64,000 bases of DNA, taken from contig JAUCBJ010008614.1 of NCBI GenBank assembly GCA_032718475.1, positions 1 through 64,000 of the forward strand, read 5' to 3'. The notes beneath the pieces were generated by a model that saw nothing but the letters and a program-made list of their open reading frames with translations, ran no database searches and was not told the DNA's origin. Each line of letters opens with the position of its first letter. The first letter of the stretch is position 1. Position numbers and translations under genes: made by a program. This stretch comes from Nemertoderma westbladi. Its lineage: Eukaryota > Animalia > Xenacoelomorpha. Shown piece by piece: positions 1-64,000 of this stretch.

Positions 1-533
1 AATAATACAGTAGGCTTGACCGCAAATAAATTTAAGCCCACGAATCCAGTCTCCCGGTGTTATAAACGGGTCATTTGGACGCGCATGGACTGGCTTCGGC
101 TAATGTTTTTGGTTTGTTTTTGTATTAAATCTTGTCATCTTATAAAAGGCAGTTTATCAATAAAGACATATAAATTTCGGCAGGTTAAACTGCTGAAGGT
201 CTATAAAAGCGCGTACACCCCCCCCCCCCCCCCCCCCCCCCCTGGACACTCATAAGGTCTCACCTTAAACTGTAGTTTCCCTGTAACTTATGCGATGTAT
301 TTATTATAATTACTGGTCGTCATTTAATCCTACGATATTTAATCTTCCGACGTGTTACTGTAGTAGACTTTCAAAATAACTATTATCTACTGTGCTGTAT
401 GTTGTTTCTATATTTTATTCAAAGTCCTATTATGGTGATGGTGTATTGTAGGATGAATTTCCCGCTATTTATCTTTGTGTTAGCGGCCCATAACTCATCT
501 ACAGTAACGTGAACAGCCATGAAAATCATATGA

Positions 534-731
534 TGGTATTGACAGTTGGGAGGCCATGAGGAGGTAATTGCGGACATACAAGGTATCATATAGTATTTCC
601 AGGTCTATCTTTTACCTGAGCCGCTAGCTGAATGGTTATAGCGTCACACTTCCAACTCGGAGGTCACCAGTTCGATCCCACCTGGACGTCATTGCCGACT
701 TCGCAAAAGCTGTGCCCAACAAAAAGTTATA
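534..731 (+). repeat. Dispersed ~200 bp repeat with an internal tRNA-like module (family A)
   Basis: About 85 bp conserved leader, then gccgctagctgaatggtta...agttcgatccc; other copies at 7137-7331, 26456-26555, 26561-26760 and 29270-29412. Confidence 0.85.
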
Positions 732-842
732 ATAATATGAAACCATTCATTCACCTATAACACCAATATTAAACTATGAAAATCCTGACCGGTGTCTCAA
801 CTTCACATTTCCTATCCTGCCCAAGCCGACTGTCATATAATG

Positions 843-1171
843 GAATGCTGCGCCGGGTTCATTGTGTCAAGTCAGACTCTATACAGCGTTGGAGGTGTTC
901 CATTAACCTCCCCTAGCTTAACACTAGAACAAAGCCGCCTCCGCTTTGCAGGCCATTGCTTTCGCCGTGAGACCAGCCAGTGTATAATCTTGTGCCCCCA
1001 TGGCGCCCCCATGGAGCGAATAAGCATGGTGTAAAGCCCATGACTTTCTTGGGGATCTTAGAGTCATCTTAAAGGTCACTGGCCTTGAAAATTCGAATGA
1101 TCTAGCAAATTTTATGGGTGATAGGGTTTTGTGGCGGCGCAATTTTGTCGACAAGACGGCACAGCATTCTT
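843..1171 (+). mobile_element. RTE-like LINE 3' end fragment
   Basis: RLRFAGHCFRR and M.DR..WR motifs; near-duplicate at 63661-64000. Confidence 0.75.
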
Positions 1172-2681
1172 AATATATATGTAATATATATATATATAAT
1201 GCAGCTGCAATGCAGCCTGCCGGTGATAGTTAACAGTGTTAACACCATAATATTATATCAATAACACAATAGCCTCAGGGTTCTGGCCGCCCTTCTTACA
1301 AGCAGCAGTAGTAACAAAACAGTAACAAAACCAGTATGAATACAGATTGCAAAAGCAGTTTCCCACAGAGTATTTCGTTTTAAGATCGTGCGCTAACAAC
1401 TGCGTGAAAATTACAGATGTAGGGGTAGGAAAGTGGCACAGAATTGATATAAATGTAAGCGAATTCCTCTGAATGGTCAAAAAACCGCTTTATCTCTCAG
1501 GCTATTGTGTGGAGAAAATGTGAAGAGAAAAATTGTTTCAAACTTATTTTATTACATTGATGTTATTTTGGTGGGGGATCATTCAATAAGGCCTGCAATA
1601 TTATTACATTATAACGTAAATGCAAACCAACCAATGCGAAGTCAGCTCTGTGTGACCTTAATTAACACCTAGTGCATATCGAACTATCGTAATGTCTGCC
1701 CGCAGGAAGAGACCACGAAGTATTTACCGGTAACATCGAAACCGAAACTTAATAAAATTCAATCAAGTTTAATTAAAGCTTACACTTCGCATTGGTTGAT
1801 ATAGGCTAAATTCGAATTTAGTGCGATATATTATTATTTCTGATGTATTGTTTGAAATTATCGTCCGAAATTTCAATAAATTTATGTTTCTAATACGAAA
1901 TTTTATAACTATATACTGTATTACGGAAGCCTGGAAGGATCTCATTTCCACTGTCCGAGTTCGCTCGACCTAGTAGTAGTAGTAGTAGTAGTAGTATTAC
2001 GTGGAATACGAATACGTTTTTTCTAGTTGACTCCGAGATGTATCGGCAAAATTTACCGAGCGAGTTTGTTAGTGAGTCGAGTTAGTTTAATGCCCTTGAG
2101 GGGAAAAATCTTAGGAAAAAAATAATTTATTTTCCATATATAATATTTATATTATATTATTATTATTATTATATTATATTTTATTATTATAATATACATA
2201 ATATTTCCTTATCATCACCCTTGACCCGCTTATGACTATAGAACCTCAAGAAACACCCTGGATTCAATCACATTTCGCATTTGCTAGTTAGCAGAAGAAC
2301 ATCACAATTCAGCAGCTATACCTAAAACCGCAACATAGAAATTCTACGAATTATGTTACGAATACATAAAGGACAACTCAATCAGTATAATTATAATAAT
2401 TGAGAACGATTCCGCGTTTAAGGTTATAAAGAGTCAAATGTTACAAACGTGTTAAATGTTACAAAATTTCTCTTTCGAAAATTGCATGTCAAAGGTTACA
2501 AAATAAGAGTTGAAAATTAGCATTGGCGAGTCAAAAGTTACACAATTCAATTACATTACCCAAGTTTTGCAAGAAGTATTTGTTGTTAATTCAGGTCAAT
2601 GGTTACAAATTACGAGTAAATATAAATATGAATTATAGGATATTAATATACTGTTTATACTGTATACTGTAAACTTTATAC

Positions 2682-2989
2682 TGTGGGGCGAGCCACAGAG
2701 TAAGCGAAGCCTTAGCATATGGGTGAAATTGGCGAGTTGTCTGTCGTCGTCGTCTGTCGTCGTAAATTTTTGATCGCTAATAACTCGGTTATTCCTCGAT
2801 GAAATTAAACGAAACTTGGTATGTATGTAGTCCGTCAAAAACGAACGAACGCAACGAGGTACAAGAGGAGGACGAGTATTGTGTTTAAGACTTCTGACTA
2901 ACGGCAGACAACTCGTTAATGGTGCCCATATGCTAAAGGCTTTGCTCACTTCGTGCTGCGCGAAGGCCCCACGTACGTGTACCTTCTAG
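2682..2989 (+). mobile_element. Helitron-associated (HINE/DINE-like) non-autonomous repeat
   Basis: gtggggcgagc...internal (gtc)n microsatellite...gcgaaggccccacgtacgtgta..ctag; related pieces at 39372-39405 (minus), 57104-57310 and 58320-58372. Helitron assignment is inference. Confidence 0.4.
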
Positions 2990-3291
2990 GCTCTACTTAA
3001 GTAATATGTATGTGAGTCTGAGAATGTAGCAAAGGTACATTACAAAGTTAAACAAAGACACAATTAAATCATGAAACAGCACTAGTTTCAGGAAAACTAA
3101 AAATATATATTTAATTTAATTTTGTGTTAAAAAATGTGTAACAAAAAATTTCATATTTGTGTTTTGTGAAATGGATAATATAATTATTAAAAAATTAGCG
3201 GGCTTTCCAATATTTAGAATGCGGCCCAAGCACGGCCCGGCCCGCTGGCTCGCCCGGCCCGTGTCCATCTCTGAGTCAATGGGTAGGCCTA

Positions 3292-4281
3292 AAACTAGAA
3301 AGGCAGCATGCTGGCTATAAGAAGACCGTCTAGAAGACAACAAAACCGAAAAACTAAATGATAATCTAATCCCCCATCAAATATCAATCGCAATCAATAT
3401 GTAAACCCCTCCCTCCATGCAGCCTTGGATAAAGCAGAATTAATGCCATGACCAGTTTGGAGTTCTCAATAGACAACCTACCCCAACCATTGGATTTACT
3501 GAGACTCACTCAACACTCCAACCAGCTTGCTACCTGTCTTCCCAGCTAGCTAGAGTTAAATAATTATACCTTAACGTTGCTATGATACAGAGAATCCTTC
3601 CCCATTCACTACCATAGGCAAAGTTGAGGCTGCTTGAGGGGATATTACATATTTATACACTATTTAATTTTTAATCAATAAATAATTTCATACATCTTTA
3701 TATTAAACACTCGAATAAAATAAAAACTTTGTGAGAATGGGACACGGCGAATCGACCTGTGCTATTTTTATACAGCGTGAGCTTAATTTTACACGCTTAA
3801 ATAATTAATAACCCAAATAATCGATACATTTCTTTGTATAGTTGGCCACGAAGTAGAGCACTTCTTACCCTTGCCTTCCAAGCCAATATCAATGTGCACA
3901 AACAAACATACATACATACACCCCTACAGACGTTTTTTTGACAGCCTGGCGGTCTTCTAATTATACACTATGATACTGGCTACAGCCTGACACCTGAGCA
4001 CTAAATATACTATACTAACTAGAAAGCCAGCAAGCTGGCTATAAGAAGACCGTCTATAAGACAGCAAAACCGAAAAACTAAATGATAATCTAATCCCCAA
4101 TCAAATATCAATCGCAATCAATATGTAAACCCCTCCCACCCTCCATGCAAGCCTTGGAGAAAGCAGTATTAATGAAGTAGAGCACTTCTTTCCCTTCCAA
4201 GCCAATATCAGTGTGCACAAACATACAGACAAACACACAGACGTTTTTTTTTGACAGCAAGAAGCCCTGACGGTCTTCTAA
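3292..4281. repeat. Local direct duplication
   Basis: 3292-3445 and 3850-3962 recur joined together at 4017-4281. Confidence 0.8.
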
Positions 4282-5137
4282 TAATATAATATTCCCCAAA
4301 TTTAGCCGTTGAAGGTGAAATGGGTTGTGCTTGTAGTCAGCAGCGACATGATATATCCATTGTAAGGTTATGGAACAGACTCATATTTGAATGGATGACA
4401 GACGGGTTGAAATTCGTGCAATTTTTGATTTGGTAGGTTATGGAACAACATAATTTCTAGGGTGTTCGGACACTTCCCCCCGGACAGTTCCCCCCCCCCC
4501 CCCCCCGCTCAAAGAGGACACTTCCCCCCCGGACACTTCCCCCCCCCCAGACACTTCCCCCCCGACTGTTCTTAACTTCGCACATTCGTATTTTTCATTT
4601 TGTAAGGTAAACGGACCGCTTGTATCCAGATAAGTTGTATCCAATTTTCCTTTCGTAGCTCAGAAAGTGACCTTTTGCATCCCGATTTTACATTTTATAT
4701 CCAAGTTTTATTTATGGGTTTTATCAATGCAATTACATCGTATTGTTTGCTAATCTTTAAACAATTAATTATTGGTTTTAATTATTGGTATTATTATCTA
4801 ATTGTTTCTTCAAATTGTAGCAGATGGGGATGAATATTATTGTTGCAAGCAAAATTATACCTCTCCAGGGTAAAATCGACATGCGTCGACCTGTATTCTG
4901 TGTTCAGCATTACATATTGATATACATATTACTACTATACATACTATATAGATATTATACACACTACATATTAAATTTCCTGGTTACTTGCAATATTTTT
5001 AATTAATTTGGTTAACATTCAATACAGCTCCTACTTTAGGCTTAGTCAATTTATTATCTGATGATACAAACATGAATTAATTATTTCAAAATGGTCTTTT
5101 AAGTATTCCTTCCACCACGGGCACTCAGGGAAATGCC

Positions 5138-5270
5138 GGGGTCTGGGGGCGATAACCCCCAAGAAAAGAAGCGGGGGTTTGGGGGCGGCAGACCCCAAGA
5201 AAAGAAGCGGGGGTTTGGGGGCGGTAGCCCCCAAGAAAAGAAGCAGGGGTTTGGGGGCGGCAGTCCCCAA
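5138..5270. repeat. 39 bp G-rich tandem repeat, about 3.5 copies
   Basis: ggggtttgggggcggcagcccccaagaaaagaagc units. Confidence 0.85.
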
Positions 5271-6145
5271 TTAAAAGAAAAACAAACAAAATTTGACTAT
5301 GCTGCTTGTGATGTATATTTCTTCAGTGGTCAGTGGCTTAAAAAGGTGCCTGAAAACCTAAGTTTAGAACCTACCGTAATTTTAAGAGCTCTTTTAACAC
5401 AGAAGAATATGTTAAATATCATGTATTACATAGGAATCAATCTGGTATATTTGTTGCTCGAGGAAGGGGGGGGGGGGGTGGACGTAAATCCCATCTTGGC
5501 GAATTAATATCCCGCCTCAATGTTAAATTCTCAATTTAGGGAAAGGAACAGGTTACAGTGGCACGTTATTTTAACCAAAACAATAAACTAACCACAATAG
5601 TTACAGTTTTATTTTTGAGCTATCAGCTGTTATTTGCGTCGAATTTCCCCTGGAGAGGGATGGATTTTGATTGCGTCGTTTCGATTGAGTCCCCCTTATC
5701 TGATTTGCTCAGGTTCGATCTGGTGTATTGCCGCTTAATATTGAGGTAGGTATAGGTATCAAAATAATAAAAAGGTTGAAGAACGACTATATAATTTCCG
5801 TAGCTTAAAAATTTGGTTGAAGAAGTTTATTTGGTTTGTGAGTGCTCTGCTTATGAGATTTTTCTAGAACGTATGGCTGTTGATTGTAATAATTTAAATG
5901 GTTTAGATAGGTTTAAATTTCTAATGTTGGATAGGCATTAGACAAATAGCTTCGGCAAAATAGATTAGTAAAATGTAGTCTTTTAGACTGTATTTTATCT
6001 ATTAGACATTATCTTCATTATCGATGCAGTAATATTATATTTCCTATTGTGTAGTTTATATTGTTTATATGTTGACACATCAGAACATTTTATATGTGCG
6101 CTTTCTGTTAGTTGTATAGGTGGGGGTGTTCTTGTTATTGAATTG

Positions 6146-6577
6146 ATCACTATGGCAAACGTTAGAGACCTATACCCCACAAAAAAATATATACACTCAG
6201 GACAATAGGCCCTAAAATTAGTGTCTAGGCCACTAGGGCCATCAAAAACAAACAAAAACACATAAACACAAAATAAACTAAAACCAAACATACTACAATG
6301 CTCAACACACAGGTGGAGCAATATACAGAAATGAGGCCAAAACAAACAAAAAAGTGAGAACATGGTGTAATTCCATTTCTATTGAATAAAATCTCATGAA
6401 ATAAAATGTTACAGGTAGACATTTTCATCAGGAATCTAGGAAACCATGTTTGCTAAGCGCTATTTTGTTTGTTTTTGATGGCCCTAGTGGCTTAAATACA
6501 AATTTTATGGCCTAGTGTCCTGAGTGTATAAAAAATGTTTTGTGGGGTATAAGACTCTAACGTTTGCCATAGTGATC
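6146..6577. mobile_element. MITE-like hairpin element downstream of the METTL3 stop
   Basis: gatcactatggcaaacgttagag...ggccatcaaaaacaaacaaaa is inverted at 6462-6577. Confidence 0.8.
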
Positions 6578-6862
6578 ATAGTGAATGTGAAATATTATGG
6601 TTTTGTTCAGAAATGGAAAAAATGAGAATGCGCGACACCGGGGGTTGAACCAGCGCTATACGTACGTTTCAGCATATCAGGCCTCATCAGTAGCGCTTGC
6701 CCCTGACAATCACTCTCCCTCTCCCACCTAATCCACTTCTATTGAACAGGCAGTCGTAGTGATAATTTCTGGTGTTTTGGTTAAAATAAATATATTGATA
6801 ACATGTATAACTGTCCAACGTAATCGTAATAATATTATTAACAACATCATCGTAATATACAG

Positions 6863-7102
6863 TTAAGGTCTCGTCCTATCGGCCTCGGTGACGTCTCCAG
6901 GTACCACACACCGGCCCGTAGTCTCGGTGTTAGCAGCGGGGGTCTCCGGTTTGGGTTTACTGCGTTTCAGACAGTTTCCATCAGGGTACCGCACCTTGAA
7001 CCTGGCCACAACGTCCGGATCCAGGAGTTTCACTCCGTCCAGTTGGTTGCCCAGAGTGATCCAGTTTGGTTGCACATTGTGCTCGCGGCCGAATAACTCG
7101 AC
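6863..7102 (-). CDS. METTL3: METTL3 terminal coding exon 4
   Basis: tattttag|GTC GAG gives VELFGREHNVQPNWITLGNQLDGVKLLDPDVVARFKVRYPDG then stop. Four exons total 1779 nt = 592 aa plus stop. Confidence 0.95.
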   Translation of the reverse strand, partial: VELFGREHNVQPNWITLGNQLDGVKLLDPDVVARFKVRYPDGNCLKRSKPKPETPAANTETTGRCVVPGDVTEADRTRP

Positions 7103-7136
7103 CTAAAATAATAACAGATAATATTAAAATTCATTT

Positions 7137-7331
7137 TTATAACTTTTGTTGGGCACAGCTTGGCAAAGACGGCAATAACGACCTTGTGGCATCGAACTGG
7201 TGACCTCCGGGTTGGTAGTCTGATGTTCTAACCAATCAGCTAGCCGCTCAGGTAAAAGGTAGGCCTGGCAATTAATACTACTTGTATGTCCGCAATTTAC
7301 CGCCTCATGGCCCCCCATCTGACAATACCAT
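7137..7331 (-). repeat. Family A tRNA-like repeat next to the METTL3 exon 4 acceptor
   Basis: Reverse-complement similarity to 534-731. Confidence 0.85.
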
Positions 7332-7354
7332 CATCTGCCGCCACTGTGCGCAAC

Positions 7355-8760
7355 CCTTTTTAGTTCATTTTTGTAAGCTGCAAGTGAGTTCCCGATGCGA
7401 AGAATGCGTGGTAAACTATTAAAAACTGTGGGAGCGGCATAAGTAAACGATCGATCACCTAACGACTTGTAGAAGGTTGATGGTACGATCAAAGTTTTTT
7501 CCCTATTGACTGCGATAATCTTTGAGTTTTCTAAGATTAAATCAGTTAGATACTCAGGCGCCTGCATATTTAAACATTTTCAACAGAAGAGTAAAGCTAG
7601 TTTATACTCGATCCTGTATCGTACAGGTAACCAGTGCAGTTCCCGTAATAGCGAGTTATGTGGCTTCTCGTTGGTTTTCTGAACACGAGACGGGCGCAGC
7701 TGTTTAATATCAATTGCAATCGTTGAATCAAATTATCCGGTATACGATAAAGTAACAAGTTACAGTAGTCTAATTTAGACAGTAGTATCAGCGCTGTGAT
7801 TAATCTCACCGTTTGTGCCTCAACTGATTAATCTCACCGTTTGTTCCTCACTGATTAATCTCACCGTTTGTGCCTCTCTGATTGTGCCTCAACTGATTAA
7901 TCTCACCGTTTGTTCCTCACTGATTAATCTCACCGTTTGTGCCTCTCTGATTAATCTCACCGTTTGTGCCTCTCTGATTAATCTCACCGTTTGTTCCTCA
8001 CTGATTAATCTCACCGTTTGTGCCTCACTGATTAATCTCATCGTTTGTGCCTAACTGATTAATCTCACCGTTTGTGCCTAACTGATTAATCTCACCGTTT
8101 GTGCCTCACTGATTTATCTCATCGTTTCTGCCCCACTCAGATATTTTCTGATCCTTTAGATATTTCGCAATTGGTAGTTCGGTGATATTGACAAATACCT
8201 GTTATTCCATATTCATTTTACTATCGAAGAATTAACCCAGCGTCTTCAACCAACAACCTTGTTTCGAAAAACGAGTTTCGGCAACACGCCAGAATCTATT
8301 TTGTGAGTTTGTAGTGGTTTGTAATGAACATAAAGTCTGTATTGCGACTATTTAGCATCAAGTTTGAATAAGTCATTCAGTTTTCCAAGCCATTAATCTT
8401 TGGTATAATCTTTGTAGCAATAGTGCTTAATTCATCATCATCAAATATGAAGTAGAGCTTGGTATCGATAAGTATATCCAAAGTGAGTCCATCTCGATGG
8501 GTGTCCTACCCAGGACCAATAACTCGCTGAATTAAATTTAATTCGGATAAGCACTTTCCAAATGATTTGGTAAATGATAATTCTGGACAATCATACCAAA
8601 AATTAAAATCTCCAACTACCAAAATATGATTGGATTTTGCATATAATGAAAATAAATATGCATAAATTTCCTCCAGAAATAAGTTTTTTCTCTCTCCGGT
8701 GTTTGGTTAATAGGCGAACTTGGGCGATAAATTACAGCTAATGTTAACGATGTAGCCGTA
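7355..8760 (-). mobile_element. Internally deleted L2/CR1-type LINE fragment in METTL3 intron 3
   Basis: Endonuclease remnant (ILVVGDFNF, THRDGLTLDIL) joined to RT C-terminus (SKLDYCNLLLY, QAPEYLTDL, LGDRSFTYAAPTVFNSLP). Confidence 0.85.
7795..8130. repeat. 27 bp tandem repeat (about 12 copies) expanded inside the LINE fragment
   Basis: Unit ctgattaatctcaccgtttgtgcctca, equal to LINE codons EAQTVRLIS on the minus strand. Confidence 0.9.
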
Positions 8761-9049
8761 CATTGTTACTTGTTTTGCATATTTCCAAGTTTATTTCTGT
8801 GAACTATGTCTAAATTATATCTCATTTTAAACGGTTATTTCTCATTTAAAAAAAAATCAAATTGACATAAATAAAATTGCACAATTTGCAAGGTTAATGA
8901 TTCATTAATGATAAAATCTTAATAAAATCTTAATAAAATCAAGATAGGTTAAAATCGTGACACCCAGCATTTGGTTATACGTTATTAAAAATTACGTTTA
9001 AAAATCACTAAATTAAAATCACGCATAGAAGAAATATGTGTAGTCACCT

Positions 9050-9600
9050 TATACAATGTTGAAATAGGGTAGTATACGTTCTCGCTTGGTCTCAAATGAA
9101 CATGACATCCCAAGACAGTCTAAAACGAAATATTTCTTAATTTGCTCTGCCAATGTCAGGGACCCTATTCCCAAGCGTGATAGTAAGTTAGTTTTGCTAT
9201 ACTCTGAATTAAAAATAGTTAGCGATGGCATCGAGAAACTATGCAAACATTTGTTGTAGACACTCCCTCCCCATGTCCAGATAATTTCACCTTTGAGTAT
9301 ACTGTGAGTGTTCTCAATGTGCTTTGAAGAGGGATACTGGGACATGTTTTTGATCGAAACACTGTCCGAAAACTTCACTGATAATGTTCGGCATCCAAAA
9401 AGTTCGTATAAAATCTGGTTAAAGTCACATAAGGACCCAGGTGCAATAGACCACGCAGAGTATTACGGTAGTATACCTCAAGCTCATTCATCTCAGCTTT
9501 AGTTAACGCCCCCACTATGTATTTGACCGTGTATTGTATGGTGGGTACACGAAACGTGCGCCAAAGGTAGCCCAATGTATCGCAGTCCAGCCATCGAACT
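9050..9600 (-). mobile_element. Degraded non-LTR retrotransposon C-terminal fragment
   Basis: LWRTFRVPTIQY...LTKAEMNELEVYYRNTLRGLL resembles the post-RT region of RTE-type LINEs; frameshifted. Confidence 0.4.
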
Positions 9601-10060
9601 GTCCAACAATTACGGTGAAAAAACTCTGATATAGAGGACAGAGGTAATGGTCAGGAAACAATCTGTATAGTCTTCCCCCACATTTAATAGGAACGCTTAC
9701 GAACGTACCACTAGGAACGTAAGAGTCTTGTGGGGCTACTAGTGCGCCGCCAGCTCTCAGAATTACATATCAATACTACATTTGAAAAATTTGTCGAAAT
9801 CGTCAGAATCGTTGTCGCCTTCTTCGCTACCCAACATTTTAATATTTACGGTCAGATGGTAGCAGTATAACAGAGTACAAATTAGTTTAGTTTGATTACA
9901 ACGGCTGCCCAGGCATTGAATATACCAATACAAGCAACAGTCTCATCAGTATTCTAGACCCAATTTATCCAATTACAATCACTCTGACAGTGGGGAAATA
10001 ATGTGTCAATCACTACATTACTACAATACAATCCCCTCTATTGTTAATAAGACAACCTAC

Positions 10061-10379
10061 CTTACGGGACCCGGGACTCAATCTCTCAATAATCCCGTAG
10101 ATTTCGTCCGGTTTGTGCGAGGTATCCCGGACTTCCGATACGAGGATATCGCAGTCGATGCCCCTGTTAAACACGTCGGTGTCGACGTTTCCCTTAACCC
10201 CGACGATGCAATGTTCCTTGCCGTGGTTCAACCAATGCCCCGTCCGTCCCGTACGAATTAGTCGTTGTAACTGGTTCGTTTTAACCCAAATAAGTTCGTC
10301 GCAACGTTTATAACCCCACAGTCGCAGGCATTCCCTGCCTAATTCCATTGCTCTACCCGTTACCCATAGGAATAGATAT
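10061..10379 (-). CDS. METTL3: METTL3 coding exon 3 (MT-A70 domain)
   Basis: tctccttag|A TAT CTA gives (G)[18 protein letters not shown]...[27 protein letters not shown]...[20 protein letters not shown]|gtaggt; phase matches exons 2 and 4. Confidence 0.96.
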
Positions 10380-10445
10380 CTAAGGAGATAATTAATAATA
10401 AGTGCATGCAGGTTAGTGTTGGGTTTAGGGAATGAGGGGTTTAGG

Positions 10446-13400
10446 GGTGGGATTAACTAACCCGTCGTCCTGTACACTGGGTGGGTAGGATTAACTAACC
10501 GGTCGTCCTGTTGACTGGGTGGGTAGGATTAACTAACCCGCCGTCAAGAAGACTGGGTGGGTGTGACTAACTAACCCGTCGTCCTATAGACTGTGTGGGT
10601 GAGACTAACTAACCGGTCGTCCTGTAGACTGGGTGGGTGGGACTAACTAACCCCTCGTCCTATAGACTGGGTGGGTGTGACTAACTAAACCGTCGTCCTA
10701 TAGACTGTGTGGGTGAGACTAACTAACCCGTCGTCCTGTAGACTGGGTGGGTGGGACTAACTAACCCGTCGTCCTGTAGACTGGGTGGGTGGGACTAACT
10801 AACCCGCCGTCAAGAAGACTGGGTGGGTGTGACTAACTAACCCGTCGTCCTATAGACTGTGTGGGTGAGACTAACTAACCCGTCGTCCTGTTGACTGGGT
10901 GGGTGGGACTAACTAACCCGTCGTCCTGTAGACTGGGTGGGTGGGACTAACTAACCCGTCGTCCTATAGACTGTGTGGGTGAGACTAACTAACCCGTCGT
11001 CCTGTAGACTGGGTGGGTGGGACTAACTAACCCGTCGTCCTGTAGACTGGGTGGGTGGGACTAACTAACCCGCCGTCAAGAAGACTGGGTGGGTGTGACT
11101 AACTAACCCGTCGTCCTATAGACTGTGTGGGTGAGACTAACTAACCCGTCGTCCTGTTGACTGGGTGGGTGGGACTAACTAACCCGTCGTCCTGTAGACT
11201 GGGTGGGTGGGACTAACTAACCCGTCGTCCTATAGACTGTGTGGGTGAGACTAACTAACCCGTCGTCCTGTAGACTGGGTGGGTGTGACTAACTAACCCG
11301 CCGTCAAGAAGACTGGGTGGGTGTGACTAACTAACCCGTCGTCCTATAGACTGTGTGGGTGAGACTAACTAACCCGTCGTCCTGTAGACTGGGTGGGTGG
11401 GACTAACTAACCCGTCGTCCTGTAGACTGGGTGGGTGTGACTAACTAACCCCTCGTCCTATAGACTGGGTGGGTGTGACTAACTAACCCGTCGTCCTGTA
11501 GACTGGGTGGGTGTGACTAACTAACCCGTCGTCCTGTAGACTGGGTGGGTGGGATTAACTAACCCGTCGTCCTATAGACTGGGTGGGTGTGACTAACTAA
11601 CCCGTCGTCCTGTAGACTGGGTGGGTGGGACTAACTAACCCGCCGTCAAGAAGACTGGGTGGGTGTGACTAACTAACCCGTCGTCCTGTAGACTGGGTGG
11701 GTGTGACTAACTAACCCGTCGTCCTGTAGACTGGGTGGGTGTGACTAACTAACCCGTCGTCCTGTAGACTGGGTGGGAGTGACTAACTAACCCGTCGTCC
11801 TGTAGACTGGGTGGGTGGGACTAACAAACCCGTCGTCCTATAGACTGGGTGGGTGAGACTAACTAAGCCGTCGTCCTGTAGACTGGGTGGGTGAGACTAA
11901 CTAACCCGTCGTCCTGTAGACTGGGTGGGTGGGACTAACTAACCCGTCGTCCTGTAGACTGGGTGGGTGTGACTAACTAACCCGTCGTCCTGTAGACTGG
12001 GTGGGTGTGACTAACTAACCCGCCGTCAAGAAGACTGGGTGGGTGTGACTAACTAACCCGTCGTCCTGTAGACTGGGTGGGTGAGACTAACTAACCCGTC
12101 GTCCTGTAGACTGGGTGGGTGTGACTAACTAACCCGTCGTCCTGTAGACTGGGTGGGTGGGACTAACTAACCCGTCGTCCTATAGACTGGGTGGAACTAA
12201 CTAAGCCGTCGTCCTGTAGACTGGGTGGGCGAGACTAACTAACCCGTCGTCCGGTAGACTTGGTGGGACTAACTAACCCGTCGTCCTTTAGACTGGGTGG
12301 GTGTGACTAACTAACCCGTCGTCCTGTAGACTGGGTGGGTGTGACTAACTAACCCGTCGTCATGTAGACTGGGTGGGTGGGACTAACTAACCCCTCGTCC
12401 TATAGACTGGGTGGGTGTGACTAACTAACCCGTCGTCCTGTAGACTGGGTGGGTGTGACTAACTAACCCGTCGTCCTGTAGACTGGGTGGGTGGGACTAA
12501 CTAACCCGTCGTCCTATAGACTGGGTGGGACTAACTAAGCCGTCGTCCTGTAGACTGGGTGGGCGAGACTAACTAACCCGTCGTCCGGTAGACTTGGTGG
12601 GACTAACTAACCCGTCGTCCTTTAGACTGGGTGGGTGTGGCTAACTAACCCGTCGTCCTGTAGACTGGGTGGGTGTGACTAACTAACCCGTCGTCCTGTA
12701 GACTGGGTGGGACTAACTAACCCGTCGTCCTGTAGACTTGGTGGGACTAACTAACCCGTCGTCCTGTAGACTGGGTGGGCGAGACTAACTAACCCGTCGT
12801 CCTGTAGACTGGGTGGGTGGGATTAACTAACCCGTCGTCCTGTAGACTGGGTGGGTGTGACTAACTAACCCGTCGTCCTGTAGACTGGGTGGGACTAACT
12901 AACCCGTCGTCAAGAAGACTGGGTGGGTGTGACTAACTAACCCGTCGTCCTATAGACTGTGTGGGTGAGACTAACTAACCGGTCGTCCTGTAGACTGGGT
13001 GGGTGGGACTAACTAACCCCTCGTCCTATAGACTGGGTGGGTGTGACTAACTAAACCGTCGTCCTATAGACTGTGTGGGTGAGACTAACTAACCCGTCGT
13101 CCTGTAGACTGGGTGGGTGGGACTAACTAACCCGTCGTCCTGTAGACTGGGTGGGTGGGACTAACTAACCCGCCGTCAAGAAGACTGGGTGGGTGTGACT
13201 AACTAACCCGTCGTCCTATAGACTGTGTGGGTGAGACTAACTAACCCGTCGTCCTGTTGACTGGGTGGGTGGGACTAACTAACCCGTCGTCCTGTAGACT
13301 GGGTGGGTGGGACTAACTAACCCGTCGTCCTATAGACTGTGTGGGTGAGACTAACTAACCCGTCGTCCTGTAGACTGGGTGGGTGTGACTAACTAACCCG

Positions 13401-16387
13401 CCGTCAAGAAGACTGGGTGGGTGTGACTAACTAACCCGTCGTCCTATAGACTGTGTGGGTGAGACTAACTAACCCGTCGTCCTGTAGACTGGGTGGGTGG
13501 GACTAACTAACCCGTCGTCCTGTAGACTGGGTGGGTGTGACTAACTAACCCCTCGTCCTATAGACTGGGTGGGTGTGACTAACTAACCCGTCGTCCTGTA
13601 GACTGGGTGGGTGTGACTAACTAACCCGTCGTCCTGTAGACTGGGTGGGTGGGATTAACTAACCCGTCGTCCTATAGACTGGGTGGGTGTGACTAACTAA
13701 CCCGTCGTCCTGTAGACTGGGTGGGTGGGACTAACTAACCCGCCGTCAAGAAGACTGGGTGGGTGTGACTAACTAACCCGTCGTCCTGTAGACTGGGTGG
13801 GTGTGACTAACTAACCCGTCGTCCTGTAGACTGGGTGGGTGTGACTAACTAACCCGTCGTCCTGTAGACTGGGTGGGAGTGACTAACTAACCCGTCGTCC
13901 TGTAGACTGGGTGGGTGGGACTAACAAACCCGTCGTCCTATAGACTGGGTGGGTGAGACTAACTAAGCCGTCGTCCTGTAGACTGGGTGGGTGAGACTAA
14001 CTAACCCGTCGTCCTGTAGACTGGGTGGGTGGGACTAACTAACCCGTCGTCCTGTAGACTGGGTGGGTGTGACTAACTAACCCGTCGTCCTGTAGACTGG
14101 GTGGGTGTGACTAACTAACCCGCCGTCAAGAAGACTGGGTGGGTGTGACTAACTAACCCGTCGTCCTGTAGACTGGGTGGGTGAGACTAACTAACCCGTC
14201 GTCCTGTAGACTGGGTGGGTGTGACTAACTAACCCGTCGTCCTGTAGACTGGGTGGGTGGGACTAACTAACCCGTCGTCCTATAGACTGGGTGGGACTAA
14301 CTAAGCCGTCGTCCTGTAGACTGGGTGGGCGAGACTAACTAACCCGTCGTCCGGTAGACTTGGTGGGACTAACTAACCCGTCGTCCTTTAGACTGGGTGG
14401 GTGTGACTAACTAACCCGTCGTCCTGTAGACTGGGTGGGTGTGACTAACTAACCCGTCGTCATGTAGACTGGGTGGGTGGGACTAACTAACCCCTCGTCC
14501 TATAGACTGGGTGGGTGTGACTAACTAACCCGTCGTCCTGTAGACTGGGTGGGTGTGACTAACTAACCCGTCGTCCTGTAGACTGGGTGGGTGGGACTAA
14601 CTAACCCGTCGTCCTATAGACTGGGTGGGACTAACTAAGCCGTCGTCCTGTAGACTGGGTGGGCGAGACTAACTAACCCGTCGTCCGGTAGACTTGGTGG
14701 GACTAACTAACCCGTCGTCCTTTAGACTGGGTGGGTGTGACTAACTAACCCGTCGTCCTGTAGACTGGGTGGGTGTGACTAACTAACCCGTCGTCCTGTA
14801 GACTGGGTGGGACTAACTAACCCGTCGTCCTGTAGACTTGGTGGGACTAACTAACCCGTCGTCCTGTAGACTGGGTGGGCGAGACTAACTAACCCGTCGT
14901 CCTGTAGACTGGGTGGGTGGGATTAACTAACCCGTCGTCCTGTAGACTGGGTGGGTGTGACTAACTAACCCGTCGTCCTGTAGACTGGGTGGGACTAACT
15001 AACCCGTCGTCCTGTAGACTGGGTGGGACTAACTAACCCGTCGTCCTATAGACTGGGTGGGCGAGACTAACTAACCCGTCGTCCTGTAGACTGGGTGGGT
15101 GGGATTAACTAACCCGTCGTCCTGTAGACTGGGTGGGACTAACTAACCCGTCGTCCTGTAGACTGGGTGGGCGAGACTAACTAACCCGTCGTCTTGTAGA
15201 CTGGGTGGGACTAACTAACCCGTCGTCCTGTGGACTGGGTGGGTGCGACTAACTAACCCGTCGTCTTGTAGACTGGGTGGGACTAACTAACCCGTCGTCC
15301 TGTAGACTGGGTGGGTGGGATTAACTAACCCGTCGTCCTGTAGACTGGGTGGGACTAACTAACCCGTCGTCCTGTAGACTGGGTGGGCGAGACTAACTAA
15401 CCCGTCGTCTTGTAGACTGGGTGGGACTAACTAACCCGTCGTCCTGTGGACTGGGTGGGTGCGACTAACTAACCCGTCGTCTTGTAGACTGGGTGGGACT
15501 AACTAACCCGTCGTCCTGTGGACTGGGTGGGTGCGACTAACTAACCCGTCGTCTTGTAGACTGGGTGGGACTAACTAACCCGTCGTCATGTGGACTGGGT
15601 GGGACTAACTAACCCGTCGTCATGTGGACTGGGTGGGACTAACTAACCCGTCGTCCTGTAGACTGGGTGGGTGTGACTAACTAACCCGTCGTCCTGTAGA
15701 CTGGGTGGGTGGGACTAACTAACCCGTCGTCTTGTAGACTGGGTGGGACTAACTAACCCGTCGTCATGTGGACTGGGTGGGACTAACTAACCCGTCGTCC
15801 TGTAGACTGGGTGGGTGTGACTAACTAACCCGTCGTCCTGTAGACTGGGTGGGTGGGACTAACTAACCCGTCGTCTTGTAGACTGGGTGGGACTAACTAA
15901 CCCGTCGTCTTGTAGACTGGGTGGGACTAACTAACCCGTCGTCCTGTGGACTGGGTGGGTGCGACTAACTAACCCGTCGTCTTGTAGACTGGGTGGGACT
16001 AACTAACCCGTCGTCATGTGGACTGGGTGGGACTAACTAACCCGTCGTCATGTGGACTGGGTGGGACTAACTAACCCGTCGTCCTGTAGACTGGGTGGGT
16101 GTGACTAACTAACCCGTCGTCCTGTAGACTGGGTGGGTGGGACTAACTAACCCGTCGTCTTGTAGACTGGGTGGGACTAACTAACCCGTCGTCATGTGGA
16201 CTGGGTGGGACTAACTAACCCGTCGTCCTGTAGACTGGGTGGGTGTGACTAACTAACCCGTCGTCCTGTAGACTGGGTGGGTGGGACTAACTAACCCGTC
16301 GTCTTGTAGACTGGGTGGGACTAACTAACCCGTCGTCCTTTAGACTGGGTGGGTGGGACTAACTAACCCGTCATCTTGTAGACTGGG
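10446..16387. repeat. 34-38 bp minisatellite, about 160 copies, built from the METTL3 exon 2/intron 2 junction
   Basis: Plus-strand unit gactaactaacccgtcgtcctgtagactgggtgggtgg; the terminal unit runs directly into exon 2. Confidence 0.98.
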
Positions 16388-16492
16388 GACATCTAACTTC
16401 CTCATTTCATCGTCACTCATGGTTCCGTACGGCAGCTCCATATGGATATCCCATGGAGGATCCGCCATAATTACAGCGAATTTACCTAAAAC
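16368..16492 (-). CDS. METTL3: METTL3 coding exon 2, catalytic DPPW motif (125 nt; missed by ORF track)
   Basis: cttattag|GTTTTAGGTAAA translates VLGKFAVIMADPPWDIHMELPYGTMSDDEMRKLDVPSLQDD-G; ends GACGG|gttagt, phase 2. Confidence 0.96.
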
Positions 16493-17515
16493 CTAATAAG
16501 TAAAATAAAAATATATATAATATACAAAAATATGAGTTTTGTGTGCTTTATTTGTTTTATGATACTGTTTGAGTTTACAGAGAAATTTCACCGACACTGA
16601 AGAATATTCGGAAACCTGGTCAATTCTTTATCTCTAGCCCTTATTTTGTTTAGTAAAAGCCGTCATGGCTTGGCAGCCAGATAGGTCTACTGCATTACCT
16701 ACCGGTAGGCGGGGTATAGCTATTAATAACCAGTAGGGCCTAGCTATATTATTATAACATGGCTCCAAATGCCACCATAAATATAAGCTAACTTATTTAT
16801 AACATAATTTATGTCATTATTACAATTATTTATACAGCAACTAATATAATTTGTGCAGTTTCTATCACTTATAATGTATATGTACATGTACAATCATTTC
16901 GTAATGTTAAAATTTTGGAATGAAACTACATACATTTGTTGCAAAGTAATACAGTGTTATAAAATTATAAGCTAAATTATAAGCATGACCCGGATAATAT
17001 ATTAAAAAAATAAAAAAATATAAAATCTTAAGTACAACCCCTTTGTCAGAAAGTAGCGTAAATACCAGTAGTATTATATCCCCCCCCCCCCCTACCCTAC
17101 CCACCCACCCAATCCTCTTATCCACAGCCCTTCTTTTCCCCCTCCCCCAACTGGCTGGTATCGCCACTAGCAATGCTATAGATACCTGCCAGTTGCCCAT
17201 CTGCATTACTATTTATTTAAAATTAATTATAAAAATTATTATTTATGTGTATTGGGTGAATCTGTTAATAAAGGTCCTGGCCTATCCCGAGTGTTCTACA
17301 GTGGTTTTATTTTTACTCACTCACTACGTTCGTCCGTGTAACGAAGCACACTTGCACGTGCCACTTTACACACAAGTATGTAAATAGTTATTACTCAATT
17401 GCCGTCAAAAGGCGCTAATATCTGAAAATATTTCACAATTATGAAACTAAATATTTACAGTAAACAATTAAATAATATAAGAAGAAAGAATGGGAGAATC
17501 TTTTAGGCTCGTTAA

Positions 17516-20500
17516 ACCAAGGAATGCCTGTTTACCACCTTGGGTGATCTTCCACAGTAAACCCTTCCACTCTGTTTCCTAAAGGAATGCCTGTTTACCA
17601 CCTTGGGTGATCTTCCACAGTAAACCCTTCCACTCGGTTTCCTAAAGGAATGCCTGTTTACCACCTTGGGTGATCTTCCACAGTAAACCCTTCCACTCTG
17701 TTTCCTAAAGGAATGCCTGTTCACCACCTTGGGTGATCTTCCACAGTAAACCATTCCAATCTGTTTCCTAAAGGAATGCCTGTTTACCACCTTGGGTGAT
17801 CTTCCACAGTAAACCCTTCCACTCTTTTTCCTAAAGGAATGCCTGTTCACCACCATGGGTGATCGTAAACAGTAAACCCTTCCACTCTGTTTCCTGAAGG
17901 AATGCCTGTTCACCACCATGGGTGATGTTCCACAGTAAACCCTTCCACTCTGTTTCCTAAAGGAATGCCTGTTCACCACCTTGGGTGATCTTCCACAGTA
18001 AACCCTTCCACTCTTTTTCCTAAAGGAATGCCTGTTCACCACCATGGGTGATCGTAAACAGTAAACCCTTCCACTCTGTTTCCTGAATGAATGCCTGTTC
18101 ACCACCATGGGTGATGTTCCACAGTAAACCCTCCCACTCTGTTTCCTAAAGGAATGCCTGTTCACAACCATGGGTGATCGTAAACAGTAAACCCTTCCAC
18201 TCTGTATCCTAAAGGAATGCCTGTTCACCACCATGGGTGATGTTCCACATCCACAGTAAACCCTTCCACTCTGTTTCCTAAAGGAATGCCTGTTCACCAC
18301 CATGGGTGATCTTCCACAGTAAACCCTTCCACTCTGTTTCCTAAAGGAATGCCTGTTCACCACCATGGGTGATCTTCCACAGTAAACCCTTCCACTCTTT
18401 TTCCTAAAGGAATGCCTGTTTACCACCATGGGTGATCTTCCACAGTAAACTCTCCCACTCTGGTTCCTAAAGGAATGCCTGTTCACCACCATGGGTGATC
18501 TTCCACAGTAAACACTTCCACTCTGTTTCCTAAAGGAATGCCTGTTCACCACCATGGGTGATCTTCCACAGTAAACCATTCCACTGTGTTTCCTAAAGGA
18601 ATGCCTGTTCACCACCATGGGTGATCTTCCACAGTAAACCATTCCAATCTCTTTCCTAAAGGAATGCCTGTTCACCACTATGGGTGATCTTCCACAGTAA
18701 ACCCTTTCATTCTGTTTCCTAAAGGAATGCCTGTTCACCACCATGGGTGATCCTCCACAGTAAACCCTTCCACTCTGTTTCCTAAAGGAATGCCTGTTCA
18801 CCACCATGGGTGATCTTCCACAGTAAACCATTCCAATCTCTTTCCTAAAGGAATGCCTGTTCACCACCATGGGTGATGTTCCACAGTAAACCCTTCCACT
18901 CTGTTTCCTAAAGGAATGCCTGTTCACCACCTTGGGTGATCTTCCACAGTAAACCCTTCCACTCTTTGTCCTAAAGAAATGCCTGTTCACCACCATGGGT
19001 GATCGTAAACAGTAAACCCTTCCACTCTGTTTCCTGAAGGAATGCCTGTTCACCACCATGGGTGATGTTCCACAGTAAACCCTTCCACTCTGTTTCCTAA
19101 AGGAATGCCTGTTCACCACCATGGGTGATGTTCCACAGTAAACCCTTCCACTCTGTTTCCTAAAGGAATGCCTGTTCACCACCATGGGTGATCTTCCACA
19201 GTAAACCCTTCCACTCTGTTTCCTAAAGGAATGCCTGTTCACCACCATGGGTGATCTTCCACAGTAAACCCTTCCACTCTTTTTCCTAAAGGAATGCCTG
19301 TTTACCACCATGGGTGATCTTCCACAGTAAACCCTCCCACTCTGGTTCCTAAAGGAATGCCTGTTCACCACCATGGGTGATCTTCCACAGTAAACCCTTC
19401 CACTCTGTTTCCTAAAGGAATGCCTGTTCACCACCTTGGGTGATCTTCCACAGTAAACCCTTCCACTCTTTGTCGTAAAGGAATGCATGTTCACCACCAT
19501 GGGTGATCGTAAACAGTAAACCCTTCCACTCTGTTTCCTGAAGGAATGCCTGTTCACCACCATGGGTGATGTTCCACAGTAAACACTTCCACTCTGTTTC
19601 CTAAAGGAATGCCTGTTCACCACCATGGGTGATCGTAAACAGTAAACCCTTCCACTCTGTATCCTAAAGGAATGCCTGTTCACCACCACCATGGGTGATC
19701 TTCCACAGTAAACCCTTCCACTCTGTTTCCTAAAGGAATGCCTGTTCACCACCATGGGTGATCTTCCACAGTAAACCATTCCACTCTTTTTCCTAAAGGA
19801 ATGCCTGTTTACCACCATGGGTGATCTTCCACAGTAAACCCTCCCACTCTGGTTCCTAAAGGAATGCCTGTTCACCACCATGGATGATCTTCCACAGTAA
19901 ACCCTTCCACTCTGTTTCCTAAAGGAATGCCTGTTCACCACCTTGGGTGATCTTCCACAGTAAACCCTTCCACTCTTTGTCCTAAAGGAATGCCTGTTCA
20001 CCACCATGGGTGATCGTAAACAGTAAACCCTTCCACTCTGTTTCCTGAAGGAATGCCTGTTTACCACCTTGGGTGATCTTCCACAGTAAACCCTTCCACT
20101 CTGTTTCCTAAAGGAATGCCTGTTTACCACCTTGGGTGATCTTCCACAGTAAACCCTTCCACTCGGTTTCCTAAAGGAATGCCTGTTTACCACCTTGGGT
20201 GATCTTCCACAGTAAACCCTTCCACTCTGTTTCCTAAAGGAATGCCTGTTCACCACCTTGGGTGATCTTCCACAGTAAACCATTCCAATCTGTTTCCTAA
20301 AGGAATGCCTGTTTACCACCTTGGGTGATCTTCCACAGTAAACCCTTCCACTCTTTGTCCTAAAGGAATGCCTGTTCACCACCATGGGTGATCATAAACA
20401 GTAAACCCTTCCACTCTGTTTCCTGAAGGAATGCCTGTTCACCACCATGGGTGATGTTCCACAGTAAACCCTTCCACTCTGTTTCCTAAAGGAATGCCTG

Positions 20501-21936
20501 TTCACCACCATGGGTGATCGTAAACAGTAAACCCTTCCACTCTGTATCCTAAAGGAATGCCTGTTCACCACCACCATGGGTGATCTTCCACAGCAAACCA
20601 TTCCAATCTCTTTCCTGAAGGAATGCCTGTTCACCACTATGGGTGATCTTCCACAGTAAACCCTTTCATTCTGTTTCCTAAAGGAATGCCTGTTCACCAC
20701 CATGGGTGATCCTCCACAGTAAACCCTTCCACTCTGTTCCCTAAAGGAATGCCTGTTCACCACCATGGGTGATCTTCCACAGTAAACCATTCCAATCTCT
20801 TTCCTAAAGGAATGCTGTTCATCACCATGGGTGATGTTCCACAGTAAAGCCTTCCACTCTGTTTCCTAAAGGAATGCCTGTTCACCACCATGGGTGATCG
20901 TAAACAGTAAACCCTTCCACTCTGTATCCTAAATGAATGCCTGTTCACCACCATGGGTGATGTTCCACAGTAAACCCTTCCACTCTGTTTCCTAAAGGAA
21001 TGCCTGTTCACCACCATGGGTGATCTTCCACAGTAAACCCTTCCACTCTGTTTCCTAAAGGAATGCCTGTTCACCACCATGGGTGATCTTCCACAGTAAA
21101 CCCTTCCACTCTTTTTCCTAAAGGAATGCCTGTTTACCACCATGGGTGATCTTCCACAGTAAACCCTCCCACTCTTTTTCCTAAAGGAATGCCTGTTCAC
21201 CACCATGGGTGATCTTCCACAGTAATAACTTCCACTCTGTTTCCTAAAGGAATGCCTGTTCACCACCATGGGTGATCTTCCACAGCAAACCATTCCACTC
21301 TGTTTCATAAAGGAATGCCTGTTCACCACCATGGGTGATCTTCCACAGTAAACCATTCAACTCTGTTTCCTAAAGGAATGCCTGTTCACCACCATGGGTG
21401 ATCTTCCACAGTAAACCATTCCACTATATTACCTAAAGGAATGCCTGTTCACCACTATGGGTGATCTTCCACAGTAAACCCTTCCACTCTGTTTCCTAAA
21501 GGAATGCCTGTTCACCACCATGGGTGATCTTCCACAGTAAACCATTCAACTCTGTTTCCTAAAGGAATGCCTGTTCACCACCATGGGTGATCTTCCACAG
21601 TAAACCATTCCACTATATTACCTAAAGGAATGCCTGTTCACCACCATGGGTGATCTTCCACAGTAAACCCTTCCACTCTGTTTCATAAAGGAATGCCTGT
21701 TCACCACCATGGGTGATCTTCCATAGTAAACTCTCCCACTCTGGTTCCTAAAGGAATGCCTGTTCACCACCATGGGTGATCTTCCACAGTAAACCATTCC
21801 ACTCTCTTTCCTAAAGGAATGCCTGTTTACCGACATGGGTGATCTTCCACAGTAAACCATTCCACTCTGTTCCTATAGAAATGCCTGTTCACCACCATGG
21901 GCCATCTTCCACAGTAAACCCTTACACTCTGTTTCC
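17516..21936. repeat. 63 bp minisatellite, about 70 copies, in METTL3 intron 1
   Basis: Unit cctaaaggaatgcctgttcaccaccatgggtgatcttccacagtaaacccttccactctgttt; one minus-strand frame is open as a 21-aa repeat. Confidence 0.98.
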
Positions 21937-22007
21937 CAAGTTGTCTTGGTTCCCATTTATCGACCACTGAAGGATGAAAGCCAGGGTTGGGCTAGGCAGC
22001 AGCACTT

Positions 22008-24500
22008 AATTCCGACCCGGACAATACCGACCCGAACAATTGCGACCCGGATAAATCCGACCCGGATAAATCCGACCCGGACAATGCCGACCCGGATAAT
22101 TCCGACCCACTCAGAGATCGAATGAAATTTTTATGGGTCGGTATTGTCCGCGTCGGAATTATCCGGATCCAGCATAGGACAATTCCGACCCAAATAATTT
22201 AAAAATAATAAATTATAATAATAAATAAATTAATTTAATTAATATAAATTAATATAATAAATTTAATAATAAATATTTTATATAACATTATATTGTTTTA
22301 TTATTCAACATAAGATTGCTGTGTACGGATATTCTTCTTCTAGACACGTTTGTTATGTAAATTTATAGTTGAATAGTATTTTTCGAATTTAATATATTCA
22401 GTACTAGCAAGGCCATCGTAATACAAGGCCTGCTCACCCCCATAGATCAGCTGATCAAAGAAGTCATACAATACAATAATTAGTGTATTTTCCATGCACA
22501 ACAATGATAATTACCACCTTGGTAATTACACAAGAGTCGTATCACTAAATAAATTATTTGCTCGGACCACGATACGACCTACACCACGCATCAGCCCCAT
22601 TAGATCCCTTCCTCTACACCCCACCACCATCTCGCAACATGATCGCCTCGCAGTGGTATTGGGTCGAAGGTCCGAATGAGACGAAGGTTCGAAAGTGACC
22701 ATCACGTGCGCTTTTTTCGGACCTCCGTCCCATTCAGAACTTCGTCCAGGAACCTCTTAGTCGAGTCAATCTAGCAAAAAACCCATTTTATAAGTATTTC
22801 GCAATCAATCCGAACCACATATTTTGGATTCTATATACCTTATTAATGACCAAAAAAAGTTTATAAAATTTTATTTTGCGGATCATATGTTTATTCATGG
22901 AAATTCTGCGTAAATTTGCATAAGACAAGCCAAACAAAAGGAACAGTAGGGAAAAGTAAGTTGCAAATTAGTGATGTTCCAAAATAATTTAATTAATTTC
23001 ACAATAAACTGTGATTCAATGGGATATTAGTATTATTTACACTGGCGTGTTACACATTAATTGTTATATCTCGGAAACTAGAAGTCGCATCAAATTTTTA
23101 AATATATCAAAAATTTCACGTTATATTAAGGAAACCGTTGTAAAAAAAATTATACAATTCCACTGCAAGGAAATTTGATAATTTCCATTAATGTTAGTGA
23201 CGATTTTTCACATAATTAAATTGTGATTGCTCTATTGATTTTAGGTGTAATTTATTTATTTGTTTTAGTTTTAAAACCACAATAGTTTATCATATAACGA
23301 ATAATTTTTTTGGGGATAAGGGTTTTTGAGGTCGATAAATCCGATGTGCGAGGTTACACATCCACCCGTTTAGTAGAGAAGTTGTGTAAATAAGGTCCTT
23401 ATATTGTACCAGCAAAATTGGTATTAAAAATTGATAAATTATTAGACAAATTTGGGTTGCTCTGGAAACTAAATTGGTAATTATATATAGATACATAAGT
23501 GCATACTTCTGTCAATCGATAGTCATTAGAGTAAAGTTTTTCTGTACCAAATTTGGAGAAAATCCCACCAATAGACCACTTGTTGCTTTGTAAAATCCAT
23601 GTTGCTAAGGAAAGAAACAGGAAATTGAAGGTGATCCGCATAATATATATTAACAAGGCAATGTAGAGTAAAAAAAAGTTGGTTTGGATGAATTGCGAAT
23701 TTGTTATGGGTTGACCCCCTTTTTCGTCCTAATTGACTCGCCTATCTCGCAGCCAGTTACAACGACTTTCTGTGTTGTAAAGAGAATTGTAGGCCCCGTG
23801 AAACTGAAACAACTACCAAAACGCTGAATGTACAATGCTCGACTAGAGTTTCATATCAGAAATTTGCATAGTATAATCAGTTTTCCGATCTACATCTATC
23901 CTAATTTTGCTTAATCCTTTGTTTTTTTAAATAAAACACGGCAGATTATGGTTGAAATATTTAGGAGTAATTAAAGGAATATTATGTGAAATGCGATCTT
24001 AGCAAACAAAAGTGACACAAAGCACCGTAATGCCCTGCCTTTCTTCTTCAATTTGATATACTACTGTATATGATTAAATGTGTTTTCGTCAGCCCGAGTA
24101 ACACAACTTTGAAATATTGGTGTTTTACACTTCAGCAATAATAAAATCCCAAAAAGTATGACTTCTTATATCAGCTGATCGAGATATTCTAGAATGTAGT
24201 GAGCAGGTCTGGTATTATGATGGCCTTGAAACTAGTGTCTTTTTGGCACACCCCCTCACCAAATTTGTAATACTAGCTACTTTTTGCTGAAAATGTTCTA
24301 AAACATATTTAATTATTTATTAGCTATCAATTAAGAAAAATATTAGTGTTTTGGAACACAGATTGTTGTTATTGATGGTAATTTCTATTAAATATTTTTA
24401 TTTATTTGGATCCGGATAACTCCGATCCGGACAATCCCGACCCATGAAATGTCATTCGATATTTGAATGTGTTGGAATTGTCCGGGTCGGAATTGTCCTA
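22008..24500. mobile_element. Nested non-autonomous inverted-repeat DNA elements
   Basis: Outer arms of 15-bp ccgacccggacaatt motifs (22008-22190 / 24405-24500); inner inverted pairs at about 22400-22460 / 24170-24236 and 22760-22822 / 23677-23740. Confidence 0.7.
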
Positions 24501-24744
24501 GGTTACTTGCAAACTTGTAAAGTTTGGTGAAAAATCATGCGGTCTGACGTCAGCTACGACAGATTAAATTATTTTATAATTTTGTACAACATATAAAAGT
24601 CATTATATTGTATTAACTATTATTTATTAATACATAAAAGCAATTCAGACGGTATATCACTTCAAATAAGTTATGTTGTGTTACATGGGATAAGTCGTTC
24701 TCTACAGTTACTATGCTGTCTCGTCAGCACTCATCGGGGTCTCC

Positions 24745-25630
24745 TTAGATACCCAATGGAATCGCAGCGCCTTCCTCAACTCCGACAAACCTCATCTTGG
24801 TGCGTGATGCCCTGAAGCAGGCACACGTCGCCCTTAGGATATCAAACGAAAGCCGCGCCCTGACCCACCCCATGATACAGCTATATGGATTCGCCCATTT
24901 AGTAGCCAGTCTCTCTGATAGCCTCCTCACCGTCATTGAGTACTCAAGAGCGAGTGCACTGTCCACTGTAGCAACCAGCGGGGTGAAATCTGCTTGCCGG
25001 AGAGCACATGCATCATGGTCTTGTTTTCCTTCTGAGTTTCCGCGTCTAGTAGGATAGAGGCCACAGGACGTGCCACATACTATGAGGGAGCATTAGGGTC
25101 AACGACCCGAACATCGAACAATGCTCGCCTCTGTGGCTGCCAGTAACCCCTCACTGAGAGTTGAGCGCGCAAACCCTCCACAACACTTTCCTCGTTGGCC
25201 TCTCTTATTACAGGTTACCGTGATATGCAAGATTTAGGGAAAGCTAAACTAAAGTGTGCACCCTGGGTATCCCTGACCTCGTTGTGACGCAGAGCCACTA
25301 AACCCCCCTTCTTACAGTCAAGCGCGTGGGTTGTACTAAAAACTTCGCCACAACCATCGCATTTCGATGGGTCATTAACCAGAGGTCGTCAATACCTAAG
25401 GGATAGGCCATCCCGGAACTCATTAGCAGACAAATCGAATTGGTGGCGCGCCACTGGAGCTACCGTTAGCCAACCAGAAGCCCGCTCGGAAGAAGCACGC
25501 TCAATCGTTCTCACTCTGTCTAGCGTGAAGCCTGCAGTTACAATTCCAAGCACTGCCTCAGCCTTATCTTTCTTCTGGTGCCGAAGGTTGTACTGGGCTT
25601 CCTTCAGGCAGCTTAAATGATCTGCTACGA
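24745..25630 (-). mobile_element. CRE-like (restriction-like endonuclease) non-LTR retrotransposon 3' fragment
   Basis: ASGWLT...EFRDGLSLRY, CDGC...HALDCKKGG...RHNEVRD zinc knuckle, FDVRV, DFTPLV, GWVRARLSF; contains stops. Confidence 0.8.
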
Positions 25631-25868
25631 CAGATCATGGTTTTAATGAAATGTAAAATTTCTCGGGAACTTCTCATTTTCCAGGGCTGACATTTTGGTT
25701 GCTTGTAGATAATCATAAAGTATATCTTTTACGAAATTGAAAAGATAAGGCAATTAATTGTGGATCCGCTAGAGACCCCGAAGTAATGATATATCGGTAC
25801 AGTTCTGCAATGGTACTGTGCACTGGTAGGTACGAAATTGCAGTATTTAATTGCACCTTTTACCTCGA

Positions 25869-25950
25869 GCAGAATTGGCCTAGTGGTTAAGGAGTTGGAC
25901 TAGAAATCGAACGGGATCTTCCCGAGTAGGTTCGAATCCTACCTGGGGCG
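25869..25950 (+). pseudogene. tRNA-Ser(AGA)-like pseudogene or SINE head
   Basis: tggcctagtggttaagg (A box), ggactAGAaatc anticodon arm, long variable arm, ggttcgaatcc (B box); acceptor stem does not pair. Confidence 0.7.
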
Positions 25951-26455
25951 GGGAGCAATAATTGATTTCAACTTTTTTTTAATTAATTCTTGAAAGCAAA
26001 GAATAAGTCTGTCAATCATTGATGAAATATAATGGCTTTGTGTTGGTCTGTCTGTCAAAATATAACAGAAAGACAGTCAGCCAGATAGACCATCTAAGAA
26101 CCCTTTAAACGTTAAAACAGACATAAGAAATGGAATCATAGACCAGGAAAATCCATATAACAACATTTTCAGTTGTGTATTTCATTCATGATTTATGACT
26201 GACAGACAGACAGGCCAAAAGACAAACAGCAAAAATTGTACAATACGTGTGTCTCTTGAATATTGTCAGACAAAACCGACTGACAGACAGGCATACAGCT
26301 ATAACTCGAGAACTAAAAGAGATCTCACTATCTCCTTTTCAGTTTTGAAATCGACTTTAAATTTTGATCCAGAATCCGGGAAATTTTTATTGATTTTTTT
26401 TAATTTTTATCACATACACATGCCCTTAAAATATTATAACAACTTTTTTAAAGAT

Positions 26456-26760
26456 GGCAATGACGTCCGCGTGGGTTCGAACTGGTGACCTCCATGTTGT
26501 AAGTCTGGCGCTCTAACCATTCCGATAGCGGCTCAGGTAAAACCTAGACCTGGATATTGACTGGTATTGACAGATGGGAGGCCATGAGGAGGTAAATTGC
26601 GGACATACAAGGTATCAGATAGTATTTCCAGGTCTATATTTTACATGAGCCGCTAGCTGAATGGTTAGAGCGTCAGACTTCCAACCCGGAGGTCACCAGT
26701 TCGATCCCACCTGGACGTCAATGCCCACTATTCTAAAAGCTGGGCCCATTGAAAGCTATA
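26456..26760. repeat. Head-to-head pair of family A repeats near the METTL3 exon 1 donor
   Basis: Partial minus-strand copy 26456-26555 abuts a full plus-strand copy 26561-26760. Confidence 0.85.
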
Positions 26761-26838
26761 AATATATATGTTCAAGTGTTGTGTAATTAATATAGATATT
26801 TTAGATGGATAAACGGCTTGGTCGGTTTGCTAACTTAC

Positions 26839-27933
26839 TTTCATATCGAAGGTTCGGACATCCGACTGAACCCACTGTGCCGGAAACGCGATGAACTTAT
26901 CCATGGGGACCACGGCCTTGGGGGTCCCGGTGGCGGGCGAGTCAGTACCGGAACCCGCCACCGGGCTGGCCAACACGACCGGGGGCTGATGCTCGACCTC
27001 GTAATGGACGTACTTGCAGCTCTGCATGTGGAAGCAAGTGTTGAGGAAGGAGCAATCCCCTAGAGACTCGTCGGTGTGCGGTTGGATGATTTTCTTGAAG
27101 TGGGATTTACGGCAAACACCGTTGGGGTCGGCTCGCAAACATTCTTCCCGAGTCCCATGCAAACAGAAAGCCACCAAAGATGTCCCTTCTTCTGACTTAA
27201 ACTTATCCAGCTGATTCAACTCCTTAGCTGTAGGAGTTGAAAGGATTGAAACAATCTCGTCGTTGAGTTTCTTCGATTGGCCTTCTTTTACGGAGGATGT
27301 CGCGAGCAGATCGTGTAGATCGACCGAGGTTTTATCCCGTTTGTACGCGGGTTCTACGTCGTCGATTTCGCGTTTCCGTTTACGATTTGCGTCGGAACCG
27401 TCGACGTTGGCCCCGTTACGAGCCTCCGATATCGCGGAGACTTTCGAGATGTTCACCTGGTGGATCTCGAGACTCGGTCCATCCAAAGAGCTGCTCTCTC
27501 GCACCTCGATCAGCTGTTGGACGGCGAACTTCTGCAAGAGATTCTCAACGTCCGATACGCTTATCTCTCCCGGTAAATCCATCGTTTTACAAATTTGGTT
27601 TCGGATTTGCGTGGACAGCACCGGTAGATCGACGCAGCTCTGTAGTAAACATTCCACCAGTTTCCCTTCAAGAACATCGTTGCTCGCTGTGCATTCCGCT
27701 TTAGATATAGGGATTTTAATATCCTCAATTAGCGGTTTAATATCAGGTTTTATATCGATCCATTTCGCTTCTGCTTTGATAGGCCTACCCGAAGGATTTT
27801 CGCCATCGTTGTAACTATCTGTGAGTACGGATTGTAAAGCCTGACGCTCCTTTTTTCGTCTAGCCAATCTCTCACGCAGTCCCTCATTCTTTTGTCTTAA
27901 CGCTTGTATTTCTGTCCACGTATCGGTAGGCAT
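26839..27933 (-). CDS. METTL3: METTL3 coding exon 1 (N-terminal leader, two CCCH zinc fingers, start of MTase domain)
   Basis: ORF contains FCLHGTREEC...CRKSHFKKIIQPHTDESLGDCSFLNTCFHMQSCKYVHYE and PAQWVQSDVRTFDMK, matching METTL3; ends AAA|gtaagt, phase 0 (365 codons). Confidence 0.96.
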
Positions 27934-29269
27934 GGTTGGCTCGTATTTAACTACCGGTCCGGTACACAGGTAGAGGTAGGCCTACCTATCTGTCTGACTG
28001 TCATATTGAACGTAAGGTGTAAGGTAACATAACGGTAACAACAACAGCTCAGCAGCTGCTTACTCTACTGTGACGTGGCTTAGTGACAATCTGACAATTT
28101 TAAAAATAACGGGTATACCGGCAACTTTTCGCCGCATCCAGGTATCCGTCGTCTGTATGCTGGTATGCTATCCGTAGGGCCTACAGGCCTATGTCCAGAT
28201 GTCAGTCAGTCAGTATGTATTTGCCGTAATCGGTACCATGTCAGTATGTAGGCCTACATGTACGTACATACTGACATACGGCTGTACGGATACGGCAGTA
28301 CGGCAAATGCATAGGGCAGTAGGGCCTACGGATACAGGGATACGGATACGGCGAAAAGTTATACCCAAAAATAACTGTGAACTGGTTAACTTGTAGGTCT
28401 ATAGGCCTAGTATAGGTGTAGGCATGGTAGGCATATTACCAATTGGGGCGTAGTTTTAGCCTAATACAGGTAGGCCAGTCAGCAGCCAGTAGGCGTTCTT
28501 AGGCGTTACGCCTATTTTAATTTCGCGAATACTTAATTTCGATATTCACCATATAAGATATCTTTTAGGAAAGTAGAATGTTATAATGGTAGGCTTTTCT
28601 AACAAAAACAATAAACTAAATTTAGAACACGGTTTGTGCAGTTTACTGTAAAAGGTTTACTTATATCAGTATATGCACTAATTTTTCATTATTAATTTAA
28701 CATTAACACTATGCTGCTATGAGAAGGCTGAAGCCCTGAAACGACACCCGAATTAGCAATTTGCGTACGGTAGGTACTAGCAGCCCACTACTGGGGCGGT
28801 GAGCAATTATTGACATACAATACAGCAATGCTGCAATAGTAATGTGTAGTCTATATTCTATAATCACGATCCGATCATCTGATCAAAGTAAGACATATAC
28901 TACTGACTACTTCCACTTACGACCTACTTACTGACTACTGCGGTGTAAACTGTATGTATATTGCAGAGGGAGGGGGGGCTGGACGCAATAAAAATTAATC
29001 CCTCTCCATGGGAAATTCGACGCAAATAACAGCTGACAGGCTGATTACTCTTAAAAATAAATCTGTATCCTGTCTGCCTGTTCTATTCTGTTTAATTTAT
29101 TGTTTTGGTTAAAAACATTTCAGTACACTACTACCAACACTGTAACCTACTCATTTCCCTAAATTAGGAATTTAACATTGAGGCGGGATATTAATTCGCC
29201 AAGATGGGATTTGCGTCCAGTTTTCCCCCCGTCTCGTATATTGGCAGACAGCCATCTCTAAAAAATTTT

Positions 29270-29412
29270 ATAACTTTAGTTGGGCACAGCTTTGCAAAGT
29301 CGGCAATGAAGTCCAATTGGGATCGAACTGGTGACTTCAGGGTTGGAATTCTGACGCTCATCTAACCATTCAGCTATCTGGCTATCGGCTCAGGTAAAAG
29401 ATAGACCTGTAA
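29270..29412 (-). repeat. Family A tRNA-like repeat (partial)
   Basis: gttgggcacagctttgcaaagtcggcaatg...gggatcgaactggtgac...cggctcaggtaaaagatagacctg. Confidence 0.8.
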
Positions 29413-29925
29413 ATACCCCCCAACACCAACACCATTACAAACGGGAGTATTCTACCCCCCATTTCTCAACGCCTGAAACTGTACAGTTTATTAATTGAAA
29501 AATTCTTAGACGATGTTTAATGCTGTAAATATGTATTGCCATCTCGGCACACAATAGAATTGTGCAATGCCAGATCTATCATAGAGTATCATATATAATA
29601 AAATTATGATGGTTTCACAACATTTACGTCAACTGCTGATGGTGACACAGATTCAATGGAAGTTCTATTGGGAGTTCTCCAGGGTGACACACTTGCGTAA
29701 TTCTTTATACATAATTATGTATGGGTTTGAGTATAATACATATATACTAAGAGACCCAGTAAGGACCCATTATGGTGCATCGCGATGGCACAAAATTGGG
29801 ATCCGTGAAGACATAGACGAAATTTGAAGAAATTTTTTTTGCCTTATTTTTTTACCATTTGGCAACTTTTGTGCACCGGTAGAACAATGAAATCGAAAAA
29901 AAGTAAAAAACGCACCGCCCTATTA

Positions 29926-31205
29926 TACAGTAGGCATATTTCCAATTTGCGTGTCGTTTCAGCCTATGGAAGTATTTCTGGGCTTCTAAATTGGCTGTTT
30001 CTTCAATAAGCTCACCTCATTGGCTAACATTCTCCCATAGCCAAAAGGTATGTCGGTTCAGCCCAATTGGCAGAAGGGGTGTCGCTTGGGGGAAATCACT
30101 TTATTACTTGTAAATTTTACTTAGGCCTGCCTACTCCTTCCGTATTAAACAGGTAAATCACAATTATATTGTCATATTCACTAATGTCTGGTGTTATTTG
30201 TTACCACACAATTTGTATTGGGTTTAGTTAATTAACAAATACTACTGCCATATATAATTATATTATATATTAATTCACAATAATATAATAATAATAATAT
30301 AATATTTGGGGGGGGGGGGGGTGTGGAGGGTGGGGTCAATAAAGGGAAATACTTGTCATTAGTTTTTGTCGCCTTTAACTTAATAACCAATGAGTTTGAT
30401 TTAAATCTTAAAGTTGGTAATATTTAGACATTAAATACGATCAAAATATGGGTTTTTAACCACCGCTAGCGGGTGAAATGTCTAAACATTAAACAACCTC
30501 GATTTCTTACAGTATAGTTTAGTTGTCAGTCGGTTCAAAACCTTGGGAATATAAAAACAATTAACATTATTCGTTTACAAAAGATTACAAATAATTTTTC
30601 AATGATACTTTTTAAGTGTTACTGATTGGTACATACAGTAGTCAACTTGCTTATTCAATCATTAGGCCTACTGTATATACATACAGTATGTCAGTGTGAG
30701 TACGGACAGTACAGCAGTGACAGGACAACCAGGCGTAGTCTTATTTAAAAACAATAGGACTATCCTGCTAGAGCTACCTCTATCAGTCTTAAGGTCAAAG
30801 GCAGAAAGGGTCTACCTACAGTAGTACCTATAACTGACCACGCAGTGAAGCTCACAGTCCGCTTACCCTGGGCCTACCTATTTTTACCTGTTACCATAGT
30901 AGGCCTACTGATCTATTACCAATTATTGACCGAGCCTACAGGCGTAGGCAGATACTCATGAGCTCAGCAGGCTGTCAGGAGCTTTAGCTTTGAATATTTT
31001 TATCTGTCAGTACCGATACCGATACTCACTCAGACAGTTTCCCCAAGCGACATCCCTTTTGGCAATTAGGCTGAACCGAGACACCTTTTGGCTATGGGAG
31101 AGTGAGAGCCAATAAAATGAGCTTATCGAAGGAACAGCCAATTAGAAGCCCAGAAATACTTTCATAGGCTGAAACGACACCCCAATTGGAAATATGCATA
31201 CAGTA
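29926..31205. mobile_element. MITE-like element with ~165 bp terminal inverted repeats
   Basis: 29926-30092 is the reverse complement of 31040-31205 (gcatatttccaatt...gtcgcttgggga); TA-flanked ends. Confidence 0.8.
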
Positions 31206-31971
31206 GACATGAGTCACATTTACTTAGCATTTAATCTTTAATGGACAGATTTGTGTTGTATCCCCGTGGTGTAAATTTTATATATGAATGAATATTGTAT
31301 ACCGGTACATCTGTCAATAATAATAATAATAATAAATACCCTAGTTGTATTGGTAATGATTATTGTGAATTTAATACAAATACTATCGTTTTTTAACAGC
31401 GCTGATTTCGATTAAACAAGTTCTACTAATTAATCTTATTATAAATTATTGTGATAAATTCAGAAGAACGTGATAAATATGTTTAACCATAACATAGCAA
31501 AACAAATACCGTAATAACAATTAATATCAAACTATCCCCGTGATATTATAATATTTATTCCAAAATTACATTACTCAACGCCGTTAGTATTAACAGCGAG
31601 TTGTTATCTTACAACTTTAGAGGTCATGACAGTATTGTATTGGTGTAATATTATTTATCTAATGTCCCGACGGCGAGTTGTAAAGTCAAACCGTCATGGT
31701 TACCACATAAACAATAGTTGGTATTTATTATTAACTGCCTGACAGCAAGATAGCCTGACTACCAGTAGCTATAAACTATTAACATGGCTCCAAACGCCAC
31801 CATAAATATAAGCTAACTTATTTATAACATAATTTATGTCATTATTACAATTATTTATACAGCAACTAATATAATTTGTGCAGTTTCTATCACTTATTAT
31901 GTATATTTACAATCATTTCGTAATGTTATAATATTGGAATAAAACTACATACATACTTGTTGCAAAGTACT

Positions 31972-32303
31972 TTACAGTGTTCTGATCCTCGTGGCTTTAT
32001 TTTCACTCACTCACTACGTTCGTTCGTGTAACAAAGCCACTCGGATCATCACACTGTAAAGTGCGACTTTACACACAAGTATGTAAATAGTTATTACAGT
32101 GTTCTGATCCTCGTGGCTTTATTTTCACTCACTCATTAACGTTCGTTCGTGTAACATAGCCACTCAGAACATCACACAGTAAAGTGCGACTTTACACACA
32201 AGTATGTAAATAGTTATTACAGTGTTCTGATCCTCGTGGCTTTATTTTCACTCACTCACTAACGTTCGTTCGTGTAACAAAACACTCGGAACATCACACT
32301 GTA
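31972..32303. repeat. ~122 bp tandem triplication at the end of a dispersed repeat also present at 16725-17395
   Basis: ttacagtgttctgatcctcgtggctttattttcactcactc occurs three times; 31760-31970 matches 16729-16950. Confidence 0.85.
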
Positions 32304-32647
32304 ACCTGCTAAGTGCAAAACAGCGTACGGCATTATATGTCAAAGCTTAAAGGGCATTTGAAAGCGTAACGATTCACGATTTATTTATTGCACTCGCTCG
32401 CACGTTCTTAAAAATAAGTAGGTATAAAGTCTTAAAGTTCTTGCATCTTAAAGTAGGTATAAAGTAACACTATATAACACGACGTAAATGCCGTTAATAA
32501 GTTAAGTTAAAAATCGAAATATACATAGAATGCAAATATTGCACATTAAAGTACCGCGCCGACTTCTCATTAAGGTTAAAAAACAATAAAAAACTTGGCC
32601 TAATGTTATATTGCTTGTTGTACTTTAGTTACTTAAATCAAGTTGTT

Positions 32648-32868
32648 TTACACCTTTGCCTCTTCCAATTCTTTTTCGAGTAATTTCAGTTCAGTGGCAT
32701 GTTCTGACAACATATCTATTAGAATTTCGGTTTTGAGTTTTAGTAAGTTATTCTCCGATCTAAGAGATGAGTTGGTATGTTTCAACTGATTGTATTCTTT
32801 GTTAGAAACCCCAGCATCTCCAGTTCCACTGGGTGGGTGTTTGCTACTGGATTCCAGTACCCAATTCC
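32648..32868 (-). CDS. CBY1: Chibby-family protein coding exon 2 (coiled coil)
   Basis: ctttcag|GG AAT TGG gives (G)NWVLES...LRSENNLLKLKTEILIDMLSE...LLEKELEE, the Chibby ENNLLxLK..IL.DML signature; total 135 aa. Confidence 0.9.
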
Positions 32869-34014
32869 CTGAAAGAGTTACAAATATTAAGTTGTGTTGG
32901 ACAGGTTGTTTACGAGCTGAACTGGTCAAATGGAAGTGGCTAGAATTTATGATCCTTAGTTTACCACAATTTGTAAAATGTAGGAAGTCATTAAATGCAG
33001 TAATGCAATGCAAACCATAGTTATCGTTGAGAGAGCCTATCCTTAAAAATGAAATCTTCAGAAATCCGTGTTTACAGTAGTGGGCAAGTTGTATTAGGTC
33101 AAAAACTGTATTTGATTTGTGTCACTTCATGTAATTAATAATTTCGCAAACCAAGATATTTTGTAGAATGAGGACATTTAATGTAATGTACATATTAGCC
33201 CGTATGGCGAATTTACTTTTCATATTGATACATAAAAGTGTATGTGTCCGCAGTCGTTATACCAGCTTAAAGGAAAGCAAATATGTATTAAACTGGGAAG
33301 TTAAATAAATAGTAAGTTTCAAAAATAACCCCGAAAATATGGCAGAACATATTAAAATACTAATTCTTCAATAATGCGTTGGGGCAATGCAATTTAGTAC
33401 CAAAAAAATTTACATCACAATAAAAAAGGTTATAATAAATAATATGTATGTATATTATGCCTATGGCTATGCGTCTATTTTATTGTTATTCAGTTAAGAG
33501 GGCCTACGACTGCTACCAGCAGTCTAACTACACTACTGTATTGTGCTATTTCGGTTTATTTTGGGAATTTCTGAGGTCTGTCGACTATAAGGTAATAAAT
33601 AATTATGAATTATTAAAGTAGAATAGGTAATGTTAAACGATAAATTAAACATTTTTTAAAATCATATAGGACTTTGTCTATAATTCCATCATCTTCACAA
33701 TTCAATATATAATTGTGAATCACATTGAAGTTTAGACGTATATTTATCATTAAAATAATAAAATGTGAATAATATATAAGAAAATCTTAAACTATCAGTA
33801 AAATTACAGAATTAAAGATTCCATATAAGTAATGATACTGTGTTTATGAAACTACCAACTTTAAATACACAAAATTAGTATACATGCACAAGGATAATGA
33901 AAAATTAATTATTATAAATTACATACTAGATTCAAGATTGTAAGATATGTAGCATCTGTGAGGCCTCTAAAGGACCCCATCGTCTGAAGGGGAGAGGGGG
34001 GGGGGGGGGGGGGA

Positions 34015-34505
34015 TCTGCGCTGCCACATGGAGGAGTTCCAACGCCACAGGATAACGGTAGCAGCTGGGAGAGGTGTCGAATTGAGCCACCAGCGGTTGT
34101 ACCACGCCTCAGAATCTGGCAATCACCCGAATGGTTGAGGAAGAGTGGGGATCCCAACCACCTAGGGCCTCAACAACCAAAGGGGTAAAACCGACGCTGG
34201 AGCTCCTGCGCTCATCTGCAAGGCTGCGAGTTTGCGATTTCTGGCCATTGGTTAACTGCGATGCCAGTTGGGGAGAAAAAAGTCGGCAGGGCGACTGCGA
34301 GAACAGAACAGCATATTGTCGACGAGCAATCCCGTCTCCACCGCAGCCAACCTGGTGGTCTCCATAGGGGTCTGATGGGGAAGAGCATACGGGACAAGGG
34401 TAGGTGGGGGAGCTCATACGGATGCCGAACCAATGGCACACTGAGTGGCGATACTCGGCGTCGAGGAAATTGAGCCCTAGACTTTCTGAAAGGAGTGGAG
34501 ATTGT
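34015..34505 (-). mobile_element. Second CRE-like non-LTR fragment, in the Chibby intron
   Basis: LGLNFLDAEYRHSV...CPVC...DPYGDHQVGCGG, GFTPLVVEALGGW; internally deleted. Confidence 0.7.
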
Positions 34506-34654
34506 GTGTAGCTAAATAAAGTAGCCAAGTTAAATCAATTAGCACCATTTGAATTTCAACTGCATCGCCGAATTTAATAAATATAAACTGCTAGGCCTAT
34601 TTGATAATGATTTTACAGAAACAAACGTTATACCGGTACAGTACCGGTACCTAC

Positions 34655-34841
34655 CTCTGTCAAATACAAGATGTTCGTCATCCAAAGTTACATTGACTCT
34701 ACCATAATCAACCCCGAAATCGTGAGCAATTTGTCGGCTGTCGAGATTGCTGATATTAGAGAGAGACTGAGCACGGCGAGCCGTTGACTTCTTGGGTGAA
34801 AAACGGTGACCAGCTGCGAGATTATTACCAAATATGGGCAT
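34655..34841 (-). CDS. CBY1: Chibby-family protein (CBY1-like) coding exon 1
   Basis: MPIFGN...FSPKKSTARRAQSLSNISNLD...FGVDYG resembles Chibby N-terminus (FSPKK..RKSASLSNL); donor AGA G|gtaggt, phase 1. Confidence 0.9.
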
Positions 34842-35127
34842 TTTTTACGGACAAAATTAGCGAAATACCTAACAATATACCGGACCGATGAATAAGCTGC
34901 TTTAACTGCGGTAAGCCTACCGGTACCGGTAGGTAGGCCTGCTGTATTTACCGCACTGTACTATACTGTTAGAACATTGCATCATTGTAACAAACCAACC
35001 ACCACTCTAGTTCTAGTACTTCTAGTTATTGATACAGTATCCAGCATCCTTACTTTCAGTCTTTACTGCTTTTTATCAAAACCATCAAAACACAGTACCG
35101 GTCACCGGTAGCTTCAAAAACACTATT

Positions 35128-35153
35128 TGTTTACATTGGATCGCCATGGCAAC
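35128..35153. promoter_or_regulatory. Forkhead (FOXJ1-type) site next to an RFX X-box, upstream of Chibby
   Basis: TGTTTACA at 35128-35135 and ATCGCCATGGCAAC at 35140-35153 (one mismatch to GTYNCCATGGNAAC), about 300 bp 5' of the Chibby ATG. Confidence 0.7.
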
Positions 35154-35181
35154 CTGATTTAACAATCCCTCGACAGGGGAA

Positions 35182-35212
<31 letters not shown>

Positions 35213-36423
35213 CAGTTTTGTTTCTTAACTCACTGATCTATATAAATGTGATTCACAAATAATTACCCTTAATTAATAAATTAACATTCTAAGTTAGGAG
35301 TCTAAATATTACTGTTTGTAAACCTTTGATAAGTTGGTGGCGGCGGTATGCTGAAATGGGGATTTTTGTCATGCCGAATTTTTACTTGAATTTGATAGGT
35401 GCACCTACCCTACAGTATTAATTTGAAATGCTACTGTAGTTCAAACCAGCAAACACTTTCCTATTTATAAATTTATTTCGGAGGACTTTAATAAATCAGT
35501 GTTTGACAAAGATATTTATATTATTACAAGGAAGTAGGCCTACTATACTAAGAATTTAATAACGAACCTGTCTTTATAGACTTGGTTAGTTTTTGTCTAA
35601 AGCGGAGGCCGGCAAAAGCACGATGTACTGTAGTCCTATGTATGTACATGTAGGTCTATGTATGTATACCACCAAATGGCTTCGAAACCACTTAATGTAC
35701 ATGTATTGGAAAAGTGTAAACGCGACTATTTATAAATTGTTATCTAAAGTTCTTTTTTTTTTAAATAGACAATAACAGCTTATTTTTTACTATAACTTCG
35801 CGAGTTTTGATCGTACGGAGCTGATTTTGGGCTCATTCTATTCGGAATATAACGATTTTATTCAATCCACTTCCACTTCCAATTTTATAATTTTATTATG
35901 TTTTCTCATTAAAAAAACGCTGTTGAAAAAAGGCATCTTTTTAATAATTTTATTCCAACTTTCGAGGTTTTGCACATTAGTAATTACTGATTTCAAAAAT
36001 TTATAAGTTTAGAGGTTTTAATTTCATGCTTCGTGGCATTTCAACAATTACGTCCCAAATGCATGCACATCATAGTTTTTCAGGAATAGTTATTGGAATC
36101 GTTTAGGTGTTTAGTAAGACGTGATAAAAGGAAACCCATGGAAACCTATTCATATTTCATTTATGGTAGCAGACGGACAACTGTTGGTTGTAAATTATTA
36201 TACTGATATTATTCAATGTTTAGAGGTGTACGGATTTATTCACCTGAAGCCAAATAAACCGTATAACTACCGAGGTTGAAGGCCGTGGTTGTTATACAAG
36301 GTGTTTTTGCTGAAGGTGAATATATCCGAATATCTTTCTCTAAAACATTGAATAATATGTCTATCACTTACTTCGAACATTGTGTTGTTTTTAAACTTCC
36401 TGGTTTCACTTGGACTGCCCAGT

Positions 36424-36690
36424 GCCCAGGCCTACCCGAGTGGATACGGCGTCTGAACTGCTTACACAATAGTGTTTGGTGGTGCAGGTTCGAATCCGAC
36501 TAAAGGCTGTAGAAATTTCGCACTGTTGTGTCCCTAGGCAAGACACTTTAGACATTAGCGCCTTCGCCAACCCAGCGGTATAATGGGAACCTGGCTTTGC
36601 TGGGGTAATGATAATAAAAGCGCTTTGAGTATGCTGAGCGTAGAAAAGCGCTATATAAATAATCAATATTATTATTATATTATTATTATT
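36424..36690 (+). mobile_element. tRNA-derived SINE with V-domain-like core and L2-type tail
   Basis: B box ggttcgaatcc; core ttgtgtccctaggcaagacacttt...cccagcggtataatgggaacc; tail aagcgctttgag...aagcgctatataaat followed by (TAT)n. Confidence 0.75.
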
Positions 36691-38777
36691 ACCCGAAACC
36701 TAAGATTTTCAGATCATAATTTTCCTTGATTTTCTTATTGATTAGGTAATGTTTTGAACATCATTATTAGCGACTAATTTTAGTTTAAGTTTGCTAGTAT
36801 TTTTTATGTTGGCTAATGTTTTTTTAAAAGGAAATTTGAGTTTTTGACAAAAAACAATTAATTAAGGGGGTACACCCCCCTTAATGGACCTTTTTTGCAA
36901 ATGGCTATAATTTCTGCTTGTGTGTAGTTTTGTATATTTTATACCTTTCGGGGGATTAACATATGGCCAAAGATTGGGTTCAAAAAAAAAATTTTCAAAT
37001 TTGCGTCGCCCTCTAGCGGCCACCAGCGAAATTGTTAATTTCATTAAAAACACTAACTAGTCTCACAATTTTGGGCGAAAATTTTCGAAACTTGGTTTTT
37101 CTGAATCAGCATCCACGGCTCCACAAAACTTATCGGTTACATTTTTTATTTAGGTCTTAAATATTTTTTAAATATTATTAACTACAGTAATATTAATTAT
37201 TACTTATTAGATATTAACTAATTTCAAGAAATTAATATGGCACAATTCAAAATTCTAACCGATAACTTTTAATCAAAACCCGAAAAGAAATCAAACAAAA
37301 AAAATTTCGAAAATTGGTTAAGAAATGGCTGAGTAGTAGTATTTTGAATGTGAAAAATACAATTCCGAGATAAACGCATTTAAAGTTTAAGAACAATATA
37401 TTTCAAATGTTCCCGCTATTTTCAGTACTGGTATCTCCTTTTCTTTTCCCATTGGTTATCCCCTATCCATATTTTGTGATTTTTCAATGGATTTCATGAA
37501 ATTTGGTTAAAAAAAACCCCTACCCACTTTTAACAACCTGTTAAAATAATTTTAGAGTGCTTGCCAAAAAACACTTCGCGCAGCACGTGAACAAATTTCA
37601 TTTTGGCGTATTAATTTGATCGCATACTATTTCGTCATTTAGTAATAAATAGTCATGGAATAATGAGACAACCTTAAGAAACATTCAAAATTATGTAAAA
37701 ATTTCCAGATAATTTTATAATAAGCCTTTACACAGAACATTAAACTTTGCGCAGCACGTGAAACCTTCGCGCAGCACGTGAGACATTTGCGCAACAGGTG
37801 AAGGATTCACGTAGCACTTAAATTCTTCACAAAGCACGTTAATTAATCGAGCACCTCGGAAAGCTTTTTATTTTAATCAGAATGAGAAGCCTTCACGCGG
37901 CACATGAAAAGTTCATGGATCACATGAAGACTTCGCGCAGCACGTGAATTATTCTCAGAGCTTGCGGAATTAAAAAAAAATAAGGTTGTGGTTAATGGTT
38001 GTTTCCCCGAATTATTATTACTAGCTAGCTCTTGTTATATGATGGTTCAAATTTGTTATTACTAGGAGACAACAAGTCCATTAGACATTGTTCAATATGT
38101 ATAATACAAAACTCACAAATGTCTATTAAATATATATTAATTAAAGTTTTACGGACATGTTGACAGACAGACAGACAGACAATCTGAGAGACAGACTAAG
38201 ATACAGACATAGTCATTAGATAATTCCAAATATGAAAACAGACATCGACATTAAGAAAAATCCTAACAGCAAACAATTCAGATTGCTTATTTTATACCCT
38301 TTTTAATATTTCGATGGACAGACAGACAGACATACAGACGGAAAACCAGCCATTACTCGAGAAGTAAAAGAGATCTCGCTAAGCCGTTTCCAGATTTGAA
38401 ATCCGCATTAAATTCTACTCTAGATAAAATAAAAAAACAAAAAACGAAAATTTTGACCTGAGGGGGGGTGTTCCCCCCCCCCCCCCCCCCTTTAAGTGTT
38501 TTTCAATTGTTTAATGTTTAAGCAACATTTGGTATTTTTTCTGTTGTTAGCTAGTCATTTAAGTTTCATTATTGTTTTGTTCAGAAATGGAAAAAATGAG
38601 GAAGCACGTCACCGGGTTTTCAACCAGGTTTTGACCTATCTGAGCTCATTTTTACCATTTCTGAACAAAACCATTATATTACATAATTAATTACAGTTGC
38701 ATTAATTAATAGCTAAACTCCAATTAATTTAATTACATAAATTAAATCATTAACTGAAGGCCTCTACGATATTTTAG

Positions 38778-38916
<139 letters not shown>

Positions 38917-40327
38917 GGACCCGCAACAGTTTTAGACGTTTATGTTCAGAAAACGTTTACTTGTATTCGTTATAGAGAACATGGACTCGTATTCATTTAT
39001 TTAGTTAATTTGATCTCCATTTAATTACATATTTCTGGCACAGTTTTAGAATTAATTAACAAATAAACTGCCTCTGTTTCCGTTGTTATATAATATGTAA
39101 CTCCAACAGGCTTATAGTAAATTATAAATACAGGAGTAGGATGTAAAGTCATTATCGCTATCGTCAAACCCTGACAAAGATATAAAGAAATGCCCGAAAA
39201 CCCCGAAATTCCCACTACCAATAAGTTAACATTCAAAATAATAGCAAAATAATAATTTGGAGCAAATTTTAATAAGTTATAGGCGTAAAGGTATAATATT
39301 ATAGAATGTTACTGGATAACAGTACTTATTTTATCGTGAAACAGTATAATTGCTGAAATTTTATTGAATTATACACGTTCGTGGGGCCTTCGCGCAGCAC
39401 GAGAGCCTATATTAGAAAGTACATTTATACTAATCTCTATTAGATAAACGAAAACCGCCTTTCCCAAAATATATATGAGTGAGGCCGATGCTATCAGTTT
39501 GTGATAAACTAGTTGTAAAAACATAGATCCATTTCAGTTTGCATTTATACACTTTAACTGTCATTTGTAAACCTCCTAACTAGGGCTATTTAAGTTAAGT
39601 ATGAAATTTTTAGTTTTAAAATAGTCTTCTCCTTTATTAGCCTCGTTGCGCTCGTCCTGTTTTGTCTTAAAATTATTTTCCTAAACGGAGACTAACGACC
39701 TTTATAACGTCTCCTTGAAACTGTGAGAGTAACTGCTGATTTATGGCAGATGGATACCCGTATCCACTGTAAACTCGTTGCGTTCGTCTTTGACTGTTGC
39801 TATGGAAACTATCCACCATATTTAACCATACAAAGGAAATTCGTTTCTTTAATATTACGGTAAACTATTCCAGTAATTATTCCTGAAATACAACGATTTG
39901 GATGTACAGTATTTGGGACGTAATTATGACAATACCGCTAAACAAAACTTCTAATCCCACATATAATTATCCGCAATTATTGCTCTATTAGAGTGCAAAA
40001 TCTCGAATGTTAAAACATAATTTTAAAAAAGATGTATTTTTTTTATAAAATTGGAAGTGGATTTTAATAAAATCGTTATATTCCGAACAGAATGAACCCA
40101 AAATCAGCTCCGGACGATCAAAACTCGCGAAAATTTACGAAAAATAAGCTGCTGCCTAATTTAAAAAATGGACTTTAGTTGATAAATAAAAAAGTTGAGG
40201 ACGATTTGATGTGCGATATTCGAAATATTTGCATAATACTGCATCAACATTATGGAACGCGAAATTAAATACCCAGAACTACACTTTGATCTCGCGCTCC
40301 CTAGCATAGAGCCAATGTAAAACCACA

Positions 40328-42906
40328 GTGTCTGTCCAGTGTCTGCACCAGTTTCCGCACCACTGTCTGCACCAGTGTCTGCACCAGTTTCGGCACCACT
40401 GTCTGCACCAGTGTCTGCACCAGTGTCTGCACCACTGTCTGAACCACTGTCTGCACCACTGTCTGCACCACTGTCTGCACCACTGTCTGCACCACTGTCT
40501 GCACCACTGCGTGCACCAGTGTCTTCACCACTGTCTGCACCACTGTCTGCGCCACTGTCTGCACCAGTGGCTGCATCAGTGTATGCACCACTGCGTGCAC
40601 CACTGTCTGCACCAGTGTCTGCACCACTGTCTGCACCACTGTCTGCCCCAATGTCTGACTCACTGTCTGCACCACTGTCTGCACCACTGTCTGCACCACT
40701 GTCTGCCCCAGTGTCTGCACCACTGTCTGCACCACTGTCTGCACCACTGTCTGCGCCACTGTCTGCACCAGTGTCTGCATCAGTGTATGCACCACTGTCT
40801 GCGCCACTGTCTGCACCAGTGTATGCACCACTGTCTGCGCCACTGTCTGCACCAGTGTCTGCATCAGTGTATGCACCACTGCGTGCACCACTGTCTGCAC
40901 CAGTGTCTGCACCAGGTGTCTGCATCAGTGTCTGCACCACTGTCTGCACCAGTGCCTGCACCACTGTCTGCACCAGTGTCTGCATCAGTGTATGCAACAC
41001 TGCGTGCACCACTGTCTGCACCAGTGTCTGCACCACTGTCAGCACCAGTGTCTGCACCACTGTCTGCACCAGTGTCTGCACCACTGTCTGCACCAGTGTC
41101 TGCACCACTGTCTGCACCACTGTCTGCGCCACTGTCTGCACCAGTGTCTGCATCAGTGTATGCACCACTGCGTGCACCAGTGTCTTCACCACTGTCTGCA
41201 CCACTGTCTGCGCCACTGTCTGCACCAGTGGCTGCATCAGTGTATGCACCACTGCGTGCACCACTGTCTGCACCAGTGTCTGCACCACTGTCTGCACCAC
41301 TGTCTGCCCCAATGTCTGACTCACTGTCTGCACCACTGTCTGCACCACTGTCTGCACCACTGTCTGCCCCAGTGTCTGCACCACTGTCTGCACCACTGTC
41401 TGCACCACTGTCTGCGCCACTGTCTGCACCAGTGTCTGCATCAGTGTATGCACCACTGTCTGCGCCACTGTCTGCACCAGTGTATGCACCACTGTCTGCG
41501 CCACTGTCTGCACCAGTGTCTGCATCAGTGTATGCACCACTGCGTGCACCACTGTCTGCACCAGTGTCTGCACCAGGTGTCTGCATCAGTGTCTGCACCA
41601 CTGTCTGCACCAGTGCCTGCACCACTGTCTGCACCAGTGTCTGCACCACTGTCTGCACCACTGTCTGCACCAGTGTCTGCATCAGTGTATGCGCCACTGC
41701 GTGCACCACTATCTGCACCAGTGTCTGCACCACTGTCAGCACCAGTGTCTGCACCACTGTCTGCACCAGTGTCTGCACCACTGTCTGTACCACTGTCTGC
41801 ACCACTGTCTGCACCACTGTCTGCACCACTGTCTGCGCCACTGTCTGCACCAGTGTCTGCATCAGTGTATGCACCACTGCGTGCACCAGTGTCTTCAGCA
41901 CTGTTTGCACCACTGTCTGCGCCACTGTCTGCACCAGTGGCTGCATCAGTGTATGCACCACTGCGTGCACCACTGTCTGCACCAGTGTCTGCACCACTGT
42001 CTGCACCAGGTGTCTGCAAAAGTGTCTGCACCACTGTCTGCACCAGTGTCTGCACCACTGTCTGCACCAGTGTCTGCACCACTGTCTGCACCACTGTCTG
42101 CACCACAGTCTGCACCACTGTCTGCACCAGTGTCTGCACCACTGTCTGCACCACTTTCTGCACCAGTGTCTGCACCACTGTCTGCACTACTGTCTGCACC
42201 ACTGTCTGCACCACTGTCTGCACCACTCTCTGCACCACTGTCTGCACCAGTGTCTGCACCAGTGTCTGCACCACTGTCTGCACCACTGTCTGCACAACTG
42301 TCTGCACCACTGTCTGCACCAGTGTCTGCACCACTGTCTGCACAACTGTCTGCGCTACTGTCTGCACCAGTGTCTGCACCAGTGTCTGCACAACTGTCTG
42401 CGCTACTGTCTGCACCATTGTCTGCACCAGGTGTCTGTACCACTGAATGCACCAGTGTCTGCACCAGTGTCTGCACCAGGTGTCTGCACCACTGTCTGCA
42501 CCACTGTCTGCGCCACTGTCTGCACCAGTGTCTGCATCAGTGTATGCACCACTGCGTGCACCACTGTCTGCACCACTGTCTGCACCAGTGTCTGCACCAC
42601 TGTCTGCACCACTGTCTGCACCAGTGTCTGCACCACTGTCTGCACCACTGTCTGCACAACTGTCTGCGCTACTGTCTGCACCAGTGTCTGCACCACTGTC
42701 TGCACAATTGTCTGCGCTACTGTCTGCACCAGTGTCTGCACCAGGTGTCTGCACTACTGTCTGCACCACTGTCTGCGCCACTGTCTGCACCAGTGTCTGC
42801 ATCAGTGTATGCACCACTGCGTGCACCACTGTCTGCACCACTGTCAGCACCAGTGTCTGCACCACTGTTTGCACCAGTGTCTGCACCACTGTCTGCACCA
42901 CTGTCT
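40328..42906. repeat. 12 bp minisatellite (gcaccactgtct)n with about 661 bp higher-order duplication
   Basis: About 210 units; blocks near 40500-40920 recur near 41160-41580; single-base insertions (ccaggtg) shift the register. Confidence 0.97.
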
Positions 42907-42909
42907 GAT

Positions 42910-45900
42910 TAACGTTTACACCCCGTAAATAATTATGTAGGAGCTAAACGCGACATCCTGAACAAAAGTAATGCAGAGGTGAAGAATATATGTAATCTAT
43001 GCAAAAGCAAATCCTTACAAATTTCGCCACTTATGTTAGCTTTAATCCTGGACCTATCTCTGCATCCTTTATATACAGAGTTTTAAACGTATTTACATCC
43101 CCGAATTTAAGAGAACCAAGTTTTCTCGATTGAGACAAAGTTCTCACAGATTAAACGTATGTAGAAGGAATTGGGATTGGGGTTGTATTTTAATACAGAG
43201 CACCTAAACGACAGTTTGGCGATGCCACCTGCACGACGGGGTTCGCTTCCAGATCGTGACCCTCCAAACAAATCAACGGCATCTACAAATGTAAAGCAGA
43301 AGAACCCTGGCAGTCATGCCACAACAACGCCACAAAAACCCCGGGACAATCCACCCCTTCCAAACGACAAGAAACAAAAAAAGAAACCCAACGCCAAAGA
43401 ATGGATTAACTATTGATGTGGAATGCACTGCCTGTACTATGGTATGGACAGCAATACAAACCCGATTTATAAATGAGTTCCAGAGACTTCTGCTGTGGAT
43501 TCTGCTCAGCAAACAAAATCAACGATTTAGAGAATGAAAAGATAACCCTAGAAAACAAACTAGAGTTTCTACAAAAGACCGCGACACTGGATCATCCATC
43601 TCCACCAATATCCTACGCAGACGTCACACGTAGGGATACCCCTCAGCAATCTAGTAATGACGTAACTACTAATGTTGCGCTACTGTCAAAACAAATGAAA
43701 CAAGAAGAGAAGGAACAACTACAATGGAAAAACAACATTGTGATCCGCGGAACTCAACCGAAGCCAAACAATAAAGAAGATTCTCTACTATCAAAAGAGA
43801 TTGCAAACGAACTGGATGTCGATATTGACCCGACACAAATAACAAAAAAGCGAGTGGGGAATCAGGGACCCGACAACTCCCAAAATCTTGTTGTGACTCT
43901 AACATCTGAGCAACGAAACCAACTTCTCAAGAAAGCTCGGAATCTGCGATCCAGTCGCCGCTTCGGCAAAGTATATATATCCCCCGACTATACCCCAGCC
44001 GAGCAGAAACTGCGCTACGATTTGAGACAGAGCAAACGTACAGCCGAATCCAACTTCCCTGACAAACAATGGATTATATACAGGGGAGCTGTCCGCGAAA
44101 TGCCGGCCAGTTGGGGCCCATCCCTCGGCTACAGATCAACTTCCTTAACCCCCCAGACTACAGTCCCCTCACCAGTTGCAACCCAATTAAACTCAACTAT
44201 TTCCATTGATTCGAAACAGTCTACACCCACACACCTCACATCAACCTACAACTATTCCATAAGGTCGACGACCATTGACCACAGTAAGGATGTAGATTGA
44301 CTACCACGATCAAACTACAACAACGCTACCAGAGTTCACCCATGGCTGCATATCTTTGAAACGCCAGGTATTCATATAGCCCATCTCAATGTGAAAAGCA
44401 CCCTGCCGAAAATCGAAGAAATAAAACTCCAAATCCATTGACGTGTTGACGCTATCCGAAACATGGCTTGACAATTCAACCACAAATCATGTGTTAAAAG
44501 TACCAAGCTACAACTTATACAGAAATGACCGTGATAGGGAAGGTGGAGGTGTCGCCATCTACATTCTGGAAAGTCTTTCATTTAACCAGATTCCAAACTG
44601 CCATAACAGTGAACTGGAATGTATCTACGGCAATCTAAATCTACCTCATACTAAACCAATCCTATTGGGAACTATATATCGCCATCAAAGCAACTTATCC
44701 TTCTTTGAAGACTTAGAAACTGCCCTCGGTGACATCTCCAGTTACAAAGAAGTATTTATACTAGGTGACACTAACAGTGACACACTTAACATACACAACC
44801 AAAACACTGCAATCCAAAGAACAAACCTACAAACTTTCTGCAACACATCCAGTCTAATCCAACTAATAAAGGAGCCAACACGAGTAACGGCTTCCACCAA
44901 AACAACTATCGACCACATTTTCACATCTCGAACATGTCAGAACTTAAGATCGGATTCAGCGATCATTATATGGTTTATGTCACGAGGAAGAGGGCAAGAA
45001 ATGTAAATCGAAACAAACATTGTACACGCTACTGCCGCTCATACAAACAATATTCCCCCGATCTATTATGTAACCATCTCAATAGCAACTCAAGCTTGCA
45101 ATCAATCACATCTGAAGTAAGCGCCAATAGAGCAGCTGAAACCCTTACCGATGAACTGACACGAATACTTAACGTCATTGCGCCACACAGTAACGTCCGA
45201 GTTAAATCGAAAACCGAGCCATGGATGAATAGTTCAATAATAACTCTCATGCACTCCCGGAGCACCGCACTCAAAAGATTTTATGCACACAGAACCACTT
45301 CCAACTACTGTACAACTCCTACAAACAGATCAGAAACGACGTTGTATCTAAAATTCGTGTTGCCAAAGAAACATATATTAAAACCAAACTGGATCAAAAC
45401 AAATCCAACAGCAAAGAACTATGGAAGACTTTAAAGGATATTGGAGCCCCCTCAAAGCGATCAAACAACTAACTGATAATCCCCCTCCCTCGTCAGGGTA
45501 CTACAGTACACCGGTCAAATACTCAAAGATTTCTACTCCAACAAAGGTATTGTAGAGAACAGCTTCTCTTTACAACAAACTGACCGCATCACCATCCTGA
45601 AGATTCTACACAATCTAGATGCCTCAAAGAGCAGTGGTCCCGACGAAATCAGCCCGAGAATTTTAAAAGATGGCTCCACAATCTTAGCCAACTACTGTAT
45701 ATAACGCACATTGTAAACCTATCCATTAATACAGGCACATTCCCGTCAATCTACAAAATAGCCAAAGTAATCCCTGTCTTCAAGAACAGTAGTAGGCTGC
45801 AAACCTGCAACTTTAGACCAATCTACAAATAATATCAAAGGTCCTGGAGAAGGTTGTATGTAATATGACCAACTTGCCGATTATCTAATACGAAACAACA

Positions 45901-47300
45901 TTCTGGACATCTTGCAGTCCGGTGTTCGCCCCGGATTTTCGGTTCAAACGTGCCTTTTACACTTGGTGGACTTTATCCGAGGGGCCATGGACACCGGCCA
46001 GTTAGTTGGAATGATCGGGATAGACTTCAAGAAGGCGTTCGACACAATAGACCGGGACAAGCTCTTACTAAAACTCAAATATATTGGTCTAGACACAAAC
46101 TCTCTAAAGTGGTTCAGCTGTTACCTCTCCAATAGATTCCAGTTTGTCCAGATTGGTAGATCGAAATCAAAAACTCGGCGGATAGACCTAGGGACCCCAC
46201 AGGGTGCACTTCTAGCAGTCCTACTCTTTGTCATCTACATGAACGACCTTGACTTAGCCACAAAGTTACAACCCGAAACTCACAAGATTCAAGCACCACT
46301 AGCTATCAAATATGCGGACGACACAAACTTGGTACAATCTGGATCAAACGCAGAGGAAATTGCAACGTCGCTGACACAAACTCTATCGCGAGTATCAGAA
46401 TGGGCGTCGGGGTCGGACAATGGTAAATTCGAACTAATGCTCTTCGGTACACGTCAACGACTATCAATCACAAACTCTGACAAATTCAAAGTATTTTTAA
46501 GAATCAAAATATTGCGACATCCAACAGCGTAAACTATTTGGGTTTCACACTCGATGCGACACTTACCGGTACAGCCGCGGCCCGCAAAGCGATCCGAAAG
46601 GGGAACTCTTGCTTGAAATTTCTTTATCGAAATTCGCGGATTCTCGACGCACACCTACGTCGAATCCTATGCAACTCCCTTATCCTGCCACTTATTGACT
46701 TTGCGGCACCATGCTGGTACCCGAGCACATCCGTCCATCTCAGAGAACAAGTGGATACTCTACATAGGAAATGCATCCGTTTCTGTCTGTCTCTAGATAA
46801 ACGCGCCCATATCGATGCCAACCACTTTGTCGCCATGAACTGGCTGCCAATCAAAGAGCGAACGAGCCAAATTTATTTATCCCACATGTTCAACATATAC
46901 ACTGAGTCCGCACCGCAATACCTCCGCGATCTTGTAGCGTTTGACGAGACTACAGCGCACTTAATAAAGTGGCTCTGCACACGCAAAAATACCACAAAAA
47001 CTCACAGTCACGTGCGCACAATCAATATCGTACGTTGGGCCGCAGTTATGGAACAACTTCAGAACTTGCCCGCGGAAATCCAACAATCCCCGACATCCGA
47101 GACTTTCAAACATAGAGTGAAAGCGCATTTACTTAAAGGCATTGTTGAAAACCATTTGAGTAATTTTACTTAACTTTTACTTTACAACAACTTATACTAA
47201 CTTTATTTTAATATCTTTCAAATTTTTCATATTGTATCGTGATTTACCGTACGAAGTGGCAACAACAATATCTCAAAACTGCCCATTATTATATGAATGT
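42910..47300 (+). mobile_element. Near full-length disabled LINE (L2/CR1 group, Crack/Daphne-like): ORF1 plus APE-RT ORF2
   Basis: ORF1-like 43224-44300 (Cys cluster, coiled coil, NNIVIRG, VYISPDYT). Endonuclease motifs LSETWL, RNDR.REGGGVAIY, ILGDTN, TTIDHIF. RT motifs IDFKKAFDTI, GTPQG, YADDT. Several frameshifts and stops. Confidence 0.92.
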
Positions 47301-48866
47301 TTTATTTTTAAAACAACCATAATAACGAACCTGTCTTTAGACTGGGTAGTTTTTGTCTAAAGCTGAGGCCGGCAAAAACACGATGGATATATTTACCTAT
47401 ATATTTACCTATATCACTATATATGTCACTATATCACTCACTATGTATGTTCACCAAATGGCTTGAAACCACTTGCATGCATTGTAAAATTGTAAACGCA
47501 AGTATTTATCAATTGTTGTCTAGTTGTTGAATAAAAAAGTTGGGAACGATTTGAAGTGCGATATTCGAAATATTTGCATATTTTCAACATTATTGAACGC
47601 GAAATTAAATACCCACAACTCCCTTGCTTGAAATGTTTTTCAGGTGATTGATATTTAGCAATTATTATGAGGTTACTTACTACTGAAATCTGAAAGAATG
47701 CCAAACGTATTATTATAGTTCTATCTCTATTCAGCCAGTTAGTGTAATGTCAAGCAGTACATCATTTATATATCGTATGTATCTATAAGGCCTAATTGTC
47801 ATCGTTATAATACTGTCATCAACTTAGGCTAAGCTCAATTGTAATGCAAAGGCTTAGTAGGTTTTGTATATCTGGGACGTTTACAACAGCTGTCGATTAA
47901 ACTAACAAAACCATAAAACTGAACCAGGGTGGCTGCCAGCCGGGTACCAACGGCTGTTGGGTAGACTTAAGGGAACATTTCACAAACTTTCATAGGATGC
48001 TTGTACATGTACATTATATTGGTTGCTCCGATGTTTTTATTAGGCTAACTGAGAATGTATCAGGTATAAATACTGTAATTATAGTGTTCTTTATTTTATT
48101 TATCTAATACAGAAAAGACCCCTCCGCAGAATAAACTGCTCTTTTGGGCCGTTTCTCAGGTTGCGGATATGGATACCATTTCACACATCATCGTAGTAAT
48201 TGTGATTATGATTTGTTTGCCTAGGCGAATGTGTATTACATTAGATGGGAGGCAGTTTTTTGGTTGATGCAAGTCATTCTTGGTTTGCATCTTCCAATCC
48301 CATCTGTTTCTTGGAGTCTGTGTAAGACAGGTTCGTTTAAAGCCATCTTGATGGCGTTCTAGTTCAGGGAGATGGTGTACATTATTTTCGACCACACTTT
48401 TATAACATATTTTTATTGAACATTGTTTTATACTACAACGCACGAACTTGATGACCATATTTATATCTTTACCCTGCAGTTTTATATATTTTTTATTTAC
48501 CATTGTTTGTTTACTCTATCACGTCCTATGTACAATTTTTAATTTATGTTATAGTATCCTCATGTGCAGCTATTTTTACTTAACATTGTTTTTATGCTAC
48601 AACGCACTAATACTTCTATTTTTTATCCTGCAGTTTCATATATTTTTTATTCACCGCTGTGTTTTTTACTCTGTCACTTCCTATCTATCTACAATTTTAA
48701 ATTTTTGTCATATACAGTAGTGATATAAAGTATCCTCATGTGCGGCTTTTTTTACTTAACTATCTTCATTAAAGTACTGTACAGTTATTTTTACTCAATA
48801 TTGTATTTATACTGCAACGCACGAACTTGATGCCCGCCCGAACTTGGGGCTATCCCCGACATTGTC

Positions 48867-49093
48867 ACTGTACTGTGACCGACTGTACTGTGACCGACTG
48901 TACTGTGACCGACTGTACTGTGACCGACTGTACTGTGACCGACTGTACTGTGACCGACTGTACTGTGACCGACTGTACTGTGACCGACTGTACTGTGACC
49001 GTCTGTACTGTGACCGACTGTACTGTGACCGACTGTACTGTGACCGACTGTACTGTGACCGACTGTACTGTGACCGACTGTAAACTGTGACCG
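48867..49093. repeat. 15 bp minisatellite (gactgtactgtgacc), about 15 copies
   Basis: Near-perfect tandem units. Confidence 0.95.
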
Positions 49094-51049
49094 TAACTGT
49101 ATGTATCTGTGTTATATAAATCGACAATTCTATTCACACTACTGTACGTATAATTTGATATTTTTAAATTTTATTTCCGTCATACAGCCATACTATTTTC
49201 ACATGTTCATTGTTTAAAATGGTTATACGTGTCTTTTTTATATGTCCATATTGTTAGCTCTATTTTATTTTTTATATTTAATGTCAATTAAACAATTCCA
49301 ATTCCAATGTCGTCAAGGTTATCTTTGGAGAGACGCACTTGCCATTTGCGATGGAACATCCAACATCGGTACAAGATGAGCACAGCACATAATTTTTCAT
49401 TGCCCGTTGCACTTGCGAGCTAGACTTCAATAATCTCCCTATTTTCATGTGTTACACAGAGAATATCACCTGTTCTAGAAGTGATATACGATATATCAAC
49501 CTGAAGCAAATAAACTTACCTGGAACTACTGGAAACTACCTAGAATAACTACCGAGGCCGAAGGCCTAGGTTGTTATACAAAGTATAGACTATACTATAT
49601 ATATATATATAGTATAGTGTATAGTATATAAAGTATATCACTCCTAGAACAGGTGATATTCTGTTTATCACATGTGTTCGAACTTATCGAACACGAAGAG
49701 GGCCATCCTGCATAATAAGGTACAGCGAACCCCACTCCACAATTTATAATTTTTTTATTATTTTTTTTATTATAGCTATAGTAGTTGTTGCTTTTTATGT
49801 AGAAATCGTTCTAGAATATGCTAGCTATTTATTTTGAAAAAATGAACCCTCAGTTACAAATATTTTTTATTCCAGAACATATTTTGGAAAAATATCTTGA
49901 TTATATTTTAAACGATTAATTATACACCACCTAAGGTCGCGTTCACACTAAAAGAGTCAAAGTCAAAAAAAATTAATGTAGATGTAAATGTTTTTTTTAA
50001 TATCGAACATTGTGTAGGGCTAGGGCCTACACAAAATATTAAAAATAGCACAATCTAGCTAGTATACTGTACCATTTTTGTAATAAAAAAAAGCAATTAA
50101 TTAGTAATACAAGTTTCAAATAATTTTTGAATATAGCTAACTGTATATCACACGGTGTGATATACAATATATCAACCGCTAAAAATAAGTGAGAACATTT
50201 GATAAAGTAGAATATCACACCTTTGATTGATTTTTATTTAACAATGTTAACTCGGAGTTGTATGTGTTCTAATAATATGTGCTAAGTACTAATGATTTCT
50301 TTCTCATTACTTAGAATGATTATGATTATCATAATCTTATTATGATTTATTTTATAGGTTTTGTGTTGCTCCATTCGTGATTATTGGTTGACTGTAAAAG
50401 TGATCGTCAGTCATTATGTGTCATTACTTTTATGGTCAATACATTATATATCTATACTGTATATACTGTATACGAGTGTATAGGCCTAACAATGTCGTAG
50501 TTTCGTTTATAAACACTACTGTAGTTTATATAGGCGTTCAAAGATTGCAATAACTACTACTGTTTGTTGCCCCAGCAATGTGTGAACAAAAAGCGAGAAT
50601 TAATGATAAACTATAATATCGATAGAACGCGGCCAACGCACAGTACACGTGGGATCTAGGTTCGCTTCTCCTCTAGCGTGTGCTAAGGTGGCATTCAGCA
50701 AATAAATCATGTATAACTACTTCCTCAGCACTACCTCCTGTACAGCCTCAGTAGTTATACAGATTAATTTGCTTCAGGTATTATATTCGTATATTCCGTT
50801 CTCGAACAGACAATAATTATACAGTAGTATATTGTACAGTACTGTGTTACATTAGAGTATAAACATATATATAAAAGTACTTATAATGATCTAATGCAAA
50901 TAAGTAAAAAAAACTCAAAGTAGTTGCAATCAGTGACTCACCAACAAACAATATTTTGCCAATAATTAATAGCTAATTCGTTGCAATGTATTGGTTGTAG
51001 GATCTAAGTTCGGTTCCCTTCAAGCAGCAATAAGTAGGTTCTAAGTTCG

Positions 51050-51136
51050 TATGTTGGGGATCTAAGTTCGTATGTTGGGGATCTAAGTTCCTATGTTGGG
51101 GATCTAAGTTCGTATGTTGGGGATCTAAGTTCCTAT
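51050..51136. repeat. 21 bp tandem repeat, 4 copies
   Basis: gatctaagttcgtatgttggg. Confidence 0.85.
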
Positions 51137-51734
51137 GGAAAGGATTAGTTCGTTTTTCGTGTCAACTTAGATTCCAGGATTGGTTCTGCGTAACAATCAT
51201 ATATTAATTAAACATAAATTAATTAAAAATTATACATTAATTAAACATAAAAAAATATATTTGAAAATTTAACACAGAAGAATAGTACAGTAATGTATTA
51301 AAAATATTAACAGAAGGATATCCGAGAAGGTCGCGGGCGTTCACCACATCCTCACTTAATATATTCCATATATTTACGACTCGATTAACAAAACTATTTA
51401 TATGGAACATATGATGACCAGCGGTATCCCGTTTATACAGTATAGAGCTAAAGACGAGCCACGGAAATGGCCACGTTAATAGTCTGAAAGTAGAACACGG
51501 AAATTAAAATAATATCACTATCATATTGCGATTAAAATTACAAAATCCCCTCAGCCCCTGTCTGCCTGTCAGCCTGTATCTCTTTACCTGTTTACAGCTT
51601 TATCTAACGAATCTAAGCGCGGACCCTAACTTTCTACTACCAGATTACAGTCAGACAGTAGGCCTACTAGCTGACTAGCTACTTAAATAGCTGTAAATAT
51701 GGACAATGGTAAGGTGTATTGTTATAATACAACA

Positions 51735-51878
51735 ATTAGTATTGTTGGATTTATCAGCAGCGTTTGATACAATAGATCTGGATATTTTAATAAAGCGATT
51801 GGAAGTTGAGTTTGGTATTCGGGGAGTGTGTCTTAATTGGCTAAAATCGTATCTCAGTGATCGTTCGTACAGGGTGTA
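51735..51878 (+). mobile_element. Isolated CR1/L2 reverse transcriptase fragment
   Basis: LVLLDLSAAFDTIDLDILIKRLEVEFGIRGVCLNWLKSYLSDR. Confidence 0.8.
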
Positions 51879-52174
51879 CAGGGCGTACAGGGGGCACGTT
51901 AATAAGCCATTATTATTATTATTATTATTATATTATATATATTATAAATAGCTGGCTCAGCCTGTCAGTCAGTCTCAGTCAGTAGCTACAGTTTTAATTC
52001 GCAATAATTTTTATTGTCCGTTTAAATCCTTTTTTTGTCCTTTTTTTTTATTTTTTATGTCCTCCAAAAGTCTAATGTTAGGTTCCATGCTACCGGTTTC
52101 TCTACTGCTGTTCTCTCAGGCTATCAGTACCGGTATTAGTATATATAGCACTATTTTGCAATGTAATTGTAATG

Positions 52175-52710
52175 TTATCGTTTATTGTTTTGGTGAGAAA
52201 ATCCCGCCTCTGTAACCTGCTCCTTTCTCTCAATTGGTAATGTTATCGTTTATTGTTTTGGTTAGAAAATCCCGTCTCTGTAACCTGCTCCTTTCCCTCA
52301 ATTAGTTAAATGATCGTTTATTGTTTTGGTTAGAAAATCCCGCCTCTGTAACCTGCCCCTTTCCCTCAATTAGTTAAATGATTGTTTATTGTTTTGGTTA
52401 GAAAATTCCGCCTCTGTAACCTGTCCCTTTCCCTCAATTAGTTAAATGATCGTTTATTGTTTTGGTTAGAAAATCCCGCCTCTGTAACCTGCTCCTTTCC
52501 CTCAATAAGTTAAGTGATCGTTTTTTGTTTTGGTTAGAAAATCCCGCCTCTGTAACCTGCTCCTTTCCCTCAATTAGTTAATGATCGTTTATTGTTTTGG
52601 TTAGAAAATCCCGTCTCTGTAACCTGCTCCTTTCCCTGATTTGGTAAAGTGACTGTTTATTGTTTTGGTTAGAAAACTCGGCCTTAACCTGCTCCTTTCC
52701 ATCAATTGGT
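52175..52710. repeat. ~67 bp tandem repeat, about 8 copies
   Basis: ttattgttttggttagaaaatcccgcctctgtaacctgctcctttccctcaattagttaaatgatcg. Confidence 0.9.
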
Positions 52711-53551
52711 AATTGATTTTGACTATAAAATGAGTGTTTTGCTACGTCATGTGGTAATCGATTATCGACAACAACCACAAACTATTAAATATAGAGTCTT
52801 TTTACCACAGGCGCATATGGAAATCTATCTCATAGTCTATAAATCATGGAATCATGGAATGTTTTGGCACAGGCATAGTGAAATCAACTGTCTGACAGTC
52901 CAGAAATCAGCAGTCTGACAGTTTGAAGAAATACATACATAAAAAGTCATTAAAAGGACAATAAAAGTCATTAAAAGGACAACAAAAGTCATTATGCATA
53001 ATTCGTAAAAAAAAAAAGGACAAAAAAAAGTCAAATAACAGAATAAAAGGACATAAAAAATCACTGCCGTTTTAATTTAGCTAGTACAGCATACAGTAGT
53101 ACTGTACTGTAGGCGTACGCCTAGTTCTGCAGCGCTGTATGCCTACACGCAGACAGGCCTAGTTCTGTAGTTAGAAACAGCTAAACGCTGAAACGAACTG
53201 TTCAATTAATATTAGTACGGTAGTATTTAGGATTTTTACAGTCAGACAGTTAGTCCTCGCATGCAATAGATTATATTTGATATTACTGTATTATAAAATA
53301 AATTACTGAATTACCGGTAGGCGGTAGGCCTAGCCGATTTAGTCACTAAATCGGCTACCGGTTAGGCCTATCTGCCTATTCAGTAATTTATTCTATAATC
53401 TGATAATACACTCACACTGTCTGACTGTCAGACTGTATTACAGTAATAGGCCTAATAATATAAAATTTAGCACATAATTTGTCGTTATTATTGTTACTTA
53501 TTGCCACTAGCAACTAGCAGACTAGCACTAGACTGCTAGACGACTTGCCTT

Positions 53552-53662
53552 ATGGCTCACACAACTACTACCGGAGACCCCACCAAGTGGACTTGCACCC
53601 AGGTATCAGTTTGGTTAAAATCCAACAACTTCAATCGATATGTGGAACTCTTTACAGTTCAG
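53552..53662 (+). CDS. First coding exon of a SAM-domain protein (remaining exons not found in window)
   Basis: MAHTTTTGDPTKWTCTQVSVWLKSNNFNRYVELFTVQ fits SAM helices 1-2 (W...V..WL....F..Y...F); ends CAG|gtacgt, phase 0. Confidence 0.7.
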
Positions 53663-54195
53663 GTACGTTATTGTTCACATAGAGAGAGACATATCGGTAC
53701 GTTATTGTTCACATATCGGTACCGTAGTTGGTGTTTCCGGTCATTTTTGCGCCTGTTAACCAGTTAACAGTTAACCCTTGGGGTGTTAAGATTTTATTTA
53801 TTGAGGCTTCGCTTATGTAAATTTATGTGTTGCGTTGCTGGTGCTGTGAAAAAATGGGAAGACTTGAGATGCTGAATTTTTGTGATAATTTCCTCATATC
53901 TGCATATACTGATATAGTTGCTCCACCGATCGGACATAAACTTGTGAAAAGATATAAGCTCATGTTTGTCTGGATGTCTGTCGGCTCTATCCTGAATCCG
54001 TACCAGTGATAATCTCCTCTCCCCTGTCAACATTTTTTATCAGAACGCTCCTAAAATTTTAACAGGCTTTGTTCAACCTATAGTGACCAACTTGGAAAAC
54101 AAAAATTTCAATTTATTGCTAATACCGCTTCGCGCAGCACGTCACAAACTCAAGAGTTCTTATATTTTTTGTAAAAAATCTAATTTTAGAATGAG

Positions 54196-55099
54196 CCCAG
54201 GTTGGAATTCATGCATGAGCGCGCAGGTACGCTTTGTTGTTTTGAAATCACCGCGCACCTGAAATTGGCTCGTCGCGCACCTCATCATATGTCATAATCC
54301 AAACAAAATCGCGCAGCTCATGTCATGCATATCTCAAAAAATCGCACAGTTCATAAGAACAATTTTACATTCCTATTTTACAAGTTTGAGCGTTTTAAGC
54401 TTATCTTTACGTCTGTCTGTCTGTACGTTGAATCTAGGCTTACATAATAAATGTAATTTTTGCAACATCAAAATTGTTAATATTAAAAAATATTTTTTTA
54501 ATCCACTACTATGGTGGCCCATCGGGCTCACTGCTTTTATAACAGAAAATATTATTTTAGATTACAAACAAAACATGTACCGGTAATTTCAAAAAAACGA
54601 ATATTGAAATAGGTACCAGTCTGCCAATAATACTTTGTATAGGCCTACCTAACAATTAGGCTTAAACATACAGTTGGCTTATAATTAAGTCATACTTATA
54701 ATACATTGTTACTTTCTGACTTTACCTGTTTACTAACGTAACATCGGCATAGCATAGACCTAATAACAATACAACAATAGAGTACTGTAGTTAAAATAAA
54801 TAGACAAATTCAGCTCCGGTTGCCGGTATTACAGTATTATGGTGAAGTGATTTGACTGTTTGAAGAATTGGAAATGAGAAACTAATGCGAGCGCAGCGAG
54901 CGAAATTTTTTTGTGTATTTTCGTGATTTCAATTAATTTGTGGTGCGCATCAGAGGCAGAGCTGCGCGCTGAGGCGCAACGCGCACCTGTCTCACACCCG
55001 AACGCGCACCTGTCTCACCCAAACGCGCAACGCGCATCTGGTTTGCGGTCATTCGCGCAGGTACGCGTCCGAGTTTTGCAGCATGAATTCCAACCTGGG
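54196..55099. mobile_element. Short-TIR element with gcgcacctg sub-terminal motifs
   Basis: cccaggttggaattcatgc at the left end and gcatgaattccaacctggg at the right end. Confidence 0.65.
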
Positions 55100-55494
55100 A
55101 ATGAGCGACATTTACTCAATTTTCATTAAATATAACTGAAATTCGATACACAGACAGTCCAGCATAGGTACTTAATGATGTTAAAAAAATTTGTCATGAG
55201 AGATCGATTTTCCCTTCGTGCAGCACGTGAGAAAAAATATTGTCCCAATGTATATTTTTCATGAAGTACGCACTTCTCCTGCAGTCCTGACTGCCTGAGG
55301 TGGACTACACACAACACATAGGCCTAAATCATATGTCCAGTACACATTGTGCAATGGATATGGAGGGTATGTCTACTGTAATTACTGCTGTAGCTGTACA
55401 GCATTCCGTACCGGTACCGGCACCGGTACTGCTGTATGCCTACTGTGTAGCCTACCATTTAAATACGGTACTGGTAGGCCTACCGGCTGACCGG

Positions 55495-56060
55495 TTGTTT
55501 TGGTTAGAAATCCCGCGTGGTTAGAAAATCTGTAACCTGCTCCTTTGCCTGATTTGGTAAAGTGACCGTTTATTGTTTTGGTTAGAAAAGGCCCGCCTCT
55601 GTAACCTGCTCCTTTCCTTCATTTTGTAAAGTGACTGTTTATTGTTTTGGTTAGAAATCCCGCCTCTGTAACCTGCCCCTTTCCCTCAATTAAATAAGTG
55701 ATCGTTTATTGTTTTGGTTAGGAAATCCCGCCTCTGTAACCTGCTCCTTTCTCTCAATTGGTAATGTTATCTTTTATTGTTTTGGTTAGAAAATCCCGTC
55801 TCTGTCTGTCTGTAACCTGTTCCTTTCCCGCAGGCAGGCAGGCATAGATAAATAGCAGAATGGTAATTAAACTTAAACGTATAAGTTTTTCTCCACAGGC
55901 ATAGATAAATAGCCAGAATGGTAATTAAAAGTATAAGTCTTTCTCCACAGGCATAGATAAATAGCCAGAATGGTAAATAAAAGTATAAGTCTTTCGCCAC
56001 AGGCATAGATAAATAGCCAGAATGGTAATTAAACGCATAAGTGTTTCACCACGGGCATAG
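55495..56060. repeat. Second ~67 bp array (about 5 copies) followed by a ~52 bp array (about 4 copies)
   Basis: Same unit as 52175-52710, then ccacaggcatagataaatagccagaatggtaattaaaagtataagtc repeats. Confidence 0.85.
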
Positions 56061-56589
56061 GGAAAATCGACAAAAAAATTGCCCCCACTGGTACGGATTC
56101 AGGTCATTACCTGTCTGTCAAATGTGTCTGACAATTTTCAAACTATTAAAAATATTGTACTTAAGTATATTGTATCTATTACTTTGCAGTGTATGCACCC
56201 TCAATTGCTTACTTGATATATTTTGTAACGTATGAGGTCTCTGAAATTTATACGACGTTTATCAGTTTATGTCTGTCTGTATGACCGTCTGTCCGTTTGT
56301 CCACCGTCTGTCTGTTTCTCTGGTATGCTACAATTATTAATGAAATATAAAATTCATATCAGTAAAACAAGACAATCAAAGTTCAGTATAATGATAAATG
56401 TACCCTGTCTGGTGTCTGTCGGTCTGACTGACTGTCTGTCAGTTTCTCTGCCCATTTTATATTGTATGATACAATTATCAATGAAATTTAAAATTCTTAC
56501 AAGTAAATCAAGACTATTCAAGGATAAATTGCATAACGTTACATATGTCGCACAAATAAGCAATGATGTGTTATACAACTATGGTAACA

Positions 56590-56745
56590 TATCATTTCCA
56601 AAACCCAGCATCACCCTGCAGAGACGGCGCCTGATGCTTGCTGGGCACAGTTTCCACCGACAGGATCAACCTGTACACAACCTTGTGCTGTGGTATCCGG
56701 CTGGTGAGAATAGAAGTGGTGGACAGCAAATTAATTTCTATCTGT
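56590..56745 (+). mobile_element. Short RTE-like LINE fragment
   Basis: RRRLMLAGHSFHRQDQPVHNLVLWYP, same region as the other two RTE-like fragments. Confidence 0.6.
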
Positions 56746-58770
56746 AACACTACTGTACTGTAGTAAATCGCTATGTTTTATTAAAGAATTTAGCAACAAA
56801 AAAATACAAATTTATGAATAAAATTACGTATTACATGGGAAAAAACATAGAACATTTTTTTTTTCAATATTCTCTCGACCCTCTATTAACCTCGCTGCCG
56901 CTCGGTAAATAAAATGTCTCGAGAATAATGAAAAAATGTTCTACTTTTTTTCCCATGTAATAAATAATTATGAACTAATTATGAACAATGGAGAATTTAA
57001 TTTTATTTATTTGTGGGGAATTTTTTGTAGTTATGCTCTTAAACTTTCTAGAACAACAAAATAATGACATGGTGACATACTGGAAACACTGTACAAGGTA
57101 AATGTGGGGCGAGCGACGAAAGTAAGCGAGCTTAGCATACAGGTACCACTAACTCAATCGGTGTGTCTGTTGATCTGTCGATCTGTTGTGTCCAATTTTA
57201 AACGTTAATAACTCAGCCAAATCTCGATAAAATATATCCAAACTTGGTAATGTAGACTGGCAAAAGTGTAGAAATTTTCCAAGTTGAATTTGCGTGGGTC
57301 TTCGTGCAGCATCTGTGTAACTGTCTTACAGTTATAATAAATATATCTACCCAACAATTATTAGGCTTGGCATCAGCTCGTTGCTAGGAGACTGCAGGAT
57401 ATATCAGGTGGGTTTGAAATTCAGCAATACCGGTACAATGCATCAATAATGTGGCCTTGGGAAGTGTGGTAGGCCTATTTCACTTTCTTCAGCTATATTC
57501 CGGTACGACACCGGTACCATGAGATGCCTGTACTCAGTACCGGTACTGCTCACTGCTGTTGCTGTATGTGGTAGGCCTAGCTTTCTAGGCTGGTTGTCAG
57601 TCTGTCAGTGTAGTACTGCTACTGCATTATCTGAGTATTGGTACGTGTGGTAGGGAAGGGAGTCCAGCAATTGCCTGAGTGATGTCTGAATTGCGATATC
57701 GCGACTATATCATGTACCGGTACGGTACCTTAATCTAATTATATGTTTTACAGTACGGTACCGGTACTGTTACAGTGGTACAGAGTTACCGGCACCGGTA
57801 CCGTCTTCAGGTCGTTGGCGCCACCCACCATTCGGCTCGGCAACGGCAGCCATGCAGCCATGGAAGTTTTGCAATTATGCGGACTTAAGACAGACTGACA
57901 TATTGTCAGGTTGTACCAGCTGACCTTTATTCCATGTTCCGGTATCCACTACTGCACTAGGTACCCCAACAGCCCAATACTGCAATACCGCCCAGCAACG
58001 TTTAAGAATTGTACCGGTACTCAAACTGTACTCTGTCTGTTGCAGTGTCGTTGGCGACCTCGACTTTTGGTATCGCTACTGCGCTAGTGCTACGGGCAAA
58101 CTGGACTAACCGATAAGCGAGACCCGAGGACTGAAGAATGCATTGAATTTTTTTAGTAGTTTGACTGTGGACTTCTATGACATCGATGCCAAGCTGCCAA
58201 TGCGAAAGTTTTTTTTTTAAGTAAAAGTTTGGTTAAATTTTCTTAATTATTTATTTAAATTTCTTAAGTACCGATTTGGGGATAGAATTGCTCAATTTTA
58301 ATCTGTATCTAATAACTGACCTCGTCCTGCGCGATGGCCCCACGAACGTGTATGGCGTGAAGATATGCTAGTGCGAAATTAATATAATTAATTATTATTA
58401 TTAATTATTAATTAATAATTTTTACCGGAAACGAGTTTTATAAATGGGCCCTAATATATAGATAAAAAAAGGATAAATTATATAGTTGTAGAAAAAATAG
58501 TTATTGATAAAAAAAAATACGTGTCAGAAATAACTTCTTGTCACTACTGTAATTTAATTTAACCGAAATTCAGATGTTCTGCCCTCGTGTATTGAATTTT
58601 GCATTCGATGGCATTTTATGTGCAATTCCTACAAAACCTAAAACTCTCAGACGACTGCATAATTTAATTTGGGTATATTAAAATTAGTGACAAAAAGTGC
58701 TTATTTCCGAGACAGTTCTCTTATCGAAGAACATTACTTTCTCAGCAAGTCCATATATAGATCAGAATTA

Positions 58771-58841
58771 TTATATCTTTGCACTAAGCCCACACTTTTG
58801 GTGTGTTATATTTCTCAGCAAGTCCTGTAAAGATAAGTATC
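58771..58841 (-). CDS. Candidate terminal exon of the type II membrane protein
   Basis: tttcgcag|GA TAC gives (G)YLSLQDLLRNITHQKCGLSAKI-stop, phase compatible with an NIT sequon; an alternative AG 17 nt further on is also possible. Confidence 0.3.
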
Positions 58842-59393
58842 CTGCGAAACCTACCCGACAGCAAATAAATAACACATTCCCACGATCCGATCAAAATTGC
58901 TAAATGTCTACAGGGGCCAGTCAGCCTTAAGGGGGCCAACTATAACTATTATTAATTAATTATTTTTTGACTTCGAAACTGCTCTTTTCAACAACATAAT
59001 ATATTGCTGATATTTATGACTCTCTGTATAAAACAACCTTTTTATCAGTTTGTCGATTTTGACTTTTTTCATCACTAAATTCCCAACTATTATATTTTTT
59101 ACTCAATTGCCATCAAACATATACCAAAATGTCCAGCAGCTTTAGGACTACCATCGTTGGTTTTGTAAAACATGGCCTGGCCATTTGGCCGATTTTGTAA
59201 TAATGTCGCACTGCGATATAAAGCTGGAAAATATGTCGCCCTGGCGATTTGGTAGTGCGAAATCAATTCTACAAATCAAAAATCAATTCTACATTCTACA
59301 AATATATAAATACAATTCCCGACGTTTGCGACGTTTACAAAATCTGCAAAGAATCACTCAGCTTCTGTGCCCTATAGTCAAGTAGACACTAAC

Positions 59394-59525
59394 CTAAGAG
59401 GACGTGGAAATTTGGTACAGCTGAGATTTGTTTACAGTTTCTATTCAATTCGAGGGTGCTGTTCCCGAATCCGGTTGATGCCAAGTGTGAAAAGTTCAGC
59501 ATTTTGTTCTCAAAGCATTTATATT
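59394..59525 (-). CDS. Type II membrane protein, extracellular exon
   Basis: cttattctag|AA TAT gives (E)YKCFENKMLNFSHLASTGFGNSTLELNRNCKQISAVPNFHVLL, G|gttagt; 132 nt, phase 1-1, two Cys and two N-glycosylation sequons (NFS, NST). Confidence 0.55.
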
Positions 59526-59868
59526 CTAGAATAAGACTTGTGATGGGATACCATTGTTTTGGTTGATATAATTGATTTATTTTAATAGAATTGAGAATTA
59601 AAATACATCCGATTACAATCTGGACAAACGACGCAACGGACAAACGTGGACAATCTAACCATAGCAACTCTAATTTTTATAATCCTATACTTCTCATCGT
59701 CTCATCATATAATGTTTTACATGTATGAAATGCGTTATTTGAGCGTATTTAAAAAAAAATTATATATATTGATTCAAAAAAATACTCTTGTCTGAGTTTT
59801 CTCGAACCCAGTAAATATAACATAGTTCCTGCGCACTTTCGACTGAGGTATTTTTCGCATTTCCTATC

Positions 59869-59973
59869 ACTAATTTAGTGATAGAAAAACTCTCTCCGAC
59901 TAATTTAGTGATAGAAAAACTCTCTCCTACTAATTTAGTGATAGAAAAACTCTCCTACTAATTTAGTGATAGA
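59869..59973. repeat. ~29 bp tandem repeat, 4 copies
   Basis: actaatttagtgatagaaaaactctctcc. Confidence 0.85.
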
Positions 59974-60841
59974 TACTAAATAGTAATCATAGTAAGCGAA
60001 GCAGTATATACTATCTTGCTTTGATTTTTTTACCGATTTTATAGAGAAAGGGTGGATTTTTCATCCCTCTAGCATTTCATGATCACTTAAAGATAATAAA
60101 ATACAATATACCTACTTACATACAATACAGTACAGTACTGTACGGCATGTGCGTATGTAATCGGTAACAGGGTGGTAGGGGGTATAGGGGAACTTGACGC
60201 AAACCCAACCATTTAACAATGTTAATTACAAATTAAGGGAAAAGATCCCGGATTCTAATCAAAACAATAAACTAAGGTTAATAGAACAGGTTACAGTTTT
60301 ATTTTTGGTAGTCATCAGCTGTAAATTTCTTTGGTTTTCCCATGGGAGGAACGAGTTGTGTTGCTTTGGAAGTCCCCCCCCCCCCCCCCCCCCCCGGTTA
60401 CCGCTACCGTTATTTATTATCAGATACTTTCCGCGCAATAACGTTCATCCCTCTCCAGGGGAGAATCGTCGCAAATAACAGCTGATTACTCTCAAAAATA
60501 AATCCTGAAAACCTTTTCTATTGACTTTAGTTTGTTGTTTTGCTTAGAAAAACATGCCACTGTAACCTGCTCCTTTCCCTTTATTGATAATTTGACATTG
60601 AGGTGAGATATAAATTCGCCGAGATGGGATTTGCTTCGAATCCCCCCCCCCCCCCCCCCCCCCCCCTCTCTCTCTGAACATTAGTTTCAATACGTCTTCG
60701 TGCAAAGTTATTAAGTAGATACTCTGGATTATCATTATCTCTATAAGCTGCAACATTGCCCTTCCACCGCCGCCATAAAGACATTCCCTAAACCTAATTT
60801 TGACTGTTAAATTTATCAGTTGGTTGGTTATCTTCTCTAAC

Positions 60842-60943
60842 CAACAGGTTGGCTTTCAGATGTACTGGAATCCATTATATTACTAGCAGTTGTAGTAGCA
60901 GGAGTTTCAGTTGATGTTGTCGCAATGGTTGTTGGGCTTGATT
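60842..60943 (-). CDS. Type II membrane protein, Thr/Ser-rich mucin-like stalk exon
   Basis: tttttccacttag|AA TCA gives (E)SSPTTIATTSTETPATTTASNIMDSSTSESQPV, G|gttaga; 102 nt, phase 1-1, compatible with the upstream exon. Confidence 0.65.
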
Positions 60944-61413
60944 CTAAGTGGAAAAACATAAGACAACTATATATTATATTGATATATACAAATAATACCG
61001 TTATGCCAATGACTCCAACGTAGCACACCTTATTGTGTTGCTTCATTAATAGTCGCCACACCACACATGTACACATCTGCACAACTTACCTATACCTATG
61101 CTATAATGAATACTGTGGTTCGTTTTTTATTTGTCTTGTTCCCACTTAATCTTCAACTTCCCAACGCTTTTATTTCCTTTTTTAGCGCTTTAATCCTCGT
61201 TGCTTTACTTGTTCTCACTCACTAGGTTCGTTCATCTAATAAATCACTCGATTCAGCACAATGTCAACGGTTACTACACACACAAGTAGGCCTCTGTGTA
61301 ATGTAAACAGAAAACGTTACCTTTGCCGTATAGTACCTGACCTGAATGGATTTGAACTTTACTTGATCTACAATTAACCACCAATCTGGCCGTCTTGTTG
61401 ACCATCTACTAAC

Positions 61414-62522
61414 CTGTTCCGTGCGCATCCTGTTGTATCATGTTGTATTGGAGTAATTGATGCGCGTTCCGCTCAGTCAGTGTGTAAAGGTACAACCCAC
61501 CCACTGCCGATCCCGCAATAGCCAATACAACCAATATTAGTGCGACTATCGCCACCCACAATGCGGCTCGTTGGTGACACAAACAACAACGACTTCCTCC
61601 ACCTTGTACGGTTGATGTTTCCTTGTCCAGAGTGTCGTCTAGACTCCCCAGTCTGTTTAACTCTATTGCGATATCAGCTGAGCTCTCCTCATGAGAAGGT
61701 GCTGCTGTTTTCTTTCCATGTTTTTTCGGTTTATCTATTTTTTCAGTTTTATTAATCGGCTTATCTTTATCAGTTTTTTTATTCTTCTTTTTTTCTTTTT
61801 CGACTTTTGTCGCAGAAGATTCATCTTTAACATATCCAGGGTTAATCTCGCCCGTATTGTAGTATTCGTCGTGTGTACCTGTAACGCCCCCCGGCGAATC
61901 TCCAGAGTATGGATAAGTTGGTTTGAACGGAGGTGTTATATAGGAAGGCTGTTTTTGTATTTTTGGCTTTTCTTTCAATGTTGGTTTCTTCTTTTTTATT
62001 ACCGGCCCCGTGATTGGTTGTTGACTGCCTCCCACCTGGCCTGTGATTGGTTGTTGACTGCCTCTCGCCTGGCCTGTGATTGGTTGTTGACTGCCTCCCG
62101 CCTGGCCTGTGATTGGTTGTTGACTGCCTCTCGCCTGGCCTGTGATTGGTTGTTGACTGCCTCCCGCCTGGCCTGTGATTGGTCGCTGACTGACTCCCCC
62201 TACCCTTCCACTTGCGGCAGCTCCTTTCTGCTCGTTTCTCCGTACAAAGTGACCGATACTGTTCATCCTGTCCCTCTTGATCGTTTGGCTTACGGTCGCC
62301 TATTTCACTGGCAGTCTTTATATCGGAGTAATGGCCCTCTTCATCCTCACTATCTGACGAGCCCCCCACTTCCATGGTATTTATATAATCTGGGTCGTTT
62401 ACTGATATATTCTGGTATACATTGGAGGTCCTCGGGTTCTCCGGCGTTTCATTTGGTTTAAATTTTTTCCATTTTTTCTTTAACTTTTCCGCTAGATCAT
62501 CATCGGCTTGAACTGAATCCAT
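61414..62522 (-). CDS. Uncharacterised type II membrane protein, 5' coding region; needs one frame change near 62000-62270
   Basis: Two overlapping ORFs (62522 start; 62266-61409). Tyr-motif-rich acidic N-terminus, 11-aa repeats, Lys-rich segment, RCCLCH, then hydrophobic AALWVAIVALILVVLAIAGSAVGGLYLY; donor ACA G|gttagt at 61413. Confidence 0.65.
62007..62183. repeat. 33 bp tandem repeat (5-6 copies) inside the type II membrane gene
   Basis: ggcctgtgattggttgttgactgcctcccgcct, equal to GQAGGSQQPIT. Confidence 0.9.
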
Positions 62523-63171
62523 AATTTACTGAGCAGAATTTAGCGTTCTAAAATACTATTTTTTGTAATTATTATTATAGTTTGAGTAAATTAATTGTAC
62601 TGGCTAATTATATTCTACTATAATTCTATTGTAAGACTATGTATATAATAAAATTTTTCAAATTTTTTTCTGGAAAATGATATAGTTCGTTTATTGTTTT
62701 GGTTGAAGTTAGGTCTTATGTAACTTCTTGGAATGGAAAATAGTCTAAAGCTGTCTTAAAGACCCTAATTATATAATAAGTTATGGAAATGTAAATGTAA
62801 CAAAAATTATTGACACATTGAAAATTATTATAACAAAAATGAGTCTCCATCCCAACTCGTTATCTATTACAATACAGAGAGAGACTGAGATTGTTATTAA
62901 TTCGATATCGAAATATATATATATATATCGCACTAATCTAGTCTGCGCTCTGCGTACACTTCTAAGCCTAATCAACTAATGAAGCGCTCGTTGATTTAAA
63001 AGAGCTATCCATTGCAACCCTAGACCGATTTACAAGTTACGATTTTTTGAGCAACTTTTTAAGCAACTTGGTGAGTAACAGATCACGTTTCGTCGTAGTG
63101 TGAACACGAAGTTTACGGAAAACACGTTCACACGTTTAAACTGCAAACACGTTAAGTTACTCTAAATCAAC

Positions 63172-63502
63172 TTTAATTATAAATGAATTGTTGTGGGGAG
63201 GGTGACGGTGAATAAATATATATGTTATATTATATGTTTTGTACTTTCCTATGAGTGACTGTAAAAGGCCTATATATGATAGCCCACTCCAAAGTGAATA
63301 CATCTTCTACCGCCCTGGTAGCTCAGTGGTCTTAGGACACACACTCGGCTGATGATAACCGGAAGTTTGAAACCTAGGTACCGAGTTCGAGCCCCAATAG
63401 GGGCGGTTGATATTTTTCACTATGGAGAGCATTATCATAATATACTATAACATATATATTTATTCACCGTCACCCTCCCCACAACAATTCATTATAATTA
63501 AT
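63172..63502. mobile_element. MITE-like element (~55 bp TIRs) enclosing a tRNA-like sequence
   Basis: atgaattgttgtggggagggtgacggtgaataaatatatatgttata inverted at 63446-63495; internal gccctggtagctcagtgg...gagttcgagccc...ggggcg at 63312-63406. Confidence 0.75.
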
Positions 63503-63660
63503 TAACACGCATGGCCGCATACGGGGTTACAGTGGTTTCTACAACACTGTATAATAGTTATTCTTTGAGGCATGGTTGCCATTTCTGGCAGAGCACGGGA
63601 ATAACGTTGTACTTTCCTATGAGTGACTGTAAAAGGCCTATATATGATAGCCCACTCCAA

Positions 63661-64000
63661 GAATGCTACGCCGGGTACATTGTGTCAAGTACAATGCACA
63701 CATCTCCAACCAGACACTATATAACATTGGAGGTGTCTCATTGGTTCCCCCAAGCTTGACACTAGAACAAAATCGCCTCCGCTTTGCAGGACATTGCTTT
63801 CGCCGTGAGGACCAGCCAGTGCATAATCTTGTACTTTGGCAGCCTCATGGAGTGAATAAGCATGGTGGACAGCCCATGACTTTCTTGAGACGCATCTTAA
63901 AGGACACTGGCCTTAAAGATGCGGATGATCTAGCAAATGTCATGGGTGATAGGGAGTTGTGGCGGTGCAATTTTGTTGACAAGCCGGCACAGCATTCTTA
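63661..64000 (+). mobile_element. RTE-like LINE 3' end fragment
   Basis: Homologous to 843-1171 (cgcctccgctttgcagg...ggcacagcattctta). Confidence 0.75.

Follow-up and report, generated by a model that had tools for sequence, protein, structure and literature searches.

A tandem array of donor-bearing boundary units in METTL3 intron 2 and use of its first donor

Intron 2 of the METTL3 gene in the window (the whole stretch of DNA that was analysed, 64,000 nt) is 5,988 nt long and, as assembled, built from 160 donor-bearing units of 34 or 38 nt. The first unit contains the real splice site, and the tandem unit crosses the exon-intron boundary. At the contig level in one run, the most upstream donor, at 16367, is the majority choice in METTL3 mRNA. 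The array belongs to a described class, which comprises the boundary minisatellites of the F7, CBS, and ABCA7 type and the amphioxus 'mirages'. Most probably it is an exon-intron-boundary minisatellite whose neutral expansion is tolerated, with the first donor in use, since the donor nearest to the exon-2 acceptor likely commits first. A known oddity is thereby extended, as first-donor selection apparently holds against 151 further GT donors. The setting is a conserved m6A-writer gene of a long-branch animal that is distant from mammals and lancelets.

Gene Structure and Identity

The gene lies on the minus strand, and its four coding exons encode 592 aa. Coding exon 1 (26839..27933) starts with ATG, comprises 365 codons including a CCCH zinc-finger region, and ends at the donor AAA|GTAAGT. 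Exon 2 (16368..16492, 125 nt) contains the catalytic DPPW motif, and exon 3 (10061..10379, 319 nt) codes for the remainder of MT-A70 (PF05063), which is divided between these two exons. The coding part of exon 4 extends to the stop (6863..7102). Judged from the predicted protein, the gene is METTL3, the MT-A70 catalytic subunit: MT-A70, DPPW, the zinc-finger region, and colinearity are all present, the exon 2/exon 3 junction being colinear with 20 animal METTL3 proteins. No close relative was found (best matches 34-43% over exon 1), and exon-1 words are nearly absent from X6 and X7, runs of other organisms from the same study. In a tree of 29 of the 120 homologs, hand-picked among the named ones, the METTL3 protein forms a long branch of unsure position outside the sampled protostomes and deuterostomes. 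Among the best 80 of 462 metagenome loci, the position of intron 2 is uninterrupted in 79, and in the remaining locus (L036) introns occur at two other places, which correspond to codons 412/413 and 421. These loci are uninformative on the age of the intron, because their selection favoured intron-less and transcript contigs.

Anatomy and Origin of the Array

Tandem Repeats Finder delimits the minisatellite at 10445-16387 (minus strand) with a period of 38, 160.0 copies, and a score of 9156. Each repeat unit combines 20 nt from the end of exon 2 with 14-18 nt from the start of intron 2; 125 units are 38 nt and 34 are 34 nt long, and 31 unit types occur. The donor-like copies run from 16367 to 10461 and number 160, which bears out the boundary-spanning array of ~160 donors that had been described for this intron. 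The authentic 5' splice site, CGG|GTTAGT (16362..16370, minus strand, intron start at 16367), is the sole copy with a T at -6. If it is counted, the donor context is CGG|GTTAGT in 141 of the 160 copies, GGG|GTTAGT in six, CCG|GTTAGT in three, and CGG|GTTTGT in two, while GT has been lost in eight (six CT, two TT). The extra copies keep GT in 151 of 159 cases, and in 140 of them the CGG|GTTAGT 9-mer is identical to the real donor. According to the original prediction nearly every unit has this context; it is indeed widespread, but its actual share is 88%. The unique 3' part of the intron (10380..10444, minus strand) contains a pyrimidine tract, the AG acceptor, and, as had been claimed, a CACTAAC branch point (10418-10412). 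Use of the most distal donor copy (10456..10464, minus strand, GT at 10461) would give an intron of 82 nt, a distance that agrees with the earlier figure and is a plausible ancestral intron size. A second copy of the unit or of the unique intron part was not found in the window, where the best matches are 11-15 nt long.

The interior of the array is homogenised in higher-order blocks, which are nested at many offsets (144, 216, 266, 334, and 428 bp), and the two units at the 3' end belong to types that occur nowhere else in it. This is the pattern of concerted turnover. The array may have originated from a 34-nt duplication between short matches of GTCCC, one at the end of the exon and one at the beginning of the intron, and a subsequent 4-nt slip of CCCA would have produced the 38-nt units. 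The higher-order repeats suggest growth by slippage and unequal exchange, like that of the other large arrays in the window. Nine arrays together occupy 14,881 bp (23% of its length), 4.4 kb of which lie in METTL3 intron 1, where an unrelated 63-nt minisatellite is present in 70 copies (17519..21936). Its unit contains no donor, and thus large arrays arise here with or without one. A mechanism of intron gain in which an exonic AG|GT is duplicated in tandem was considered and rejected: the unit lacks AGGT, and both the branch point and the acceptor are found in the unique part of the intron.

The number of copies was taken solely from the assembly; none of the short-read contigs spans the array. 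An internal duplication (10956..15011) pairs positions 15011-13056 with 12911-10956. It covers 1,956 bp and 56 units at a period of 2,100 bp, differs by 2 mismatches, and has a longest exact match of 1,239 bp. It could stem from unequal exchange in the recent past or from a duplication made in the assembly, and owing to this near-perfect 2.1-kb duplication the true copy count is somewhere between about 104 and 160. That joined haplotypes or reads inflated a real array of nearer 104 copies is rather unlikely. The near-identity of the two blocks would fit such an error, and a frameshift-like break near 62290 in another gene hints at residual assembly errors. However, the 31 unit types and the nested blocks at many offsets are the expected product of real turnover, and the two blocks differ not only by 2 substitutions but also by one extra block of units. 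Moreover, exon-3 contigs in three DNA runs, which may be the source of the assembly, reach 34, 139, and 95 letters past the start of the repeat at 10440. Inflation would concern the number only, and thus the anatomy of the boundary array is unchanged.

Donor Choice in the Spliced Transcript

Run X1 contains a spliced contig of 1,980 nt, which matches the gene without mismatches and joins exon 3 to the true end of exon 2 and to exon 4. It is one contig among 1,901,655 records, from a single run of a single study. Ahead of exon 3 the contig has 1,284 nt, which correspond to 125 nt of exon 2, 1,095 nt of exon 1, and a 64-nt leader, and the loose ends of the contig match the real exon-2 end and the exon-4 start letter for letter. 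The last 6 exon nt recur in none of the 159 other copies, which share at most 5 nt with the true exon-2 end, and therefore the donor can be identified as 16367. The run is labelled 'DNA?' despite the spliced contig. None of the eight runs that were searched is recorded as RNA, an entry that carries no evidence on expression. The contig represents the canonical isoform and includes no alternative one; because contig assembly discards minor isoforms, even considerable use of donors 2-4 would stay invisible.

The 592-aa protein is predicted from donor 16367 only. In silico, all 159 other donors lead to a stop at codon 416, the first stop being a TAA in the first unit (16340..16342, minus strand). 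This agrees with the original prediction that any other donor would truncate the methyltransferase domain. Codon 416 lies upstream of the exon 3/4 junction, so that all 159 alternative transcripts are putative targets of nonsense-mediated decay (NMD) through alternative splicing. Transcripts leaking to later donors would thus probably be cleared by NMD, and the cost of the array may stay low. The TAA itself was rejected as a selected feature, as stops further on would truncate the protein anyway.

The preference for donor 1 might be caused by co-transcriptional 5'-to-3' selection of the first donor or by exon definition over the 125-nt exon. This suggestion derives from human F7. Minigenes containing 1 to 12 units are reported to splice exclusively from the most upstream site, unless a downstream site has the perfect consensus, and the upstream donor wins at any copy number (PMC1557585). 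The idea that a neutral array is tolerated through exon definition or first-donor choice, already put forward for this intron, gains support from this copy-number independence and from the use of 16367 in the sole spliced contig. The scanning model was developed in mammalian cells rather than in this lineage, and the analogy counts to that extent against the favoured explanation. Predicted RNA structure may add a further cue: over positions +1..+6 the modelled openness of donor 1 is 0.56, compared to 0.41 +/- 0.09 for the average copy, and position may not be the sole cue. As a cue, however, structure was rejected as weak, since 37 of the 159 copies are predicted to be as open as donor 1 or more. 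The donors can be told apart by the single T at -6 and by the 31 unit types, which makes the METTL3 locus a natural test of 5'-to-3' donor commitment.

Possible Functions of the Array

An effect on METTL3 dosage, along the lines of the NMD rheostat that had been proposed for this intron, would require that later donors or exon skipping feed transcripts into NMD in proportion to copy number, so that less functional METTL3 is made. We regard this as unlikely. The premature stop from all 159 other donors and the conservation of GT in 151 of the 159 copies are in line with it. So are the predicted effects of exon skipping: skipping a single exon leads to a stop at codon 374 or 431, and the loss of exons 2 and 3 together stays in frame and would yield a protein of 444 aa that lacks the catalytic motif. 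In human ABCA7, skipping of the downstream exon 19 is described as increasing 3.2- to 4.1-fold with array length (PMC5954066, PMC13747324). However, the only contig carries the canonical form, copy number has no effect in the F7 minigenes reported (PMC1557585), and the use of the second donor of ABCA7 is given as ~2% and as constant across array lengths (PMC5954066, PMC13747324). The donor columns of the METTL3 array are also not under significant constraint, and the units lack DRACH motifs and thus a site for METTL3 self-feedback. On the sense strand of intron 2, DRACH occurs three times, always in the unique 3' end; m6A feedback by METTL3 on the array was dismissed for this reason. It is quite unlikely that the array acts as a polymorphic dosage dial, in which longer alleles would give more later-donor or skipped transcripts and m6A would vary with the allele transcriptome-wide. 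Equally doubtful is the associated in-frame exon 1-exon 4 form, which would keep the zinc fingers and lose the catalytic core. If array length did tune METTL3 output, as it is reported to do for exon skipping in ABCA7, the importance of the array would be far greater.

Selection of the copies for loading U1 snRNP onto the nascent RNA, as a decoy or telescripting field, is very unlikely. The array donors pair with U1 at 7 of 11 positions, just as the other two donors of METTL3 do, and positions +2, +3, and +5 to +8 are invariant over the 159 copies. However, non-donor columns (-20, -17 to -15, and -8 to -5) are invariant as well, and the intron in need of protection is almost entirely the array itself. 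Five distinct variants in the 9 donor columns compare with 22 in the 25 other unit columns (p = 0.51). The donor columns thus show no significant excess of conservation over the remainder of the unit, which gives no support to the proposal of a U1 decoy field. The mean minor-allele share is 1.3% in donor columns versus 6.0% in the others, which fits weak constraint in its direction, although the copies are not independent. GT is kept in every one of the first 48 copies, and thus a purge of near competitors is not seen. Stepwise (recursive) splicing, which would remove the intron by units or blocks, is scarcely credible. Nothing but the abundance of donors speaks for it, and the 5,988 nt of intron 2 contain neither AGGT nor YAG|GT; zero-length AG|GT ratchet sites are thus absent, and no cut recreates a donor at an acceptor. 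If a later donor were joined to 10379, the only strong acceptor would be consumed, and joining donor 1 to the CAG of a unit would retain 8 nt, with a shift of the reading frame. The re-splicing that had been envisaged for this array can therefore be discarded. Neutral expansion with first-donor use remains the preferred reading. On the side of human genes, array length is reported to alter splicing in ABCA7 (PMC5954066, PMC13747324), and nearby pseudo-sites are used in 6-16 and CBS (PMC1557585), observations that run against first-donor neutrality.

Comparison with Known Boundary Minisatellites

An index-level search of the literature found no earlier description of a METTL3 array of this kind. 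The anatomy had been taken as new in the original prediction, a view that does not hold given the described class in human and lancelet genes. The 37-bp VNTR in intron 7 of human F7 has a near-equal unit size, crosses the exon end and the donor, and is followed by identical pseudo-donors downstream. The adjoining exon has 124 nt compared to 125 nt in METTL3, and the first donor is used in both; however, F7 is described with 5-9 units rather than ~160 and with 4 instead of 20 exon nt in the first unit, and its evidence comes from minigenes, whereas that for METTL3 is one contig (PMC1557585). In the minisatellites of human 6-16 intron 2, CBS intron 13, lamin B2, and PDGF, the donor is likewise reported to be repeated 10-25 times past the real one, but in 6-16 and CBS two pseudo-sites are used as well (PMC1557585). 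The 25-bp VNTR in human ABCA7 intron 18 begins at the donor and attains kilobase size (12 to ~427 units), and use of the next unit's donor leads to a premature stop and NMD, as the in-silico stop suggests for METTL3. For ABCA7, unlike METTL3, it has been demonstrated that the array is polymorphic in length and that its length affects skipping of the downstream exon, and the skipped exon is in frame, whereas single skips in METTL3 shift the frame (PMC5954066, PMC13747324). The amphioxus mirages differ in having 3-6 units in the globin genes versus 160 in METTL3 (PMC3087553, PMC3902484), and according to the METTL3 tree the animal with the METTL3 array is not a lancelet. Nevertheless, they are also tandem exon-intron boundaries of an invertebrate that retain their splice signals, with a homogenised interior, diverged end units, and normal mRNA, and in Adh3, the globins, troponin C, and PGBD5 splicing is reported to be undisturbed (PMC3087553, PMC3902484).

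METTL3 and the Donor Array in Intron 2

METTL3 is encoded on the minus strand by four coding exons (27933-26839, 16492-16368, 10379-10061, and 7102-6863). Its 592-aa product carries DPPW at residue 376 and an MT-A70 domain (Pfam) split across exons 2 and 3, whose junction aligns gap-free with 20 animal homologs. Exon 1 shows 34-43% identity to homologs among the matches listed, which include no close relative, and in a tree of 29 hand-picked homologs the protein forms a long branch of unsure placement outside the sampled protostomes and deuterostomes. In silico, skipping of exon 2 or exon 3 singly shifts the frame; joint skipping yields an in-frame product of 444 aa without DPPW. A eukaryotic METTL3 in a metagenome locus (L036, 4514-4760) contains short introns of 57 and 48 nt, both located just downstream of the intron-2 position of the window and not at that position.

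The original prediction described the array accurately. Intron 2 (5,988 nt) contains 160 donor-like copies, from the real donor at 16367 (donor 1) to 10461, in units of 31 types and 34 or 38 nt in length. GT is kept in 151 of the 159 extra copies and the real donor 9-mer in 140. The branch point and AG, as also predicted, and the pyrimidine tract all reside in the unique last ~65 nt. In silico translation from every donor other than donor 1 ends at a stop at codon 416.

In the DNA runs X2, X3, and X4, which may be the source of the assembly, the exon-3 contigs extend 34, 139, and 95 letters past the repeat start at 10440. The nested higher-order blocks, which occur at many offsets, and the distinct units at the ends resemble what turnover of a real minisatellite produces. 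A 1,956-bp block (56 units) is present a second time at a distance of 2,100 bp, the two blocks differing by 2 mismatches; this reflects either recent unequal exchange or assembly duplication, and the copy count therefore lies between ~104 and 160.

Donor Usage in the mRNA

Contigs of four sequencing runs (X1-X4) were compared with 9000-10440. In X1, exon 3 alone is covered, by one 1,980-nt contig with 0 mismatches. Over 30 nt each, its loose ends agree with the end of the real exon 2 and with the start of exon 4. The real exon differs from all 159 copies by a silent change at -6 (16373), where it has T and they have C (a CpG); hence the match of any copy to the real exon end is at most 5 nt long. 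Because the contig end is thus shared by none of the copies, the majority METTL3 mRNA in X1 uses donor 1, as read from the contigs of a single run, where assembly drops minor isoforms. The X1 contig has 1,284 nt ahead of exon 3, a length that would be accounted for by exons 1 and 2 together with a 64-nt leader. A retrocopy is unlikely, since X1 lacks intron cover and three DNA runs (X2-X4) read through both introns. X1 is labeled 'DNA?', yet contains spliced METTL3 mRNA (contig depth 1,834) and is therefore a transcriptome. In reads, T at -6 can serve as a marker of donor 1.

Origin of the Array

A GTCCC match is common to the exon 2 end and the intron 2 start, spaced 34 nt apart, and may have given rise to the 34-nt units; the 38-nt units, which equal this unit plus one CCCA, would then stem from a single addition. 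The 34-nt units closest to the exon match it except at -6; as all 159 copies have C there, the T of the exon suggests a change in the exon itself once the array existed. In 93 of 159 copies, translation of the exon-derived part gives an unaltered peptide, so that replacement of the exon end by such a copy through unequal exchange would not affect the protein. Nine arrays make up 23% of the window, and in this array-rich region the overlap of one of them with a splice site calls for no particular explanation. Repeat search also found a 63-nt minisatellite in intron 1 (17519-21936; 70 copies, 4.4 kb), which on the METTL3 sense strand has acceptor-like CCTTYAG/G in 62 units and one frame open over 959 codons; the length of the X1 contig scarcely accommodates an additional exon derived from this repeat.

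Neutral Expansion or Function

Most probably the array expanded neutrally and is tolerated because the first donor is selected, NMD serving as a back-stop; the neutral option of the original prediction, in line with donor 1 in the majority mRNA of X1, is the most likely reading. A U1 decoy field, also proposed, would if selected predict donor columns cleaner than the rest of the unit. They are not significantly so (5 distinct variants in 9 donor columns vs. 22 in 25 others, p = 0.51). Their mean minor-allele share is lower (1.3% vs. 6.0%), which counts against neutrality, though the copies are non-independent. No purge of competing donors was seen near donor 1, the first copy without GT being number 49. 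Stepwise re-splicing requires AG/GT sites, and the 5,988 nt of intron 2 contain none, which rules out recursive splicing. Similarly, m6A feedback via the units needs DRACH, absent from their sense strand. By predicted RNA structure, donor 1 does not stand out over -3..+6 (openness 0.39 vs. 0.35 ± 0.07 for the copies, 37 of 159 being equally or more open); over +1..+6 its predicted openness is above the copy average.

Each unit contains GGTTAGT, whose reverse complement is exactly the branch-point 7-mer (10418-10412), and by sequence donor copies could pair weakly with the branch point; on the opposite strand of the array, ACTAAC and DRACH words abound (617 DRACH). Both are probably chance, one unit having been multiplied.

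Other Features of the Window

A broken LINE-type retrotransposon (43473-47173, plus strand) comprises an ORF1-like frame and, in separate frames, endonuclease (PF03372) and reverse transcriptase (PF00078). Adjoining it is a 12-nt minisatellite (40336-42907, 214 copies), both strands of which contain long open frames. A partial Chibby gene (PF14645) lies at 32648-33121 (minus strand). At 61409-62525 (minus strand), two overlapping open frames without a Pfam match resemble a single membrane protein whose coding sequence contains a 33-nt repeat (62010-62198); the frame break near 62290 is either an assembly indel or a small intron. Visual inspection showed dispersed tRNA-like SINE copies within METTL3 and near it (26640-26740, 26470-26540, 7200-7260, and 600-700).

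Comparison with Known Systems

A literature search at result-entry level found no published report of such an array in METTL3. The human F7 array has the same anatomy: its 37-bp unit occurs in 5-9 copies, the first donor alone is used, and splicing is unaffected by unit number from 1 to 12 (PMC1557585). The same paper states that two pseudo-sites are also used in 6-16 (25 pseudo-sites) and in CBS (15-20 units), and that those of lamin B2 and PDGF are not used (PMC1557585). The ABCA7 array begins at the donor and reaches ~427 units; the next unit's donor is used at ~2% independent of array length, and skipping of the downstream exon rises 3.2- to 4.1-fold with length (PMC5954066). By analogy, a length-dependent effect on METTL3 dosage is conceivable but improbable. 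The amphioxus 'mirages' are described as boundary duplications that leave splicing undisturbed (PMC3087553, PMC3902484). Given these precedents, arrays of this anatomy and of this size are already known, as is their occurrence in invertebrates. On every testable feature, length polymorphism not being among these, the METTL3 array belongs to and works like the exon-intron-boundary minisatellites, and it is a large, clean, and naturally bar-coded example of this known class rather than a new system.
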